A DNA stretch of 64,000 nucleotides, taken from positions 159,911 to 223,910 of the forward strand of contig JAKMXF010000340.1 in assembly GCA_024704765.1 (NCBI GenBank). The letters are read 5' to 3'. A program made the translations under genes and the position numbers. The notes under the pieces were generated by a model. That model did not search any database. It saw only the letters and a list, made by a program, of their open reading frames with translations, and was not told where the DNA came from. This document shows positions 1 through 64,000 of the stretch, one piece after another. The stretch is from Oopsacas minuta (Eukaryota; Animalia; Porifera). How positions within the stretch are numbered: position 1 is the first letter of the stretch; each line of letters starts with the position of its first letter.

Positions 1-634
1 TGGCGGAGCTGAAAAGAATGAAAATCGAGGGCAATCGTCCACGAACTCACTCTGCGGAGTGGTGGGTGGAGGCCTAAAATCCACAACAATTGTTATACTT
101 CCCAACCTTCGAGGGAAGATTACAAAATCCGTGAAAACTTTTGATAATTCTATACATTTTAGTCCAAAAATAGCCTGGAATTGCTACTTCTGGCGTAAAA
201 CTTGTAATCTAGGGAATTTCAAAAATCTCAAGCTTTATCAAAAACAATCCGGGAAAGTAAATATTAAGAATTTGGTAAGCATGTAATGAGCAATAAAACT
301 GAGTTGTATAATACGAGTATAACGTATTATACGTCTATGTTACCTTGAAATATAAGATTTTGGCATTGTTAGACTTGTATAAGTCACATTATTATCAAGT
401 ATTACATAATTTTGCCAACTATGTGTTGAGATTTCTCATCAACAATTCGAGAACTACTGTTTTGATGCGAATTATTTATTGCAGAAATCAGCCTAATAGA
501 AATTACGTCACCAAATATTGAGATTGAACGTATAATACGTCTTCATTGAGAGACGTAATTATGAATTCAATAAATCAGTTTCTGTCACTGATATATCTCT
601 ATAGCCTGTTGCAGAATCCTTTTGTCATGTTACA

Positions 635-715
635 CATTGGCGGTCCCATTTTTCCCCGGGTTTGAAATCTTGGCTCGTCCTTGCCCGGGCTATGCAAATC
701 CTGGGACAGCCCCTG
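635..715. mobile_element. Short hAT-like MITE, same family as 16771-16873
   Basis: Ends CATTGGCGGTCCC...CCTGGGACAGCCCCTG; internal sequence matches 16771-16873. Confidence 0.55.
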
Positions 716-722
716 AACTTAC

Positions 723-3700
723 CATAAGAGTAATCATCTTAATCTGTTCAGTTGTAAACGGAGCCTGTAGTTTCTTAGCTCTCCAGCTAAAGTGTATCTT
801 TTTCATATTCTCTACTCCCTGTTTAATAGCAGGAGGGTACTTATCTGGCCATTCTATAGAGTAACCCAAATCTCGCATTGATTCTACTCCTTTAAATGCC
901 TAAATAGGAGAAAGCAATTAATATTGAAGGACTAACATAATAGCTGACTATCATACGATATTTCCATGCATTAAGGGTGATACGTTAATCAATAAATATT
1001 TTTCCAACACAGCCAACACCCGCTATATCAAACAAGGATACATCAAAATACCCGATTTATATCAAACACTGAGCTGAATTCCCATAAATAAAGTACCAAC
1101 TCCAAAACCGTTAAGTAACAAAAGTTGCATCAGTTACATCGAACTCCGCTTATACCGAAGTAATTATCGCGGTGCCTAGAACTTCAATATAACGGAGTTG
1201 ACTGTATTCAAATACTTACCTTGAGAATAACATTGAAATAATTCTTTAGCTTACACTTCTTATACCAAGCCATTATAGTGTATACAGCCCTGATCTTCCT
1301 CACAAGCCTCTTTGCGTGATGTTTACGCCAAATTGTTTGTATAACCGTAGCCATCTTCGGTAACACAGACAATCGTTTATTTTCAAGTTCGATAATAGTA
1401 TTCGGTTTCTTAAGGAAAATCATAAATTTTCCAAATCTACATTCATCTTTTAGTGAGAGATAACTCATTATTGAGATTGTTCCTTCTTTCATGTTTTTAA
1501 CTTCTGGCCAGGTACTCGGACAAATACATTTATATCTAATAGACAAAATTAATAGTTCTCCATCTCGAACGAATTATTTTCCCCTATTGATGACCAAAAA
1601 TGGTCAGTATATGCTTAGGACATCAATTTTAGGGACATGCATGTACAGGTATATATATATATATACTCTATGTATCGAATAAGCTGTAGGGTAGGGAAAA
1701 AATTCGAATAATTAATTGGACTTTTACATAATATCCTACCAAGCCAGCCAAATGTGGCCAAAAGCATCCCTCCTCCCTCCTCTTCAACATATTTGGCATA
1801 TACACATACATTTCCTGGCCAAAAGCATTCGACCTTCCAGGCAAAATTTCCACATCCCGTAATATACATGCTACTTTAGTTTCATAGACTGAAAATGACT
1901 TAAACTTCTGCCGAATTCATCAATTTCCACACATTTTTCCGTCTACCACAAGAGTTGGAGTATTTCAATACATTCGTCCAGTGCAAGGCTGTATTACGTA
2001 AACTTACCTTTGAATGAACTTATCATATTTCTGAGAGAGACTGATTCCAGTTCTCCTAACTTTAACATGCTCAACAATGTTCAAAAATCTTGCTTGATGC
2101 TCAACAATAGAATCCACTATTTTCATTGGAAACTTTGAACTATTAGGCCTAATACAACGAACATATAGTGGATACATTGTAGAGATTACATCATTCAGTT
2201 TCTTGACAGATGACTTGAATTCTGACACGAAAGTTGTCTGTTTTATATTTCCTACTTGGGTAGACCACATTTCCTTCATTGAGTTAATTTTACTGTTTGA
2301 AAGTACTCGAATTAAATCCTATAAATATTGAACTGTGAAATTAGAATTTTTACTGCGCGACTGCGAAGGATTTTCATCACTGCATTTGTCAAAAGAATTT
2401 TGGGCAGTGGACTCCATCAAATTTAGAGAACACTTAAAGGCCAGTAGAGTAGCTCCAAACACGGGGGTGTCAGGGACGTCAAAGAAAAGCATTTCGAAAG
2501 CATGAAATTAACGCGAACTTTCGAGAAATCCAATTTCTCAAACTATTCGAAATTCGGTTTTCTAATCAAGGAAATTTCCGCAAATTACAGCAATTCTTAT
2601 TAAAGTCATGGATAGGAAATTCTTAGTCCCATATAAATGAACCTACAAAACAAGCTTCAATTCGCGTAACTTTCCTACATTAAGGTATTGCAAACAACGT
2701 ACCATAGAGATAGCATTCTTATTATTTGCAATAAACTCTTTTGTAGAGTAAATAACCTCGATATCATAATGCTTAATCATGAACTCATTAATCTGTAGAG
2801 TTTGATCACCAGCAGCATTACTCTTATAATGTGGATTCACTGTTAAAGCCTTATCCATTTGAATTAGAATATCTTTATCAGTCTTATCATCCTTTGAAGA
2901 TATTTCATCAATAATGCTTAATATTCCACGATTTGGTTCTTCTATCATCTTTAAGATCATTTCATTGTCATTTATGTCAACGTTAATCCAGGGTATACCT
3001 TTAGAATACACGGGACGGGGTATTAGGGGAATGGATGGATTCGGGATTTATGGGTTCATCTATAGCCAATATAATTCGAAACATAATGGAACATGGGTCG
3101 ACATTGCTGACCCATGACCCGTTATGTGACCAATTGAGTGAATTAACCTATGACTCGTTACGCAATTTTGAAATCAAACATAGTGTAAAACAACGAGGTG
3201 GACAAACTATGGATCATTCAATATTTTTATAAGAAATAGATAATCCAGCTGTTCCTATATGTCTATAACAATTGTAACACAAACCCCTGAGATAATCATT
3301 CAAATTCCAAATCGGTCATTACTCTTTAGTCATGGGTCCGTCAAGGGTTTGCTCTACTTCGAAACAAACGAAGATTTTCGAATATTCGTGTTAACTACAT
3401 ACACATTTAACATCAATCAATTCTAATGATATTCTCATAAAATACATTGAATGATGATATCAACACAAAAATTACTATTAAGAAAATCTCATTTATCTTA
3501 TTAATTACAGATTTCAAGGCTCTTCCATAACTCAAAAATAATAATTGTTTATTTAGCAAACTTGAAAGAATATTTTAAAACAAATCACCGAATTTAAGGT
3601 TGATTAAAATTCACACATATTTCTTGAATATCACAGTAAAGATCAAAGGATAAATTACTATAAATAATTTGATTAAAATATTCTCATAAATGGAGGACGT

Positions 3701-6700
3701 TTATATGAATCGCGAGGCAGGAAAACTATTTTCCTCGAATAATTACAAATTGAAATATGTGACAGGATCATGTCAAGAGATTGAGAGAATAGAGCATCCG
3801 AAAAAAAATCAAAATCTATGTAAATGCCATTCAAACGATGAAAATTGGAAATCGAATAAAACGCGCGAAGCCCTCATAAAACTAACAATCGCGGCATTTC
3901 TCGCGATAATTTTCACAATAGCTGAAGCAGTTGGCGGTTACATTTCCTCTAGTTTAGCCGTGCTGACAGATTCAGCTCATATGCTATCGGATTTTTTCGG
4001 ATTCATTGTAAGTCTAGTCTCACTAGTAATCTCCAAACGAAAACCAAGCAGAAAAATGCATTATGGTTACCATCGTGCTGAAGTGCTAGGCGCAGTATTC
4101 TCCGTTATAATTATATGGATTGTGACAGCACTGTTAGTTTACGAGGCGATACAGCGTGTAATACATTTAGACTATGAGATAGACGCTGACGTAATGCTAA
4201 TTACAGCTACTGCTGGGCTATACATTAACGTATTGCTATCGCTAGTGTTACAGATACCATTACCGAAATTTCTTCTCGAAAAAGAAACATTTGAAACGCG
4301 AAAAACCACACCAAAAGTTGAGAATATAAACATCCGCGCGGCATTAATACATTGTATCGGTGATATTGTACAAAGCATGGGTGTGATAATCGCAGGAATA
4401 ATTATACGCTTCAGACCGGATTTGAAAATTGCTGACCCAATTTGTACATTCATTTTCTCGATTTTAGTCACAATAACCACATTGAATATTCTACGCGATG
4501 CAGTGCACATACTAATGGAAGGCGCACCTGGAAATATCAAAGTCGAAGAAGTGAAAAGCTTCTTATTAAATATTCCTGGCGTCAAACGGTTACACGATCT
4601 CAGAATTTGGAACGTAAATTCAACGCGAATTTGCTTATCAGTGCATTTAGCAGTGGATTTCTGTGGTAAATACGATGCGCTACTGGAGAGAGTTATAAAT
4701 GACTTGAAGGAGAGATATAATATAGATTACACGACCATACAAGTTGAATATTATAACCAGGAAGAGTATTTTAATTGCGAATTGTGTACAAGCCAAGATA
4801 AATAATTGCGGTTAATCTAATGTATTCACTCTATCAGTTAATAATATTATTTATTCAAATTACGATACTGTATCTTAATATTGCATACCAAAGTATTATT
4901 ATCTTCAATACAAAATATACTCAAATAACTGAGAAGTGTGGAGTCAAAATTACCCAGGAAGTGCAGACATGGAACCGATCGACAAGCAGTTGAAATTGGC
5001 AGACAGTTGAGATACATCTACACACTCTCCACGACATTTGCTATATTAAATATAATGTTAGTTTAAACTAAATTTTGCGGGGTTTAGTATTGTCAAAGAG
5101 TTTTAGAGATCTGTCAGTTTCATCTTTGCCAAAAATATTCACAACTGCTATTCATTACTACATTATTCCTTAACAAATATCATTGAATTAGTTAGATATT
5201 CACAGTGTACCACCTAGCATTCTAAAACTTGGTAAAGAATTGGACCGGAGGCAAGGCAACACCTTTGACATTCACACGGGCGTCCCAGCATTTTCAAATC
5301 CGTGGCAAATGGCTTGTTTGCCTCCCATAGGACCGCCACTGGACATTAACTATAGCAAACCTTCTCTAAGATACACTTGCTGTGGCTCAGCCAACACAGA
5401 AGTAATAAACAGCTGCTGCAGATTCTCACTACAGTAATTAATACACAGCTGTGCCAATTCATTTACATCAGCAACCTCGAATCCGTATATATCTATAAGA
5501 CACAGTTTAGAACATTTTCCAGTTACTTTAGTGTGCGGGGAGGAAGTATTCTCATTGATTCTTTTGACAATCCATTGGATGAGATGTTCGTAGAGCCATT
5601 TAGCGAGGGTGTCACTGTATAGAGAGAGATAAATAATAATTTGACAGAATACGTAGACATACATTACCATGCCATGGTCATGTTAATTTCTTTAAATGTG
5701 ACAGTATTCATCACAACTTACCCAAAAAAGTATATTTTTAATTAGCATAGACCCATTACTTAATCTCCATAAAAGTGCTTGCCATTACGCATATATAGAA
5801 GTTCAAAATAAACCAACTATCTTATCCTTTACGAAGTTACATTATTCACATTATGACTATCAGTGATATTGATGATGTGTATCTAGAAGATGAATATGTA
5901 CCGAGCAGTGGCAGTGAATCAGAAACTGAATCCAGTATTTCACAAGCAAGGGCCAATACACAGGGTTTCGAGACCTTTTCTTACACGCCAAAGTGGCTAA
6001 GTAAAACTCCCAATCAATTGAAAGATGAAATACCAGTTAATGGCTATCATAATGACGTGTTCCCGAAACAAAGTTTATTAACTTGAATCAATTCCTGTAC
6101 CTGTACCATCCTCAATCAAAACTTTTGTCTAACACAACATCTAATACAACCACTAAAAACAATGATAAATGGTCAATCTGTGATTTGAGCGAGGAATCTG
6201 GCTTTATGGGTATTTACAGTGTGAATCCACGAAAATATTGATTAGGTAAGTTGTGACAAATGTGGAAGGTGGTATCATATTTTATGCTTGGTTGTTGGGA
6301 GAAATGATATACCTGAAGACACAGGCTGGTTTTGGGAATTTTGTTGAAATTATACATGTGTGTCCATAAATTTTGTCATCACATTTACAATGACAATAGA
6401 AATCAACACGGCTATGGTACAAAAATGTGTCTATTTGTTGTACAATTTTGGAGATTTTACCAACCCTGATGTTAAAATAGTTACGTACCGGCAAATATAC
6501 GCTTGTTCCTTTCCATATTTCATTTTAGGACCCTCTCCTTTGCCTGTAAGATTCTTACCCACTAAAGCAGGCATCAACTCATCCATTCGAAGACCCAATA
6601 GGTTCGCCACTGGAGTTACACAATTCATGTTTATGACCCTAGCTTCATCAGATTCACCTTTGTCAAAATGTACCTACAGCATTAATTCATATAAATCTAG

Positions 6701-9700
6701 ATTAAGAGTTTCGTCTATGGGAAAGGAGGAATTCGCCTAAGGACAGATTACACATTTGCGTTTTTGCATCCTTGCGGATGTGTTTGTTTCCCCATAATAC
6801 ATATCGAACTCATTGGGTTTTCACCTTTTGCTTATCTGTATTTTTTGCCAATTTTCTGATGCATTTGTAGGCAAAAAAATTTTTGACTATATTTATTCCA
6901 TATGGATAGCAAATGTTTCGTTTGTCATTGAAGGCCCTCGACATAACTAACCTGACCAAGATGAAGTATAGCTGCAATTATCTTGAAAACTTCTAATTGT
7001 TCTTTCTCATGGAAACCAACTGAATTAAATGCTTCCCTTGTGTTACGGTACATTTCCTTCTCAACAACTCCTTTTAAAGTAAACGGCTCTCCACCATCAG
7101 CTAGATAGTTGTATTGCTTTACATTAGATTGTAGCTGTAATTGCTTCAGTAGTGTGGCATCTTGTGAACCAAGAAGTCTATAAGGGCAAATGTGTTCATA
7201 AAGTGAAGTCGAACACGAAGAATCGAGCTGGAGCCTAATCTCCAAATTTATGGGTCGCGAAATATAGTAGAACCGGAAAAATATCCGGTTTCCACTGTAT
7301 TGAGTTCAAAAACAGGGCTGACGGTATGTTCTGCGTCTGAATACATTTGCCTTTAAGCCCCCAGGCAGCTTACCGATGGACAGAATTGCAGAATCTTGTT
7401 TAAGTTCACTAGTCGGTACTTATATGCTTTGCTCGGCCAACGAAAATGGTAATTTAGCATTCTCACCCCCGAGGGCCTGGCCGACAGCTTCGGCTAGCCC
7501 TCCATCGGCCGATTCTTAGAGGGAATAATGTCTATACACAGCAAATACGTAGCTCACCCCCTGTAGCTAAACCGCGACGTCGCCCTTGCTTTTTAGCCAG
7601 CCATGAATATAAGATACTACAATAATAAACCTGTAGAAAATATGAAAGTTTCTATCTCCTTTTTGTTGACTGACAACTCTATCTTTCTCCAGCATGTAAA
7701 CAGTAACTGTCCCACCAACTGGTTGGCTTAGAAAATCAAAATCTATACTGGTGCACTTCAGGAATCGTGACGAATTATTGTTTCGTTTAGTGCGTGCGTT
7801 ACCAAAAGCTTCCAAAAGAGTGCTCGAATGGATGAGTAGGTTTTTTACTCGCTCTGCCTCTGTGGGTATAGATGATAGTGTTATCTTTGTCAGGTAGAGC
7901 ATCATACATTTTAGGATCTCGGTTTTCCCTAAAAATTTTTTTGGTCAAAGTTTATGATCGTTTTGAGCTATAATTAAGACATCACCCACTCAAATTTTTC
8001 AATTAATTTGATGTTAAATCAAACCTAATTTTTCAAAATATGCGCGTACAGCCTTTCGCTGTCACACATCTTCAATTTCAATAGGTTATCTCCCTAAAGG
8101 ACATGAGCTAAAGCGTGTGCCAAGCTTGTATGTGATATACAAACGTCCGAATAAATACAGAAGTCTGAAGTACAAAAAACCTAATTGTAATATAATATTT
8201 TCTATATTTTAAATACATCATTAATTCCAACAGGGGTAAGACAGGAGAGTGTAATGTAGCATATGACAATACAAATGCTATGAAAATAGCAGAAATACGG
8301 GCACAAGTCAAAAATTACATTCAATTATTAAATACAAACAGTTTCTCAAATAGAGCTGAATACAAAATTAATAAAAAATAACTAACCATCAAACAAATAG
8401 TAATAATAGATAAACAAATAAAATGTATAAATAATATTTTATGGTTGTCTAACACCTCATTTTGAAGCACAAGTTTTGCCACAAAAATCATAATAGCCTT
8501 TGCCATCTTCCTTCTTCCTTTTCTGTCGAGTACAACCATGTCCTTTACATTTATTGTCATTGTCCACCGTATGACCACCTCTTCCCCCTCCAGCCCCAGG
8601 GGAGCCATATGGCATGCCAGTTAGCGGCTGATTGTAACTGTATGGGCTTTGTTGATAGTAATACTGAGGATTGGCTGCCATTGGATTATAGCATTGGCCA
8701 GGTAGTTGCTGACCTGGCATACCGGGATATTGACCTTGCATTCCCGGATGTTGACCTTGCATTCCAGGATATTGACTTTGCATTCCGGGATGTTGACCTT
8801 GCATTCCAGGATATTGACTTTGCATTCCGGGATGTTGACCTTGCATTCCAGGATATTGACTTTGCATTCCGGGATGTTGACCTTGCATTCCAGGATATTG
8901 ACTTTGCATTCCGGGATGTTGACCTTGCATACCGGGATATTGACTTTGCATTCCGGGATGTTGACCTTGCATACCGGGATGTTGACCTTGCATTCCGGGA
9001 TGTTGACCTTGCATACCGGGATGTTGACCTTGCATACCGGGATGTTGACCTTGCATTCCAGGATGTTGACTTTGCATACCGGCATACTGACCTTGACCTT
9101 GCATTCCAGGATGTTGATCTTGCGTACCTGTAGGTTGAATTTGTATACTGGAAGATTGTAACCCGTACTCTTGCTGATCCTGTGGTTGGACTTGAGGTTG
9201 GGGTGTTGCTGTTTGTTCCTGAATTTTGCCCGGAATATGACCTGATTTTAAATCCTTTATGCGCTGTTTAACTTTGTCCATTTCACCCTGTATTTTCTCA
9301 TAACCTATATGCTTATCAGCGGCGCAATCACAATAATCGCAAGTAGTATACTGACAATCATTAGAAGTGTTATAACCGTGACATTTATTACACGCACACG
9401 CACCCAATACCACAATTTCGGTGTGATAAATCGGTTTATGATCACAGTAATCGCAGGCTAAAGAGGAACCCTCTCGAGGTGGGCTGTACTCATAGCACTC
9501 TTCACAAATGGCACATCTTCCGCGTTTCGTCCCAAACTTGTCCTTGCCCATTAGCTTGTATGTATATGCTATCAGTGGTATTTAAAAAACTCGTTGAATA
9601 ATAATAATATTCAAAATATTCTACAGTCAACTCCCATTAAATCGAACAGGGAATTATGGGTATACCCGCTTATATGGAAGTCTTAAATTCTACAAATATG

Positions 9701-12700
9701 GTCCCAAACATTCAAAGTTACCATATATTCTATCGGTTATATAGAACTCGGCATATATCGAAGAAATTATCGTGGTCCCTTGAGCTTCGATATCACAGGA
9801 GTTGACTGTTAAGAATATGGTGCACAGAAAAAATTGAAATCCAAATAAATAGTATGCGCCAAAACGTGGATTATAATGCATATAGTTAAATAAGCTATAT
9901 ATAGATATCATATATCAGTGGTTTATGATATAGGAGTACTATACAGACTATGGAAATGTTATGGCACAGCTAACACAGTGTAATCTTTCAGAATATGATT
10001 TAACCCTTTTTCAAAAGGGTATTGTATTCATGGTTATCTGCGTGTGCCCACCAAATCATATATATTAATGTATTACAAGTGCGGCTATAGTACGCCTCTT
10101 GTTACAGGTATAATTAAGCAAATGAAACGAACCAATGAGGGCTGCGTCTCGAGCCCAATAGCCCGTCAAATCTTCATAACATTCTGCCCCAAAAAATTAA
10201 CCTTGAATGAAGTTCAAGTTCTTCTTAAAATAAATGAAGTTATGATTTTTAAATAATAACAAAATTACTAATAATACATGCGAATAAATAGCATACCAAT
10301 TAAAAAGCTTGTAAATTAGCCTCAACTTTCATATCCACTACATATATAGATCCAGCATAATTAACAGCTATGCCTTGTGGTTCAAATAAATCTCCAGGAT
10401 TTTCTTTACCCTTCCTCCCTACAACCTGTACCAAATCCCCTTGTGGACTGAATACACGTATTTGATGGGAGCCTGAATCAGATATCAGAATATTACTACT
10501 GGCATCCAAACAAAAGTATTTCGCATCTAAAACCATTGTCTCAGTCACGATATGACGGATTAACACTCCTTCATGCGTGAAGCTTTGTAATGGAAATTGA
10601 GATTTATGGAATAGAACGTAGATCGCTGTTGCCTCCACACGGATATCCCTTGTTTGTGTGTCACTGTTATTCGTCGCTTTTAACGTGAATTTTCTTTTGA
10701 ATTTCAAATTTGAAATACGCACTACAACTATTTGTAAGTTCAAAAGGTCACAAACGTAAAGGTATTTGTTGCCTTTCGAATCAATTCCGCTCAGTGAAAA
10801 TTCGAATTCAGTTTTCCCAATAATTTCTCCAGTGTATTTATTGATTTTGTTCAATTGGTGTAGGCCGCTGGTAATGAAGAGAAATTGGCCACTAATACAG
10901 ATCCTACGGGGTAGTAGTACCTTCTTCTGGCAAAAAGTTTCGAGAAAAATACCGTTTTCATCATAAACTTGAATTCGGTCGTTAAGGCAGTCTGCAATGT
11001 AAAGATTTTGTGTTTCATTATCGACAGCAATACCTTTCGCGTGGTTCAGATCTTCAGGACCATTTCCGCGTTTCGATTGATGCCAGTTAGGTTTCATTTT
11101 AAAGAATTTCCCTGGCGACTTGACTTCGATTATATGACAAATATTCTGTAATGAATCTTGGAAAGAAAGTTCATCCCAATGCACAATTAAGTCAGGCACA
11201 TCAACTGTGAAATTTTGGTATGCTTTTTTCTCAGTTTCAAGTGTGGAAATTATCTTTGCATATGCAGGTTTTAAATCAGATTGATTTAAACTATCGAAAA
11301 CGGTATTTTTAGCGATTTCAAGCTCGTTTATATTAATAATCCGATCGGCGAAAAGTTTCTCATAATGCTCATAAATAATATCAAGATCGCGAAATTTTTC
11401 CATTTCACTCAGGGATAAAAGATGGTGTAATTTCTCATATTTTTTCTTCAATTCCAGTTTGACAATTTCTATTTTCTCCCTCAAATCATCAAGATATTTA
11501 TTTTCGATTGGAATATTAAGCAAGCTAGGTAGTCCTGATGCTGGTAACGAATTTCTATTCTTATCTACCTGAAGGAGATTCGGCATACTTTGGCACGAAA
11601 GAGAATGAGATAATTCACACGAAGGCGCTATTTCAAACAAACAGGATCTTTCCGCAGAAGTTATCTTGTCTATCGACATATCAACTGGATTTCCTGTAAA
11701 TTGAAACTGTTTTTCACTTTCAGCAAAAGTTGGCGAATCCAATTGTATCAAATTTTCCTCTTTAACAAGTGTTTTCACCCTTTCATATTCAACATGTACT
11801 CGCTCCCATCCAACATGCTTTTCAGCATCACAAGCACAATAATCACATTGAAAGTATTGAAATTCATTCTTTGACGAATAACCATGACAGTGCCCACATT
11901 TACAAAGGCCTAAAGTCACAACTTTCACATGACACTTTCTATTATGTGCACAACATTGACAAGTATCATCCTCTGCCTGTTGTTCATATTCTTCACATTC
12001 TCCACATGCAACGCATCTACCACGTTTCGTTCCTTGTGCGTCTTTCCCCATTTATTTGATCAAAATTTATAAAGTTTTCGAAATTTATAGCCAGCAAAAA
12101 TGAAGATAAAAACAGATGGAATATACTGGTAGCAAACGTAGAGACAAATAAAATGAAGAGTATTAAGCGTATTTGAGAGCCTACCATCAAAGAAGTACAC
12201 AATATCATATGACAAACAAATAGTAGGCTATTCTACCAACTAGTAATCAAAGCATTCGGATTTTTAAATATTGCAATATCTTCTGGTATATTATAAATGG
12301 TTTATGCTCCATGGCGGAGATTTGTAGTACTTGACCTACCTATTCCATATATTACCATTACCCCTATGCGATAGTTTCATTTTGTAGGCTATAAAATGGC
12401 GAGAACCGTACAAATTCACCGTATATTATTTCTGTATTAATTCAATGGCTGAAGAATCCACTAAGCTAAATAAACAAGAATTGGACATACTACGCGATAA
12501 TATTCAAAATGCGAAAGATGAAGTTCGAGGAAAATTTGAAGATATTCACAGACGTTTAGAAACATTAGAAAGCGAAATAAACCACGAATTGGATGTTATA
12601 TTCGATCACTATGAAAGATTAATAATTCGACGTTCGCGGAATATAAGTCAACTCGACATCGCGAGAAGTAGATTATACTCAAGTCTGCAACACAACGATC

Positions 12701-15700
12701 TAAATGAGGCACTGGATAAACTATTAAAAGCGGTTGATTCTGAGAAAAAAACGTTTGTTGAAGAAGTAATTGATGTACCAAACGTTCTCGTTACTTGGGA
12801 CGAAATTTACTTGGAAGAAACTCTACAGAAACTTTGCAAAATAAACGAACTCAAATATTCAAAGGAATTTTTGAAGACAACATCATTATGGCATCAATCG
12901 AAACGTGGAAACGGGGAGGACGATTTGAACTATCCAAGAGGGATAGCATACGATGTGAAAGCACATAATCTCTACGTAGCTGATTGTCTAAACGATCGCA
13001 TCCAGGTTTATGATGAAAAAGGGAATGTGATTGATTCGATATGTAAAAACACAGTGAAACTTCCACGTAGGATTTGTATTACAGAAAATTTCCTGTTTGT
13101 TACAAGTGATCTACACCAACTGAATAAGATTAATAAGAAAACAGGCGAAGTACTTGAAAAAGAAAAATTCCAATACTTGTTAAGCGGAATCGATTCATTT
13201 AGGGAGAAATATATATACGCGTGTGACCTAATGGATCTACAAATAATTGTAATGCGTATTTCAAACTTGAGTGTGAAGAGGAAATTCACGTTAAAAGCGA
13301 CGAAAAACAGTGACACACAAACAAGGGATATCCGTGTGGAGGCAACAGCGATCTACGTTCTATTCCATAAATCTCAATTTCCATTACAAAGCTTCACGCA
13401 TGAAGGAGTGTTAATCCGTCATATCGTGACTGAGACAATGGTTTTAGATGCGAAATACTTTTGTTTGGATGCAAGCAGTAATTTTTTTGATATCTGATTC
13501 AAGCTCCCATCAAATACGTGTATTCAGTCCACAAGGGAATTTGGTACAAGTTGTAGGGAGGAAGGGTAAAGAAAATCCTGGAGATTTATTTGAACCACAA
13601 GGCATAGCTGTTAATTATAACGATTCTAGCATATTTGTGGTGGATAGGAAAGTTGATAAAATTCTGCAAGCTTTTTAATAATTGTAATTTGTGGAACTTT
13701 TTGTATAATGAATAAGGTATTTTGTACATTATTAAATCATTAAAGTATTTGACAATTTTTGGGATCAGAGTTTCGACAATCATAAGCAGAGGCATCGCGT
13801 GGATTGTAGTGAATAATTCTAAGTTGGGATTTACAACTCACAAGTGATCTACGTCGTCAAATGATATGACATTATTGTATTTGACTCAGAAAGTTCAAAT
13901 ACAGTAAAACCTTCAGTTAGTGAAGACCAGAGGAACCAGCCAAAATGTTCATATACGAGAAGTGTTCACTTTCTTGACATTGTGTTTAGCAATTGAAGAC
14001 ATTTGGGACCGAGAAAAGGTGTACATCTTTTGGAGATGTTCACTCCTTAGAGGTGTACACTTTTAGAAGTTTTACTGTATTTCTTATAGCAGGAGTAAGT
14101 GGCGCTCCTGAAATTATAGTATTCTTTAAAATATTCAAATAAACTACAGATAGAGCAGGGGGTCATTTAACAACATTCTTTGAGGCAATTTTTAACCTCA
14201 TAACGAGACATTTCCCGACATAATACAGTAGACTCCGGTTAATTGGGAAAACAGCTGAATCTGGACAGTTACTCACTATAGCTTCTCAGGTATTCTATGG
14301 CCAAATCCGATCATTTATAGACAAAAGAATTCCAGCATCTTGTTCATATTATACAAAATTTCAGAAAAATGGTAAGGAATTTGTTCATATCATTGGCAGT
14401 AAGTGTTTTGCATCAAAAGCATTCTATTATCTTATAGAATGTCAGGAAATTATTCAAATACATTCAAAACCTGCAAGACTTTCAAAATATACCTAAATTA
14501 GTGAATATTGTACATTCATGTAATAAAGTAGACGTTAATTAGTAATTGCAAATATTTGTCGGTTTGATTCAAGTTGATTTTTACCAATCCGCCTACGAAA
14601 ATGAAAGTTTTGTCATATTGCAATTGTTCCAATGATAGTGAAACATATCGCATAATATTACATGACATCCGCTTAACCGAACCGCGAGGTGAGATTCCAA
14701 AATAGCATTAGATTTTGCTTAAGTCAACGGTCGGTAAATGAAAACTTGTTCAATATATCGAATGTACGAGAAAGGATCCATACGAGATTCCGAATAGTAT
14801 TTCCATACATATACATAATGTAATACGTATAATGTTGCCAGTTCAAGAACATGATATATGGATTATGGATTTGGCTTTTGTAAGAACTCTTGACTTTACA
14901 TTAATTTTAGCTTTTGGCAAGAACTTGGCATGAACATGACACGAACTTTGTGAACACATCATCTAGCAAGACCAACCAAGTAGCAACACTGAATAATCAA
15001 TAATCATAGCGGAAGTTACCTCCAAAGACTAGCAAATCAAGAAATATTCAAAGGTTCTAAGAATGCTTAATAAAATGTAACTTGTTCATTTGATAATGTA
15101 CACCTAAGGGCACATAAAAGTTACAAAACATCATGAAATTCGTTTGAAATATAATTTGTAATCAACAGAGCTATGCTACGTGAGCCAAAATGATATTAGT
15201 AACATGTGTGATAACGCTTAAGTGTTCAGGAAATTATTTACAATCCCAAGTTAATCTTTACTAACCAACTGAGCTAAGAAATTAGGGAAACTGCAGACTT
15301 CTCAATTCCTTCGATTGAAATCTTAAAATCATAGCTAATTGGTACTAAAATTCCAATCACTCAGAAAAGTAGATAATCATATGAATTGCATATTTTGGAA
15401 AAATTAAAATGAATATTACTATTACATTACGGATGCTAAAACTCAAAATAGATTACTACTCAATTTTGTAATATACATTACAAATAGTATATCTTAGAAA
15501 AACCACAAATCAACTTCTGTGCGGTTAATATTACCAAATCAATTTTAGTAGACTTTTGGAACAATAATAATATTATCCTACAAATATCCATATTAGCAAA
15601 GAAAAGATAAAATTGAATTTTAAAATCTTGTTAGACATTTAAAATGTCAAAATCGAATTCTACGCCCCGCTTTACCCCTATTTAACAAGTGGAAGCTAAT

Positions 15701-18478
15701 CTCTAGGATAATTTGAAATGTTCACCAAAAGGTGTGAAAATATGATTAATCATATGATAAATTCAGTGTAATAAGTGTATATATATTTAATAGGATGTAC
15801 TGAATAGAATTACAATCTACATCAATACAAATACAAGATACAGTGCTAATTAAATTACATACAGGCAAGAACTTGGCATGAACCGTCAAAGGGTTTAAAA
15901 ATATACACATTAGAAATTTCCAAATGTCAGGTGTACAAACTAGATGTCATTACGAGTATACATGCCAAATTTGGTGTTTTCATCTATAAAGGTGTGAACA
16001 ACAGAGCCAAAATAGAAGCCCGAGAATACTCTTTTATCGTAATACTACTTAACTACATGAAAATCGGGAATTCCATCCATGGTGATATAACAGCCAAGGA
16101 AAATACTGTCAATGCTGGTTATAAGAACATCATCGGGAACTGGACATAATGTTCTTATAACCGGCATGTCGTATATAAGAACATGTTCTTATAACCGGTG
16201 TTCTTATATCCGGCATCTGCTGTATTCGATATTCCATTATGTTATAACAAAATATTGAAAAATTCATATTGTTTGAATATAAAATTAGAAAAGATTTCCT
16301 CTAAGCATGCATTATTACTTACAAACCTACGTAGTTATAGTGTAAATTGAGATATCCTTATGATAACTGTAGAAAATGGATTATTAATTATAGAAATGTG
16401 TAATCCAATGGTTGAGGAAATTCTCCGGAACTATAAATGATGATTCCATGTAGAGTTTATAATACAAGATTATAAATCAATTTTCATTATTCAATGATTC
16501 AGCAATAGGAAGTTCAAGTTACAATGCATAAATGTTCCTGGAATAAAGTACAGACGTAAAGGATGAGATAAGAAAATGGATAATTTCAAAATGGGTGTAT
16601 TAGAAACTGATTTGTCCTGAATAAACCCTGAAGTTTATTTTATTCTTGGTCAATTTGATCTATACATTTAGTGATATATCAAATGTTGTGCCCTCTTCCA
16701 GTTTCCTAGAAATCATAGCCATGGATGAAAAACAACCACATTAGTATCGTATACAGATACGTAAGTAAGTCAGTGGCGGTCCCAGGGTAGGGGAAACGGA
16801 GCATTTTCCCAGGATTTGAAAATCTTGGCCCCTGCCTTGCCCCGGGCTATGCAAAATCCTGGGACAGCCCCTGAAGTCGTAGCATCGTCACGTCAGGGAA
16901 TAATCTATAAAAGAGGCGGAATTATAAATTACTCTCAAGACAATGCACACTACAAATCCAATTATCAAACACGATAATTACTTTCATAAATTATTACTCT
17001 GCCCATTTGGTTCTATGAAATATTCAAATATTTACAAACAACTTCTACATTAATAAATTCATATATCAAAGCTTTCGATTGTATAACTTCTAACCGAATA
17101 TATTAGTACAGTAATGTTAGCACATAATCGTATTGACATAATAGCACTGAAATTTGACTAATAAGCTTGATACTATGCAGGGCCGTTGAGAGCGCGAGCG
17201 GACCCCCTCTGATATTTTGTTCCGTTATCGTGAAGTGAATAAACTAAACGCAAACCATCGCATTCGTATTATATATATATATATTAAAAGTTAAACAAAA
17301 AGGTTGTCAGCCTATTTACGCGTGCCTGTCGTTTGGATCGTATCCCGTAAACTGAGTTAGTTATTGAAAAAAATTATAATTGATACAAAGTAAGTCAGGA
17401 CTGGGTTTCTAAGAAGGATTAAATAACAAAGGTATTACTCTGTCCAGCGATGTCTTTATTTTCCCCTTTACTTGTCTACTTAATGCATGCAGCCAATAAA
17501 GCCCATACATACCTTCACAGACAGAATTTCTCGGGCCCTGGGGTAATTACCCCGCCGACTCCCCCCTCTCGACAGCCCTGATACTATGCATGTATGTATA
17601 ATATAGAAATTATAGTGGCGACATGTTGGCATATGTTTTTGAAATATGGGGAGGAGTACAGGTCCTATTTGAGGGTCTGGGAGTGCTTAGTACCAAATTG
17701 GACCATTGGACATATACTTTCTCCTGTATTATAGAATTTATCAAAAAATTTTAAACTTAGAAAATCAATCGAAACTGCATTAGAACATTCCTTACCAGAT
17801 CCAGACTCTCCAGTAGCAACAATACAATGATCATCACGTGTTTTAGTAACTAATTGATAAGCAGCATCAGCTATAGAGAACGGATGTGGAGCATTCTGGA
17901 ATAGCTCACTGCCCTTGTATGTCTCGATTACGTCATCACCGAATATCTTCATCTCCTATATAGAGAGATAAGCTATACGTAATTCACCGATCAATCGAGG
18001 TTAATATCACCAAAGTAATTAATGTTACTGTAGATGATTATTTGATATTGAACCATGGATGGTGAATTTAGTATACTATATGGTGTATCAAATGTCCCGT
18101 CGAATCAAGCGAGCAGTGGTTCAAAGTGACCATATTTAAAACGGAGTTTCCTATACATCAATCACGTTCTAGCTCTGACCGCATTTTGTCACGTGTTAAC
18201 GAAACTACTATTTATCGCGAGATTCCCCTAAAAATCATGACTTAATTCCTACTTCTCCCCAGACAGCTAAAAGTTAAATAGTTATAATTCTAATAATATC
18301 CTTCACAAACACATACCTCGTACGGATTTACAGCAATGAGAGACTCTCCAATATAAGAGTATATCTGTTCAGATTCATAACGCATCTTTAAGTTGAGTAT
18401 GAATGTGTCAAGTGTCAGGTTATCAACCTGAGTGAAGTCGGGTAACCCTTCTGGCATCTTTCGACGTCCTGCCTTCAT
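723..18478 (-). CDS. MYO1D: Unconventional class I myosin, myosin-Id/Ig-like; multi-exon, C-terminal tail continues beyond window start
   Basis: Exons (GT-AG, phase-consistent): 18317-18478, 17796-17955, 7631-7928, 6952-7177, 6489-6673, 5361-5614, 2703-2998, 2008-2318, 1220-1535, 723-899. Motifs: VNPYE, GESGSG|KTE, EAFGNARTKRNNNSSRF, LEKDRVV..RNFHIFY, RDTLAK, DIYGFE, YVRCIRPN, IQ-like IQTIWRK, and MRDLGYSIEWP resembling the Myo1d post-IQ segment. A possible further acceptor lies at position 8. Confidence 0.9.
1010..1204. mobile_element. Tc1/mariner-pogo-type MITE (CAGTCAACTCC TIR family)
   Basis: CAGCCAACACCCGCTATATC ... ATATAACGGAGTTGACTG followed by TA; same TIR as 9624-9808. Confidence 0.55.
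3690..4805 (+). CDS. Cation diffusion facilitator zinc transporter (SLC30A2/3/4/8-like), intronless, antisense inside a myosin intron
   Basis: 371-aa ORF with 6 TM segments: SSLAVLTDSAHMLSD (TM2 H..D), YGYHRAEVLGA, NIRAALIHCIGD (TM5 H..D), ADPICTFIFS, LHDLRIW, TIQVE, N-terminal CKCH and C-terminal CELC. Confidence 0.93.
   Translation: MEDVYMNREAGKLFSSNNYKLKYVTGSCQEIERIEHPKKNQNLCKCHSNDENWKSNKTREALIKLTIAAFLAIIFTIAEAVGGYISSSLAVLTDSAHMLSDFFGFIVSLVSLVISKRKPSRKMHYGYHRAEVLGAVFSVIIIWIVTALLVYEAIQRVIHLDYEIDADVMLITATAGLYINVLLSLVLQIPLPKFLLEKETFETRKTTPKVENINIRAALIHCIGDIVQSMGVIIAGIIIRFRPDLKIADPICTFIFSILVTITTLNILRDAVHILMEGAPGNIKVEEVKSFLLNIPGVKRLHDLRIWNVNSTRICLSVHLAVDFCGKYDALLERVINDLKERYNIDYTTIQVEYYNQEEYFNCELCTSQDK
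5853..6352 (+). pseudogene. Degraded ORF with a PHD-finger-like remnant, possibly the C-terminus of a decayed transposase
   Basis: An acidic short ORF is followed by ENID*VSCDKCGRWYHILC..GWFWEFC* with in-frame stops (TAG where W is expected). Confidence 0.45.
8457..9551 (-). CDS. Uncharacterised 364-aa protein: tandem Cys/His zinc-like module, helix, (G/S)Q(H/Y)PGMQ repeat, C-terminal Cys knuckle
   Basis: Intronless ATG-to-stop ORF. The N-terminal ~85 aa are clearly homologous to the N-terminus of 10300-12051. The C-terminus is CKGHGC...YDFCGKTCASK. Confidence 0.85.
   Translation of the reverse strand: MGKDKFGTKRGRCAICEECYEYSPPREGSSLACDYCDHKPIYHTEIVVLGACACNKCHGYNTSNDCQYTTCDYCDCAADKHIGYEKIQGEMDKVKQRIKDLKSGHIPGKIQEQTATPQPQVQPQDQQEYGLQSSSIQIQPTGTQDQHPGMQGQGQYAGMQSQHPGMQGQHPGMQGQHPGMQGQHPGMQGQHPGMQGQHPGMQSQYPGMQGQHPGMQSQYPGMQGQHPGMQSQYPGMQGQHPGMQSQYPGMQGQHPGMQSQYPGMQGQHPGMQGQYPGMPGQQLPGQCYNPMAANPQYYYQQSPYSYNQPLTGMPYGSPGAGGGRGGHTVDNDNKCKGHGCTRQKRKKEDGKGYYDFCGKTCASK
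8715..9119. repeat. Coding minisatellite, 21-bp unit, about 19 copies, with a 42-bp higher-order alternation
   Basis: Units such as GCATTCCGGGATGTTGACCTT and GCATTCCAGGATATTGACTTT; translated GQHPGMQ/SQYPGMQ. Confidence 0.95.
9624..9808. mobile_element. Tc1/mariner-pogo-type MITE
   Basis: TIRs CAGTCAACTCC / GGAGTTGACTG, TA on the left flank. Confidence 0.7.
10300..12051 (-). CDS. NHL-repeat (TRIM-NHL-like) protein with an N-terminal tandem Cys/His module and coiled coil
   Basis: 583-aa intronless ORF. NHL signatures: LNHAKGIAVD..LYIADCLNDRIQVYD, ILISDSGSHQIRVF, LFEPQGIAVN..IYVVD. A coiled-coil-like segment lies at about aa 190-290. Confidence 0.9.
   Translation of the reverse strand: MGKDAQGTKRGRCVACGECEEYEQQAEDDTCQCCAHNRKCHVKVVTLGLCKCGHCHGYSSKNEFQYFQCDYCACDAEKHVGWERVHVEYERVKTLVKEENLIQLDSPTFAESEKQFQFTGNPVDMSIDKITSAERSCLFEIAPSCELSHSLSCQSMPNLLQVDKNRNSLPASGLPSLLNIPIENKYLDDLREKIEIVKLELKKKYEKLHHLLSLSEMEKFRDLDIIYEHYEKLFADRIININELEIAKNTVFDSLNQSDLKPAYAKIISTLETEKKAYQNFTVDVPDLIVHWDELSFQDSLQNICHIIEVKSPGKFFKMKPNWHQSKRGNGPEDLNHAKGIAVDNETQNLYIADCLNDRIQVYDENGIFLETFCQKKVLLPRRICISGQFLFITSGLHQLNKINKYTGEIIGKTEFEFSLSGIDSKGNKYLYVCDLLNLQIVVVRISNLKFKRKFTLKATNNSDTQTRDIRVEATAIYVLFHKSQFPLQSFTHEGVLIRHIVTETMVLDAKYFCLDASSNILISDSGSHQIRVFSPQGDLVQVVGRKGKENPGDLFEPQGIAVNYAGSIYVVDMKVEANLQAF
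12445..13678 (+). CDS. Coiled-coil plus NHL-repeat protein, paralog of 10300-12051; +1 frameshift at the T7 run 13482-13488 (pseudogene or sequence error)
   Basis: ORFs 12445-13497 and 13448-13678 together align with the paralog through to ...LQAF*. The paralog has 6 nt (TATTCT) where this copy has 7 T. Confidence 0.8.
16106..16222. mobile_element. Small TA-flanked MITE
   Basis: Imperfect TIR CTGTCAATGCTGGTTATAAGAAC / GTTCTTATATCCGGCATCTGCTG, TA on both sides, internal GTTCTTATAACCGG repeats. Confidence 0.55.
16771..16873. mobile_element. Short hAT-like MITE
   Basis: TIR CAGTGGCGGTCCCAGG / CCTGGGACAGCCCCTG; second copy at 635-715. Confidence 0.6.
17178..17580. mobile_element. Non-autonomous hAT element with a perfect 8-bp target-site duplication
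   Basis: TIR CAGGGCCGTTGAGAG / CTCTCGACAGCCCTG; ATACTATG at 17170-17177 and 17581-17588. Confidence 0.85.
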
Positions 18479-19399
18479 TTCCGTTTAATATTATTTGACT
18501 AGTGAAAGCTAATATAAGGAATAAAACAGAGCCTTTCAAACTGGGAACTTCCAAATTCGTGAAAAATCTCACGTTTCTATCGTAAGATGTACGATTTAGT
18601 ATTTTGAATTAAAGACGGCCAGTCAATACCCACTTTTTGAAAATATAATGGCACAAGTATCACACATAGCGTTTCTAAAGTGTAATATATAGCTCAAATC
18701 CCTGGTAAACATTTGAAGCTATATCTCAATTATTTACTGAAAGATTTTCGATTTTGGGGGCAAAGCATAATGCAGAGATGCCAACTCTCAAGCCTCTTAA
18801 GATATCAAAAAGTGTGATCCCATGTCATATTATGATTCTTCACTGATGCTGAAAGCCAAATCAGAGTTACCTCTAACTCTCGGGGGGGAATACATCTGAA
18901 GGAGGGTGTTGTCAATATTCTGGGAGTACAACCAAAAATCCGGGTGGTACTGGCAAAAAATGTGATAAAGTCGCCTAGGGATCGAACTTTTTAAGCGAAA
19001 ATTCCAAGGAGGTAAGGTCTAAAAATGAGAAAATTCCAGGGGGATACCCCAAGATTACATACATAATTTTATACTTTTGGACATTTTAAAATAGACGTGC
19101 ATTTCGAACCATGGATCTTTAAAGAATCTTTGATATCCACAAGCTGTGAAATGTAGTCACAAAACTTCATTGTATTGGTTAACAAGTAATCAAAATTTAT
19201 TCAATATGAAGAAAACAATTAGTGTATAGTGAAAATGTAGAGGGAGCACTGGTGATAATATAAGGCTGAAACCCTTCTGGACAAAATTGGTATATGAAAA
19301 GACCAAACATTTGTAGTCAATATACGCCAGAAATGGTGGAAACCGTTAGTAAGATATCTAACAAAATTTTATTACGATTCGAAAAGTTGATTCCATTTT

Positions 19400-19678
19400 A
19401 TCAGAGGTTGAGGAACCCTTTAAACGTGACGTAACGCAAAATGTTTCTTCTGAGAAACCCAAAATAACAATAAATTCTGTTTTTTCCAAATTTAGACAAA
19501 ATTTGATTATTCAAGAAAATTATAATAGAAGTCCCCCTTATAGAGGTAAATTTCAATGGTGTGAGGCATAATCATCTGTAAAGCATGCCTCATTCCCCAC
19601 TCCCTGCTTATAGAGGTTCGTTTCTATGGAAATGAATGAGAGTGGACCAAAATTGCCTCGCTTATAGAGGTTGTACTG
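19400..19678. mobile_element. pogo/Tigger-like MITE fragment, inverted relative of 58725-59183
   Basis: Ends CTTATAGAGGTTGTACTG followed by TA; the internal GTTCGTTTCTATGGAAATGAATG..GGACCAAAATTGCC is shared with 58780-58830. Left boundary approximate. Confidence 0.55.
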
Positions 19679-21715
19679 TACGTAGCAAGTATAGTGTAAA
19701 TAATATCCGCACAATTATTTTACCATCCCTATTAGATTTAAAATTCCTTAATGATCTACAATTTTACAATAAAATGAGAATAAGAAAACATCCACACTAG
19801 AATAATAGAGCGATAATATTCAATTATACGTACATAGATATGATAGGGAATTTTTAATATAAAACAATGTATTTTTATGAGAACTTAATTGAATAATTGT
19901 ATAAATCAAGACTATTATCAAGTAATAGAAACAAAAGGATACTTATACACTAATTGAATAATATGACTTAACAGGGCCGACGGAGCCAGTACGGCCTGTC
20001 CAATTTTTAAATCCTCCAATAGATTTAGTTGTTGAAACAAAACCGTATTAAATCCTTGTTTCCGCCGTTCCTGCATAAGATTTTAGGAGAATGTGTTATT
20101 ATAAAATACGAGACTTTTAATTTAAAATTTGGCTAAAATTAGATATGATGGAATTCAAGACATTTGAGGTTACAATAATGATTGGAAGGATATATAGGAC
20201 ATTTCTACAGCTTCTATGAGGTGAGTGGGCTAAAGAAGTAGAATTCACAGGTAATGTTTTCTATGTGTCCAATTCTCTCTAATTGTCCCAGAGATGCCAA
20301 CTCTCACGCTTTTCAGGGGTAAAAAAAGTGAAAGCTCACGCCATTTTATGATTTACATTTTGATACTGAAATGCCAAATTTCATTCATTTTGAGAAGAAA
20401 TCTCACTGCTTTGCGAGACGCCAGGTTGAGCATCTACGCAAAAAAGTATGAGACTCCCATCATATGCAGTACAGATTCTTGTATGCAAAAGTTGCATACA
20501 ATAAAAGTTGGCCAGCGTCTATATTGAATTTTCCATGTAACATAACTGCATGAAATTTTGGTTTTTGGAATTTGTAGGCAATTTTGTGCATGCAAGAATA
20601 CTACACCATGTTGTATGTATAGTGAGATTTGCATTCAACATGTTACATAGAATAAAACAGTTCAATTTTTCTGCAACATTTTGAACGAAATTATATTTTC
20701 ATGCAACATTGTTGTATCTTGTTTGTTGGCTTGTTGCAATACATTGTTTACGCTGGGTTCAGTCCCGCATGTTATCATAAATATTCGGGCTAAGAAGTCC
20801 ACAATAAATTGAATTTTTCTTATTTTGTTTGAATAACTGTTTCAATGAAGTATCAATACTCAATTAGAAATCGTTGGAGCAATCAATTCTTGGAATAAAA
20901 CATTTTATTGTACTCATTGTGTGTGAATGACCATTCATTCTATGTTATTATTGTAAAAAACTTTGATGGTGAACTTTAATTGAGAAATAATTATGGGTTG
21001 AATACAACCTATATTCTCCAATTATGAATAAATTTAGAATTTCAACAGATTTACCAAAATATCGATTCCAAATCCAATTTCAATTTTCTCGCTAAAAACC
21101 AGATAATTGAAGCATTCATAGTCTTCAACTATAAAAATAGAAATATTTTGTTAAATAATATTTCTGAATAAACGAACGAAAATCATGAAAAATACGCGAA
21201 ATACAGCCAACCTTTTCGAAAATTTTCAAATTTTCTCATAATCAGAATTTTGTATATTCCTAAATTAATTTCTAAAATGGAATAGAAATTCAGAGATTCT
21301 TCGTTTTGAAACGAAGAATATCTGAATTTGAATAAATTGTGCCAAAATGAATACCAAAATTCGAATGTTCCTTCATTTCGAAAGTCGTTCGTTCGTTCAG
21401 CCCTAATATTACTTGAATAACAATTTGCATATGCACTAAGCTAAAAATATTCAAAAACTTTCGAGCTATTAAAATGTCAATCCTCATACAGGATCAAGTA
21501 GAATTTAAATAATATATCCGCATGAGAAACTTTTGCAAATAAAACATTCCCAAACATGGATGTTTGTAAATAAATACCCAGATCCTATACCCGAGTAGTT
21601 AATTATTTTGCATCCGGCTTCACCATTTTTGCATGCGGAGACCATTTTAATATATGTGACTTTCAGTGTATTTGCAATAAATATTTTGTTTATATATTCA
21701 GATCTATCTGTGACG

Positions 21716-23898
21716 ATGAGACTAGCCCTAGGCCTTGTGCTAGCATTAGCATTAATCGGTAAGCAAAATTTACACATACACTTTCCAAATAAATATTTAT
21801 AATTACATATGATAGCCCAACTAAATGGCGCCCAGCTTGACAAATATGACTATGATGTCATGTATGATGACCAAGAGGAATTTGATGACAAAAATTGGTT
21901 TGACAACCAAGGTAAGAAAATTTGTTAACAATATTACAGTTGTTCAAAATTTCCGCATATAATACACAAATTACTGGATATTTACATACCCATTACACGA
22001 AGTTGTGAAAATATCCGGTTTCAGCAGTATATTGAGATATACAAATACATTTCCATTTTTTGTTAAACACTGAAATATATGTAGAAGATGACATGGTTAA
22101 ACTCCCTCAAGGTGGAGATGAACAAATGAAAGCTCCAACTGAGGAGGATATCATGATGTCCTCTCCTCAAAAGGATGAGACTCTTCCAGAATCAAAGACT
22201 GTGAATAATGGAGAGACCTTTGAAGAATTGCTAGCAGGTAACGAGGGATATGTGTAAAATCTCCGATACGTTATTTAGAAAAATTACCCGATATGATAAA
22301 CTCGGTTCGATATTACTAAAATATGAAAATATTCAAAAATTCGGAAAATATGGATAAAATTTTGGTAAAATACAGAAATTTATGAAACTTTCGGGAACAA
22401 TTATCGTATTTCCATGTTTTGAATTTCGATATTTTGATATCACGTATATCGATAATTGGGGTATATGCCTGATATTTTTGATAGTTTTCGATCTTTTTGG
22501 AATGTAAGATATTTTAGAAATTTTCTTTTCGGATATATTCGTACTATACATTGCAGGTAAACTAATCAGTAAACTCTATCATACTTAACAACCCCTTGTA
22601 ACTGTTTCCGTGGATATTTTCCTCGAAATCCCTCGATTTTCAAACTTTCTCTGGAATTCTATTTTTCTATGCTAATTATACGAGTTTTTCCCTAATTTTA
22701 AACGATATATTTGTATTATTGTACAATACTTTTCCTATAGCAAAATCATCTTTACTTGGAGAACCTGTTGATGGTTAGTGTACATAAGTATTTGAGATAA
22801 ATCTGTCCAATGTTTATCTTAATTTTGTATTTTTAGAGGATACTATCGATATGAACATCTTCCCAAGAGAAGATGAGGTGGACAAATCGATGTTTCTGAG
22901 CGAGAAAGGTAAGTCATTTATTGTTGCCTAAAAAGTAATTTATCTAAAATGAGAGTTACATGGGACCATATAGCACATCCAATTTAGGTGCTTATAATTG
23001 AAGCATAGGGAAAAATACAAATTGAAAAGTAGTTACCGTATTTTCCTGAGTAAGCCACGAGGATAGAAAAAGATGTGGATAAAATGTATAGCCACCCTCT
23101 AGAAGAACACTTGTTGAAATTTCCGCCACATTTGACCATTCAACAAATTAGTTGCCCAAAATCTTTGTATTTCAAAAATTGAAAAGGCGAAAATGCCCAC
23201 GAAAATAATACTGTAATTATATTTCAATCACTTCTGTTGGACCAATTAAGATAAAGGAGAGTTGAAATCGAGAAAGTTTCGAGTCGGGTTCTGAAATGTG
23301 AACGATTCCAACTGATACAAAAGCTCTGCTTAATAGAATAATCAGTGGCCGCGTAATCGGATTTAAATGCCCTGGTCTCAAAGTGACCCATCAATCGGAG
23401 TCAATAGTAATAATTCAACATGCACTCTATTATTTGATTCTATTGTGTTTAGAAATGAATTTGACTGGATCCAGATGCTCAATGCCCATCCATTATCCCA
23501 ATAGAGGTGGAAAACGTGCTGTCCCTGGAACCCGATGGGTCGCTGTTAAATCTCATAAATGGCTTTATGCAACTATTTGTCGTACTTGCTATGGTGATAT
23601 CCCAGGCTTCTACTGGGGAGGTTATTGCTACTTTGAATATAATCGCCGGCTGTATCGTACATGTACTTGGGACTGGACTGGACTTATTTACGGCAAAACT
23701 TATCTGTATTCTAGATGTCACAGAAGTCGTTGTACCATCTTTGGTGGATACCAAAAGAATTACAAAAACCCATGGTTCCTTTGTGTAGCCAGGCACGGAG
23801 GTTGGCTAGTACCAGGAAAAGGTGACGTATATACTAGGTTATGCTGGTATTTAAAGGGTCGGCATTCCAGGAACTTCTATTGGCTTGTTGCCCATTAA
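21716..23898 (+). CDS. Secreted precursor (280 aa): signal peptide, acidic pro-region, GKR site, cationic Cys/Trp/Tyr-rich DM9/DUF3421-like domain
   Basis: Exons 21716-21758, 21816-21911, 22085-22237, 22741-22773, 22837-22908, 23453-23898; all GT-AG and phase 1, total 843 nt. The sequence begins MRLALGLVLALALIAQLNG. Two repeat-like halves contain IPG..YCYF and GG..VPGK..LCWY. Confidence 0.8.
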
Positions 23899-24440
23899 AT
23901 ACTGCTCAACAAATCAATAGCGCTCTTCAAATTACTACTAATATCTGCTGTGTAGGCCGTAGTAATCTATTCCAGTATTTCAGTATTGTATCTTAGGCAT
24001 TATTACTAACAATTAATAATTATCTTTGTTGTTGGTTAAAGTATATCGAAATTAATATTTCTCTCTATCAGTTTGTTTGTCAGTTAATATACACAATGGG
24101 AAAGTTGGGAGTATCTTTGGATGAGATTACATTTATTCTAATTTACTAATGATTAACAACTAAAGTCAACATACACTAGGCAAGTATGTTGCATCATGTG
24201 TATGGTGAGATTTCCATAATTGCATAGCAATAGAAAATGTCCTATTTGATCATTTTCCTGCAATGTTGCATGAAATTATACTTTTCATAACATTGTGTAT
24301 AGTGAACTTTAGGTTTTCAACGGCTAATCAGTGTCCATTAGGTAGAACTTTGGCCATTAGGGGTATAAATATGTTTAATTCCCATATATATATAACAAAA
24401 ATTGGAAAATGTGGGGGAAATGTATAGTAAACTAACAAAC

Positions 24441-26650
24441 TCAGAATATTGATAATTGCTTGACTGTAATTTGAAGAGTTATGTTGTGCTCTCTATAATA
24501 TTTCTCTTCTAATATTCCAGTGTTTGAAATGAATGTACGAGTTCCAAAACCTCCATTCCTCAGCTTAGCAGGTCTCTTGAAACTATTTGGATATTTATCC
24601 AAATCTTTCTTAGTAACTTCATCGGAATAAACAAAATTATCTTCATTATTAATCTGATTGAGAAGAACAAACGTCCATTTGTATTTGATAGGCCAGTGTA
24701 ACATATGATCATAATTCCCCTTCATAATTAGAATGAAACAACCTACTTTACCTGTGTTAGCAAAATCCCATACAATACGCCCCTGACACTTGTATAGGCC
24801 TACATAGAATGGATCACTGTAACTTGTTTCTTTGCGAAGTATTTTCATTTTAACATTTCCAATCTTCCATTCAAACTCTCCTATAGAAACTTTTGTAGAT
24901 AGTTCTTGATTTTGTTCTTCTAGAGTTGATATTCTTTCAGTCGCTTTAGCTAATTGAGAAATTGCTGTATCCAATTTGTCTTGCATATCTATCATTGATA
25001 ACCTGAAGTGAATGTGTAAGGATTCTTTCTCGTGATGTTTCAACTCTCTTCTTTCCATCTCCTCTCTACATCCATTATTCCAATAAATACACTGTATTAT
25101 CTGTAGAGGACACTCGTTTGATAAATGAGCAGGAATATCTCTCCTCTTCATCCCTTCCTTTCCATTTGTACCGCATCCATTAGGACATGGAACTGGAAAG
25201 TCCTCACAGACCTCTAGATGAGGATTCATCCAACAAGCCTCCACTTTATCGTTACAGAATTCACAAATGATTTTTCTCAATGGACACGAGTCTATCTGAT
25301 GTTCTAGAATATGTCTCCTCTCTATTTTAACAACTTTCCCCTTCCTCTCTCCTTCTAGAACCGCACACCCCAGCGGGCATACAACAGAAAGGAACTTACA
25401 TTCATCTAGATGGTGTAGTACTGTTTTAACTGTGTAACTCCAATCGCATCCACTCCCTTTTAGAGGGCAACGAATCTATGAATAATAATGTTGTAAATAG
25501 GTTCAAACATAACTTCAATTATCTCAAAACGATGTTTTTCGCCACAGCACTAATTTTCATAGAAGTATGAATAGTCCTTAAGCTCTGAAAATTTATGGGA
25601 AGTATTTATACAATGTTTTGCCTGATATCTAGACCACATTTGGAATGAATGAACGAATATTTCTCATGATATCACACCCTAAGCCCTGCGGACTCCGGTT
25701 TTTAGCCTATTTTTGCCGGACCCCACATCAAACGTTAATACCTTCTTATTGGGGAGGTACTCGGGCCTAATTGTGGTCTAGAAAATTAGAACTACATATT
25801 GTTAGCATATATAGCAATTTATAGGTCTTAGGCAATAGTCCTTCTTCAAAAAACAATTGGGTATATGGCCCGAACTTCAATGTTATGTCTATGGGAGGAC
25901 TTTTGCCCCCTTTTCATGCCCAATTCGTAATACACAATAGATACATCAGGGTTTATGATTATTATCTCTTAGTTTGGCCCTTGCAACGAGCTGGAAAACA
26001 TTAAACATGTAGAATGGCATATACTTTAGAAAAAAGCATTCTTAAGTTGAAAAATGGTCATGAATCGTGGAAGTATACAAAAGAGTATGTAGCACACAAA
26101 TTATTCGTATCTGCACAGCGCAAACCAAATAACATGCACTATGTCCAAAAATTTCATATTCTCACAATATTGAAAAGATTTTCTTGAAAGTGAAAACTCA
26201 TTTAGGTGCTACCCACATAATATTTCCCAAAAATTGTAGAATAATTCATTCAGGCATCATGAATTATGAATATTTGATATATCGAATATTCGAATAAATC
26301 ATTATTTCCTAAATAGGTCAATTAAGGAACAAACAACAGTTATACGTCGTAACCATTGACAATTAAATTACCATTTTCTCGTTGACAATTTCACGATTGA
26401 CTTTAACAGGTTGCCATGGTGCACCTCTAGGAATGCAAATTCTACATTTGAATTCTTCTTGACAAATACAAGCTTCTCTCAATAAACCTTTACAAAAAGT
26501 ACACATCAATAATTTCTCTTCTACCCTGCTGGATAACTTCTCCTTCAACAATTCTAATCTCCAGCCTCTATAGCTATCATCTTCTGTCTTCACGTAGACT
26601 AAGTCCTCTTTCCAGAATCTCTCTTCTGTGTCCTCCAACTCTTCTGCCAT
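24441..26650 (-). CDS. TRAF-like protein, copy 1 (degenerate RING-like, TRAF zinc fingers, coiled coil, MATH), 437 aa
   Basis: Exons 26372-26650 and 24441-25475 (phase 0). Motifs: CEFC..HLEVC..VPCPNGC, CPLQIIQCIYWNNGC, MATH FEWKI..SDPFY..GNYDHMLHWP. Confidence 0.88.
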
Positions 26651-26944
26651 ACTACAATTTGTAAAAATAATATAGCATAGAAAGTATTGATATAGTCAGC
26701 TAAGAGGACAATCAGCTAATGGGTTATTTTTATTAATTTGTAAGGAAACCGTATCAACTAATATGGAATCACTTGCGAGAATATTACAATTCGTACTAAC
26801 CATTCTAACAGTAAAATCTCTAACAAATAGAAATCTAAAGCCTACCACACTGTCTATACACGATGTAACTTCGTTGGCATGCAAAGAATGTGCTCGCAAA
26901 TATCTGAAAATTTTGAGAGCAAATTTACAACACTGTTACACGTT

Positions 26945-27166
26945 TTCCATCAGATTAATAATGAAGATAATTTTGTTTATTCCAATGAAGTTACTAAGAA
27001 TGATTTGGATAAATATCCAGAGTGTTTCAAGAGACCTGTTGACCTGTGGAATAGATGTTTTGGATGTCCTACATTCATTTCAAACACTGAAATATTAGAA
27101 GAGAAATATTGTAAAGAAAACAACATAACTCTTCAAATTTCAGTCGAGCAACTATTAAAATTCTGA
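26945..27166 (+). pseudogene. Inverted 3' fragment of a TRAF-like gene (end of MATH), with its 3' flank continuing to about 27730
   Basis: HQINNEDNFVYSNEVTKNDLDKYPECFKRP...LQISVEQLLKF matches the C-termini of both TRAF copies; no upstream TRAF sequence in this orientation. Confidence 0.85.
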
Positions 27167-27986
27167 CTTTGTTAGTTTACTATATATTTCCAAGTTCCAA
27201 CTGTTATTTATTGTTATTATATTTTCATTGGAATTAAACATATTTTACCGCTTTTGACCTAAGTTCTGCCTAAAGAACACTGATTATCCATCGAAAACCT
27301 ACACAATGCAATGGAAATATATTTTCATGCAGCATTGCAGGAAATGATCAAGTAAAACAAGCTCTATTGCCATACAAATATGAAAATCTCACCATACACA
27401 GTACGATGCAATTTGATTGCACGCAACAACTGCAACATATTTTGTAGCTTTAGTCATTAATCATTAGTGAATTTGAATAAATTGAATCTCATACAAAGAT
27501 AATCCCAACTTTCCCATTGTCTAAACTGACAAACAAACCGTAATTGTTGGTAACATGATCTAGCCTAAGATACAATACTGGAATAGAATTTATCATAAAT
27601 AATACGACCTAAACAGCAGATATTAGTAGTAATTTGAAGAGCGATATTGATTGTTTGACCATCGCAGTATTCAACGGGAAATAACCAAACCTTTCCATAC
27701 CAACATAAACCTCTATATACGTCAGATATTAGACTTCCATAAACAAATATCAGATTTCCTGACTTGCATGCTAATAGAGCATGCTCTATTTGATCATTTC
27801 TTGCAATGTTGTGCATGAAATTATACTTTCATACCACCGTGTATAGTGAACTTTATGTTTTCTACGGCTAATCAGTACCCATTAGATAGAATTTTGGCCA
27901 CGAGCGGGATAAATATGTTTAATTCCCATATATATATATAACAAAAATTGGAAATCAAGGTGGAAATGTATAGTAAACCAACAAAC

Positions 27987-29510
27987 TCAGAATATTGATA
28001 ATTGCGTGACTGAAATTTGAAGAGTTGTGTTGTGTTCTTTACAATATTTCTCTTCTAGTATTTCAGTGTTTGAAATGAATGTTTGAGTTCCAAAACATCT
28101 ATTCCCCAGGTCAACAGGTCTCTGGAAACACTCTGGATATTCAGCCAAATCATTCTTAGTAACTTCATTGGAATAAATAAAATTATCTTCATTATTAATC
28201 TGATTGAGAAGAACAAACGTCCATTTGTATTTGATTGGCCAGTGTAGCATATGATCATAATGCCCTTTCATAATATTAATGAAACAACCTACTTTACCTG
28301 CGTTATCATGATTCCATACAATACACCCCTGACACTTGTATAAACCTACATAGAATGGATCACTGTAACTTTCTTCTTGGCTAAGTATTTTCATTTTAAC
28401 ATTTCCAATCTTCCATTCTAACTCTCCTTTGGAAATTTCTGTGGATAGTTCTTGATTTTGTTCTTCTAGAATTGATATTCTTTCAGTCGCTTTAGTTAAT
28501 TGAGAAATTGCTGTATCCAATTTGTCTTGCATATCTATCATTGATAACCTGAAGTGAATGTGTAAGGATTCTTTCTCATGATGTTTCAACTCTCTCCTTT
28601 CCATCTCCTCTCTACATCCATTATTCCAATAAATACACTGTATTATCTGTAGAGGACACTCGTTTGATAAATGAGCAGGAATATCTCTCCTCCTCATCCC
28701 TTCCTTTCCATTTGTAACGCATCCATTAGGACATAGAACTGGAAAGTCCTCACAGACCTCTAGATGAGGATTCATCAGACAAGCCTCCACTTTATTGTCA
28801 CAGAATTCACAAATGAGTTTCCTCAAGGGACATGAGCTTATCATATGTTCTGAAATATGTCTCCTCTCTATCTTAACAACTTCCCCCTTCCTCTTTCCTT
28901 CTAGAACCGCACACCCCAGCGGACATACAACAGGGAAGAATTCACAGTCCTCTAGGTGGTGTAGTACTGTACTAACTGTGTTGCTCCAATCGCATCCATT
29001 CACTTTTAGAGGGCAACAAATCTATAGATAAATATAGTGAAACCAGGTAACACGGACTGCGGAGTAAAAACATGTAGAACGAATTTCTAGTCCCATACAA
29101 ATGAACATCTTACAAACTGAGAATTTGCTCGAAACTGGAAAAACGGCCATTTTCGGCGTTCCGTATGTGGAAGTTACATAGATGATATATTTGTAAATAC
29201 ATACGACAGAAAGTAACAACAAATATATTACCATTTTCTCGTTGACAATTTCACGATTGACTTTAACAGGTTGCCATGGTACACCTTCAGGAGTGCAAAC
29301 TCTACATTTGAATTCTTCTTGACAAATACAAGCTTCTCTCAATAAACCTTTACAAAAAGTACACATCAATAATTTCTCTTCTATCCTGCTGGATAGCTTC
29401 TCTATCAACAAATCTAATCTCCAGCCTCTATAGCTATCATCTTCTGCCCTCACGTAGACTAAGTCCTCTTTCCAGAATCTCCCTTCTGTGTCCTCCAACT
29501 TTTCTGCCAT
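27987..29510 (-). CDS. TRAF-like protein, copy 2, 437 aa
   Basis: Exons 29232-29510 and 27987-29021, the same lengths as in copy 1; highly similar protein. Confidence 0.88.
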
Positions 29511-30193
29511 ACTACTATACAAAGTAATAGTATAGAAAGTATTGATGTAGTCTGCTAACAGGTCAATAATCCATTATGGGTTATTTTTATTCAATTATAT
29601 AGATTCAACTAGCGAGAATAATACTAACCATTTAATTTTTGGTAATAATGCCTAATATACAATAATGAAATAGAATTTTATCATATAATATTACTGCCTA
29701 AACACCAAATATTAGTAGTAATTTGAAGAGCGATATTTATTGTTTGACTATCGCATTATTCAACGGGAAATAACCCAATAGAATGTCTTGGTACACCAAT
29801 CCTTACCATGCCAACATAAACTTCTATATACGTCAGCATCACCTGGAATTAGCCATTTTCCATGCTTTGCAGCACATAAGAAGAGGGGGTTCTTGTATCC
29901 CTTTTCACTTACCTATGATTTGCTCGATATTTAATTTCCTAATTTTATTACAGAAAACATAGAACAAACATTAAACATCATAATGTCAGACTTTGATACC
30001 ATATAACTAAGCATTTGTCTAATCTATATTCAGATTGTATTACAGATAAAGCAAGCACAATGTTAAGAAGCAATTCATAATTAAGCCATAATTTGGCTTC
30101 AAACATTAAACAAATTCATGTATAATCCAAAGAATTTCATATGGTTTAACTGATGATTTGTGTTCTAACATGTGTTGAACTTTACAAAAATAA

Positions 30194-31036
30194 CGAAATT
30201 ATATAAATAAACGTAATAATATCACAAAATATCCAAAAACATGTATTTATACCCAAGTCACTTTAGCGAAGAATATAATCGCAGTTTTCTTAATTGTTGC
30301 AAATTGTTTTTCGGTTATTTTCGCGATTGTCACCATCTCTATATCAGTCACAGCAATAAGTTCCCTTCAAGTCATACAAGATTTAGATGGACGTTTGTAT
30401 TACCTAACAAACGCGATCGGGTTAATAGCTTTCTGCGGTGTACTTTGGCTGATTTCTTCATGGATAGGAACATTCGCCGCTTGCGCAACATTCTATAGTT
30501 CAAGAGATATCTGTAAGCAGACTGCCTATGGGTCACACACTGTATTTTTGTTTCTAATGATAATTTTGGTTGTATTTGAATTCATAGGGGCTATGGTAGT
30601 ATTCAGTATACGTGATGATTTGGTGGATAATTTTGAAGATGTCTACCTCGAGATGTTACAAAATGGATTATCAACACAAACGGAGGATTATAAATACGAA
30701 TTAGCATTGGATCGTTTACAAACATATTTTACTTGCTGTGGCTATAATGGTCCTGAAGATTATTCGACTACAGAATTTGGTGCTTATGGGCGATTAGTCA
30801 AAAGTTGTTGTGCTTTTACTCAAAGCAGTTTTGACCAATGCTATCAGATTGGCCCTGGGGTAATTAACTACGGTTGTAAATCAAAGATTGAAGATTTGAT
30901 CACTAAACATTATACAGAAATTGGTACTGTAGGGATATGTTTTGGTTTTGTTGAACTATTATCGATAACTTTAAGCTGTTTGTTGATGTTTTTCATATAT
31001 AAGGAAGATGCTGGCTGTGTCTATACGAAATGTTGA
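30194..31036 (+). CDS. Tetraspanin; start codon not identified
   Basis: Large extracellular loop with CCG, CC and further Cys (FTCCGYNGPEDY..KSCC..GC). Four TM segments if the open frame upstream of 30395 (NIIAVFLIVANCFSVIFAIVTISISV) is included. No in-frame ATG between the stop at 30191 and TM1. Confidence 0.85.
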   Translation, partial: RNYINKRNNITKYPKTCIYTQVTLAKNIIAVFLIVANCFSVIFAIVTISISVTAISSLQVIQDLDGRLYYLTNAIGLIAFCGVLWLISSWIGTFAACATFYSSRDICKQTAYGSHTVFLFLMIILVVFEFIGAMVVFSIRDDLVDNFEDVYLEMLQNGLSTQTEDYKYELALDRLQTYFTCCGYNGPEDYSTTEFGAYGRLVKSCCAFTQSSFDQCYQIGPGVINYGCKSKIEDLITKHYTEIGTVGICFGFVELLSITLSCLLMFFIYKEDAGCVYTKC

Positions 31037-31862
31037 TGTTGGAGTATATTTTCATATAATTTGTTGAATATTTTTGTAATAATCTGATCATTTATACCCT
31101 ATTGTTAAGTAAATTCTTTTTGGTTTATTCTATAACAAATGCAATACTATACATGCTAACTGTCCCGATTTTTTGGACATCTGTTGAGGGTCAATGAGGC
31201 TAATGTCACACCAAAACTTGCCAAAACCTTCATTGTCCCTCTGTTTTGTAGTCAAGTATAATAGAAATTGCGATATCCTGTTGAATATGTATCTTCCGTC
31301 TCGCATTTTTCTACACTCAGATTGGTAAGTATGTAATACATGATGTAAGAATACATTTTTGAGCATTAAGAGCCCAAGATTGGGAAAGTGAAAATGGAAT
31401 TTCGGGGAGGAATCATGAACTGTAGAGTTTCATGTATAATGTTCTTACAAGTCATACAATCATTTTTGATACTTGCCAACACTATGTAACTAATTTTTCC
31501 GAAATACATTTCAAGAAAGAGAACGAAGCCTCCCTCTGGCTGAAAAAAAGGAGATCTTGGCAGAACTTAGCTTAAAATTGTCAACCAAGGAATAAAAGTG
31601 GTCAAATTAAGTTATTATTGCTCGTATTGTGTAATATCTTTTAGCGGGAAATTTTCCTATATTATCCTATGCTAATACTACTGATGTAATAGAGTCATTT
31701 TTATGATGTTTATGAGTTATAACTAATGGAAATAGTAAGCATGTAACCAAATATTGCTTATATACTGAATATTTCCCCTAATTACTATGTAAAAACAAGG
31801 CAACGTAATACATGCATATACATATATATATTCAATAGAATTTAGTTTCATGAATTACACAA

Positions 31863-33017
31863 ATGGGTATCAACAATCTAAATTTGAATTACTGGATCGT
31901 TAAGTTATCCACATCTTCAATACTCACCTTACTTGTATGTATTTTCTATACAATATGGACAGTAAAAGTTGTACAACATCTAATTCAATCAATAAATTCG
32001 TATAAAATGAATAAAAAAGAGGATTTTCGTGATCGTCGTGAACAAGATAGAATTATATATAACCTCGAAACGCACATAGTGAAGGATGTAATTTTAATAT
32101 TTCTATGTTGTGCGGAAGTTTGTGAGGTTATTGTTGTATTAATTAGCGGGATAAAAACATCAATATGGATGCGATATAAGGGCAAAAGTGAACCAATACT
32201 AACACCGACTGATTGTCAATTGGGCAGGTTTTTCAAGAACATTTTTTCAATTGATATAACTTACGGAACTGTGAATGACAGATTTTATGGAATATTAATA
32301 TATTCATTTATATCTATTGGAGCAATTATATTTCTTCTATTACTTTCATTCCTTACAGAGTATCTTGCAAAAAGATACTACATACACAGATATTGCAAAT
32401 CCACTATCAAATATCTATTGTTATTTACTTTACAATTCACAGTTTTGTTGATATTGACTAATTTAGAAATTTGGATTTTGCAATTTATCATCGCTCCATT
32501 AATGGTAATGCTTGACTGGTGTGTTTTAGTGAGAAACTGTAGAAAACTACGTCACGTTCTTGCGTCAAATGTTAGAGATTTAGACTTACATTACACAAAT
32601 CGACATCTCTATAGAGAACAATCTCAACTCTTACAAACATACAATTATTTCATGCCTATCCTATTAACTGCGTTGTTTTTTGGTGTGCTAACCCTCGTTT
32701 TCCATCAGTACATGTTCATTGTATTTACATTCATTTCATATTCCTGCATTCCTAACAACGGTGTAGCAAATGTGAATGCCATTCCGATACAAGATACTCA
32801 ATTATGTGGAACTGTAACTGCTATTTTAGATTTTGGAACCCTTGTTTTGGTATCTGTCCATTTTCTTCTTCTGGGATTACCTTTGTATGCTATTTCTACA
32901 CAAATGTGTATTTCAGCTTGTATTAAGAGGTTTAGCAGGAAGAAACAGAAAACAAGATTTAATGTTACAGATTTCCCACAATTACTAGAAAGGCATAGAT
33001 TACACATGTATAAATGA
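31863..33017 (+). CDS. Orphan 7-transmembrane (GPCR-like) protein, copy A
   Basis: 384-aa intronless ORF with seven hydrophobic segments, EYLAKRY after TM3 and LPLY in TM7. Confidence 0.8.
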   Translation: MGINNLNLNYWIVKLSTSSILTLLVCIFYTIWTVKVVQHLIQSINSYKMNKKEDFRDRREQDRIIYNLETHIVKDVILIFLCCAEVCEVIVVLISGIKTSIWMRYKGKSEPILTPTDCQLGRFFKNIFSIDITYGTVNDRFYGILIYSFISIGAIIFLLLLSFLTEYLAKRYYIHRYCKSTIKYLLLFTLQFTVLLILTNLEIWILQFIIAPLMVMLDWCVLVRNCRKLRHVLASNVRDLDLHYTNRHLYREQSQLLQTYNYFMPILLTALFFGVLTLVFHQYMFIVFTFISYSCIPNNGVANVNAIPIQDTQLCGTVTAILDFGTLVLVSVHFLLLGLPLYAISTQMCISACIKRFSRKKQKTRFNVTDFPQLLERHRLHMYK

Positions 33018-33867
33018 ATACAGAGAATACACAGATTTTGATTGACAGATAATATACACCCATTTTGTAAAATATTGTGCATGCTCTGTTTGGGATATAT
33101 TTATATTGTATTTAGACTTCTAAGTGTAGATAAAGTACTTGTGTGTGTAATTGCTGTAATCTAACGTTTGTAATTGCCTAACAAAATGTAAATGTAATTA
33201 TAATGGAATTAAGGTAGATGTGATTATAGAGGTTGGCTGAATAATGTACAGTAAATAAAACATAAATATGCACACATTTAATCGCATCTGAGATGCTTAA
33301 AAACAATTCAATCAAGTTCCTAAGTATTTCAAAAGTACCTACGTATAGAAGATTGGTCCAAACTCTACACACAAGACAAGTTGAATTATACATGGATGGG
33401 TTTCGCCATGCCTGTTTTGGAAATGTTTCCACCTATGATACTTGTGTATGAGTTAGCCCTTGTTGGATATACAGTACTACGCTTAATAGGGTCACAGGCC
33501 ATTTTCACCCGATTAAGCGGAATAAAGGTGTTGGATTGATTAACCGGAGTAATTTACCAATGCGTAGGTACTTTTGAAATATTTAGGAACTTGATTGAAT
33601 TGTTTTAAGCACCTTAGATGCGATTAAATGTGTGCATATTTATGTTTTATTTACTGTACATTATTCAGCCAAGCTCTATAATCACATCTACCTTAATTCC
33701 ATTATAATTACATCTACATTTTGTTAGGCAATTACAAATACAAGTATTTTATCTACACTTTAAAGTCTAAATACTATATATATATATATACTCAAACAAG
33801 GCAGGCACAATATTTTACCAAATGGGTGTATATTATCTGTCAATCAAAATCTGTGTGTTCTTTGTAT

Positions 33868-35019
33868 TCATTTATACATGTGTAATCTATGCCTTTCTAG
33901 TAATTGTGGGAAATCTGTAACATTAAAACTTGTTTTCTGTTTCTTCCTGCTAAACCTCTTAATACAAGCTGAAATAAACATTTGTGTAGAAATAGCATAC
34001 AAAGGTAATCCCAGAAGAAGAAAATGGACAGATACCAACACAAGAGTTCCAAATTCTAAAATAGCATCCACAGTTACATATAATTGAGTATCTTGTATCG
34101 GAATGACATTGACATTTGCCACACTGTTGATAGGTATGCAGGAATATGAAATGAATGTAAATACAATGACCATGTAATTATGGAAAATGAGGGTAAACAC
34201 ACCAAGAAACAACGCAGTTAATAGGATAGGCATGAAATAATTGTATGTTTGTAAGAGTTGAGATTGTTCTCTATAGAGATTTCGATTTGTGTAATGTAAG
34301 TCTAAATCTCTAACATTTGACGCAAGAACGTGACGTAGTTTTCTACAGTTTCTCACTAAAACACACCAGTCAAGCATTACCATTAATGGAGCGATGATAA
34401 ATTGCAAAATATAAATTTGTATATTCGTCAATATCAATACAACTGTGAATTGAGAAGTAAATAGGAATAGATATTTGATACAGGATTTGTAATATCTGTG
34501 TATGTAGTATCTGTTTGCAAGATACTCTGTAAGGAATGAAAGTAATAGAAGAAATAGAATTGCTCCAATAGATATACATGAATATATTAATATTCCATAA
34601 AATCTGTTGTAAGTTCCGAGAAATATTTCAGTAGAAAAATTATTCTTCAAGAATTTGTCGAATTGACAATCAGCCGGTGTTAGAATTGGTGTACTTGTGA
34701 CCGTAAATCGCATCCATATTGATGTTCTAATCCCACTAATTAACACAACAACAACCTCACAAACTTCCGCACAACATAGAAATATTAAAATTACATCCTT
34801 CACTATGTGCGTTTCGAGGTTATATATAATTCTATCTTGTTCACGATGATCACGAAAATCCTCTTTTTTATTCATTTTATACGAATTTATTGATTGAATT
34901 AGATGTTGTACAACTTTTACTGTCCATATTGTATAGAAAATACATACAAGTAAGGTGATTATTGAAGATATTGATAACTTAACGATCCAGTAATTCAAAT
35001 TTAGATTGTTGATACCCAT
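33868..35019 (-). CDS. Orphan 7-transmembrane (GPCR-like) protein, copy B
   Basis: 383-aa ORF, near-identical to copy A except for a divergent first extracellular loop. Confidence 0.8.
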   Translation of the reverse strand: MGINNLNLNYWIVKLSISSIITLLVCIFYTIWTVKVVQHLIQSINSYKMNKKEDFRDHREQDRIIYNLETHIVKDVILIFLCCAEVCEVVVVLISGIRTSIWMRFTVTSTPILTPADCQFDKFLKNNFSTEIFLGTYNRFYGILIYSCISIGAILFLLLLSFLTEYLANRYYIHRYYKSCIKYLFLFTSQFTVVLILTNIQIYILQFIIAPLMVMLDWCVLVRNCRKLRHVLASNVRDLDLHYTNRNLYREQSQLLQTYNYFMPILLTALFLGVFTLIFHNYMVIVFTFISYSCIPINSVANVNVIPIQDTQLYVTVDAILEFGTLVLVSVHFLLLGLPLYAISTQMFISACIKRFSRKKQKTSFNVTDFPQLLERHRLHMYK

Positions 35020-35349
35020 TAGTGTAATTCATGAAACTTAATTCTATTGAATATATATATATATATATATGTATAATAGTATACCTTGTGTAATATTCGT
35101 TACTACACAGAAATTGGGGAAATAATCAGTTTTGTATTAGAAAGGAGGATATTTGGCTGCTCAAATTATATATTTTTTCCAGATTTCTTGTTCATACCAT
35201 TTGAAAATGTATTTAGTATTACATATAGTATTATTAGTATAGGAGAAGATACAGATTTCTGGCCACAAATATTACACAATACCATATTAATTATTATCAA
35301 AGTTGATAATGGTACTGTTCTCTTATAATTAGAAGTATAGGGTCTATAC

Positions 35350-35931
35350 CAGGGGTTTATCTAGGTAAGGGGTTCCCAACCTGTGGCACGCGTACCCTTG
35401 GGTACGCCAGGACTATTTCAAGGAGTACGCGAGAAGTTTGAGCCATTTACGAATATTATTTTCAAATTTGTAATTATGATACATGTAATTTGACAGAAGA
35501 TTTGCAATAATAATATTATATGACGTAGAATATGAACTTAGGCGTAATGATTTAATTACTTTTCTATTACACACAATTGAGTAATAGACCTTTGAAATAG
35601 CGAATGAATTCATATAACTTTTACCAAAGAAGCCTAATTAGTATATTTTCAGTCAATATATAATGGTAATGAAAGTTGGAATTTACAATGGAGGTACGCG
35701 GTGAATATCCTTTTTGCATAGTAGGACATGGGCTACAAAAGGTTGGGAACCCCTGATCTAGATGCTTGGCTGGCACCTAAAAGTGCCAGTTCAGCGACAA
35801 TATAGGACAAAAGTGCCGGTCATGAGACTCAAATTAGTCAGGATCAATATGTCACCGTCCAGAAAAGTGCCATCCCTGGAGAACCAGGGTAAGAAAAAGT
35901 GCCGGTCCAGAAATTTATGTATAAACCCCTG
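35350..35931. mobile_element. Non-autonomous hAT-like element (outer), interrupted by a second element
   Basis: TIR CAGGGGTTTAT / ATAAACCCCTG; flanks GTCTATAC / GCCTATAG; degraded copy at about 36320-36475. Confidence 0.7.
35367..35755. mobile_element. Non-autonomous hAT (Charlie/Buster-like) element nested in the previous one
   Basis: TIR AGGGGTTCCCAACCT / AGGTTGGGAACCCCTG; TSD ATCTAGGT / ATCTAGAT fits the nTCTAGAn target. Confidence 0.8.
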
Positions 35932-36705
35932 GCCTATAGATTTCGGGAATAGTAAAGTTTCTTTGAAAAGAGAAGTAGATTTGTAGAGAAATTCTATTTG
36001 CAATTAAAAATTGCGCGATACTTAGGAAAACTTCTGAAGCGGTTAAATACTCATGGGTATATCCAATGTTAGCCTTCAAGAGCTCTTCATTATACCTCTA
36101 TTACTCGTTTATGATCCTTATATATATTATTATATTGTTAAATCTGCATACAGCTATCTACGTTGAATTGTTTTCAGAGGGCATGTCCCCCAAAATCACT
36201 CACTCCACCCCACTAAGTGATCTCAGAATCCGGAAGGGAATCTGGTTCAAAGAACAGATACTTTGCATGCCTATGAGCTACAGCCCCCTCAAATAGTGAA
36301 AGTTGCTTCGTTCTTGAGTCAGGACAGGCACCTAAGTGTCAGTTCAGCATCCATGAAGGACAAAAATTGCCGACTATGAGACTAAAATTTGTATAGGATA
36401 CTATGTTCCCGCCCAAAAGTTTCTCCCCAAGGGGGCAAGAATGGTGTCAGCCAGAAATTCCTGAATAAACCCCTGCCTCCCATAGACTGCAATACATCAT
36501 ATGGCCCCTGCTCTTCTCAGTGGACCCCAAGTTGGGAACCGTATGATATATAAAAAATTGAAATGAATTTTTCATAAATATAATGTTGAATATATTTCAA
36601 TACAAATATGTTTTGTAAGTTAAATAACAGATAAAATGTAGAAATAAATATTTTAAAGATTAAAATAGAATTATTACATATATGAAGTTAGTGAATAAGG
36701 TTTAA

Positions 36706-39700
36706 TTATAATCTAGTGTCTCTAAATCCAGATTCATCTTGTGAAAAGTCTACATCAGAGGATTGCATCACTTTTGAAGCATTAAGCTAGAGTGTATATA
36801 TATATTTAAAGAGAAGGCTATATTCTTATGAAATTCACAAATAGTTGGTAATATTGAATAATAAGAACTATACTAATTGACGGAAGTTTCGCTAGCTTAG
36901 CTATGCTCAAGCCTGATAGTTCTTTGTACAGCTATTAATATAACTAACCTGAGTAAGACGAGGGGAGTATCTAGCACTAGGAGGAGTCCTTATAGAATTC
37001 CCATATGATAAGCTAGAGTTAGCAATAGAAGCTTGTTTGGAGCGAGATGAGAAGTCTAACGTATTAGAACGGTTCTCCTACACACAAATTAATATCAAAA
37101 TTCTGAATCTACGAACAAAATTTTTAGCTAGAATGGCCCGCTTAAATACTCTTCCTTTGCTATGATCGTAATAAACCGGAGGTTTTTGAATACAGTAGAA
37201 TCTCAATTTAATGGCTATTACAATTGCGAGATGAGGCGACGATCGATAAAGTGAGGCGGTAACTGGCCTCTTTGCCTCAATGCCAGTTATGCCATTGCTT
37301 TGCTCACCACATTTCTAGAATCGGCCCGATCTTATCAAAAATTGCATGCACTTCCAGATAGCATCCTTACGAAGTGACTATACCCCATGAGCTTCCTTAC
37401 CCAGTAGCGGTCCTAGGGGTTGGAAAATAGGTTATTGGACAAGGTTTTGATTTTGTGCCTCGGGCAGCCGCGGGTTTGCCAGATACTCTCCAAACGTTCC
37501 TGTTCCTGTAACATAGAATGTATTTGTGGAATTGAAAAATTAAGACAGGACAAGTTGAGATATCTAGACCTAACTAAAATCCAAATTTGGTCAAAACCAG
37601 GAGCTGTTTTCGCTGGATAGCATAAGCGCAAAGTAGGCCCATGAGTCTGGGTGGGAAAAGATGACGTCATGCCAACCCGGCCTATACCCTATGTTGTAAT
37701 GGAGTCAAACCGGGTGGGCACGTGCTCACCAAAATAGCACCTAGTTGCGCGTAAACTTACAAGCATTAAAGACTCCTGTAGTGTAAGGTCAGAGAGTGGA
37801 TCATCAAGCCTACCATTGGTAGCAGCTAATAGTGGAGTGTGTGACTGTGTTCTGTACTTCTCTCTTTCCTTCCTTGAAGAGAGTATCACAATACAGAATA
37901 CGAACAGACACAGGAACAGAACTAAAAGAAAAACATGGCGATAAAGTAACAGGGGTGTAGGAAGCGAGTTCTGAGGCGAACTTAGTTGCCCGGCTTCAAG
38001 GCCGTGAGTAGTTAATGATTCGTTGATAAGTTATCACGAGTACTTAGTTATGGAAAATTTTCAGATGAAAGGGTGGATAGGTAGGAGCTGCCCTGTTAAA
38101 CTTTTAAGAAAGATGGTCTATTATATTGACGGAATGTAATATCCATCCCTCCGTGTGTTTGATCCTGTGAAATCTAACACTCCAATTAACATGAAAATGT
38201 GAATACAGGTATATTGTAGAGTATAGATGTGTACCTGGGGTCTAGAATTTCCGAAAATGAGAATTTTTCATACCTTTTGGCAATAAAACATTACACTTTT
38301 GAAAATAGTTGAAATTAAAGATTCTAATCCAGATAATACGAATTAGTGGATTGAAAAGTGTTTCGAGAATTCCACTCATTTTGGGCAAACTGTATGTGAA
38401 AGAATGCACACCAAATTAACTGTATAACATTTCTAAACTGACCTGCCAAGAATATGATCACTACAATTATTATTATGATAGCAACAAGTGAGGTAACAGA
38501 TACTGGTGTAGTTGGCGTTGTTGTTACATTAAGAGTTAAGCTTGGTGTTGTCAGTGAAGGATCTGAATGAGAAAAAATATATAACGTCTACATTATATCA
38601 GTGTTTCATAAATTTTGGTTATGTAGCGATCAGGGTTTGGTAATGACATATTTTGGAGTGTACGTGCGCTGCAGTGTGTGCACTCCTTCAAAAATGGAGC
38701 GCTGCTCCTGAATCATGAATGGAGTGTGCTCCAGGTCCCGCTCTTTGTAGCACCATAAGCTCTGTATATCGAAACAATATCAAAATATCAAAAAACAAAA
38801 TTATAGACATTTTCGATTACATTTTCAATATTTTCAGATTTTGGTGCTAATCAATTGATCACTTACCAACACAATGAGGTGCTGTCTCTATTAGAACAAA
38901 GTTCGCTTGCTCTACACTCCCTACACTGGTAACAGCCTTCACTTTGAACTCGTAAGCTAAATGAAATATTAATTAAGAATAAACGTGTAATCCTGTTGAG
39001 TAGCTGATTACTCACAAGTTGAATAAATAAGATCTTCTACTGTCTTTGTTGTAGCAATAGTAGAATCTAAAACCTGTCTATCGACAAGGAATTCAAAGTT
39101 CTTCAGTAATCCGTTGAGATGGAAAACATTAGACCAATCAATTGTCACTGTGTTACAGAGCCTGCGTACACTCAGTGTGTCTCTTACCTCAGGTTCTAGA
39201 TAATTTTCAGAATATAATTAAGTATTGGGAGGTAAGCGAGGGGTAATTGTAATAGAATGTTGATGACAGTAGAATCTACTAGGACACCGGTTAACCTGGT
39301 TAATCGGGTCACAAAAGACAGAAATAGAAACATACCAATGGTCTCAATTGATTCCCGTTAATCGGGTCAATACCTTTCTCTACGCTTAATATGGTCAAAA
39401 TGGCCTGGTCCCGATGTGACCCTATTAAGAGGAGTCTACTGTAATGACGTCACAATTACAAATTCTTCCCTAAGATTCAACCCGCAATTACTTTACAATT
39501 ACAGCAAACAAATTTCATAATAGCCCAAGAACACTGATTCCGAATATGATATTGTACAAACGTATTATGAAGATTCAATTTGTTGTTGTTGTTATGTGTA
39601 TCAAATACACAAATATTAAAAGTTCCAGAAAGTGTTCAACCGTTATATTGGCGTAATCGAGTACGCTAACCCCGAACTTTCAAGTTTTCATATGTAATTT

Positions 39701-42700
39701 GTTATTGTTCTTATGAAAACGATAATCGAGGTATAAAGTGTCAAGTTCCTAAGAATGTTCGAAAGCCGCGGAGCACAAGCAAGCGGAGCGGAGTCGTTAC
39801 TTGGATAATCCATTACAATTGCAATTACAATAGTCAGGTGAGTCTATTCAAACAAAATTGTTAAACTAACAGAACACAAACTAAAATATAGTCCGCCAGT
39901 AGTTAAGAGATAACAAACACAATCTCTGTATCAGGGACAGACAATAATATAGCCTCATGAAATTGAGAATATAATTTGAAATGAGTATCCTCATTGGATT
40001 AAAGGCTGTGAGAGACTAGTGTACGAAGAATTTATAGCAAATGATTACAAATTAGATGATAAGATATTATGGGAATGGTAAAATATGTGAAAACACAGAT
40101 CCTTCGATTATCGATACAAAAAGGTAATTTTCCATTTATAAGAAATTCGGGTATGTAGTTTACCTGCAGAATCAGTAGTATAGAATCTAGAAGGAGGAGA
40201 TTGTTGTGCTGAATGACTATTAGCTGCAACCAAGAAGAATTGGTATGTAGCATAAGGAGTCAATCCTTGAGCTGTACCAGACAGGATATCTCCTGCTCCT
40301 GTGTAGAAAGTAGTTGTAGTACCGTACTGACAACTGCCTGGATTGATGTGAGGCTGTGTGGGCTGTGGGCAAACAGACTGTGCAAGGATAGAATAACTAA
40401 AAGATTCAAGTAAATCAATTTTCAATACAGTGTCACCTCCACAAACGAGGTGCCAGAGAAACAGAAAAATGCTAGAAAGTTGCTACACTTTGTAAATACT
40501 TGACAACTTACCTGGTGAGAATTCCATTAGGTTTAGTAGGTAATACCCATGTGAATACAATTTCCCGAGCAGAAATGATGTCAGCAACTGGCGGAGATAC
40601 TCCTTCAGGTGTATACTCTCCTGTACTGAGTGCAGCTGCCTCACTAGTAGCACATCCTGCCACAGTACATGCTGTCACATTTATATAATAGATCGTGTAT
40701 GGAAGTAGGTTTGTGATAGTGGTAGTGTTCTCCGTGCCTAATAATGGAAGAGAATATCTATGATAAAGTTTGTAAGGATCTAAATGAATTCGTAACTTCG
40801 GTCATAGATAAAATATACAGCTATATATGTGCAGGAGAAGGCCAGTTTCATTGTCATCAATTTTAGAAAACGAAACTCATATTTTAGACTTTTGGTGCTT
40901 CAAGATACGTATGTATAATCCATTGCGATCACTTATAAAGCCCAAACGGCCATCTTTCATTTCATTTGGACGAAATTTAAGCAATTAGTTAGCATTAACA
41001 TATCTTGTATAATCTATAATTTCGTATACAAAATGTTTGTTAGAGATCTCTACGGTCTAGTGTTGGTATACACCAGGGTTGCCGTGGGTATGGGAATTCC
41101 ACAGAAATTCTGTGGGAATGCGATGGGAATTGTAACATCCGTACCCACGGCAACCCTAGCAAACCAGATATACGTATAAGTAATTACCTGTCAATTCTGC
41201 TACTTGCACATCATCTCTGTACACAATATAACTGGTAATAATACCATTAGTTGTTTCTGGAGGTAAAATGAAAAGTGTAATAGAAGTATGTGTGCTTGAA
41301 AGTAACTCTGGTGGAACCACATCCATCGGTATTCCCTCTACTGTACGCACCGTTTCCCATTCACTAACTGCCTGTCCAACAGTGTTAATAGCTACAACTT
41401 TATATTGAAAATCTGTATATAGCTTCAAGTCAGTGGAATTATCAATAATGAAAAGTTGATTGTATACAATTGCAACTAGTATTTCATCTGAAAAAGTTGT
41501 CTGTCCATTTACATTGAAAACTTCTCTACGGAAAACTCTATATTCTGTGATAATACCATTAGGCATATCAGGTGCTTCCCATTGTGTGAGGACAGCAGGA
41601 CCTTGCAGTGCAGTCAGTGTCGGCACAGGTTGTCCAATAGGTGTATCAGGGCTAGTAACGACTGTAGCGATCTGACTCTCTGTGCATGTAGTAGTACATG
41701 CACGTATCATAACGTTATACATTGTAAACGGCTGCAATTCAGTGACAATATACTCAAACTGTAGCCCAGTGAATACCACTGTATTTTCAACGAGTAGATC
41801 ATAACGTGTTATAAGACCATTTGGTATTTGGGGTACAGACCATTCTGCCTTGAATGAAGTGGAGGTCAACGGAGTGAGTGTAGGCGCGTCGAGTAACTCG
41901 GGTGCATCAGGCGACGTGGTTATGACAGTGCTTTGACTAGGATCACTTCTCCCTATCGAAGTATACGCACGTATTGAGTATACATAGGTTTTAGCCGGCC
42001 GTAAATTTGTATCTGCAAATTGCCTGTTCTGAGTATTGTTAGTAAACAGCACTACACTACCGTTCCTGATTACGTCATAACCAATTATAACACCATTCGG
42101 CATAGATGGTACTTGCCAAGTTACCAAAGTTGACTTACTGCTTGTAACACTGACTACAGGAGCAGGCTGTCCAGAAGGGATATACTCTAAAGTCAAAATA
42201 TTCGAAGTAGGACCTACACTACAACCTATAGCAGTACAAGCTATTATAGCAATACGGTATATAGTGTAAGGTGATAGGTTAGTTTGAGTGTGTATGAAGG
42301 GTGTTATTGTATTTGATTGATCAACGTCATCAATTGATAGCATATACGATTGTATTACACCATTTGGTTTCGTAGGAGGGTCCCATCTAACCTCTACCTC
42401 AGAGAATGACACAGCTGTAAGGCTAGGAGCGATTACGCCCTCGGGAATGCTCTCAAGTGTCTGTTCCACTGTGATCTCACTTGTAACACAACCTCCACGG
42501 CTGTTACATGCAGTAATCTGATAGCTGTAGTCCGTGAACGGGTCTAGATTAGTATCAAAATACACAAACGCATTACTCAATGATACAATAGTATTACCAT
42601 CACGTATTACGTCATAATTGGTTATTACACCATTCGGTGAGGAGGGTGTTGTCCACTGTATACGCATTTCAGTGGCGAGCACCGCTTGAACGTTTGGAGC

Positions 42701-45700
42701 CGCAATACCTTGAGGTACTCCTTCATCTGTTTGCTCTGAAATGAAATCACTCTGTGTAAAGCCAACACTGTTCTCTGCAGTGATAGCATAACTGTAGAAT
42801 GAATAAGGTAGCAGGCCTGTGTCAATGAAGTTACGTAGAGTTATATTAAATACAGTGTGTATTTGAGAAAGTGTGTTATCAGGGTCCATACGATGTATTA
42901 GAAATCTAATTATGTTACCATTCGGACTGAGTGGGAGTTGCCAAGTTATACGGATAGAAGAAGAACCTAACGTCTCAAGGAAGGGAGCATTTAAATTATC
43001 TGGTGGGATTTCCGCGGTTGTCAACACCTGTAAATCACCATTAGTGCAGCCGGCTGAAGTACAAGCTTGTAAGTATAATTCATAGTCAGTGAAAGGTGTC
43101 AAAAGTCGGTAAGTAAACGAATTCGACACACCCCTAAAAATAGGATTTACTCCAAGATATATCAGATACTCACTGATAACACCATTCGGTTTCAGAGGTT
43201 CATTCCATGATAAATCTAATGAACTACCAGATGGATCAGCTGTGTACATAATAAGCTGTAAGAGCTCAGGGCTATCTTCAGCTGTCGTCGCAGGTACCCA
43301 AGTTGTGATAACCTGACCTATACTATTATTAGCTGCTATTCTAAACTCATAACTAGATCCAGGTTCAAGATCTTGTAACTGTGTTGAGGTTGTACTACCG
43401 TTAACTGTTAACAGCAACACAGGGTCACGGTTCATTGGTATCGGGTTAAGGGGTGTGGTAATTATACGTGCGTATATGTGGTATATTAATATTATCCCAT
43501 TAGGTTGAGCAGGCTCATCCCAGTTTAATATTAAAGAGCGTGCAGTAACAGATGACACTGTAGATGCAGCGAATAACATTGGCAATGCTTCTAATGTACT
43601 TTCGGATGCTTCAGCACTTGTGACACTACCTGCGCTATTACGTACTTTCACAGTGTATGTGTAGAGTGTGAAGGCATTTAGGTTGTCAATATCTATCATG
43701 TTGATCTCAGGTGGGACTGGGATTTGTAATGGCGGTTCATTGGCTGTGGTTTGTAATAGCTCATAACCTATGAGGATACCATTGAGAACAGCTGGTGGAT
43801 TCCATGATACACGTATTGAAGATGAAGATAACGCCAATAGAAATACAGGATCTATTCCAATAGGTGGTGCTTCTAGTGTTGTAATTAATACTGCATTAGA
43901 GAGAGCACAGCCACTACGTGTGCAGGCTGATACACGGAAACTATACTGTGTAAATGGTATTAGCCCGGTACGTGTAAAGCTGAGCTGTGTTGTATCTGTT
44001 AATGTAACGAAATTGACGTTATCCTGATACAAATCGTATTGTATTATTACACCATTAGGAAGTGTGGGTGGTATCCATTCGAGGAAAACAGCTGTAGCAT
44101 TCACAGCTGTCAAAATAGGCGGGTCTAACCCAGAGGGCGTCGAATCGGGTGTAGATACTGTAGCGGCCCCACTAATGACAGAACCTACATTGTTAAAAGC
44201 CTCGATTATGTAGCTGTAGGTTGTACTAGCAAATATGTCTGTGTCTATATACGTGAAATTAGTAGTGTTCAATATTATGACGTCATTTTTGCGTAGCAAA
44301 TAATACTGTATTATACCATTAGGTGAACTGGGTGGTGACCAACTTATCTCTAATTCATCAAATCGTATAATCGTTAGAATAGGCGGATCGATTGTAGTAG
44401 GAGGTATTTCAGAGGTAGAGAATGTAGTCGGTGAGCTGGATACACATCCAAAGCTGTTACAGGCTTCTAGAGTGTATGTGTATTGAGTGAATGCATTTAG
44501 TCCTGTAATAGTAGTTGTTAGTGCAAAACCTGTAAATATTGTGTTGCCATCTGAATCGTATATTGTGTAATTAACAATGATACCGTTAGGAAATAAAGGG
44601 TTAGTCCATGCTAATTCGATGCTATTCGGAGTGATTAGAGTTGCGAAAGGTATATCTAATAACTCGGGAGTACTTTCAGATGTTTTGGTAGAAACTGCGT
44701 CACTTCTTGTACAACCAATAATAGTGCAAGCAGATATCATATAAGTAAAAGTGGTGAAGGGCAATAAATTCATATCTGTGTATTGAGTGCTATCATTGAC
44801 GGTAGCTATTTCTTGGCCATCTCTATACACAATATAACTTATGATAATGCCATTAGGTTGTGTGGGGGCTGTCAATTGGATTCGTATTGCAGTAGCTGAT
44901 AACACTGTAAGAATAGGTGGGTTAATATCAGTTGGAGTGAATTCAAGAGTAAGTATAGAAATCTCAGGGCTAATAGTCTCTCCTGCTGCATTTGACACCC
45001 CAACGTATGCTAGATAATTAGTGAATGGTGTCAACCCTGTTACACGATATGATAAATTGAGGCCAGTGAAAACCGCAGTTGTCTGATAACAAATTTGTGT
45101 ATTAGAATTCAATAAGTCAATACTATCGCATGTATGTGTTGAAAATGGAAAATCGCATCGATTACAATAGGCTGTGCTTGACTGTGCATTAGGACACGTG
45201 ACACCTGTACCACAGTTGGCACCAGTTGATGTAGACCTATCAGAACATGTCTCCAGCTGTGAATTATAACCACGGTTATTACAACATGATAATTGTGAAG
45301 GGATTGCCGTGACGTCACAACACTTCTCATCTGCGTAAGATTTATTTGCTGGACTTGCGTATGAGATTACCTAGGAATAATAGAGAAATCAGCAAATATT
45401 CTCAAAACTAAACACAAAGCAGGCGAAATATTACGCCCTAGACAACTGTGATATTGTTCCGCCATTCACTCAATTTTCAGCATTGAAGAGTAAAATTTCT
45501 AAATTAAAAGATTATACCGCTGGCCGGCCGGCTACCCCATAATAATAAGTGCCACCCTAGGAGATTTCCTAGTTCGCTTAATGGAAGGACTGGTATTGGA
45601 TTTTCCCCATTTTATCGAGATTTTTAGATTTTATTAGGTTAGCATTAGTAAAGTATAGCCGTCACAGTAAATAATACATCTAACACGTTTCGAGGAATAC

Positions 45701-48700
45701 TGTAAATAACACTTACCCTCTCTACCCCATTACTTGCCGCACAACACAGAGTTACATTATCAAGCTCATAACTCGTATCACAGCAAACATATCCATCTCT
45801 ACTAGAATAAGTAACTCCATTACAACAGACTGTATCAACATTAGATACAACTGTTTCTCCACAACACATTGTATTTATGTGCTGTGATACAACGTTACCT
45901 CCACAGCACATAAAGTTATCGTTATCAGTGTAGGGAGTTGTACCGCAACAAGCATCACCTATAGAGTGAATATACTATTTGATTTACAAGGATAAAAGTG
46001 CAGTACAGTTCGCATAATAGAAATTTGTGTATTCGCAAGGGAAATTCAAATAGGATTAGCTGATCGGCGAACTATACTGCATTTATAGATCCAGTTGATA
46101 CGAATAACGATAAGACGAATATTTTGGCTGTTAATTGGTGTACGCGTTCTAATAGTATATGTACGAAAATTCAAAGACCCTGTCTTCCGAGTTCTACTGT
46201 ATATAGTATTGGAAAAAAGTGTTCAAGATTATCATGTGAATCCATTGCTCCAAATTTGATCTCCCTTACCTGATCCTACATTAACTGTATTTCCATCATC
46301 ACAGCAGATATCTCCAGGTCCTATAAACTGATACACACCTCCACAACAACCATAATCACTTTGGACATCGTAGAAACTACCTCCACAACACACATCACTA
46401 ACTGACACACGTTCAATATAAGTACCACCACAACATGCGTGATTATCAGCTTGAGGGTACAGTGTATCCTCACAACACACATGTGTTGATGCTGTATAGC
46501 ACTGATATCCACAACTTGACTGTCCTAATGGACAATCTACATAGTCACATGTATCTTGATCTGTGCTCTGTGAGCAGGGTATCACATAGCGGAGATAGAG
46601 AGAATAGCTTGTAATATCTCCGTTTGTGACAGTGGGAGCAGCTAAATAGAGTTAAATAAACAAGTGTTTCTCAAAGTAGCCCCTGTGATTATAATAGTAG
46701 GGACAAAAACTTAGAAATGGTTGATATTATGATAAGCAATTTGTGGGTGCTGGCAAAATATACATGTATAATTATGGACCCAGGCGAAGAAGATTGAGAA
46801 ACTTCACAAAATCTTCGGTTAGCTGTGTACGTATTACCTACCCCAATTAGCAAGGAATGAATCATGTTGTACATCTGATACATTAGGAGAATCAAATCCA
46901 GTGGGAGGAGATTGTAGAGTACGAATTGAATAGGAATCACTTGGAGTACATTCAAATCGAGTACAAGCAACAAGCTATATAAAAATAAACTAATATAAAT
47001 TATATATTGATAATGTTTACGAAAAGCGAAAGTAAAAAGCGATTAGTGGTCCCAACCTCTTCACCCGTGGTCCCCCTATACCAATTATAACACATGTTAA
47101 GGGCATCTCCCGCAGACTGCAACAGATCCTTTCATTCCTGTGGACCCCCTGCTGTCCTCCATGGACCACCAAGGGATCCATAAACCCCAGGTTGGGAAGA
47201 GTTACATTGGATATTTGAAAATTTTACTTGAGGAATAATTTTTCAATGACGGAACCAAAATATATGTACAGTGGAGTCTCCGAATAACGGACACGTTGGG
47301 GTATGGTATCTGTCCGTTGTAGAGAATTGTCCGCTCCTCGGAGACTGCTTAAGTATTAATTACATGCTTGGCGAATTCAATCCCTGCAACGAGGTTTATC
47401 CGTTGTAGGCGGTTGTCCGCTTTACGGAGTGTCCCTTTTGGGAGACTCCACTGTAAATACAAACATCTTCCAACAAACCTCAAATGAATATACTGTATAA
47501 GGCATCAATCCCATAGCTATAAACACTCCACTAAAATTATCAGTATATACAGATACACCATCTAGTATGATGTTATATGACACAATAACTCCATTAGGTT
47601 GTTCAGGCTCTACCCATTCAACTTGAATAGCTGTTGAGCTTATGGCAGTGAGTATAGGAGGGAATACACCTTTAGGTGCTCCGTCTAGTGTTGTAGCCTC
47701 AGCAATGTTGCTCGTGGCGTATCCAACTCCATTGAAGAGAATTACCTAGCAAAACAGTAAACAAGGTATAGAAATGTCTATAAACAAAAATTGATATAAA
47801 TTTGTGGTAACTAGGAATATTTTCGGCTAAGGTATGAGGAATGAAAAATTTCCAAAGCTCATTTTTGGAACTAAGGTTTGGAGAAGCCTTAGAATGAAAT
47901 CCAACTGCATTTACGAGAAATTATTATTTAGCCAATGATATTAAGATAGAAGGTTCTCAAGCCGCGCAGCGCAAGCAAGCAAGAGAAGCTGCTTGTGCGA
48001 GATTAAGTATGGGTTAAACAAACCTGAAATCTATATGTAATACTTGGATTCAGTCCAGTAACAGAAAACATATTATCTGTTCCATTGAAGAATGACATAA
48101 CAAACTGTCCAGATCCCACCTGATTGCCTATAACTTCAAAATTAACAACCTCACCTCTCACTACATCAATACTTGGTGTCATCCATTGAAGGAGAATAAT
48201 AGAGCTTGTGGTAGTAGTGGCATTGAGTGTAACGCCTGCTAATGGTGTATCAGCTAGTGTTCGTATTTGACTTGTGTTACCATATGTTATGGTGCCTGCT
48301 CCGTTGGTTACATCAAGGGAGTATTGATATTCATGGAATGGGAGAAGTGAGCTGTCATTGTAGCTTAGGAAAAGACCTATAAAATGGAAATATTCTTAAA
48401 ATACGAAATTGAAAGAATTTTCATGAAGAATGATGATAAATATCCGAAATTTTGGATAGACTAAACTTGATTAATAAGTACTCGAAGAATAGAAAATTCG
48501 AGAACTATATATCATGAAATCTGGGCAATTAATACCATTCAACACAACTTTCTGACAATTGGTATATACCTTGAGCTATCTGGACATAATCTCCACCATC
48601 TTCTCTCCTGAATAGGGTATAATACATAATCAATCCATTAGGCATTGTAGGCTCAAGCCAAGATATCACCAGCTCAGTAGATGAAACAATATCAACATTA

Positions 48701-51700
48701 ATCTCACTGAATCCAGATGACAATACTTGTCCGGTTTGGATAACAACAACATCACTCTCAGTACAACCACCAAACGTACAAGCTGTAATACTAATACTAT
48801 AATTCTGATATGGAGATAGATCGTGTAATGTGAAGCCTGTCAAGCTTGGATGTAATCCTATGATGATCAGGTTTGGTAGGTCAGTAGGTTCGTATTTGAG
48901 TATATACTCAGAGATGATACCGTTTGGCACTGCAGGTTCTAACCATATTATTTGTATTGAAGTAGGTTGTATTAGAGTTAGTGTAGGTGCTTCTATAGAA
49001 GATGGTTCTAGGAAAGAAAATGTGAGAAAAATTGAGAGAATGAGAGTCAACATACCAAAATTGCAGCTGGGGTCATTTCTTAAAAAATTACCATCAATGA
49101 ACTTGCAGGGACTTATGTGACACTATGATATACTGTATATATAAATTCTAGAGCATTTGTACACACCTTTAAGAAATACAACATTTTGCCAATTTAGAAT
49201 CCAAACGAGAAATATTTTCCCAAAAATCGCAATGACTGAAGGTGACGCATGGTGCATGAGAAAGGGAATCCACTGTGTAGGAAGTTGGAAGAGTTGTAAA
49301 ATTATAAATAGGAAGGGAAAATGTATGCAAATATTTTCAATGAACTAATATACTACAGTCAAAAGACATTCAAGAAATGAAAAACGTCAAATTAATCCAA
49401 AATCGTTATAGCTGAGGCATTTCGTAAATTTTGATTGCATACAAATAATCGCAAACATTTTACTCAAAATAAGTAAACTTACGCGTTTGAAGAGTGGTAA
49501 TATTCGCATACGAACTAGCTATACTCCCAGCACTATTCACAGCCACAACACGGTAATGTACAAGTAGAAATGGTGTAAGCACATTCTCATCACTATCGAT
49601 ATACATAAGCGTATCATTAGCATCAAGTGTTGCTATTTGTATAGCTGCATCTGGTGGTAACAGTCTTTCTACGAAGTATGTATGTATTATGCCGTTAGGG
49701 GATAACGGGGTGTCCCAGCGTATTACTACTGAAGTAGATGATGAACTCTCCAGACTAGGTGGAGATAAATTCTCAGGAGCTGAAAGAATAAATAAAATAT
49801 AATGAAATCAGGTGAGTGAGAATTAAGTATCATGCGCTTCAAAACATCAATAAATGTAGGAAACAATTTTCGCGAAGAATATTAAGTCAGGAATGTAAGT
49901 GACTGCGCACAAGTGGCGGAACAAATACTAGGTGCATTATCTGGCGCTATCTACACCACTGGATCAGATTCAGATCCTAGATTGAGGGATTTTCTTAGTT
50001 TAACCAATAGTCAAAATTCTGACAGAGCTTACACACCCCAAAGGGAGAGCTCCCATAATGTAATGAGTGTAGTGTTCAATTCAGCACCGTTTTAAGTCCC
50101 CAATCTGCCCCTTGTCCAATAAATGTAAAACATTAATCATCTCCTTTATCAACATCTAAAATATAGTAGAATACTACATTCTTGAGATATTACGTATATT
50201 AATGGATAAAATAATCATTGGGTCATCTCCTAAAAGTAAAATATAAGTGGGAAAAGTTTGTACTATTAAATCTCAAATCTATTAGAATTTCTCATATTAC
50301 ACGATAAAGAACAACATTACGTCATCTCCTAGTAAATTTCAGGGAAGACATAAATGTTGAGTGAAATTACAATAAATTACATCATCTCCTAATAGTAATA
50401 TTCTGACAATCAAGTAATAGTATATGTCCAAGCTAATGAGTATAAAATCAAGTTTCCTAGACAGAAATACAAATAAGGTTTTGGAATTATTGTTACAAAT
50501 TTCAGAAAAAAGTTAATTTGCAATCAGTGACACTGATCTCGGAATAGTCATGAAGAAAATCGGTAATATATGCCTATTGTTAGGTTTGGTGACGTATTTG
50601 TATTATTATGCAGTGGTTGAAGCTGTCGATTGTTCTACTGGAGCAGGATATTGTAATTATTATAGTAACTATCTACGGTGCTACATCACCAATAATGAAA
50701 CTCAGGGTATTAAGAGTTTGTTAAGTTACTGTAGCGGTCAGAGCACAGGATTTGTTACAATATATGTGTACAAAAACTACCTATCAACAGTATACGGGAA
50801 TCTAATCATTGATATAGAATTAGCCTCAAATATCCAATTTTTATACATTTACTATTCCAGAGATCAAGACAATATCCGTTTAACTACATCTAGTCAAAAT
50901 ACTGGATTAACGAGGATATATAGTAACTATCATATCCAGCTCGAGTCTGGTAACTTTTTCAATTACTTCACAGGTCTAAAGTCTATCTACACGAGTTATT
51001 GTATTACAAAAGAAACACCATCTTTCACAAATCTGCAATATCTAACTTATCTCTTCGCTAGAATAATCGGTTCGTCCACGCGTACATTTGATAACACAAT
51101 CGTTAGAGGATTATCAAACTTGGTTGTCCTAAGTTTCTATAACTCGGATTTCAATGGAATAACTACAGGATCATTGGATGGCTTGAACTCGTTAACTTTT
51201 CTGAGCTTCCAAAACAATAAATTAAGTAGTATTGAGGATGGAACATTCGATGAACTCCCAAGCCTATTAACACTCCATCTTCAAAATAATGGACTAAGGA
51301 TTACCTCAAATAATGTTTTCGAAGGTTTAAATGAACTGACAGAAATGAGATTAGATGGGAATCCAGGATTTCCTATTGAAGCACTGATACATACAAGATC
51401 TCTAAGGTATGTGAACTTACAGTACAATGAGTATCATACGCTAGAGCCGTATGTATTCCAGCAAATGAAATCACCAAGCAGCATCCATATATATTTAAAC
51501 GACCCGTTCATCTGCGACTGTAGATTACAATGGACCTCAATTGTATCGCAATATGGAGTATATATATATTATGGATTATGTTCTGAACCAAACATTTTCT
51601 CCCAAAAGTCTATAACTAATACACAGTTGTATTCAAATTGCTCACAAACAGAATCTTATCAATGCTTTAACAAATCGATAACCTGTCCTAGTAATCAAGT

Positions 51701-54700
51701 ATGTCATAATACACAAGATGGTTACTTTTGTAATTGTCCAAGAGGATATTCACTGCATAATTCAGGAGAATGTAGAGACTTCGATGAATGTGATGAGGAA
51801 ACTGAATGCGAGCATACCTGTGACAACACACAAGGTTCATACCATTGTGGATGTGAAGAAGGATACGAGCTAGCTACTAATGGGTATGACTGTGAAGATG
51901 TTAATGAGTGTCAGGAATGGAATGGAGGATGTGAGTTTGGTTGTAGCAATTCCATAGGTTCATATCAGTGTTATTGTGAGTATGGACACAAACTTTATAA
52001 CGAAACTCAATGTGAGGAAAGTATAGAATGCGAATTAATGGGAGATAGTTACAATACTTCCCTGGGAAGTAGTTTTACTTGTAAAGGGGGATTCAATATA
52101 TCCATCTTCAACCTTTCTTGTCTGAGTGTAAATCCTCAAGAAATCATTCTATCTAGCGAAACTACATCTCAATCAACAATCCTGTCAACAAAATCTGAAT
52201 TTGGGTTGGCCATCCCAGCATTAGGGCTAATGAGTATTTCGTTAGTCTTCAATGTATTTCAACTAATCGTTATCATATGCTTACTCGTTTTTGTTATAAG
52301 AAAGATGAACACAATGCAAGGTGCCTCAAAGCTAAAAGATGCAAATGATCCTCATATCCACAGCAATCCGTATTACAATGAAGCAATGTATAATTCAATT
52401 GATGAATTGGAAAATCAAGAAAGTTCTACAGCAGTTACTGGCGAGACGAAGGCAAATCTAAAGAATCTTCCCAAGTTTCTGGCACCTCAAAATTATCCTG
52501 GGATGCAAGATGAAATTGCAGATTATGAGACTTTGTAATATAGCCAAGTTTCTCAAAGCTATTACGGACATTAGTTTATTAAACAGGACTAAACTATAGG
52601 TTTGTCCTCATAGTGTGATTACATAGGTCTCCCCAGTATTGTATATTTGTTAGGTTTACTCTTGTATTTGAGTGTGATGATAGTTCTTAGATTAGATACC
52701 TGTATTTGTCAGGGAATGTCGTGTTTGATTAATTATTAGTTGTGTGCTCTATCTTTGCTTTATATTACAATTAATGGGATGACAATAACTAGCAGTAGGG
52801 GTGGTATATACTGTTACGGCGAGAATCGTACGAAATTTCACGTAACATTTACTTTTTTGCCTTGAAGGTTTCAACATCTATGTGTTCAGAGAAGAAATGT
52901 TACGACTTTAGTATAACCGGTGTCAGAGGGGCAGTGGTCCTCCGGGTGAGCTGTCCCCCCGGACTTGTGGCACTAGGGTGATATGTCCCCCGGACCTCTG
53001 GCACTAGGGTCAGTAGTCCGAGGGACATCTGACCCAAAGTGGGGACTACTTACCCTAGTGCCAGAGGTCCGGGGGGACACTCCACACTAGTGCCATTCGT
53101 CGGCGGGACTCCTTGCCCTAGTGTCACTAGTCCGGGGGACATTTGGCCCTAGTGCCACTAGTCCGGGGGGACAGAATTTAGGGAGGACACATGACACTAC
53201 CACACAGGGAATAAATAACCATGAATTATACATATATTATAAAGTTGAAACCTGTATAATGTTAGTATAATTCATATACATATATTATACAGGTTTCAAC
53301 TTTATAGTATATGTATAATTCATAGAAAAATTTAGTGAAGGCATAAATATTGTGTGAAATCACAATAATTTACATCATCTCCTATAGAAATATTCTAACA
53401 ATCAAGTAATAGTTGTCCAAGCTAATGAGTATAAAATCAAGTTACCCAGGCAGAAATGAAAATAAGGTTTTGGAATTATTGTTACAAATTTCAGAAAAAA
53501 GGTAAATTGCAATCAGTAATACTCATCTCAGAATAGTCATGAAGAAAATGGGTAATAAATGCTTGTTGTTATGTTTAGTGATATGTTTGTATTGTTATGT
53601 TGAGGTTGAGATGTCGGATTGTAGAAATGAAGCAGGTTTTTGTGATTATTACAGAAGCTATCTCGAGTGTTACATTTTCAATAATGAAACTCAGTATATT
53701 AAGAGTTTGTTAAGCTACTGTAGCGGTCAGAGCACAGGATTTGATATCATAATTGTGTACAAAAACTACGTATCAAGAGTATACGGGAATCTAATCATTG
53801 ATATAGAATTAGCCTCAAATATCCAACGATTGAAAATTTTCAATCTCAAAGATCAAGATTATATCCGTTTAACTACATCTAGTCAAAATACTGGATTAAC
53901 GAGGATATTTGTTAGTAGTAGTTATAATATCCAACTCGAGTCTGGGAACTTTTTCAATTACTTCACAGATCTAAAATCTATCTTCGTGGGTTATTGTATT
54001 TCAAAAGAAACACCATCTTTCACAAATCTACAATATCTAACTTATCTTAGCGTTAAAATAGTAGGTGTGTCCCTACGTACATTTGATAACACAATCGTTA
54101 GAGGATTATCAAACTTAATTTACCTAAGTTTCCATAACTCGGATTTCAATGGAATAAATAAAGGATCATTGGATGGGTTGAACTCGTTAACGCTTCTGAG
54201 CTTCCAAAACAATAAATTAAGCATTATTGAGGATGGCACATTCAGTGAACTCTCAAGTCTGTTAAGACTCAATCTTCAAAATAATGGAATAAAGATTATA
54301 TCAAATAATGTTTTCGAAGGTTTAACTGAACTGACATACCTAAGATTAGATGAGAATCCTGGATTCCCTATTGAAGCACTGATACATACAAGATCTCTAA
54401 GGGATGTAAACATAGAGTACAATGATTATCATACTCTAGACCCATATGTATTCCAACAAATGAAATCACTAAGCAGAATATATTTAAGTGATCCGTTCAT
54501 CTGCGACTGTAGTTTACAATGGACGTCAATTGTATCTCAATATGGGGTAAATATAAATAATGGATTTTGTTCTGAACCAAACAATTTCCTCCTAAAGTAT
54601 ATTACAAATCCAAAGTTGTATACAAATTGCTCACAAACAGAATCTTATCAATGCTTCGACAAGTCTATAACCTGTCCCAGTAAGGAAGTATGTCATAATA

Positions 54701-57700
54701 TACAAGATAGTCACTTTTGTGGTTGTCCTATAGGTTATCTGCAACATAGTTCAGGAGAATGTGTAGATGAAGATGAATGCGAAGTGGTAACTGAATGCGA
54801 GCATGCCTGTGAGAACACAAAAGGTTCATATAATTGTATATGTGAAGAAGGATACAAGCTAGCTAAAAATGGATACGACTGTGATGATGTTAATGAATGT
54901 CAGGAATGGAATGGAGGATGTCAGTTTGGATGTAGAAATACTATAGGTTCATTTGAGTGTTATTGTGAGCTAGGACACCAACTCCATAATGAAACTCATT
55001 GCGAGAGTAAGATACAATGTGACGTAGTAGATAGTAATGGCTCTCATGAAAATAGTTTCAAATGCCAAGGAGGATTCAACCTTACAATCACGAATCTGAC
55101 TTGCTCAAAAATGAGTGATACTACTCGACATGTTACAACCGTTGCTATAAAAGTGACAACAAATACTACGAAAGTAATATGTGTTCTATCAGTTATCATT
55201 GGAATTCTACTCATTTACATAGCAAGACAGAAGAGAAGATCGCAGAATGTCATGACAATTGGACAAGAAACCAAAAACATGGGAATTATTGCAAAAGATC
55301 GCAATATTCTCACAAACATCACTGCTGATTGTTATAAACATTCCATGATGCCTACCAAGGATATGTTTCCTCATCCGAGAAGTATAGGACAGCAAGATAC
55401 TGTCGATATCGAGAACAATAAATGACATCCCAGTTACCATTGACTCTATTTGATATTATCTATAACTATAGGTTAACCCTCATAGTGTGTATATTTACTC
55501 CTCCCCGGTAATGTATACAAGATACTCACTACCTTTAAGCTCTGTATTCCTATTTAGTCAGGGATTATTATGTTTATGATTATACTCGGGGGAATGGCAG
55601 TAGCTGACTATATATAAATCGATTTTCCATTATAGGTTAAACAAGCCTAAACGGCCCAACTCTGCTTAAGAAGCTATAGTGGTTGGTGACTTATTAAGAA
55701 ACCACTGCTTTACCCGTTATGATACAAGAGAAATAGGAAACTTTGTGCTTGTGGCAAATATTTTAACAATGTAATATACATTACTAGTTCGTTGAAAACT
55801 ATATCTAGGACTGGACCTAATTATAATTCAAGCAAATGTATTTACCAAATTTACTTCAATATTCGTATTGGGTGATTCTTTGCACGAAAATAGGAATATT
55901 ACGAACACTATTCAATATATATACAGCGGAGTCTCCAAATAACGGACACGTTGGGGGCATAGTTACTGTCCGTTGTAGAGAATTGTACCTTCTCGGAGAC
56001 TGCTTAAAAAGTAATTACATGCTTGGAAAATTCAATCCGTGCCATGAGGTTGTCCCTTGCATGGAGTTGTCCGCTTTTCGGAGTGTCCGTTTTGGGAGAC
56101 TCTACTGTATATAAAATCAAATGTGTTTAGAGTCTATTGGAACACTTAGTAATGTATACTTTCTGACTTCAGTCAGCCAAATGGTAATCAATCCCCTGGG
56201 ATCATTGCTAAGATCTATAATATGATTACATGATACAGGTGTAATACTAAACTCTATGCTAAGAGTCAGCAATCATAAGTAACAAAAGTACGGGTAGTAT
56301 ATATTATTACATATATGATAGGTATTAGTCTCCAATGTTGTGAGGGTAATACTCAGGTTATAAATACAATAATCTCTGAAGAAATAATACAAACGCATCG
56401 AAGACAAATATACAAGAACTCTGTTAGTGGCTGAAAACTAAAAGTAATAGTTACTCGTTATGAAGAAGGAGGTAATATATGTCTGTTGTTAGGTTTGGTG
56501 ATATGTTTGTATTGCTATGTTGAGGTTGAGATGTTAGATTGTAGTAATGAAGCAGGGTATTGTAATAATGGTACTGACAATCTCAATTGTTACATTTCCA
56601 ATAATCAAACTCAGTATATTAAGAGTTTGTTAAGCTTCTGTAGCGGTCAGAACACAGGATATGTTTCAATAGCTGTGATCAAAAACTACGTATCAACAGT
56701 ATACGAGAATCTAATCATTGATATAGAATTAGCCTCAAATATCCAATATTTATCCATTTCCAATTACATTTACAAAGATCAAGATACTATCCGTTTAACT
56801 ACATCTAGTCAAAATACTGGATTAACGAGGATATATGTAAATAGTAACTATCATATGCAACTCGAGTCTAAAAACTTTTTCAATTACTTCACAGGTCTAA
56901 AAGACATCTTCGTGGGTTATTGTATTTCAAAAGAAACACCATCTTTTACAAATCTACAATATCTAACTTATCTTAGCGTTGGAATAGTAGGTTCGTCCAC
57001 GCGGATATTTGATAACACAATCGTTAGAGGATTATCAAACTTGATTTACCTAAGTTTCTATAACTCGGATTTCAATGGAATAAATAAAGGATCATTGGAT
57101 GGTTTGAACTCGTTAACGCATCTGAGCTTTAGAAACAATAAATTAAGCATTATTGAGGATGGTACATTTAGTGAACTCTCAAGTCTGTTAGGACTCCATC
57201 TTTCAAATAATGGACTAAGGATTACCTCAAATAATGTTTTCGAAAGTTTAACTAAACTGACAAAACTGAGTTTAGATGAGAATCCAGGATTCCCTATTGA
57301 AGCACTGATACATACAAAATCTCTAAGGTCTTTAAACTTACAGTACAATGATTACCATACTTTAGACCCATATGTATTGCAGCAAATGAAATCACTAAGC
57401 ACTATATATTTAAACGACCCGTTCATTTGCGACTGTAGATTACAATGGACGTCAATTGTCTCGCAGTATGGGTTAAATATAAGTAATGGATTTTGTTCTG
57501 AACCAAACAATTTCCTCCTAAAGTATATTACTAATCCACAGTTGTATTCAAATTGCTCACAAACAGAATCTTATCAATGCTTTAACAAGTCTATAACCTG
57601 TCCAAGTAATCAAGTATGTCATAATACACAAGATGGTTACCTTTGTAGTTGTCCAAGAGGATATTCACTGCACAATTCAGGAGAATGTAGAGACTTCGAT

Positions 57701-60700
57701 GAATGTAATGAGGAAACTGAATGCGAGCATACCTGTGTCAACACAGAAGGTTCATACCATTGTGTATGTGATGAAGGATATATGCTAGCTACTACTAATG
57801 GATATGACTGTGATGATGTTAATGAGTGTCAGGAATGGAATGGAGGATGTGAGTTTGGTTGTAGAAATTCCATAGGTTCATATCAGTGTTATTGTGAGCA
57901 TGGATACCAACTGTATAACGAAACCCATTGTGAGGAAGGTATTGAATGCGAATTAATGGGAGATGCTTGCATTAATCCCATAGAAAGTAGTTATAATTGC
58001 AAAGGGGGGCTCAATGTATCGATCTTTAACCTTTCTTGCCCTAATATGAATTCTCAAGGAAACATTGAATCAAGTGAAACTACAGCTCTATCAACAGTAG
58101 GGCTTATGAGTATTTCGTTAGTCTTCAATGTATTTCAACTAATCGTTATCATATGCTTACTTATTTTTGGTATAAGAAAGATGAACACAATGCAAGGTGC
58201 ATTAAAGTCTAAAGATGCAAAAGATCCTCATATCCACAACAATCCTTATTACAATGAAGCAATGTATAATTCAATTGACGAATTGGAAAATCAAGAAAGT
58301 TCTACAGCAGCTACTGGCGAGACGAAGGCAAATCTAAAGAAACTTTCCAATTTTCTGGCACCTCAACATTATCCCGGGATGCAAGATAAAATTGCAGATT
58401 ATGAGACTTTGTAACATAGCCAAGTTTCTCAAAGCTATTACAGACATTAGTTTATTAAACAAGACTAAACTATAGGTTTGTCCTCATAGTGTGATTACAT
58501 AGGTCTCCCCAGTATTTTGTATTCACTAAGTTTACTCTTGGATTTGAGTTTGATAATATTTCTTAGATTTGATTCCTGAATTAGTCAGGAATTCTCTAGT
58601 GTGATTACTATAAGTTGTATGCTTAATCTTACTCTCATATGGCTCATGAGTTCAACGGGACATTATTTCTAAAGGAAATTGGGTAATATGGATTTGGAAC
58701 ATTGTATGGAATAGGACTCAAATATAGCGCAACCTCTATAAGTGAGGCTTCTCCTAATTGGGCAAGGGGACATCAATTCGGGGGGCAATTTTGGTCGACT
58801 TTCATTCATTTCCATAGAAACGAACTTCTGTGAAAAAGGAATAAAGCATACTTTAAAGGAAATTATGCGATAAAATTTCTTGAATAAATATAATCAATTT
58901 TTGTGCTAAATTTGGAGAGAACGAATTTATTGCTTTGATGAATTGAATCTTTTTGGTTTCTCTGAATAAAATTTCTTTGTACAGTATACTCAACCAAAAA
59001 CCTTAGGGAACATTATAATAATCAAAATCATTAAACAACAGTCGTTAGAGGAAGTGGCTATACATATTGTCTCAAAATCTCTGGTTATAGCACATTTGTA
59101 ATTGAATTTTGTATTTATGGGAAATGGGGCTTATAAGGAGATTTGCCGTCCCGAACTCCCATACTTATAGAGGTTCTACTTTGTATCGGGATTATCACAA
59201 ACCTCGAAATCAAGTACGCAGTATACATATTTATCTACAATGCTGATAATATAAACTAATTTACCATCTTCTAGTGTAGTTACAATTACGTCATCACTCC
59301 TGAAGCATCCAACAGCAGTACAAGCTTCAATAGCAAAACTATACTGAGTGAATGGAGTAAGCAATGGAATAGTACTCTCCAGTGTTCCAGAACTAACAGT
59401 AGATATTTCTACACCATTCTGTATGATGATATACTGTATTAACTGTCCATTGGGGGTAGATGGAGGTACCCATGATAATTGTACTGATCTAGACTGTACG
59501 TCACTTATAGTAGGAGCTGGCAGATCCTCAGGGACTATAAAAGGGTTGGAAATAAATCATTTTCATTATACATCAAGCTAATAGCTACAGTGTAAATAGT
59601 GTATCGATACTCGATAGGGAATTCACATGCAACACTCTATGTAGTGAAAATTGCATAGAATATTGGAAATCGATCATTTTTGGAAATTTTGAAATACAGG
59701 TAGTTTGCATACAGTGCAACCTCGACTATCCAAACTGGAGTATTGTTCGGATAATCAAGGATACACTGTAATAGGAACAAGAAGTATAATAGCGCATTTA
59801 CAGCGTCTATCATTCGTTTATTGAAATGGGGCATTTGACAAACATTCCTATACGAGATCTTTTAGTATGTTTACTGTCATCCAATACATGAATTTGAGCC
59901 AACTTAGCCCAAGTAATCATTCTCCAAACTCTCAATTAATTCCGCTAATAGTGAATGCATGGATGTCATTCAAAACAGCAAAGCAATGCAAATTTCAATG
60001 TAATGTAGTTGGCATAGTAACAGACATGGTCCAAAGGAATTTTCAACATTTTGTTTGATAACTCTACACTTCACAAATGGATATATCACTCATTTCAAGC
60101 ATCAAATCCAAAGACAAATATACCCAGCAATTGAAAAGATAAATCATTGAAAACTAAAAATGACTATACTTTAGAACTACTTCAGATTGAACAATTCTAA
60201 GAGGATTACACCACGAAGGAGATTACTAGAAAGAGATGCTTGAAATACAGTAGACCCCGCTGAATAAAGGGACAGGATAATCTGAGTAAATAGTGCCCCT
60301 ATAAGCTCATCAAATATTTAACCATGGCATAGTTCGCATATCTGCTTGAATGATATATAGGTTTGTTTGTTTGGGTATTTCCCTTTGATTAGAGACTATG
60401 ATTGCTTGGATGTTGTCAAGGATTTTTGATGCGGGATTATAGGGGGAATTTCTATAAAGCATAAAATAAAACAAAATCCACCATCCATGGTTAAATATCC
60501 AAAAGCATATAGAGGAACGATTTTTGTCAAAACGACCCTATTAAGTGGAATCTATGTGTCTATTGAATGTGATATATTCCTAATTTGTCACAAAGCACTC
60601 TCTCAAGAAGGAAATTATCATGAACATTTGATAAAGAAAGAAGTTGAAGAACCTTTAGTAAAAGGTATAGTTATTGACGAAGCGAAGCAATGCTGTGTTG

Positions 60701-62974
60701 CATCTTTGTTTGATAACTCCACACTTCTCAAATGGATCTATCACTCATTTCAAGTATTAAATCCAAAGACAAATATATCTAGCAATTGAAAAGATAAGTA
60801 GAGGGAGTCTCCCAAAACCAACGCTCCGAGAATCTGACAATCCCTCTTCAATGGGCGGAAGCCATGCCCCTAACATGTCCGTTATTCAGAGGCTTCACTG
60901 TAGTTGATTAAATAACAAACTTCTTGACTTTTCAACGACTTTAAATTGAAGTTTTTGTCAGGTATAATTTGCTCAAATCCAAAGGGAATTCAAAGAGGAT
61001 TACACCACAAAGGAGATTACTCGAAAGGCAGTTGGAAATACACGAGGTCCAGTTGTTGACAAAGCGAAGCAAATGCTGTCACTAGTATGGTTAGATGACG
61101 TCACCTTCCCATCAATTCGAAAACCAGCAAATCATCGAAACTCTCAAATGAATTTCAAATAAATCCATACACCATAGGACAGTAGTTTGAAGAAAGAATT
61201 CGTACATTTTGCTCTTAGAAACTTCAAATCAACTTTGGAGTTCTAACATGATCCCAATAGATTTTGCGAAAATTAGTCTCAAAACGTTTCTACATACCAA
61301 AAAGTGTTCAAATCACAAGAAAACATCAGTGGCATTGGGAAGATCCATCTTCCATGTAATTACCAGTGAATGTGGCCGTTGGAATCTAATCTCTAAGTCT
61401 AAGATCTTCTTGATAAATCTACACGTGTTTCTATGGCATATCGTACGAATGAGCTCTCCCAATCACTCATGGAGTCTTAAGCTTAGTGACTACATACAAT
61501 GAAGGGTTATTTTGAAACCTCACATGTTATTGTATATACTACGCGGAGTAGAACTCGGATAAGACTATGCGAAAAATGATTTTGTATAAGCAACACGATT
61601 TTTTTAATTTTTTTAATTTTTTCTTGCAATAGTTAAGTAACGATTATACCCTGAGTGTTTTCTCAAACTTTCGGGGGGGCAGCACATCTGACGGGAGGTG
61701 TTGTCAGAATTCCGGGTGGCAAGGTCTAAAAGTGAGAATATCTTGGGGAATACTCACCGGATTCCTTAGAGGGAACACTGATTATATGACAAACTTTCTA
61801 TATACATACCTGATTCTAATGTAGTCAGCAAAGCAACGTCACCCGTAGTATTCCCGTACTGATTCACAGCAGTTACAAACACTGTATACACCGTGAAAGG
61901 CCTCAGATTGGTTAGAGAACCAACTAGATTATCTGTAGATACTATACTAACTGGACCAGATAATATTTCGTTAGATTCACCGTAGAGAAGATAGGTGTGT
62001 ATATCTCCGTTAGGAAAAGAAGGCTGTGACCAGGTAACCGTGAGGGTATTTGATGTGGAGTTAATGAGAGTAGGAGCAGAGAAACCTTCAGGAACTAAAG
62101 TAGAGAAACATTTATAGCATAAATAATATATAGACAGAAAATAGAGGAATTTTTGTGAGAGAAATAATGTGAAATAGGAATTTTAGAAACGAAGAGTATA
62201 CACTATCCAGACCATTTTGCCAGATCATAAACAAAGTTCGTAGATTTCAAACATTACGACTTATTCCATGAATATAGCATGAACAATGAAATTTGGCTTT
62301 TGACATGAAATTTGGAATGAATTTAAAGTTCAAGGATATGGTAGGAACCTTTTACCACGTCATCTGACCACACTGATCTAAGACATATCCGGTGGACATA
62401 CAGACGCGAGTATTTACAATACATATGTATTCACGATTATTCTACCATATCGTTACACTTAATATATAGTTTATTCGCGGAAAATAATAAGCATATCACT
62501 TTGAGAAGTTGGCATCATTTTGAGTACTATCTACAAATTGTTTCTGATTCGTAATAATGCTTTCGAATAGCAACTCACCAGTTCCCAAAGTCTCAAATAT
62601 AATTTCTTCACTTCTAATTCCACCTACTGTATTATTGACATCAAGATAGACAGTGTATGAATTGAATGGCAATAAATCCATAACCACAACATCTCCACTC
62701 TCGACACCGCTATGTACAACCATAACAACTTCCTGATCGATAGTAGCATTGAATACACCCCTAGCAAATAGTGTATATGTAACAAAACCATTCGGGTTAA
62801 AAATTGGATAAATTCGTATTGTAAGTGTGGTAGATGTACGTGATGATAATGTGGGTGTTGTAATGCCTTCAGGTGATGCTTCGAGTGTGCTGGCTATTGT
62901 AGAGTCACTCGTACCACAGCCAATTATTGTACAGGCTTGTATACGGAGATTGTAGCTTGTGAATGGCTGTAAAT
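36706..62974 (-). CDS. USH2A: Usherin-like giant FN3 receptor (3' part; 5' exons beyond the window)
   Basis: 18 phase-consistent exons: 62579-62974, 61810-62094, 59265-59534, 49483-49779, 48570-49007, 48024-48376, 47479-47745, 46842-46974, 46270-46641, 45717-45958, 41188-45370, 40512-40737, 40164-40396, 39016-39195, 38867-38956, 38443-38562, 37761-37921, 36706-36786. They encode many FN3 repeats (W..P..PNG.I..Y, L.PFT.Y, ACT..GC), an internal CC-rich region as in usherin, a TM segment and the terminus DTRL*. Confidence 0.9.
41074..41158. mobile_element. Small hairpin MITE
   Basis: CAGGGTTGCCGTGGGTA / TACCCACGGCAACCCTA inverted ends. Confidence 0.55.
47269..47453. mobile_element. Tc1/mariner-pogo-type MITE, 185 bp
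   Basis: TIR CAGTGGAGTCTCC / GGAGACTCCACTG, TA on both sides; homolog at 55924-56107 and partial copy at about 60803-60900. Confidence 0.85.
50550..52538 (+). CDS. LRR-EGF single-pass receptor 1, intronless, antisense in an usherin intron
   Basis: 662 aa: signal peptide, LRRs (LxxLxLxxN), LRRCT (NDPFICDCRLQW..C), Ca-binding EGF repeats (DFDEC, DVNEC), TM, tail with NPYY, YNSI and terminal DYETL. Confidence 0.92.
   Translation: MKKIGNICLLLGLVTYLYYYAVVEAVDCSTGAGYCNYYSNYLRCYITNNETQGIKSLLSYCSGQSTGFVTIYVYKNYLSTVYGNLIIDIELASNIQFLYIYYSRDQDNIRLTTSSQNTGLTRIYSNYHIQLESGNFFNYFTGLKSIYTSYCITKETPSFTNLQYLTYLFARIIGSSTRTFDNTIVRGLSNLVVLSFYNSDFNGITTGSLDGLNSLTFLSFQNNKLSSIEDGTFDELPSLLTLHLQNNGLRITSNNVFEGLNELTEMRLDGNPGFPIEALIHTRSLRYVNLQYNEYHTLEPYVFQQMKSPSSIHIYLNDPFICDCRLQWTSIVSQYGVYIYYGLCSEPNIFSQKSITNTQLYSNCSQTESYQCFNKSITCPSNQVCHNTQDGYFCNCPRGYSLHNSGECRDFDECDEETECEHTCDNTQGSYHCGCEEGYELATNGYDCEDVNECQEWNGGCEFGCSNSIGSYQCYCEYGHKLYNETQCEESIECELMGDSYNTSLGSSFTCKGGFNISIFNLSCLSVNPQEIILSSETTSQSTILSTKSEFGLAIPALGLMSISLVFNVFQLIVIICLLVFVIRKMNTMQGASKLKDANDPHIHSNPYYNEAMYNSIDELENQESSTAVTGETKANLKNLPKFLAPQNYPGMQDEIADYETL
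52917..53200. mobile_element. GC-rich foldback/MITE-like element built from inverted subrepeats
   Basis: Two GTCCCCCGGAC..GGCACTAGGG units, then several reverse-complement units CCCTAGTG..GTCCGGGGGAC; ends CCGGTGTCA / TGACACTAC. Confidence 0.7.
53221..53323. repeat. 40-bp near-perfect inverted repeat (hairpin)
   Basis: ATGAATTATACATATATTATAAAGTTGAAACCTGTATAAT (53221-53260) is mirrored at 53284-53323. Confidence 0.85.
53539..55425 (+). CDS. LRR-EGF single-pass receptor 2, with a non-homologous TM and tail
   Basis: 628 aa; ectodomain homologous to receptor 1; TM VICVLSVIIGILLIYIA then RQKRR; the tail lacks NPYY and YETL. Confidence 0.9.
   Translation: MKKMGNKCLLLCLVICLYCYVEVEMSDCRNEAGFCDYYRSYLECYIFNNETQYIKSLLSYCSGQSTGFDIIIVYKNYVSRVYGNLIIDIELASNIQRLKIFNLKDQDYIRLTTSSQNTGLTRIFVSSSYNIQLESGNFFNYFTDLKSIFVGYCISKETPSFTNLQYLTYLSVKIVGVSLRTFDNTIVRGLSNLIYLSFHNSDFNGINKGSLDGLNSLTLLSFQNNKLSIIEDGTFSELSSLLRLNLQNNGIKIISNNVFEGLTELTYLRLDENPGFPIEALIHTRSLRDVNIEYNDYHTLDPYVFQQMKSLSRIYLSDPFICDCSLQWTSIVSQYGVNINNGFCSEPNNFLLKYITNPKLYTNCSQTESYQCFDKSITCPSKEVCHNIQDSHFCGCPIGYLQHSSGECVDEDECEVVTECEHACENTKGSYNCICEEGYKLAKNGYDCDDVNECQEWNGGCQFGCRNTIGSFECYCELGHQLHNETHCESKIQCDVVDSNGSHENSFKCQGGFNLTITNLTCSKMSDTTRHVTTVAIKVTTNTTKVICVLSVIIGILLIYIARQKRRSQNVMTIGQETKNMGIIAKDRNILTNITADCYKHSMMPTKDMFPHPRSIGQQDTVDIENNK
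55924..56107. mobile_element. MITE, same family as 47269-47453
   Basis: CAGCGGAGTCTCC...GGAGACTCTACTG, TA flanks. Confidence 0.85.
56460..58414 (+). CDS. LRR-EGF single-pass receptor 3; 1-nt deletion just after the ATG (pseudogene or sequence error)
   Basis: ATGAAGAAGGAGGTAAT (17 nt) versus 18 nt in the paralogs. The ATG frame stops after 10 codons; the long frame 56486-58414 is intact with the same tail as receptor 1. Confidence 0.85.
58725..59183. mobile_element. pogo/Tigger-like non-autonomous element
   Basis: Ends AGCGCAACCTCTATAAG / CTTATAGAGGTTCTACT; homologous to 19400-19678. Confidence 0.55.
60050..61030. repeat. Local direct duplication; second copy interrupted by a MITE fragment
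   Basis: TTGATAACTC..ACAAATAT..GCAATTGAAAAGATAA at about 60053-60141 and 60710-60797; AAGAGGATTACACCAC at about 60199 and 60993. Confidence 0.65.
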
Positions 62975-63427
62975 CTATATAGGAGATAACACATATAAGT
63001 AATTTAATAAGATTCCACTTATATTTCTGCCAGATGTTTCTATTCACTTTTCAGTGTGTTGAAAGGTCACTTTTATTCTGAAGGAATGAAGTTTTTTAAT
63101 ATAAAATTCTCGCAGACAATATCGGTCGTCAACATCTAAGTAAACTGTTCAAGAATCAGCCAAGCCAAAACATTGTAACAAACGAGTCTCATGTAATTGT
63201 ATGCATTACTATATTAATAGACAATTGTAACTCAATACCACCAATATAATTATGTAATTGTTATAATATTACTGAAATAATGTAAGGAGAATTATGTAAT
63301 GTGTTTATCTGATTTAAGGGATTGGTGTAATAAAAATATAATTTTCTGAAAGTATGCAAGCAGCGCAAGATGCATATCGTACAGTTCACGTATAAATATA
63401 AAATTCTAAATATTTAAAACATTTAAA

Positions 63428-64000
63428 ATGACTTTCCATTTCTCGATTACAAAGTTAACTACCTTCGGTATCATAAGTTTGTGTGCCTCGATTTGCTACA
63501 CAGTATGGATTGTAAAAGTAACCAAACATCTTAAACAATGCATAACAAAGTACAGACTAAACAAGAGAATGGATTTCCGTGACATCCGTGAACGTTATAG
63601 AATTCTCTACAATTTTGAAACTCATATAGTTAAAGACATAATATTACTCATTGTATGCTGTGCTGAAATCTGTGAACCGTTTATGGGTATAATAACTGGT
63701 GTTGTCATTTCATATTACAACTTCCACAAACAGCCTGGAAATGATCAATATCTTCAATTCAATACAATGACTAACTCAACCAGATGTACCTTGAAACAAA
63801 CAATTCTGGATTTCAATGCGTATGTACTGCTATCCACATTCCCAGAATACTGGTATATGTATTCAACCACCCTTCTAATAATAATCTGTCAACTGTTTCT
63901 GATTTTACTCTCATTCTTAACACAGTATCTCTCGAAGAGATATTTCCTTCATTCTATAAGGAAAACTAGCATTGCTCATTTCACTCTTGCAATGATACAA
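63428..64000 (+). CDS. Third member of the orphan 7TM family, truncated by the window end (absent from the ORF track)
   Basis: Open frame from ATG 63428: MTFHFSITKLTTFGIISLCASICYTVWIVKV..DFRD..YNFETHIVKDIILLIVCCAEICE..LLSFLTQYLSKRY, matching copies A and B. Confidence 0.88.
   Translation, partial: MTFHFSITKLTTFGIISLCASICYTVWIVKVTKHLKQCITKYRLNKRMDFRDIRERYRILYNFETHIVKDIILLIVCCAEICEPFMGIITGVVISYYNFHKQPGNDQYLQFNTMTNSTRCTLKQTILDFNAYVLLSTFPEYWYMYSTTLLIIICQLFLILLSFLTQYLSKRYFLHSIRKTSIAHFTLAMIQ

Follow-up and report, generated by a model that had tools for sequence, protein, structure and literature searches.

Two neighbouring genes of the glass sponge Oopsacas minuta, A and B, start with the same two-unit Cys/His head and continue into unrelated bodies, and the adjacent gene C has the body of B but lacks the head. 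This arrangement had been described in a sequence-only reading of the window, a stretch of 64,000 nt (assembly GCA_024704765.1, contig JAKMXF010000340.1, positions 159,911 to 223,910), and it was borne out by BLASTP and Pfam analysis. The head is a real, conserved and unnamed Cys/His domain that probably binds zinc. From the sequence comparisons we infer that B is a lineage-specific fusion of an A-type head onto an NHL-family body. The combined reading, of an unannotated family, a glass-sponge fusion in B and a head proposed to act as a zinc-stabilised docking domain, is in our judgement somewhat favoured.

Gene cluster and myosin context

Gene A (8457–9551, minus strand) is an ORF of 364 aa comprising the head, a Q/G/P/M-rich repeat and a C-terminal four-cysteine knuckle. 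Gene B (10300–12051, minus strand) is an ORF of 583 aa in which the head is followed by a linker, a helical region and an NHL propeller. Gene C (12445–13678, plus strand) consists of two ORFs (12445–13497 and 13448–13678) with Pfam NHL matches and no head, and begins at the part matching B from residue 187 onward. A and B are neighbours on one strand, and B and C are arranged head-to-head with start codons about 390 bp apart. Myosin-head exons were observed on both sides of the cluster, one downstream (7567–7905, minus strand; an ORF with the LEAFGNARTKRNNNSSRF motif, belonging to the host gene) and one upstream (17665–17952, minus strand; its translation contains GESGSGK, which we take to be the myosin P-loop). 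Because of these flanking exons, genes A, B and C lie inside a myosin intron of about 9.8 kb. The C-B-A cluster is retained in three glass sponges; it sits within the myosin gene of O. minuta and of a second species, and beside myosin exons in the third.

The reading frame of C breaks in a run of seven T (13482–13488), with a one-base offset to the copy in B. A form shorter by one T accounted for roughly half of the depth in run X4, so gene C may well be intact. The O. minuta run contigs examined came from runs not recorded as RNA. C orthologues in other glass sponges are intact, with 410–412 aa. An inverted repeat (arms 10357–10490 and 13485–13618), 97% complementary over 134 nt, connects genes B and C at their 3' ends.

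The head shared by A and B

The head occupies residues 1–87 of A (9291–9551, minus strand), where alignments and the unit HMM placed two Cys/His units, and residues 1–85 of B (11797–12051, minus strand), with 47–51% identity to the head of A. The claim that the neighbours begin with a common module was upheld: the lone significant BLASTP segment joined residues 1–100 of A to residues 1–98 of B (47% identity, E 3e-27), and no further BLASTP match was detected beyond the first 100 residues or so. When the head of B was searched against the genome translated in six frames, A was retrieved at E 2.1e-23. Alignment of the two heads also confirmed the proposed spacings, C-x2-C-x2-C-x2-Y-x8/10-C-x2-C-x-H-x4-H for unit 1 and C-x-C-x2-C-x2-Y-x10-C-x2-C-x-C-x4-H for unit 2. 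The units of A scored 56.2 and 37.0 bits with the unit HMM, and the units of A and B together spanned 35–56 bits, against noise of at most 8.9 bits. A D-x2-G-x2-R-G arm precedes the first Cys and is absent from the second units of both genes.

An unannotated Cys/His family

Beyond the locus, a profile of the two heads matched 67 proteins among 1.84 billion representatives at E<1e-3, 21 of them below 1e-10, so the module belongs to a genuine family. Named members come from Vazella, Amphimedon, Sinanodonta and Potamilus (glass sponges, a demosponge and unionid mussels); a taxon was assigned for a minority of members, and 'sponges plus mussels' may therefore understate the family's range. The unit consensus is [KR]-D-x2-G-x2-R-G-x-C-x(1-4)-C-x(1-2)-C-x2-[YF]-loop-C-x2-C-x-[HC]-x4-H, with a loop of 3–26 residues. 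The seven Cys/His positions were invariant in 48 units, as were the ligand columns in 42 modules, and the unit HMM separated members (at least 23.6 bits) from noise (at most 8.9 bits). Units appear singly, in tandem or as arrays. Among the longer members inspected, the commonest design is a head followed by a Q/P/G/M-rich disordered region, to which a basic four-cysteine knuckle may be added.

The unit is not confined to the two neighbours, since at least five O. minuta genes carry it. Further genes on contigs C354 and C365 pair units with low-complexity regions; downstream of one of them, a putative second exon contains a Cys-rich segment. The module lies outside known Pfam domains, as scans of the O. 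minuta heads returned zero matches even at E<=10. Sequence comparison of the module with solved structures gave no match either.

The AlphaFold2 model of the head, built from 42 sequences, had a pLDDT of 64.8, and structure searches with this low-confidence model, Foldseek included, gave no significant fold match. The closest shapes, among predicted and solved structures alike, were rubredoxin-like folds and double zinc ribbons (Z 2.6; TM 0.3–0.5, with two rows at about 0.5). We predict that zinc stabilises the two CxxC knuckles of each unit in a rubredoxin- or zinc-ribbon-like arrangement. The seven ligands per unit argue against two ordinary four-ligand zinc sites, and the three extra ligands of each unit would form a second metal site.

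We propose, with low confidence, that the head would dock onto another protein and be neither an enzyme nor a DNA reader. Docking is preferred over DNA binding because the heads of A and B are mildly acidic overall (pI 5.7–6.2). A nucleic-acid-binding zinc domain of transposase or regulator type, which would anchor B and its NHL part to DNA or RNA, seems quite unlikely to us. On two contigs, each from a different sample, a single-unit ORF stands at the front of a series of same-strand ORFs that add up to about 1000 aa, near a RAG1-RNase-H-like ORF in a repeat-like locus, and such heads could point to nucleic-acid binding instead. The conserved basic arm ahead of the first Cys (K-D-x2-G-x2-R-G-K/R) and the basic, weakly FCS/MYM-like knuckle of A-type proteins are in line with that function. 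However, the acidity of the whole heads speaks against it, the structure searches matched no DNA-binding zinc domain, and the long ORFs behind the single-unit head matched no Pfam family, which leaves the transposase label putative.

Bodies of genes A and B

The low-complexity repeat of A (8710–9123, minus strand) contains 19.4 copies of 21 nt by Tandem Repeats Finder and encodes (Q/S)(H/Y)PGMQG. Residues 101–320 are rich in Q (57/220), G (41/220), P (31/220) and M (21/220); in A orthologues, the repeats differ in sequence and resemble one another in composition. The C-terminal knuckle (8457–8588, minus strand) is basic (pI 9.4) with the pattern C-x4-C-x16-C-x3-C and a YDFC motif, and its four Cys are invariant in the knuckle alignment. 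Orthologues of the same design were found in a Vazella transcript (P0002), in Amphimedon XP_019853245.1 (P0070) and on two other glass-sponge contigs. We infer that the design of A is the common, older one and that gene B is derived.

The linker of B (11494–11796, minus strand; about 88 aa, roughly residues 86–186) is acidic, S/L-rich and fast-evolving (33% identity and dN 0.79 to its orthologue), showed no match to A or C, and carries an in-frame 3-nt indel at 11536 in two runs. The body of B (10300–11493, minus strand; residues 187–583) is a helical region plus NHL propeller of C type, with 59% identity to gene C and 58% to a C-type gene from another glass sponge. Its NHL match (PF01436) reached E 6.6e-10 and 39 bits (cut-off 20), and the six-bladed propeller scored 28.5 bits with DUF5128 (PF17170). 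The bodies behind the heads had been read as a low-complexity repeat in A and coiled coil plus NHL in B. The repeat and the NHL part stand, and the coiled coil is putative: residues 187–300 are L/E/K/D/I-rich and their crude heptad count equals that of shuffled sequences. The family to which this body belongs has at least 115 helical-region-plus-NHL matches in the O. minuta genome. Gene C apart, the other family matches (at least 113) are at most 30% identical to the body of B. The 583-aa open frame of B is the longest of all family matches, the rest having 216–472 aa.

TRIM-NHL proteins combine a RING/B-box, a coiled coil and NHL repeats, and the head of B does sit in the RING/B-box position, as had been noted, although B itself has neither domain. 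RING gave no Pfam match in A or B at E<=1, nor in the heads at E<=10. The order of tandem Cys/His units, helical region and NHL propeller, together with weak, non-significant Foldseek rows that include RING-type domains, could suggest that the units are very divergent B-boxes and B a RING-less TRIM-NHL protein of Brat type. We regard this as extremely improbable. The B-box model (PF00643) found nothing at E<=10 on 42 members, whereas the same model found 17 sites elsewhere in the genome. The ligand spacing of the unit fits neither B-box type. The usual partners of the family are disordered regions and not a coiled coil plus C-terminal domain, and the body of B has over 100 relatives on which no N-terminal zinc domain was found, with open frames of about 400–440 aa.

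Origin of gene B and relation of the two heads

In the module tree, the glass-sponge heads of A and B form one clade (84/67), and the two heads of B+NHL type pair (97/91). Under the fusion reading, a duplicated 5' end from an A-type gene would have become fused, within glass sponges, to a gene encoding a helical region and NHL propeller; the resulting gene B would have been maintained by purifying selection since. The B orthologue (P0009, 558 aa) has an identical design. In line with such selection, its head is 49% identical to that of B with 14/14 Cys/His retained, dN 0.35 and a saturated dS of about 2.2, and the 3-nt indel in the B linker keeps the frame.

The A and B heads of the third glass sponge are 88% identical with a dS of 0.048. 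As their silent sites are alike too, this points to recent gene conversion rather than selection. The B copy in this species lacks the NHL part.

These comparisons bear on the hypothesis of direct binding between the A and B heads, by which an NHL sensor would recruit or seed its condensate-forming disordered neighbour. The adjacency of A and B on one strand in a cluster kept by three glass sponges, the long Q/G/P/M-rich region of A, the origin of B's body in a family with at least 115 matches and the alike heads of the third species are consistent with such pairing. However, identity between the A and B heads within a species (50% in O. minuta, 45% in the second glass sponge) is not above that between species (42–55%) and gives no sign of co-evolution. 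The low dS in the third species fits gene conversion without selection for matching, and the NHL part of its B copy is missing as well. A-type and head-only genes are also common where no head+NHL partner is visible, for example in Amphimedon. Homotypic pairing, modelled on the fungal NWD2/HET-S logic described below, is quite unlikely in our view. Under the preferred reading of docking onto a protein partner, A-type proteins would use the head to anchor a sticky, disordered stretch together with the basic knuckle, and in B the head would deliver an NHL propeller for recognition to that same partner or location.

Significance

The locus offers a clean, datable case of new gene design, in which the front of one gene was joined to the body of a neighbour, and the head+NHL fusion has been retained since the split of at least two glass-sponge species. 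It also uncovers a family of small Cys/His domains missing from current domain libraries, with most members found in sponge assemblies that lack annotation. Should the head prove to dock onto a partner, B would offer a first entry point to the connections of this sponge's large family of NHL propellers. At present the main value is as a lead for annotation and domain discovery.

Comparison with known systems

The spacing of the unit had been likened to the N-terminal cysteine-rich (CR) region of Testin/LMCD1. O. minuta has two PET-LIM genes of Testin/Prickle type (contigs C44 and C66), and both proteins carry D-x-G-R-x-C-x2-C-x3-C-x2-[FL]-x8-C-x2-C-x-C-x4-H. This likeness holds for the order of the seven ligands, which is identical, for the aromatic residue after the third Cys and the upstream D..GR, and for the C-x2-C-x-C/H-x4-H ending and N-terminal position, both also present in the head. 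The hhalign alignment placed all ligands in register (P 0.0036), but the homology tests failed. The hhalign probability was 9%, the unit HMM scored PET-LIM proteins no higher than noise even with filters off, the whole-genome scan with this HMM at E<=10 missed both PET-LIM genes, and no Testin-like protein was among the 67 profile-search matches. The gap between the second and third Cys is x1-2 in the unit vs x3 in the CR region, the loop is 3–26 residues vs a fixed 8, and convergence of short Cys patterns is easy. PET and LIM domains never follow the head here, as Pfam found neither in A nor B. Distant homology of the unit to the CR region is unlikely in our view; if true, it would give this barely studied region its first evolutionary context.

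FAM221 (PF14753) gave sub-threshold matches on a unit in 2 of 42 modules (E 0.0016–0.0023), the best at 18 bits on P0064 against a curated cut-off of 25 bits; A and B had no match, and no FAM221 gene was found in O. minuta. Similarly, zf-FCS/MYM (PF06467) gave matches below threshold on the C-terminal knuckle (E 0.0011–0.04), with 2 of 11 knuckles matched at a best E of 0.0011, and the knuckle of A itself had no match (curated cut-off 22.4 bits). Each of the two models touched 2–3 family members, and neither matched the O. minuta proteins. Rubredoxin-like folds and double zinc ribbons resemble the head in having two CxxC knuckles per unit, and the eS27 ribosomal zinc ribbon showed a weak likeness (E 0.25), but plain zinc ribbons lack the three further invariant ligands found in each unit.

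Compared with the TRIM-NHL proteins Brat, LIN-41 and TRIM71, B shares an N-terminal Cys/His pair, a helical region and a six-bladed NHL propeller. It differs in that its head family usually partners a disordered region and its body comes from a headless family of at least 115 matches.

In fungal NWD2/HET-S pairs, a receptor and the product of the adjacent gene share a short signalling element (PMC3321046). By analogy only, A and B resemble such a pair, in which a repeat-domain receptor and its neighbour have a short N-terminal element in common. A bolder reading would make the head an undescribed animal zinc domain, possibly a stand-alone relative of the ancestral type of the CR region, and a homotypic adaptor that wires one NHL member to a disordered, polymer-forming neighbour, as an animal counterpart of NWD2/HET-S; we hold this to be decidedly improbable. 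The shared element is an amyloid motif on a STAND/NLR receptor in the fungal system, whereas in O. minuta it is a Cys/His domain on an NHL protein.

Architecture of Genes A, B and C

Gene A (8457-9551, minus strand, 364 aa) and gene B (10300-12051, minus strand, 583 aa) are both uninterrupted open reading frames. Sequence comparison of the two proteins showed a common segment limited to residues 1-100 (47% identity, E 3e-27), so that A and B share an N-terminal module, here called the head, on otherwise different proteins, as the sequence-only reading had proposed. The Cys/His spacing that it described for the two tandem units of both heads agreed exactly with ours. After the head, A carries 19.4 copies of a 21-nt repeat (8710-9123) encoding (Q/S)(H/Y)PGMQG, and its C-terminus is a basic four-cysteine segment, the knuckle. 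The head of B is followed by an 88-aa acidic linker and then by a body (residues 187-583) in which Pfam detected NHL repeats. The third neighbour, gene C, occupies 12445-13497 and extends from there, in another frame, to 13678. It is arranged head-to-head with B and, again as first described, has a B-type body (59% identity) and no head module. A crude heptad test for coiled coil on the helical region gave a count no different from shuffled sequences.

The frame of gene C is interrupted in a T7 run (13482-13488), where the copy in B is one base shorter. The form one base shorter was also present for gene C in contigs of sequencing run X4, at about half depth (6673/13172), and the gene C orthologues are intact (410-412 aa). 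At least one allele may accordingly carry an unbroken gene C, or the interruption may be an assembly error. In the B linker, an in-frame 3-nt deletion at 11536 was seen in the sole covering contig of X2 and of X3, and was absent from X1 and X4. Between A and B, positions 9588-9955 showed 10-30 times the depth of the flanks in all four runs, with many contigs branching at 9594-9809; this segment is probably a dispersed repeat. One of the runs, none of which is recorded as RNA, had very uneven depth over A, B and C, which would fit an RNA origin.

The Head Family and Its Range

A word-index protein search with the B head returned B itself as the sole match, and an exhaustive profile search was therefore undertaken. 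This search, which had been suggested from the sequence alone, showed the family to be real, with 67 proteins passing E<1e-3, 21 of them also passing E<1e-10; a word-index search with a 42-sequence profile gave 21 small proteins. Across the alignment of 42 modules, ten Cys/His columns were invariant and four more were at least 90% conserved, and 48 aligned single units had Cys or His at all seven ligand positions. Many matches are 90-130 aa long, with little beyond the head itself. A-type proteins (with the design of gene A) were found in the glass sponge Vazella, from a transcript assembly, and in the demosponge Amphimedon (XP_019853245.1). In the mussels Sinanodonta and Potamilus, single units occur six to nine times per protein, and other family proteins have one N-terminal unit. 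The family may range more widely than these named taxa, as most matches come from ENA or Logan assemblies. The head family is real, conserved and unannotated.

The window occupies C340:159911-223910 in an assembly of 61.46 Mb and 365 contigs, which agrees with the O. minuta genome as published (about 61 Mb in 365 scaffolds, with 36% G+C; PMC10280926). The unit HMM was also run on this genome, and three further genes were found besides A and B. One gene on contig C354 (extracted stretch L009, 3351-4385, minus strand) combines a tandem head with an MGQ[VA]P repeat. The other two lie on contig C365 (extracted stretch L010, 3538-4278, 4567-4932 and 5002-5319, plus strand) and have single units with Q-rich tails, one with two separated units and the other with a single unit. 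A downstream ORF with a Cys-rich segment (knuckle) may be the second exon of this single-unit gene. From the designs of these genes, the head is usually paired with a disordered Q/P/G/M-rich region. The shuffling of the head is evident, and a direction can be assigned to it: gene A has the design common in the family, and gene B departs from it.

Head-only genes were grouped locally in sponge-type assemblies, with five unit-bearing ORFs in stretches L004/L005 (~10 kb each) and three in L013 (~12 kb). PARP- and NADAR-domain ORFs adjoin these groups in both cases. In contigs from two samples (L011 6001-9098 and L012 2250-5347), three ORFs (208, 416 and 289-304 aa) abut one another on the same strand behind a single-unit ORF (MGKDKRGVSRGKC...), and a RAG1-RNase-H-like ORF lies nearby. 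This run of ORFs may represent a single long, interrupted mobile-element gene. None of the three following ORFs had a Pfam match, and a transposase identity was left without Pfam support. The A-type transcript protein P0017 (L003 545-1372) has an extra C-terminal C-x2-C-x11-C-x2-C motif, which by its spacing looks like an A20-type finger and was not called by Pfam.

Origin and Evolution of Gene B

The body shared by B and C belongs to a family with a helical region and NHL repeats. A search of the genome with the gene C protein yielded 743 first-look candidates and at least 115 matches, the majority at 22-33% identity and often several per contig. None of the matches looks to have introns, and most have an unbroken reading frame of about 400-440 aa (e.g., C255:24384-25394, C88:101094-102104 and C312:279448-280452). 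This family is very large for a 61-Mb genome, and NHL is unmentioned in the genome paper (PMC10280926). The 583-aa frame of B is the longest among all the matches.

In O. minuta, a myosin gene encloses the C-B-A cluster, with the P-loop exon (17665-17952) on one side and the next exon (7567-7905) on the other. Myosin exons flank the cluster likewise in a second glass sponge, and in a third they were seen only at one side. In the head tree, the A and B heads of glass sponges fall in a single clade (84/67), and the two head+NHL genes pair (97/91) beside the A-type heads. Taken together, the myosin-gene cluster, the head tree and the body family of B indicate that B arose when a copied A-type head was fused to an adjacent member of the helical-region and NHL family.

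B and C have 3' ends that match at 97% over 134 nt as an inverted repeat (10357-10490 vs. 13485-13618). In the second species, the B-type and C-type proteins differ very little over their C-terminal ~170 residues (L006 8036-9268 vs. 10001-11677). These homogenised ends in two species point to sequence exchange between B and C within each species.

Between O. minuta and the second species, the B head showed 49% identity and the A head 76%. All 14 of 14 Cys/His residues of the B head were kept, with dN 0.35 and a saturated dS of ~2.2; dN of the B linker was 0.79. The third species has a B-type gene (L014 10001-11074) of 357 aa, with the head and helical part and without the NHL propeller, and its C-type gene shares the strand of B and A instead of standing head-to-head with B.

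Function of the Head

The heads have a basic N-terminal arm and are mildly acidic as a whole; the knuckle is basic. It had been suggested that the A and B heads dock to each other. The observation behind this idea, a head on both A and B, is real and conserved; the docking itself would be possible but unlikely. Against it, within-species A-B head identity was not raised in two of the three glass sponges. In the third, the first 110 codons of the B-like gene are nearly identical to the adjoining A (dN 0.068, dS 0.048), and as this likeness includes silent sites, it points to recent gene conversion, which accounts for it. Our best guess is that the head is a putative zinc-stabilised docking module. 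N-myristoylation of the MGKD start was considered and rejected: most relatives begin MKD, without the Gly, and the usual consensus disagrees with Lys after Gly2 and with residue 6.

Comparison with Known Domains

The head corresponds to no known domain, as the first reading had implied. It had no Pfam match even at E<=10, nothing significant in PDB sequence searches with single sequences and profiles, and no usable match in two attempts at ESM Atlas feature search. Pfam on whole proteins, heads, 42 family members and knuckles detected only NHL, on B and C, the rest being sub-threshold noise. Sub-threshold matches included FAM221 on a unit and zf-FCS on the knuckle, likenesses that we treat as leads only; a search for FAM221 in the O. 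minuta genome found none.

A resemblance to the N-terminal cysteine-rich (CR) region of Testin/LMCD1 had been proposed. One protein from another part of the assembly has 100% identity to 'prickle/testin-like protein [Oopsacas minuta]'. The two O. minuta PET-LIM genes have N-terminal regions with C-x2-C-x3-C-x2-[FL]-x8-C-x2-C-x-C-x4-H, so the proposed pattern was sound, but homology tests failed. Hhalign of the unit against CR regions placed the ligands in register with a probability of 9% (P 0.0036). With filters off, the unit HMM scored family members at 23.6 bits or more among 1930 ORFs and four PET-LIM proteins, and everything else, CR regions included, at 8.9 or less. These scores suggest resemblance rather than membership.

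The AlphaFold2 model of the head from two sequences was useless (pLDDT 37.5); the model from 42 sequences reached only pLDDT 64.8. Foldseek, which the first reading had put forward as a check, gave no significant match to this model in the PDB, and VIA-align wide and Atlas fold searches gave nothing significant. The closest shapes in Atlas and VIA-align were rubredoxin-like or double zinc ribbons (TM 0.3-0.5, Z 2.6). Such a predicted shape would agree with the two CxxC knuckles per unit, as a fit and not as proof. Compared with rubredoxin-like and double zinc ribbon folds, however, the head units carry three extra invariant ligands each.

Follow-up and report, generated by a model that had tools for sequence, protein, structure and literature searches.

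LOD99_8709 of the glass sponge Oopsacas minuta: a putatively secreted protein with a very divergent two-repeat DM9 domain

What kind of protein is encoded by LOD99_8709, a gene from Oopsacas minuta, a glass sponge, that lies in the 64,000-nucleotide stretch of genomic DNA analysed here (the window), and is its product a precursor from which a toxin or an antimicrobial lectin is released? The latter had been proposed in a first-pass annotation of the sequence, which described a secreted protein with an acidic pro-region, a Gly-Lys-Arg processing site and a strongly cationic DM9-like domain. The features that bear on this question are the following (positions are those of the window):

21716-23898, + strand: the whole gene LOD99_8709 of Oopsacas minuta, six exons, starting with ATG at 21716 and ending with TAA at 23896-23898
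21716..21758, + strand: exon 1, start codon and hydrophobic, signal peptide-like N-terminus (MRLALGLVLALALI); the joint 21758-21816 is present in run X2
21816..21911, + strand: exon 2, acidic, Tyr/Asp-rich part of the N-terminal region; joints present in run X2; pLDDT <50 in the full-length model
22085..22237, + strand: exon 3, acidic and predicted to be disordered; the joint 21911-22085 is present in run X2
22741..22773, + strand: exon 4, 11 codons, where the segment with predicted packing against the DM9 domain begins
22837..22908, + strand: exon 5, conserved acidic/hydrophobic motif (IFPR-DE-D...F)
23453..23898, + strand: exon 6, sequon NLT, conserved Cys141, variable leader, two divergent DM9 repeats and stop codon
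23509..23517, + strand: codons of G-K-R (residues 152-154), the processing site proposed at first reading
23899..24040, + strand: 3' UTR, end approximate; the depth of run X2 is high through the 23957-24047 bin and 0 past it
29632..29905, - strand: relic of a second copy, limited to the second DM9 repeat and the 3' UTR and immediately preceded by a stop codon

All five introns are in phase 1 and exhibit GT-AG boundaries, the exons add up to 843 nt, and their exon-by-exon translation is identical to the database protein P0001 (LOD99_8709, Oopsacas minuta, 280 aa), the entry used in all searches with the joined protein. The joining of the exons in cDNA, on which the first-pass annotation depended, is borne out by run X2, a single run of the Oopsacas genome study, in which spliced contigs match all five introns and the word-depth amounts to ~1e5-8e5 in the exons versus 30-90 in the introns. 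A second in-frame acceptor of exon 3, at position 22112, skips 9 aa (E47-Q55), and the corresponding joint (21911-22112) is also present in run X2. RNA-seq, DNA and Nextera mate-pair libraries were sequenced by the genome study within a single BioProject (PMC10280926); judged from the features of its reads, X2 looks like the RNA. The adapter ends are of the TruSeq type in X2 and of the Nextera type in X3 and X4, and no splice joints of LOD99_8709 were found in the DNA-like runs X1, X3 and X4. LOD99_8709 is a real, spliced and transcribed glass sponge gene, of which a full-text literature search found no mention. The relic on the opposite strand exhibits 53% amino acid identity to residues 100-146 of the domain and 72.6% nucleotide identity over 274 nt.

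The overall layout of the protein agrees with what had been read from the sequence: a signal peptide-like N-terminus is followed by a 113-aa acidic part and by a cationic, Cys/Trp/Tyr-rich domain encoded by the last exon, as judged from the composition and, for the signal peptide, by inspection (a 13-residue hydrophobic stretch after Met-Arg, which is kept in the relatives' first exons; similar first exons lie upstream of the relatives' copies). The charge segregation between the acidic front (residues 21-133: 35 D/E versus 10 K/R, net charge -25, pI 4.05) and the cationic domain (entire last-exon domain: net charge +19, pI 9.85, 9 Cys) is real. Two details have to be amended. The part downstream of G-K-R (residues 155-280) does contain 19 K/R, 4 D/E and 8 Cys as claimed, but it is 126 rather than 128 aa long, and the D/E-rich "pro-region" of ~115 aa is present, but is mostly an expansion specific to the Oopsacas lineage, the relatives retaining only a motif of ~22 aa. 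The strong cationic charge is likewise not constant across the family, as the DM9-type domains of the relatives have pI values of 5.1-9.4. Residues conserved in the family include an NLT-type sequon, Cys141 and five further Cys, the PG dipeptide in both repeats, K255 and D257. The conserved N-glycosylation sequon and the conserved Cys residues fit with passage through the secretory pathway, and we infer that the product is secreted and probably N-glycosylated and disulfide-bonded.

The relationship of the C-terminal domain to DM9 is remote. Pfam searches with the full protein and with the last exon reported no DM9 match even at E 10, and no other family. The gathering score of PF11901 (26.2 bits) is not reached by P0001, while the relative P0007 attains 26.9 bits; altogether, weak matches (E up to 0.1) were obtained for 15 of the 17 family members, one of them above the cut-off. 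A phmmer search of 1.84 billion representative sequences returned 13 matches, including the bona fide DM9 proteins P0009, P0011 and P0013 (E-values from 1.4e-6 to 4.5e-4), of which P0009 and P0011 match Pfam DM9 at 1.6e-22 and 9.7e-20, respectively. The comparison of the family profile with the DM9 profile in hhalign yielded a probability of 98% (E-value 1.9e-13, 110 columns), which bears out the DM9-like character claimed for the domain and supports its homology to DM9 despite the strong divergence. As to the two repeats discerned by eye in the first-pass annotation, both halves of the domain do align to DM9 repeats by profile, but BLAST of one half against the other detected no internal repeat.

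The AlphaFold2 model of the domain, built from an alignment of family members only, without DM9 sequences, has a pLDDT of 78 and a pTM of 0.75. Foldseek reported as best matches the oyster (Crassostrea gigas) N-type lectins CGL1 and CgDM9CP-1 (5ID8, 5IDB, 5MH1-3) and the nematode sperm motility protein MFP2 (2BJQ, 2BJR), each with a probability of 1.0, the next match falling to 0.07. Structural alignment with VIA-align gave the same ranking (CGL1, Z-score: 14.3, rmsd: 3.0 Å, 127 of 142 residues aligned; MFP2, Z-score: 10.8; next, unrelated fold, Z-score: 3.5), and a structure search of the ESM Atlas found DM9 clusters with TM-scores of 0.69-0.70. The predicted structure thus matches that of CGL1, as the first reading would have it, and supports a two-repeat DM9 (N-type lectin) fold for the C-terminal domain, at an identity to CGL1 of only ~11%. 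Searches of the PDB by sequence gave just a chance-level fragment of a C-type lectin with the LOD99_8709 protein and weak beta-propeller matches (E about 0.03) with the family profile; phmmer with a canonical DM9 segment had no matches in the PDB, hence no sequence-based alignment with CGL1 was obtained. A PF11901 search of the Oopsacas genome produced no match anywhere, and is uninformative, as the controls were likewise unmatched. In the searches that carry source names, Oopsacas is the only named source of the subfamily, and a full-text literature search for DM9 and sponge brought up no report of a DM9 protein from a sponge.

Outside the DM9 domain, the most conserved feature of the family is an FPR tripeptide followed by acidic residues, with FPR invariant; in L004, L005, L006 and L008 the exon-5 motif precedes the last exon of each relative. 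In the full-length model, residues 111-120 have a pLDDT of 86, and complex predictions dock the conserved segment on the DM9 domain (ipSAE 0.68 in three runs, best control 0.00; at least 74% of contacts shared between the runs, partner pLDDT at least 71). Of 78 solved complexes, 51 attained the mark applied in the docking, as did 2 of 108 mismatched pairs. The mark is uncalibrated for peptides or for two pieces of one chain; passing it may just reflect a domain boundary located further towards the N-terminus.

Altogether, we consider it probable (roughly 0.6) that LOD99_8709 encodes a secreted, probably N-glycosylated and disulfide-bonded glass sponge protein with a very divergent two-repeat DM9 domain, which likely functions in extracellular recognition. 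According to this model, the signal peptide would be followed by a disordered acidic stretch, largely specific to Oopsacas, and then by a short acidic/hydrophobic segment that is conserved (residues ~100-133, including the invariant FPR) and may pack onto the aromatic/basic face of the DM9 domain. That face would include, by motif register, the positions used for mannose binding in oyster CGL1. The protein would act outside the cell, in host-microbe interactions, on a ligand other than the mannose bound by CGL1.

The same conserved segment invites another, rather doubtful interpretation, namely a zymogen-like activation in which a trypsin-like protease removes the acidic front after FPR (Arg119) or nearby and so exposes the face with which the DM9 domain binds. 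It would account for the outstanding conservation of the FPR-acidic motif, for its predicted position over the aromatic/basic face and for the complementary charges (-25 versus +19) of the two parts. However, such a cleavage is hypothetical, and a motif predicted to be this well packed suits a permanent structural element at least equally.

Comparison with relatives bears on the role of the extracellular recognition protein that we favour. At the syntenic locus of another species the gene is present as an array of five copies. For the selection argument we relied on the L004/L011 array alone; the more divergent pair L006 c2/c3 was excluded, because its maximum likelihood estimate is unstable (dS 10.8). 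Between copy types the DM9 exons of the array exhibit dN values of 0.24-0.28 and dS values of 0.11-0.13 (omega 2.0-2.3), in comparisons that are not independent (about three lineages) and that concern an array of a relative, not of Oopsacas. For one pair, four methods agree (Fisher p = 0.017, bootstrap 95% interval 1.22-4.18). Identity amounts to 96-99% in the upstream introns and to 100% in exon 5, a contrast to the DM9 exons that gene conversion of the flanks could inflate. A dN/dS ratio above 1 in the relative's array is consistent with a role in defence or recognition; the DM9 exons of the relatives seem to diversify fast, as in defence proteins, and LOD99_8709 is probably an extracellular recognition or defence protein. 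We speculate, with considerable reservation, that the family may go further and represent lineage-specific, venom- or AMP-like effectors of glass sponges, whose introns and signal/pro exons stay near-identical while the exon of a re-purposed DM9 domain is under positive selection, and in which the FPR-acidic propiece acts as an autoinhibitory plug in the ancestral sugar-binding groove until it is removed. If so, one of the animal lineages that branched off earliest would possess an immune or toxin effector system that can be activated.

A protein with spliced contigs of very high word-depth, confined to exons, and with a composition rich in aromatic residues, His, Cys and basic residues next to an acidic tail, could also be a structural or matrix component of the glass sponge body (silica-associated, adhesive or part of the extracellular matrix), the more so as the named and syntenic members come from glass sponges or glass sponge-like sources and MFP2, of the same fold, is a structural/motility protein. 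We regard this as unlikely: tandem copies of a matrix protein would rarely exhibit a dN/dS ratio above 1, and LOD99_8709 differs from the hexactinellid silica proteins hexaxilin, perisilin and glassin. Identity with any of these three was rejected, as their published descriptions differ in sizes, termini and folds (PMC10772126).

Less probable still is processing at the G-K-R triplet, which does exist in LOD99_8709 (residues 141-158 are occupied by CSMPIHYPNRGGKRAVPG) and which had been taken for a convertase and amidation site, where a prepro-protein would be cut after residue 154, so that an antimicrobial, cationic DM9 domain would be freed together with an amidated ...PNRG-NH2 peptide. In the full-length model the triplet sits in a lower-confidence loop ahead of the DM9 core (pLDDT about 66, between the predicted strands 142-148 and 163-165), the enzymes are plausibly encoded in the Oopsacas genome (candidates for a convertase P-domain and for a copper monooxygenase), and P0002 and P0023 possess a single Arg at the aligned position. 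However, GKR is unique to Oopsacas among the 17 aligned family members, with a dibasic pair at the aligned position in 0 of 16 relatives, and its occurrence is at the level of chance: G[KR][KR] arises in 34% of domain shuffles, from which 3.4 dibasic pairs are expected in the domain, versus 2 observed. Moreover, the conserved sequon, Cys141 and the predicted strand 142-148 all lie N-terminal to the triplet, so that a cut would sever them from the domain, and an expressed allele in run X2 replaces the nearby Arg150 by Lys, consistent with a variable loop. GKR looks like an incidental dibasic pair in such a loop, with no conserved processing site, and this part of the first-pass annotation is not supported.

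In CGL1 the ligand is bound by Asp22, Lys43 and Glu59 in site A and by Lys114 and Glu130 in site B; according to the published primers K43, which is essential, is the Lys of PGK and E59 comes after FAG (PMC4932603, PMC5712788). CGL1 has no disulfides, and a signal peptide is not mentioned in either paper (PMC4932603, PMC5712788). When the residues of LOD99_8709 are mapped onto CGL1 by motif register, not by superposition (site A included), K43 corresponds to F185 and E59 to L199, K114 is kept as K255, and E130 is aligned with a gap or with Ser/Thr. Across the family, the Lys of PGK in repeat 1 is replaced by Phe or Tyr, the Glu of GGxE by Leu, Gln or Val, and the Glu of repeat 2 is deleted or replaced by Ser/Thr, while no conserved equivalent of Asp22 was found in the family alignments. 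Since the mannose-binding residues, as aligned, are mostly replaced and appear to be largely lost in LOD99_8709, CGL1-like lectin activity should not be assumed. That the protein is an ordinary mannose-specific DM9 lectin acting like CGL1/CgDM9CP-1 is the least probable of the alternatives, as the shared fold and homology and the retained K255 are set against these replacements and against three additions to CGL1, namely the putative signal peptide, the Cys residues and the residues beyond the two repeats.

Known DM9 proteins serve in pattern recognition, as lectins of molluscs and insects, or as toxin modules of natterins. The subfamily of LOD99_8709 would be set apart from those described by its putative secretion, its richness in Cys, a conserved acidic prosegment and the apparent loss of the canonical mannose residues, and further by the tandem array of a relative, in which the domain exon outpaces the introns, a pattern that typifies molecules of the host-microbe interface. 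Confirmation would open a way into the innate defence of hexactinellids, which is poorly known, and would add an example of an old lectin fold that has been re-tooled.

With the precursors of defensins, cathelicidins and conotoxin-like peptides it shares the succession of (putative) signal peptide, anionic segment and cationic Cys-rich domain, and its relatives share with them the near-identity of the signal/pro exons and introns next to a mature-domain exon that is 20% different, with dN above dS. Unlike in those precursors, the putative mature part would correspond to a folded lectin-type domain (~145 aa) rather than to a short peptide, and a conserved dibasic cleavage site is absent. Natterin-type toxins combine a DM9-like N-terminal domain with an aerolysin-like pore-forming domain; they would have in common with LOD99_8709 a DM9-type domain in a secreted protein, but LOD99_8709 lacks an aerolysin-type second domain, as nothing follows the DM9 domain and no other family is reported by Pfam. 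MFP2 shares the fold, but is a cytoplasmic cytoskeletal protein with two such domains and without the secretion signal, the Cys pattern and the acidic extension.

The closest counterpart is CGL1, with which LOD99_8709 shares the predicted two-repeat all-beta DM9 fold (Foldseek TM-score 0.59-0.65), a family profile homologous to DM9, and the motifs PG (both repeats) and PGK (repeat 2). The 142-143 residues of CGL1 are wholly taken up by the two repeats, whereas LOD99_8709 is longer and possesses a putative signal peptide, an acidic N-terminal extension, a sequon and six conserved Cys, and conserves neither D22, K43 and E59 of site A nor E130 of site B. LOD99_8709 is a member of a known fold and a new variant within the DM9 family.

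The product of LOD99_8709 is a protein of the secreted type whose DM9 domain is very divergent. This Oopsacas minuta gene has an exact protein counterpart in the databases (P0001, 280 aa), which is identical to the exon-by-exon translation of six exons found by reading the DNA and tracking the phase. The exons total 843 nt, all five introns are GT-AG and of phase 1, and the joined protein entered our searches only as the database entry P0001.

Exons of LOD99_8709
21716-21758, plus strand, exon 1
21816-21911, plus strand, exon 2
22085-22237, plus strand, exon 3
22741-22773, plus strand, exon 4
22837-22908, plus strand, exon 5
23453-23898, plus strand, exon 6

Four sequencing runs of one study contain this stretch and were compared over positions 21500-24200. 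In the RNA-like run X2 the summed word-depth is 1e5-8e5 per exon versus 30-90 in introns, 3,686 contigs fall on 2.7 kb of the locus, and the GT..AG joints are exactly those of the five predicted introns (21758/21816, 21911/22085, 22237/22741, 22773/22837 and 22908/23453). In the DNA-like runs X1, X3 and X4 coverage of the introns is even and no joints occur; therefore, there is no processed DNA copy of the gene. Adapter sequences at contig ends are TruSeq-type in X2 and Nextera in X3 and X4, and according to the genome paper one project yielded RNA-seq, DNA-seq and Nextera mate pairs (PMC10280926). The type of run is not on record, and X2 constitutes strong, if indirect, evidence of mRNA. Thus, the exons proposed in the first-pass annotation are joined in transcripts; the gene is genuine and transcribed, its splicing follows the prediction, and we regard its model as correct with very little doubt. 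Beside the main joint, the X2 contigs also show use of a second acceptor at 22112, again in frame (joint 21911/22112), which skips positions 22085-22111 and removes nine residues (E47-Q55), while the coverage of the gene stops in the bin 23957-24047. Both haplotypes are expressed in X2, with four exonic variants (21720, 21730, 22097, 23504), three of them non-synonymous (R2K, V51D, R150K). R150K is located two residues ahead of the GKR motif (residues 152-154).

The Pfam scan of the last exon and of full-length P0001 reported no match, even at E 10, and a word search with P0001 matched no protein besides itself. Exhaustive searching of 1.84 billion representatives with phmmer yielded 13 proteins, including seven with E below 1e-10 (P0001 and six ENA or Logan predictions, P0002-P0007) and three multi-repeat proteins (E 1.4e-6 to 4.5e-4), of which two are labeled DM9 by Pfam (1.6e-22, 9.7e-20) and the third shares their repeat motifs. 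The databases searched contain very few family members, with Oopsacas as the sole named source. The Pfam DM9 profile (PF11901) weakly matches 15 of 17 family members, one of them above the cut-off. Comparison of the profile of the sponge family with that of canonical DM9 units by hhalign identified the relationship with a probability of 98% (E 1.9e-13, 110 columns). The AlphaFold2 model of the domain, built from the family alignment alone, with canonical DM9 sequences absent, is all-beta (pLDDT 78, pTM 0.75). Foldseek ranked the oyster lectins CGL1 (5IDB, 5ID8) and CgDM9CP-1 (5MH2, 5MH3) and the nematode MFP2 at the top (probability 1.0, TM 0.54-0.65), with the probability dropping to 0.07 below this group; VIA-align against 48,161 chains placed CGL1 at Z 14.3 (127 residues aligned at rmsd 3.0 A) and MFP2 at Z 10.8, with Z 3.5 for the chain that followed; and the ESM Atlas model of P0001 is similar to DM9 clusters (TM 0.69-0.70). 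The agreement between the profile and the model bears out the DM9-like C-terminal domain suggested earlier, although Pfam's own DM9 threshold is not reached. DM9 homology is well supported and the DM9 fold itself is highly probable; since P0001 falls below that threshold, it belongs to a very divergent subfamily, and LOD99_8709 is a very divergent variant of the known DM9 family.

The composition count agrees with the previously noted acidic front and cationic, Cys-rich C-terminal domain, including the quoted sequence around GKR: residues 21-133 contain 35 D/E versus 10 K/R (net -25, pI 4.05), residues 155-280 contain 19 K/R, 4 D/E and 8 Cys, and the whole last-exon domain has net +19, pI 9.85, 9 Trp and 16 Tyr. 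This layout is real, but the acidic stretch in its long form is particular to the lineage. The first-pass annotation further considered GKR to be a site of convertase processing and amidation. Candidates for a convertase P-domain protein and for a copper monooxygenase are present in the Oopsacas genome, therefore such cleavage is enzymatically possible, but nothing marks GKR out from other positions. None of the relatives in the 17-sequence alignment has a dibasic pair there (GSHR, GSHV, G-HC, QPKC, DDYV, QSKC, RHIH, YKLR, DTHI, etc.), G[KR][KR] arises in 34% of domain shuffles, and the domain contains 2 dibasic pairs versus 3.4 expected from shuffles. Moreover, an N-glycosylation sequon found in every member covering this region (NLT, NAT, NVT, NLS, NES), the conserved Cys141 and the predicted strand 142-148 are all situated upstream of GKR, and cleavage would sever all three from the domain. 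Processing at GKR is thus very improbable, and the motif is most likely incidental.

In the front half it is an FPR-acidic segment that is conserved, and this segment appears to pack on the DM9 domain. Four loci in the genomes of relatives have an exon for [DE]F[DN].S[IV]FPR.[DE][DE].D.S.F ahead of every last exon; a signal-peptide-like first exon is present further upstream in L004, L006 and L008, with only a marginal match in L005. In L006 the signal, motif and domain exons all lie inside about 1 kb; therefore, the long acidic exons 2-3 arose in Oopsacas by expansion of a motif that was ancestrally short. Over its whole length the relative P0002 is organized like LOD99_8709, a signal peptide being followed by an acidic part (net -15) and by the domain; the two proteins are 42.5% identical overall and 51% identical in the DM9 domain, and that of P0002 contains 16 His and carries only a mild basic charge. 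P0002 is encoded as one uninterrupted ORF of 260 aa (L003:27-809). Its contig, 952 nt long and free of introns, comes from a metagenome sample and is probably either a transcript or a gene copy lacking introns. The full-length model of LOD99_8709 stays below pLDDT 50 at residues 21-87 but reaches 86 at residues 111-120. Modeling of residues 100-133 as a partner of residues 134-280, with three controls, gave ipSAE of 0.68, 0.68 and 0.69 versus 0.00 for the best control. In the calibration of this test, which does not cover peptides, 51 of 78 solved complexes attained the mark, as did 2 of 108 mismatched pairs. The runs share at least 74% of contacts, with partner pLDDT of at least 71. The lowest-error predicted contacts place F117-P118-R119-E120 against G249-P253 and F185; the interface also takes in residues 198-202 and 266-267, and by register its positions correspond to CGL1 K43, E59 and F126/A127. 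Read cautiously, the models suggest that the folded unit includes residues 100-133; on a bolder reading, they may mask the ancestral ligand groove.

Oopsacas has one intact gene of this type and a relic of a second copy, with a stop codon directly upstream of the relic.

Neighborhood of LOD99_8709
24441-25280, minus strand, TRAF-like gene (zf-TRAF and MATH domains)
27987-29522, minus strand, closely related TRAF-like gene (zf-TRAF and MATH domains)
29632-29905, minus strand, relic of the second copy (second DM9 repeat and 3' UTR only; 72.6% nucleotide identity)
30395-31036, plus strand, tetraspanin gene

Both TRAF-like genes follow immediately downstream of LOD99_8709, and the relic is some 110-380 nt upstream of the point where one of them starts (29522). 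Segment 23880-24439 resembles 27168-27688 in inverted orientation (69.6%), which indicates a history of local duplication in this area.

Five family copies were found in about 23 kb of an 802-kb ENA contig (ERZ25069837, ctg28051).

Coordinates of the five-copy tandem array
L012:9977-10402
L012:15545-15979
L011:1713-2135
L011:10001-10435
L011:14516-14938

Next to the array are a myosin gene and NHL/DUF5128 genes. The first exons of the former share 94% and 83% identity with the window's myosin (18457-18305 and 17952-17794, minus strand), and the latter are 55-61% identical to 10303-13618; therefore, the array represents the syntenic locus in a related species, presumably another hexactinellid. 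The position of the myosin gene, with its nested NHL/DUF5128 genes, beside DM9-like genes is thus conserved in that other species, and the opposite relative orientation of the DM9 genes suggests an inversion. Copies B-E alternate between two exon types, with the domain exon about 20% divergent. Between the types dN is 0.24-0.28 and dS 0.11-0.13, and omega for all pairs, in comparisons that share branches, is 2.0-2.3 (NG86) or 2.3-2.7 (YN00). For the pair B/C all four methods gave 2.25-2.51 (Fisher p = 0.017; bootstrap 95% interval 1.22-4.18; P(omega <= 1) = 0.004). Directly upstream, 550 nt of intron are 96-99% identical and exon 5 is identical, a contrast with the domain exon that gene conversion of the flanks may enlarge. 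There are also no differences in the first 20 residues or in the stretch PGKLDQDT; those that exist concentrate near the PG loop of repeat 1 and the strands that precede PGK in repeat 2. A second array (L006) gave omega of only about 1.2, with one method unstable; all omega data come from the arrays of relatives, not from Oopsacas. Conserved prepro exons and introns combined with a fast-evolving mature-domain exon are also found in venom and antimicrobial gene families.

We infer, with a probability of about 0.6, that the LOD99_8709 protein serves outside the cell in recognition or defence and binds a ligand other than mannose. In CGL1, mannose is contacted by Asp22, Lys43 and Glu59 in site A and by Lys114 and Glu130 in site B (PMC4932603), and binding is abolished by D22A and K43A; the mutagenic primers identify K43 as the Lys of PGK and place E59 after F55-A56-G (PMC5712788), which corresponds to the canonical PGK...C.Y.YGGxE register. 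The sponge family keeps the DM9 fold but not the known sugar site, which was mapped by this motif register rather than by structural superposition. If the protein is a lectin, its activity would need to differ in kind from that of CGL1. No conserved equivalent of Asp22 was found in the family alignments. Repeat 1 has PG[F/Y] where CGL1 has PGK, and Leu, Gln or Val at the position of Glu; repeat 2 retains the nearly invariant Lys (K255), while Glu is missing (gap or Ser/Thr), and contains an invariant, family-specific Asp257. Finally, CGL1 has no disulfides, whereas the sponge family has six conserved Cys residues (C141, C175, C191, C226, C243 and C263).

Follow-up and report, generated by a model that had tools for sequence, protein, structure and literature searches.

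The usherin gene in the window

The window, a stretch of 64,000 nucleotides from Oopsacas minuta, carries on its minus strand, from 38562 down to 36706, the part of an usherin orthologue that comprises the stalk, the membrane span and the predicted cytoplasmic tail. This 3' end has four coding exons (38562-38443, 37921-37761, 37077-36949 and 36786-36706), here called E to H. The initial annotation had described three small exons in this interval; the Ser-rich exon G (37077-36949) was apparently left uncounted. The coordinates given for the interval are exact: the stalk and membrane-span exon starts with base 38562, after the acceptor ...ttctcattcAG, and the stop codon ends with base 36706. The same annotation had described the exons as missed by the ORF track; they are not missed in the public annotation, which already includes them. 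They match the contiguous C-terminal residues 2357-2518 of KAI6647638.1 exon by exon and residue for residue. This protein (LOD99_8712, Oopsacas minuta) is annotated merely as a 'hypothetical protein'. It is 2518 aa long, and its model begins at about 49,800 in the window. Its model was predicted by BRAKER/Augustus with hints from mapped RNA-seq reads (PMC10280926). The exons were searched and aligned individually, and the only joined form used is the public protein.

By its sequence matches the gene is the usherin (USH2A) orthologue of a glass sponge. The initial annotation had named the gene as usherin and its source as an early-branching animal; the second point holds with the identification of Oopsacas minuta, and the first is borne out by named matches in both directions and by the position of a galaxin-like insert. 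The giant FN3 exon (41156-45112, minus strand) is a 1318-aa open frame in which Pfam fn3 matches 13 stretches (E 2.4e-112). It is 32% identical to hamster usherin over 97% of its length (E 1e-257) and also matches opossum usherin (E 1e-234). Its counterparts are hundreds of single ORFs of about 1400 aa across animals, which cover 97-99% of the exon, and every match that bears a protein name is usherin or usherin-like. The reverse search, with another usherin-type protein as the query, retrieves KAI6647638.1 among the usherins (E 8e-227). The galaxin-like domain (PF24748) lies at residues 555-685 of the 2518-aa sponge protein (window 46235-46585) and at residues 95-214 of a 2093-aa hamster usherin fragment. 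From this insert to the C-terminus there are about 1,830 residues in the sponge versus about 1,880 in the hamster.

The N-terminal domains (LamG-like, laminin N-terminal, laminin-EGF and the LamG pair) fall outside the 64-kb window, and only FN3 is seen upstream of the public model. One relative (L002) has the LamG pair upstream of its FN3 exons. A further metazoan contig (L006), whose best named relatives are 32-33% identical, has the full usherin domain set. Sponge usherin and the LOD99_8712 gene model were both public before the present analysis. The public record is amended in that KAI6647638.1 is usherin, and represents its C-terminal 2,518 residues only.

Exons of the 3' end and their conservation

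The last FN3 domain is encoded by two exons on the minus strand. Exon C (39016-39195; 180 nt, phase 1 at both ends) encodes its first part, residues 2267-2325 of KAI6647638.1, between an acceptor AG/AA and a donor T/GTGAGT. It is kept in all five related sponge assemblies (L001-L005). Exon D (38867-38956; 90 nt, phase 1 at both ends) encodes the end of the domain, residues 2327-2355, and has a donor G/GTAAGT. Its DNA identity is 73-85% in L001, L002, L004 and L005.

Exon E (38443-38562; 120 nt, phase 1 at both ends) encodes a Ser/Thr/Pro-rich stalk with an NVT sequon and the first half of the membrane span, which ends ...VTSLVAIIIIIVVIIFLA. Its acceptor ttcAG/AT and donor G/GTCAGT are at the same sites in five of five relatives, and it corresponds to residues 2357-2395. 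Exon F (37761-37921; 161 nt, phase 1 to 0) contains the second half of the span, LFLCLFVFCIVIL, followed by a basic stop-transfer sequence SSRKEREKYRT and an invariant block DLTLQESLML. It is bounded by an acceptor ttttAG/TT and a donor CTT/GTAAGT and encodes residues 2397-2449. Exon G (36949-37077; 129 nt, 43 codons, phase 0 at both ends) is the Ser-rich tail segment, reading ENRSNTLD...NSSLSYGNSIRTPPSARYSPRLTQ (ending YSPRLTQ), with an acceptor tgtAG/GAG and a donor CAG/GTTAGT; it corresponds to residues 2450-2492, and the frame is preserved if it is skipped. The coding part of exon H (36709-36786) reads LNASKVMQSSDVDFSQDESGFRDTRL and contains an acidic, Ser-rich patch and a predicted class I PDZ-binding motif. 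It encodes residues 2493-2518, the C-terminus of KAI6647638.1. The stop codon TAA (36706-36708) immediately follows the motif, leaving a free carboxylate. The start of the 3' UTR (36586-36705) is conserved at the DNA level in three relatives, and neither AATAAA nor ATTAAA occurs within 600 nt of the stop codon in the window.

Exons E-H, with their order and AG/GT sites, are kept in the five related assemblies. A chance origin of the exon reading is rejected because the same exons and splice sites occur in the same order in all five. The exon H comparison covers four of these relatives, since in L005 this exon falls past the end of the locus. The C-terminus is GFRDTRL in L001, L002 and L004 and GFRDTKL in L003, and in each of the four a TAA lies at the equivalent position, directly 3' of the motif. 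The conserved end among the glass sponges spans about 17 residues, SSDVDFSQ[DE]ESGFRDT[RK]L. For exons F, G and H together dN/dS (Nei-Gojobori) is 0.08-0.20, with dS of 0.9-1.4, so that synonymous sites are near saturation. Individually, dN/dS is 0.10-0.15 for exon F (20 invariant columns in six genomes), 0.07-0.24 for exon G (24 invariant columns) and 0.08-0.31 for exon H (dS up to 1.4). The blastn alignments extend 50-120 nt past the stop codon in L001, L002 and L004; the introns do not align, and blastn against the relatives finds no further conserved block from exon D to the next gene. Judged by this comparison of genomes, the exons, their junctions, the stop codon and the terminal motif are demonstrably real and under purifying selection.

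Membrane span, predicted cytoplasmic tail and C-terminus

The membrane span is a strictly apolar run of 29 residues, LVAIIIIIVVIIFLAVLFLCLFVFCIVIL, divided by a phase-1 intron into the exon E and exon F parts. The initial annotation had put the hydrophobic stretch at about 30 aa, which agrees with this measurement. The span is 23 residues in all bilaterians examined, including the vertebrates; the sponge protein differs both in the length of its span and in the intron that splits it. Long spans were also considered as a general habit of this genome, an idea that was dropped: seven other membrane proteins in the window, a small sample, have uncharged hydrophobic runs of 15-25 residues versus 36 here.

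The span is followed by SSRKEREKYR and then by a predicted cytoplasmic tail of 107 aa. The order of FN3 array, single hydrophobic span and basic cluster agrees with the positive-inside rule, and no signal peptide is present in the window. From this we infer that the usherin orthologue is a type I membrane protein whose FN3 array is extracellular and whose tail faces the cytoplasm. The long USH2A isoform of vertebrates, which ends ...TTFTDTHL, resembles the sponge protein in having a giant FN3 exon, one membrane span followed by a short tail, a galaxin-like insert some 1,850 residues before the C-terminus, and a free class I end in which F(-5), D(-3), T(-2) and L(0) are all present. The sponge tail is shorter, at 107 aa versus about 135-170 aa, and lacks the bilaterian juxtamembrane block PY[IE]RERPPL; only a Tyr at an equal +9 offset is common to both. 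When the sponge span and tail are compared with bivalve and hamster tails by BLASTP, the best match (E 0.023) is confined to the membrane span. Homology of the whole cytoplasmic tail was therefore dropped, as nothing significant lies outside the span. A search of PDB sequences with the sponge tail returned chance matches only (E of at least 1).

The reverse complement of 36706-36738 is GAT GAA TCT GGA TTT AGA GAC ACT AGA TTA TAA, which translates as D-E-S-G-F-R-D-T-R-L-stop. The tail thus ends ...ESGFRDTRL, as had been read initially. With T at -2, L at 0 and the stop codon directly behind, the end fits the class I PDZ-binding pattern and is a predicted ligand. By itself such a motif is weak evidence without conservation, because about 3-4% of random C-termini would fit. 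The usherins of Batillaria, Mercenaria, Dreissena, Solemya, Apostichopus, coelacanth, fishes, hamster and opossum end in FTDTHL, and the metazoan contig with the full usherin architecture (L006) ends in FKDTHL. Across 14 aligned sequences, which range from sponges to mammals, F(-5), D(-3), T(-2) and L(0) never vary. Position -1 is the variable one among usherins and may be H, P, Q, R or K. The resemblance of DTRL to the DTHL of human usherin, pointed out in the initial annotation, therefore extends to vertebrate, mollusc and echinoderm usherins and includes F(-5).

Homology of the motif rests on its position and on four identities out of six, because there is no tail similarity beyond the last six residues. 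As it matches the FTDTHL of vertebrates and molluscs, the anchoring signal FRDTRL/FTDTHL probably dates to early animals. The sponge and bilaterian usherins differ at position -1 (R or K in the sponges, H in most vertebrates) and at position -4 (R in the sponges, T in vertebrates), and these differences could shift PDZ specificity. Since the docking residues have been kept from glass sponges to mammals and the other parts of the tail are unrecognisable, the comparison argues for PDZ coupling as the core that the cytoplasmic domain has conserved.

Possible PDZ partners and the proposed age of the coupling

Usherin, ADGRV1 and their PDZ scaffolds build two structures, the ankle links of stereocilia in hair cells and the periciliary complex in photoreceptors; Usher syndrome type 2 results when these proteins are defective. 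In vertebrates, whirlin, harmonin and PDZD7 keep usherin in place at the ankle links and at the periciliary membrane of photoreceptors. The C-terminal motif of usherin is bound by whirlin PDZ domains in vertebrates (PMC12969115). ADGRV1/VLGR1 is likewise a giant ankle-link adhesion receptor with a C-terminal motif bound by whirlin, harmonin and PDZD7 (PMC12969115), although it belongs to a separate protein family (Calx-beta repeats, 7TM); it has been reported from sponges and choanoflagellates (Peña et al. 2016, PMC4942974).

A usherin 3' end with a class I PDZ ligand, acting as a scaffold tether at collar microvilli through a coupling that is older than the bilaterians, is the explanation we consider likely for the locus as a whole. 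After the last FN3 domain the protein would consist of an O-glycosylation-type stalk, the 29-residue span, the basic stop-transfer sequence, the 107-residue tail and the free end ...SGFRDTRL. A class I PDZ domain would accommodate the terminal D-T-[R/K]-L in its peptide groove, and this binding would tie usherin to a submembrane scaffold and hence to actin. By extension from demosponge expression data, the site of action would probably be the microvillar collar, which in glass sponges is found on collar bodies. The coupling would then be at least as old as the common ancestor of sponges and bilaterians.

The demosponge usherin of Ephydatia muelleri and E. fluviatilis is also a sponge orthologue, for which a role in collar links has been proposed together with VLGR1 (PMC4942974). 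According to this source, usherin and VLGR1 orthologues are present in sponges and enriched in Ephydatia choanocytes, and the demosponge homologues of usherin, VLGR1, whirlin and harmonin are expressed in choanocytes or depleted along with them. The same text already argues that usherin is older than hair cells and that it may connect collar microvilli; no description of a sponge usherin's tail, PDZ motif or membrane span was found in it (PMC4942974). Glass sponges differ from the demosponges with choanocytes in having syncytial tissue and collar bodies. No orthologue of whirlin, PDZD7 or harmonin and no NHERF-type scaffold is found within the 64-kb window, and many core metazoan genes are reported as lost from the Oopsacas minuta genome (PMC10280926).

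The usherin end with a class I motif in a glass sponge is a real and modestly new detail of a known system. The advance is incremental, as the system itself is not of a new kind. No earlier treatment of the antiquity of the receptor-to-scaffold coupling itself was found in the literature. A more extended proposal, which we put forward tentatively, is that F-x-D-T-x-L was an ancestral docking signal of usherins throughout the animals, that in glass sponges it anchors usherin-based links between collar-body microvilli to a whirlin/harmonin-type or NHERF-type scaffold, and that the 29-residue, intron-split span is an adaptation of glass sponges to the collar membrane. If this were true, the ankle-link module of hair cells would descend directly from a linker of collar microvilli.

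It is possible, though doubtful, that the end is a working PDZ ligand whose partner is not of the Usher type but is an NHERF/EBP50-like microvillar adaptor or a sorting protein such as SNX27. NHERF/EBP50-like adaptors connect membrane proteins to ezrin and actin. DTRL conforms to their ligand pattern (D-[S/T]-x-L, with R tolerated or preferred at -1) and is the same as the C-terminal motif of CFTR, the textbook ligand of NHERF1 PDZ1 and PDZ2. CFTR is unrelated to usherin, so the identity of the last four residues, including D(-3) and R(-1), informs the possible PDZ binders only and not ancestry. The CFTR end is bound by PDZ1 and PDZ2 of NHERF1/EBP50 in a microvillar scaffold context through a salt bridge in which Asp(-3) pairs with Arg40/Arg180 of the PDZ domains, and the listed PDZ1 binders include ligands with Arg(-1) such as -ATRL, -PTRL and -DTRL (PMC7866199). 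The tail of vertebrate ADGRV1 also pulled down NHERF2 and SNX27 (PMC12969115). However, PDZ domains are promiscuous, so Usher scaffolds could bind as well. Bilaterian usherins with H(-1) bind whirlin, harmonin and PDZD7, and -1 is the variable position of usherins.

Convergence is improbable as the source of the likeness to DTHL. It would mean that glass sponges gained a class I end independently and that usherin in the ancestral animal lacked a PDZ ligand. Such short terminal motifs evolve readily, and the remaining tail has no detectable likeness to bilaterian tails. Non-bilaterian usherin ends are readable only from the glass sponges and from L006, and a sea-anemone model among the matches ends in unrelated sequence. 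However, the anemone model, which bears Pfam domains of transposon type, is probably a mis-joined prediction. The motif occupies the C-terminus of clear orthologues that share an architecture, and the four identical residues include F(-5) and D(-3), neither of which is demanded by the class I rule.

The conserved C-terminal block might instead direct export or sorting, or act as an acidic cluster regulated by phosphorylation, with an incidental class I pattern. The block of about 17 residues does exceed the four-residue PDZ core and includes the Ser-rich acidic patch, but upstream residues are often used by extended PDZ ligands and the positions held in common with bilaterians are only 0, -2, -3 and -5, which are contacts of the PDZ groove. 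As experiments show the vertebrate motif to be a PDZ ligand (PMC12969115), a role apart from PDZ binding seems quite unlikely. There is also little chance that the four-exon end is one isoform, with in-frame skipping of exon G or E or another terminal exon in the main transcript: although both exons are symmetric cassettes and the three-exon version of the initial annotation remains in frame, no other conserved block follows exon D, all relatives keep exons G and E at low dN/dS, and all four exons are present in the RNA-seq-guided public model.

Exon structure of the usherin 3' end and its public gene model

The usherin gene (minus strand) contains a giant FN3 exon at 41156-45112, a 1318-aa open frame with 13 Pfam fn3 matches. 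Six short exons, all flanked by canonical splice sites, lie between this frame and the gene end. Exons C (39195-39016) and D (38956-38867), both bounded by such sites, together complete the last FN3 domain. A Ser/Thr/Pro-rich stalk that carries an NVT sequon comes from exon E (38562-38443), as does the first half of a hydrophobic run; exon F (37921-37761) encodes the second half, then SSRKEREKYRTQSHTPLL...DLTLQESLML. Exon G (37077-36949) reads ENRSNTLD...NSSLSYGNSIRTPPSARYSPRLTQ, and exon H (36786-36709, stop codon 36708-36706) encodes LNASKVMQSSDVDFSQDESGFRDTRL. In the window sequence, the reverse complement of 36706-36738 is D-E-S-G-F-R-D-T-R-L followed by TAA. The phases are consistent, with split codons at D/E (G+AT) and E/F (G+TT) and phase 0 at F/G and G/H.

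The initial annotation placed three missed exons at 36706-38562, ending in ..ESGFRDTRL*. Both coordinates are exact and the ending is present, directly followed by TAA, but the splice sites and the public protein give four exons, E to H. Because exon G measures 129 nt and is in frame, omitting it leaves the frame intact. Exon E (120 nt) starts and ends in phase 1 and exon G in phase 0, a symmetry that would let either be skipped in frame. Skipping of exon E would leave a hydrophobic run of only ~14 residues.

A search from another usherin-type protein returns KAI6647638.1 (UniRef100_A0AAV7JFI0, 2518 aa), titled 'hypothetical protein LOD99_8712 [Oopsacas minuta]', whose alignment to the window runs from 49780 to 36709 and is 97-100% identical. 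Compared singly, exons E to H are identical to residues 2357-2395, 2397-2449, 2450-2492 and 2493-2518, respectively, and the single residues before E and between E and F are the split codons. This match assigns the window to O. minuta, a hexactinellid. Genes of O. minuta were predicted by BRAKER/Augustus using mapped RNA-seq reads (PMC10280926). Since the exons match this RNA-seq-guided prediction one by one, the exon model is already in the public annotation and was not missed there. The genome paper is silent on usherin, Usher proteins and PDZ (PMC10280926), and the annotation has neither the usherin name nor the N-terminal part of the gene. LOD99_8712 starts at ~49,800, just downstream of a nested LRR-EGF gene cluster; an FN3-coding open frame lies further upstream at 62496-63047, also on the minus strand. 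In the annotation, usherin seems to be divided between two or more gene models, and KAI6647638.1 should carry the name usherin.

Orthology and conservation among glass sponges

Every match to the giant exon that has a protein name is usherin. The exon aligns with hamster usherin at 32% identity over 97% of its length (E 1e-257) and with opossum usherin at E 1e-234; it also matches a JGI 'usherin', and hundreds of animal assemblies have a single-ORF counterpart of ~1400 aa. Within the FN3 array, a Cys-rich insert of galaxin-like type occurs ~1,830 residues before the C-terminus in the sponge protein and ~1,880 residues before it in the hamster usherin fragment. A LamG pair lies upstream of the FN3 exons in the related sponge locus L002, and the N-terminal laminin-type domains of usherin are beyond the window.

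Five close relatives match the giant exon at 63-77% identity on large ENA contigs, which were taken with 10 kb of downstream DNA (L001-L005). By tblastn, exons C, D, F and G are collinear in all five loci and exon H in four, L005 ending before its position; low-complexity exon E was recovered in all five by local protein alignment. AG acceptors and GT donors are retained at homologous positions in every genome. DNA-level alignment with the related loci is limited to the exons plus 50-120 nt after the stop codon, and the introns do not align. Exons F+G+H have dN/dS of 0.08-0.20 and dS of 0.9-1.4 against four relatives (Nei-Gojobori); thus synonymous sites are near saturation and the protein is retained. 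Invariant alignment columns number 20 in exon F and 24 in exon G. The gene ends in GFRDTRL-TAA in L001, L002 and L004 and in GFRDTKL-TAA in L003. Together, these comparisons show a free class I C-terminus to be under selection on an usherin orthologue.

Across the six glass-sponge genomes, the block DL[TS]LQESLML (end of exon F, 37761-37790, minus) and the E[NS]RSN that opens exon G show no or almost no variation, a conservation equal to that of the C-terminal motif. The start of the 3' UTR (36586-36705, minus) is 71-77% identical to L001, L002 and L004 and could be a regulatory or 3'-end element; in the window, neither AATAAA nor ATTAAA occurs within 600 nt of the stop codon. L001 also has a second, isolated exon-D-like fragment (22429-22493, 80% DNA identity over 65 nt) ~3 kb downstream of its usherin stop codon.

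The hydrophobic stretch, initially put at an unusually long ~30 aa, is a strictly apolar run of 29 residues, whereas all bilaterian usherins examined have a 23-residue span, interior Ser/Thr/Asn counted. Its two-exon layout is retained in 6/6 glass-sponge genomes. Hydrophobic runs span 15-25 residues in seven other membrane proteins of the window, so the long span is not a genome-wide property in this small sample. The predicted topology, which puts the ectodomain outside the cell and the PDZ ligand in the cytoplasm, requires a single span; the run would be one long, probably tilted helix. In its cytoplasmic half, one cysteine is invariant and a second is retained in 5/6 genomes; that these are acylation sites is speculation.

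The C-terminal motif and its possible docking partner

C-termini were taken from named usherin models reaching the end, returned by a second search. Those of molluscs and an echinoderm are REQTVFTDTHL (Batillaria, Solemya), KEQTVFTDTHL (Mercenaria), KEQMVFTDTHL (Dreissena) and KEQTMFTDTHL (Apostichopus). Coelacanth, fishes, hamster and opossum end in ...[KR][ED]HT[TMV]FTDTHL, three frogs (P0245, P0251, P0255) in FTDTPL and a bat (P0254) in FTDTQL. When 14 ends ranging from glass sponges to mammals are aligned and residues are counted backwards from the last (0), F(-5), D(-3), T(-2) and L(0) do not vary. Position -1 is H, P, Q, R or K in these ends and models, and the frog and bat endings indicate that it is free to vary even among vertebrates.

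After the five close relatives, the top match to the giant exon is L006, a 17-kb metazoan Logan contig (SRR31358904, 1-17193). Its almost intron-free usherin gene has the complete architecture (LamNT, laminin-EGF, FN3, two LamG, more FN3), an undivided 21-residue membrane span and EHTTFKDTHL at its C-terminus; identity to the best named relatives is 32-33%.

Beyond the motif, the sponge tail has no significant BLASTP similarity to the bilaterian tails compared and no relative among solved structures, and the bilaterian juxtamembrane PY[IE]RERPPL block is not recognisable in it. A Tyr at +9 from the span is the sole juxtamembrane feature in common, which is weak evidence. Vertebrate tails contain an internal GLADT[KR]I (GLTDTKI in fishes; residues ~1990-2000 of hamster fragment P0040) resembling sponge GFRDTRL, a likeness probably due to chance (BLASTP E 0.69).

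Peña et al. 2016 reported sponge orthologues of usherin and VLGR1, which were enriched in Ephydatia choanocytes and strongly depleted after choanocyte removal, together with two whirlin homologues and harmonin, and proposed the collar as the place of action (PMC4942974). The usherin motif is a ligand of whirlin PDZ domains, as is that of ADGRV1, whose tail harmonin and PDZD7 bind as well (PMC12969115). By analogy, the sponge DTRL motif would dock into a class I PDZ groove and would tether the usherin receptor to a cortical scaffold. That scaffold may instead be a NHERF/EBP50-type microvillar adaptor, a serious alternative because the sponge end is identical to the DTRL end of CFTR, which is bound by NHERF1 PDZ1 and PDZ2 (PMC7866199). 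The glass-sponge conservation reaching ~17 residues upstream of the end, across an acidic Ser-rich patch, fits an extended ligand or phospho-regulation.

In the literature searched, no statement on a usherin PDZ motif outside vertebrates was found. The new points are modest: conservation of the usherin docking residues to glass sponges, and also across molluscs and echinoderms; R or K at position -1 in glass sponges; their lengthened, intron-split membrane span; and the usherin identity of KAI6647638.1.

Neighbouring zinc transporter gene

The window also has an intronless ZnT/SLC30-type zinc transporter gene (3690-4805, plus) with Cation_efflux and ZT_dimer domains. The ENA contigs that carry the usherin relatives also carry the closest relatives of this gene (71-78% identity); therefore, the linkage is conserved. 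The best named match, 'Zinc transporter 2-like [Oopsacas minuta]', reaches only 62% identity, and that over a part, so the window copy may be an unannotated paralogue.

What the first reader, a model, noticed from the sequence alone, without database searches (positions are those of the whole stretch)
49780..59264. Three LRR-EGF receptors nested in one usherin intron, hypervariable on the LRR concave face
The 9485-nt intron holds three intronless antisense paralogs. Their LRR scaffolds are conserved, while the exposed x positions of LxxLxLxxN differ repeat after repeat: LVVLSFYNS/LIYLSFHNS/LIYLSFYNS, LTFLSFQNN/LTLLSFQNN/LTHLSFRNN, LLTLHLQNN/LLRLNLQNN/LLGLHLSNN, LTEMRLDGN/LTYLRLDEN/LTKLSLDEN, LRYVNLQYN/LRDVNIEYN/LRSLNLQYN. 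The N-terminal cap also varies at alternating positions. This is the signature seen in lamprey VLRs and plant LRR receptors. An LRR + Ca-EGF + TM + tyrosine-motif tail with no TIR or kinase is not a family I recognise. Candidate new class of diversified innate or allorecognition receptors.
Basis: partly seen in the sequence, partly recalled or inferred. Interest (0 to 1): 0.87.

Follow-up and report, generated by a model that had tools for sequence, protein, structure and literature searches.

The report
Diversifying LRR-EGF receptors in glass sponge
Three tandem, intronless genes inside an intron of a glass sponge's usherin-like gene belong to a large undescribed family of membrane receptors, and their predicted ligand-binding surface changes much faster than the rest of the protein, as is typical of receptors that recognise variable targets such as microbes or non-self tissue.

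Summary
Observation confirmed. The window is the end of Oopsacas minuta contig JAKMXF010000340.1. An RNA-like run joins 49779|59265 exactly, so the 9485-nt GT-AG intron is real. It holds three antisense single-exon genes (662, 628 and about 650 aa): signal peptide, 11-repeat LRR solenoid with caps, one EGF and two cbEGF, TM, short tail, no TIR or kinase.

They belong to a family of 17 or more tandem genes in O. minuta and more than 100 unnamed proteins from three or more other assemblies. Named relatives (Slit, vasorin, FLRT) are only generic, at 13-19% identity.

Variation is concentrated on the xxLxLxx positions: 44/54 variable versus 104/261 elsewhere, p=2e-8. At those positions omega is 1.1-2.5 in O. 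minuta, significantly above 1 only in the tree-based tests. In an independent seven-gene array of a second species it is 3-12, significant in every test. Omega elsewhere is 0.4-0.6. The same sites are hot in both species.

Half the family ends in a C-terminal Yxx[MLIV] motif. Copy 2 has an orphan tail. The frameshift in copy 3 is absent from three of four runs. Nesting is incidental. Function (microbial or non-self recognition) is inferred, not shown. The scan's first-stage readers had flagged this family at two other loci of this genome.

The parts
49780..59264 (-). 9485-nt GT-AG intron of the usherin-like host gene, holding the three nested genes
   Evidence: X4 contig joins 49779|59265. Donor GTAAAT and acceptor TTTCAG lie on the minus strand. 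The public annotation splits the host into two models here.
59265..59399 (-). Host FN3 exon just upstream of the intron (verified part)
   Evidence: X4 contig of 853 nt covers 59265-59399 with no mismatch. ORF 59176-59364 has FN3-like sequence.
49750..49779 (-). First 30 nt of the host exon downstream of the intron (verified part)
   Evidence: Unique exact match to the loose end of the X4 contig.
50550..52538 (+). Copy 1, 662 aa: signal peptide aa 1-25, LRR domain aa 27-346, EGF/cbEGF aa 363-488, TM aa 558-583, tail aa 584-662 ending DYETL
   Evidence: (AF2 pLDDT 85-98 over aa 30-490).
50628..51587 (+). Copy 1 LRR solenoid: N-cap, 11 repeats with L1 at aa 68, 95, 120, 143, 165, 191, 215, 239, 263, 285 and 309, then LRRCT. 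Hypervariable stripe at motif positions 3, 5 and 7
   Evidence: Model strands begin at motif position 3 of each repeat.
53539..55425 (+). Copy 2, 628 aa: same ectodomain, but an orphan TM plus tail
   Evidence: X4 contigs with no mismatch cover the unique tail at 54883-55433.
55111..55422 (+). Copy 2 orphan stalk end, TM and 66-aa tail, with no relative in any collected family member
   Evidence: blastp/tblastn against 265 proteins and all loci found only itself. dS against copies 1 and 3 is saturated here.
56460..58414 (+). Copy 3, about 650 aa once the T seen in reads after 56469 is counted. LRR part is closest to copy 2; EGF, TM, tail and 3'UTR are closest to copy 1
50327..50549 (+). 5' flank shared by copies 1 and 2 (matches 53320-53538), a putative common promoter region
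   Evidence: Self-BLAST of the intron, 84.5% identity over 50327-52096 against 53320-55079.
36706..45112 (-). Downstream part of the host gene: 1318-aa FN3 exon (41156-45112) and last exon ending ...FRDTRL* at 36706
   Evidence: Host models of 2518 and 368+ aa carry fn3 and Galaxin_repeat.

Best explanation
The three genes are tandem duplicates of a lineage-specific family of type I membrane receptors. Each has a signal peptide, one LRR solenoid of 11 repeats with N- and C-caps, one EGF and two calcium-binding EGF modules, a Cys-containing stalk, a TM helix and a 66-79 aa tail. The family grows by tandem duplication, exchange between copies, and gain or loss of LRR and EGF modules. Residues facing outward from the concave beta-sheet (motif positions 3, 5 and 7, plus the N-cap hairpin and LRRCT edge) are driven to differ between paralogs, while the scaffold, EGF stalk and tail are conserved. 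That pattern is expected of a germline-encoded repertoire in which each copy binds a different variant of a variable ligand. The ligand is most likely microbial (pathogen, symbiont or food discrimination) and less likely conspecific tissue. Signalling is inferred to run through conserved tail tyrosines: the YNSI-type motif, YPG, and a C-terminal Yxx[MLIV] or YxN motif of the kind bound by SH2 adaptors. It would involve recruited cytoplasmic kinases, because the proteins carry no catalytic or TIR domain. Copy 2, with its unrelated tail, would then be a non-signalling or differently signalling partner. Shown: gene structure, transcription, family, fold model, site-specific diversification. Inferred: ligand class, signalling route, role of copy 2. 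The position inside the usherin-like intron is incidental.
For: Intact ORFs and domains. RNA-like run X4 has depth on the ORFs and host exon, none in the intergenic DNA, and copy-specific contigs on copy 2's tail and copy 3's 5'UTR. The family has more than 200 hits, all from O. minuta or unnamed ENA assemblies, in tandem arrays. AF2 gives a confident LRR+EGF ectodomain and TM helix. Variation is enriched at xxLxLxx x positions, p=2e-8. Omega concave/rest in O. minuta: 1.32/0.40 by NG86, 2.15/0.46 by own ML with LRT against omega=1 p=7e-4, 2.48/0.48 by IQ-TREE. Second species: 3.0/0.51 with bootstrap CI 1.75-6.65, 5.9/0.58 with p=5e-10, 12/0.58, 3.25/0.59 in independent pairs with p=1.4e-4. 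Of 34 sites hot in both species, 22 are x positions, where about 6 are expected. Tail: 59/119 members end in Yxx[MLIV](x) and 41 in YxN[MLIV](x), and the copy 1 tail type is homologous across the family. Sponges are reported to lack canonical LRR-TIR Toll-like receptors (PMC6208332, PMC8242945).
Against: There is no functional, ligand or challenge-expression data. In O. minuta itself, tree-free tests do not exclude omega=1 at the concave positions: NG86 bootstrap CI is 0.83-2.30, and independent pairs give 1.14 with p=0.30. The concave face was assigned from the motif and model strands, not from coordinates. Copies are mosaics, which can inflate tree-based tests. Tail motifs are short and degenerate, and there is no ITAM. 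The kind of run X4 is guessed from its pattern. Paralog contigs cross-map, so depth is not a measure of expression.
Confidence: 0.6

Rival explanations
1. Allorecognition or self-fusion receptors. The variable concave face mediates homophilic or heterophilic recognition between individuals of a syncytial, fusing sponge, and the important diversity is allelic.
For: Diversifying selection on a surface receptor occurs in clustered arrays. A tail-swapped neighbour (copy 2) is reminiscent of paired receptors.
Against: All the diversity measured here is between paralogs. No allele data could be obtained: the apparent variants in the reads are cross-mapped paralog contigs. Known invertebrate allorecognition genes are few, extremely polymorphic loci rather than families of tens of paralogs (own knowledge).
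Confidence: 0.12
2. Ordinary adhesion, matrix or developmental LRR-EGF receptors. Recent duplicates drift at solvent-exposed positions under relaxed constraint, with no selection for diversity.
For: In O. minuta the tree-free omega at the x positions is about 1.1-1.3 and not significantly above 1. One broken copy exists in the second species (L006 6659-8581). The nearest named folds are guidance and adhesion proteins: Slit, FLRT, LRRC4.
Against: Omega is 3-12 and significant in every test in the second species. The tree-based LRT against omega=1 gives p=7e-4 in O. minuta. The same sites are hot in both species. ORFs are intact and transcribed. The rest of the protein is under purifying selection at omega 0.4-0.6.
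Confidence: 0.15
3. Divergent orthologs of a known conserved family (Slit or vasorin), mis-seen as new.
For: Foldseek's best Swiss-Prot matches are Slit1-3 and vasorin across the LRR-EGF junction. The public annotation names members fibrillin-like or SCUBE-like.
Against: Identity is 13-19% with TM-scores of 0.4 or less. There is one LRR domain rather than four, and no LamG, CTCK or FN3. PDB sequence matches are limited to 60-130 aa of canonical repeats. The N-terminal 160 aa of irregular repeats match only family members over the whole domain. There are dozens of tandem paralogs instead of one to three conserved genes.
Confidence: 0.03

Closest known systems
Lamprey and hagfish variable lymphocyte receptors (VLR)
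   Same: A single LRR solenoid with LRRNT and LRRCT caps. Diversity is concentrated on concave-face positions of LxxLxLxxN, with Tyr, Ser, Arg and Asn rich hot sites. VLR chains are among the PDB sequence matches.
   Different: VLR diversity is made somatically from cassettes at one locus. Here complete germline genes sit in tandem arrays. VLRs lack the EGF modules and the tyrosine tail.
Expanded germline LRR receptors under positive selection (sea urchin and bivalve Toll-like receptors, plant LRR receptor-like proteins such as Cf-9/Cf-4)
   Same: Tandem expansion, exchange between paralogs, variation in repeat number, and omega above 1 on xxLxLxx solvent-exposed residues.
   Different: There is no TIR domain and no kinase. 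The repeats are of the animal Slit type with Cys caps, followed by cbEGF modules. The family is found only in O. minuta and unnamed assemblies.
Vasorin (SLITL2) and Slit
   Same: LRR domain with LRRCT followed directly by EGF modules. Vasorin is also a type I TM protein of about 670 aa. These are the best structural matches.
   Different: Identity is 13-19%. Vasorin has an FN3 domain. Slit has four LRR domains, LamG and a cystine knot and is secreted. Both are conserved low-copy genes without concave-face diversification.
FLRT, LRRC4/NGL and LRRTM synaptic adhesion LRR proteins
   Same: One capped LRR domain, a TM helix and a short tail with a C-terminal peptide motif. LRRTM is the best PDB sequence match, E=1e-24.
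   Different: They have FN3 or Ig modules instead of EGF. They are conserved orthologs in bilaterians and not expanded.

Membership tests
Slit | Four tandem LRR domains, each with LRRNT and LRRCT | tested here: not met
   One LRR solenoid of 11 repeats, aa 27-346.
Slit | Laminin-G (ALPS) domain and C-terminal cystine knot; secreted | tested here: not met
   Pfam finds only LRR and EGF families. A TM helix lies at aa 558-593 of the model.
Vasorin | LRR, EGF, FN3, TM order | tested here: not met
   No fn3 hit in any of the three copies or in the Pfam lists of 119 relatives. Identity to vasorin is 14-15%.
Toll-like receptors | Cytoplasmic TIR domain | tested here: not met
   No TIR hit. Tails are 66-79 aa and disordered in the model.
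Variable lymphocyte receptors | Incomplete germline gene completed somatically from flanking LRR cassettes | tested here: not met
   Complete uninterrupted ORFs are present in germline DNA, and an RNA-like contig is collinear with them. Somatic change itself was not testable.
Immunoreceptors with ITAM or ITIM tails | YxxL/I x6-12 YxxL/I, or [SILV]xYxx[ILV] | tested here: inconclusive
   ITAM in 0/104 tails. An ITIM-like string occurs in 19/104, a short motif that can occur by chance. A C-terminal Yxx[MLIV] occurs in 59/119.
Diversifying LRR recognition receptors (functional kind, not a homology family) | Omega above 1 confined to solvent-exposed concave positions, with purifying selection elsewhere | tested here: met
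   Met in the second species by all four tests. In O. minuta it is met by ML and IQ-TREE, but not significant in tree-free tests.
Usherin (host gene) | LamG-like, LamNT, EGF-Lam, FN3, 2 LamG, many FN3, TM, C-terminal PDZ-binding motif; about 5200 aa | tested here: inconclusive
   The window holds many FN3 exons and the ending ...DTRL*. The window ends at the contig end. The N-terminal LamG3/LamNT/EGF_Lam/FN3/LamG part (2226+ aa) lies at the end region of another contig in a compatible orientation. The three models sum to about 5100 aa, but the join was not verified. The host also carries galaxin-like repeats.

The most novel reading that the evidence does not exclude
Glass sponges belong to a phylum reported to lack LRR-TIR Toll-like receptors. 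They may have independently evolved a germline-diversified repertoire of LRR-cbEGF-TM receptors that signal through a C-terminal phosphotyrosine (YxN/YxxM-type) motif. Tail-swapped members such as copy 2 would act as decoys or counter-receptors. That would be a previously unrecognised non-self or microbe recognition system at the base of the animal tree.
Probability: 0.35. Interest if true: 0.78.

Novelty: new variant of a known kind. Interest (0 to 1): 0.64.

Why it matters
Sponge innate immunity is described in terms of NLRs, SRCRs, Ig-TIR receptors and GPCRs. Papers in the library state that sponges lack canonical LRR ectodomain Toll-like receptors (PMC6208332, PMC8242945). Neither glass-sponge genome paper mentions this family (PMC10280926, PMC10282587), and the public annotation calls its members fibrillin-like. 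A large surface LRR family with a selected, variable binding face would add a recognition system to the least studied sponge class. It would also be another independent case of LRR concave-face diversification, alongside VLRs, plant receptors and expanded TLRs. The system is tractable: single-exon genes, a confident ectodomain model, and defined hot sites for binding and expression tests.

Tried and rejected
1. Copy 3 as a pseudogene: rejected. The one-base frameshift after 56469 is absent from runs X1, X2 and X4, whose contigs span copy-specific flanks.

2. Allelic variation from the reads: rejected. The cluster of 11 'other letters' at 58162-58246 equals copy 1 at 11 of 11 sites, so it is a cross-laid paralog contig. 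The joints '56767 to 53851' and '54864 to 57751' have sides of only 30-39 nt and were not interpreted.

3. Contig 336 as a haplotig of the window: rejected. Only the paralogous genes and dispersed repeats match, at 84-88%.

4. The protein atlas on copy 1 and on the host exon gave only generic LRR or FN3 clusters with scores under 0.95.

5. phmmer of the LRR part against 1.8 billion representatives was swamped by giant generic LRR proteins. Only the single-stretch, whole-domain hits were informative.

6. The taxon of the ENA assemblies could not be determined. The listing of cluster members gave no names, and neighbouring genes were exon fragments or non-conserved.

7. IQ-TREE's partitioned run did not report omega, so the partitions were run separately.

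8. Rfam and tRNA scans of the intron found nothing.

Full report
**1. What is there**

The window is contig JAKMXF010000340.1:159911-223910 of the Oopsacas minuta (Hexactinellida) assembly GCA_024704765.1, and its right end is the contig end. Three + strand ORFs lie at 50550-52538, 53539-55425 and 56486-58414. FN3-coding exons of a large minus-strand gene lie on both sides.

In laid public runs of one sample, X1 and X2 have even DNA-like depth and X3 matches the assembly with long contigs. X4 has depth only on the ORFs and the host exon and none in the intergenic stretches. An 853-nt X4 contig stops matching exactly at 59265 and continues with letters found once in the window, at 49750-49779. 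The public annotation instead splits the host into two gene models at this intron.

The genes are collinear with the X4 contigs. Contigs that are copy-specific cover copy 2's unique tail and copy 3's unique 5'UTR, so at least these two are transcribed, if X4 is RNA as its pattern indicates.

**2. Copy 3**

In the assembly, the ATG at 56460 is out of frame with the ORF. X1, X2 and X4 contigs that span copy-specific flanks carry one extra T after 56469, which gives MKKVGNICLLLGLV...; only X3 lacks it. The frameshift is thus an assembly error or one allele, and the transcribed form is intact.

**3. Anatomy**

Pfam finds LRR_8, then EGF_CA/cEGF/FXa_inhibition, and nothing else. An AF2 model built on 56 family members is confident (pLDDT 85-98) for aa 30-490. 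It shows:
- an N-cap hairpin;
- eleven repeats whose strands start at motif position 3, with L1 at aa 68, 95, 120, 143, 165, 191, 215, 239, 263, 285 and 309;
- an LRRCT with the DPFICDC motif;
- one EGF and two cbEGF (DxDEC, DVNEC);
- a low-confidence stalk, a TM helix and a disordered tail.

The first five repeats are irregular and match no Pfam model.

**4. Family**

Copy 1 finds 204 proteins. The named ones are all O. minuta, auto-named fibrillin-like, SCUBE-like or EFEMP-like. The rest are unnamed ENA proteins at 31-60% identity, and the only other named hit is an EGF-only match to lamprey fibrillin.

O. minuta has at least 17 genes in tandem clusters on contigs 336 and 340 and two smaller contigs. 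They have 3 to about 12 EGF modules, and one gene has an internal duplication of an LRR.

ENA members come from at least three assemblies (ERZ25069837, ERZ25072730, ERZ25072740) with host-like coverage, again in tandem arrays. Their taxon is unknown.

A word-free phmmer search with the LRR part found whole-domain matches only in such family-like proteins. Everything else was giant generic LRR proteins matched repeat by repeat. PDB sequence matches (LRRTM, LGR4, LRIG1, VLR, Slit) cover only 60-130 aa of canonical repeats. Foldseek's best Swiss-Prot matches are Slit, vasorin, LRRC70, LRRC4C and FLRT at 13-19% identity. The family is not an ortholog of a known LRR family.

**5. Hypervariability**

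*Where the variation lies.* Nine close O. minuta paralogs were aligned: three from the window and six from elsewhere, at about 85% DNA identity.
- The xxLxLxx x positions are variable at 44/54 sites against 104/261 elsewhere in the LRR domain (p=2e-8).
- They carry 4 or more residues at 18/54 against 11/261 sites (p=1e-8).
- Motif positions 3 and 5 average 3.8 and 3.6 states, against 1.6 for the rest.

*Omega, concave positions against the rest of the LRR domain.*

| Method | O. minuta (9 genes) | Second species (7 genes, ERZ25069837) |
|---|---|---|
| NG86, pooled pairs | 1.32 (bootstrap CI 0.83-2.30) / 0.40 | 3.0 (CI 1.75-6.65) / 0.51 |
| Own fixed-partition GY94/F3x4 ML, partition-specific synonymous rate | 2.15 / 0.46; LRT against omega=1 p=7e-4; against equal omegas p=1e-10 | 5.9 / 0.58; LRT against omega=1 p=5e-10 |
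| IQ-TREE GY+F3X4 | 2.48 / 0.48 | 12.0 / 0.58 |
| Four (O. minuta) or three independent sister pairs, no tree | 1.14 (p=0.30) / 0.50 | 3.25 (p=1.4e-4) / 0.59 |

Its variable sites number 46/54 against 81/259 (p=2e-13).

*Shared hot sites.* Of 34 sites with 3 or more states in both species, 22 are x positions, where about 6 are expected. Most of the others are N-cap 37-43 and LRRCT 340 and 343.

*Conclusion.* The concave face is a hot surface in both species. Positive selection is robust in the second species. In O. minuta omega is at least about 1, and its excess over 1 depends on the method.

*Caveats.* The concave face was assigned from the motif and model strands, not coordinates. The ML code is my own, though IQ-TREE agrees. 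The copies are recombinant.

**6. Mosaicism**

Copies 1 and 2 share 220 bp of 5' flank. Copies 1 and 3 share EGF, TM, tail and 3'UTR (dS 0.12-0.14). Copies 2 and 3 are closest in the LRR part (dS 0.13-0.18). Copy 2's TM and tail are unrelated to anything collected. This agrees with an earlier first-stage note (s1-226784) about swapped tails; its 'paired receptor' reading remains untested.

**7. Tails**

The copy 1/3 tail type is homologous across the family, including the other assemblies. No member has a TIR, kinase or Death domain. Of 119 members, 59 end in Yxx[MLIV](x), 41 in YxN[MLIV](x) and 28 in YxxM(x). No tail has an ITAM. From established SH2 specificities (pYxN for Grb2-type, pYxxM for p85-type), I infer phosphotyrosine-dependent adaptor recruitment. 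This was not tested.

**8. Host and nesting**

The host's last exon ends ...FRDTRL*, a class I PDZ-type ending like human usherin's DTHL (own knowledge). The N-terminal usherin-type domains (LamG3, LamNT, EGF_Lam, FN3, LamG; 2226+ aa) lie near the end of contig 336 in a compatible orientation. Two more family genes lie antisense beside them. The three models sum to about 5100 aa, close to human usherin's roughly 5200. One usherin gene hosting five or more family members is likely, but the contig join is unverified.

Nesting is not a family feature. The clusters beside HSP90, BRAP2 and cobW are not nested. Glass-sponge genomes are rich in single-exon genes (9872 of 16340 in O. minuta) and nested genes (12% in A. 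vastus) (PMC10282587).

**9. Literature**

Neither glass-sponge genome paper mentions LRR receptors or usherin. Sponge immune-repertoire papers list NLR, SRCR, Ig-TIR, GPCR and lectins, and state that canonical LRR Toll-like receptors are absent. No paper in the library describes an LRR-EGF-TM family in sponges. First-stage readers of this scan flagged the same family at two other loci of this genome (s1-277151, s1-305003). Those are unverified notes, not independent support.

**10. Verdict**

The feature is real. I file it as a new lineage-specific family of a known kind, germline-diversified LRR recognition receptors, with an unusual LRR-cbEGF-TM-tyrosine-tail architecture. Function is inferred.

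Noticed in passing
window 63464-64000 (+); L003 926-1765 (-) and 16221-17081 (-): Multi-copy ORFs of about 280 aa with several hydrophobic segments (7TM-like orphans) lie beside the family genes in the usherin-like region on both contigs. Copies are 84-96% identical in DNA.
   Followed up: no
window 45645-46585 (-): Cys-rich di-cysteine repeats inside the host gene. The annotated host model carries Pfam Galaxin_repeat, which human usherin does not have.
   Followed up: no
window 55914-56119; also 47259-47465 and 60824-60902; L001 7573-7645: A dispersed repeat of about 200 bp, with word depth 3000-17000 in all four runs. It matches no Rfam family or tRNA.
   Followed up: partly
window 52951-53174 and 53221-53323: Two palindromic (self-reverse-complementary) stretches of about 220 and 100 bp in the spacer between copies 1 and 2.
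   Followed up: no
L006 6659-7945 and 8000-8581: A family member in the second species is split into two ORFs (428 and 193 aa), so it is probably a pseudogene. L006 1287-5256 and 17307-21282 are a segmental duplication with identical 785-aa genes.
   Followed up: partly
L003 10001-13372; L005 1-2899 and 10001-12862: Long family members (953-1247 aa) repeat a unit of cbEGF pair plus 'CDVVDS...NLTITNLTC' stalk three or four times. L003's gene also has a 24-aa internal LRR duplication. Module number therefore varies as well as the surface residues.
   Followed up: partly
window 49780-59264 in the public annotation (L007): The O. minuta annotation breaks the host gene into two models (2518 aa and 368+ aa) at this intron, and the database gene calls start copies 2 and 3 at internal Met residues. 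Nested genes are probably under-counted in this genome; 83 are reported against 2432 in A. vastus (PMC10282587).
   Followed up: partly
window 56767/53851 and 54864/57751: Short contigs in X1, X2 and X4 join copy 3 to copy 2 sequence ('goes back 2917'), with only 30-39 nt on one side. They could be a recombinant haplotype, another paralog or an assembly-graph artefact.
   Followed up: no
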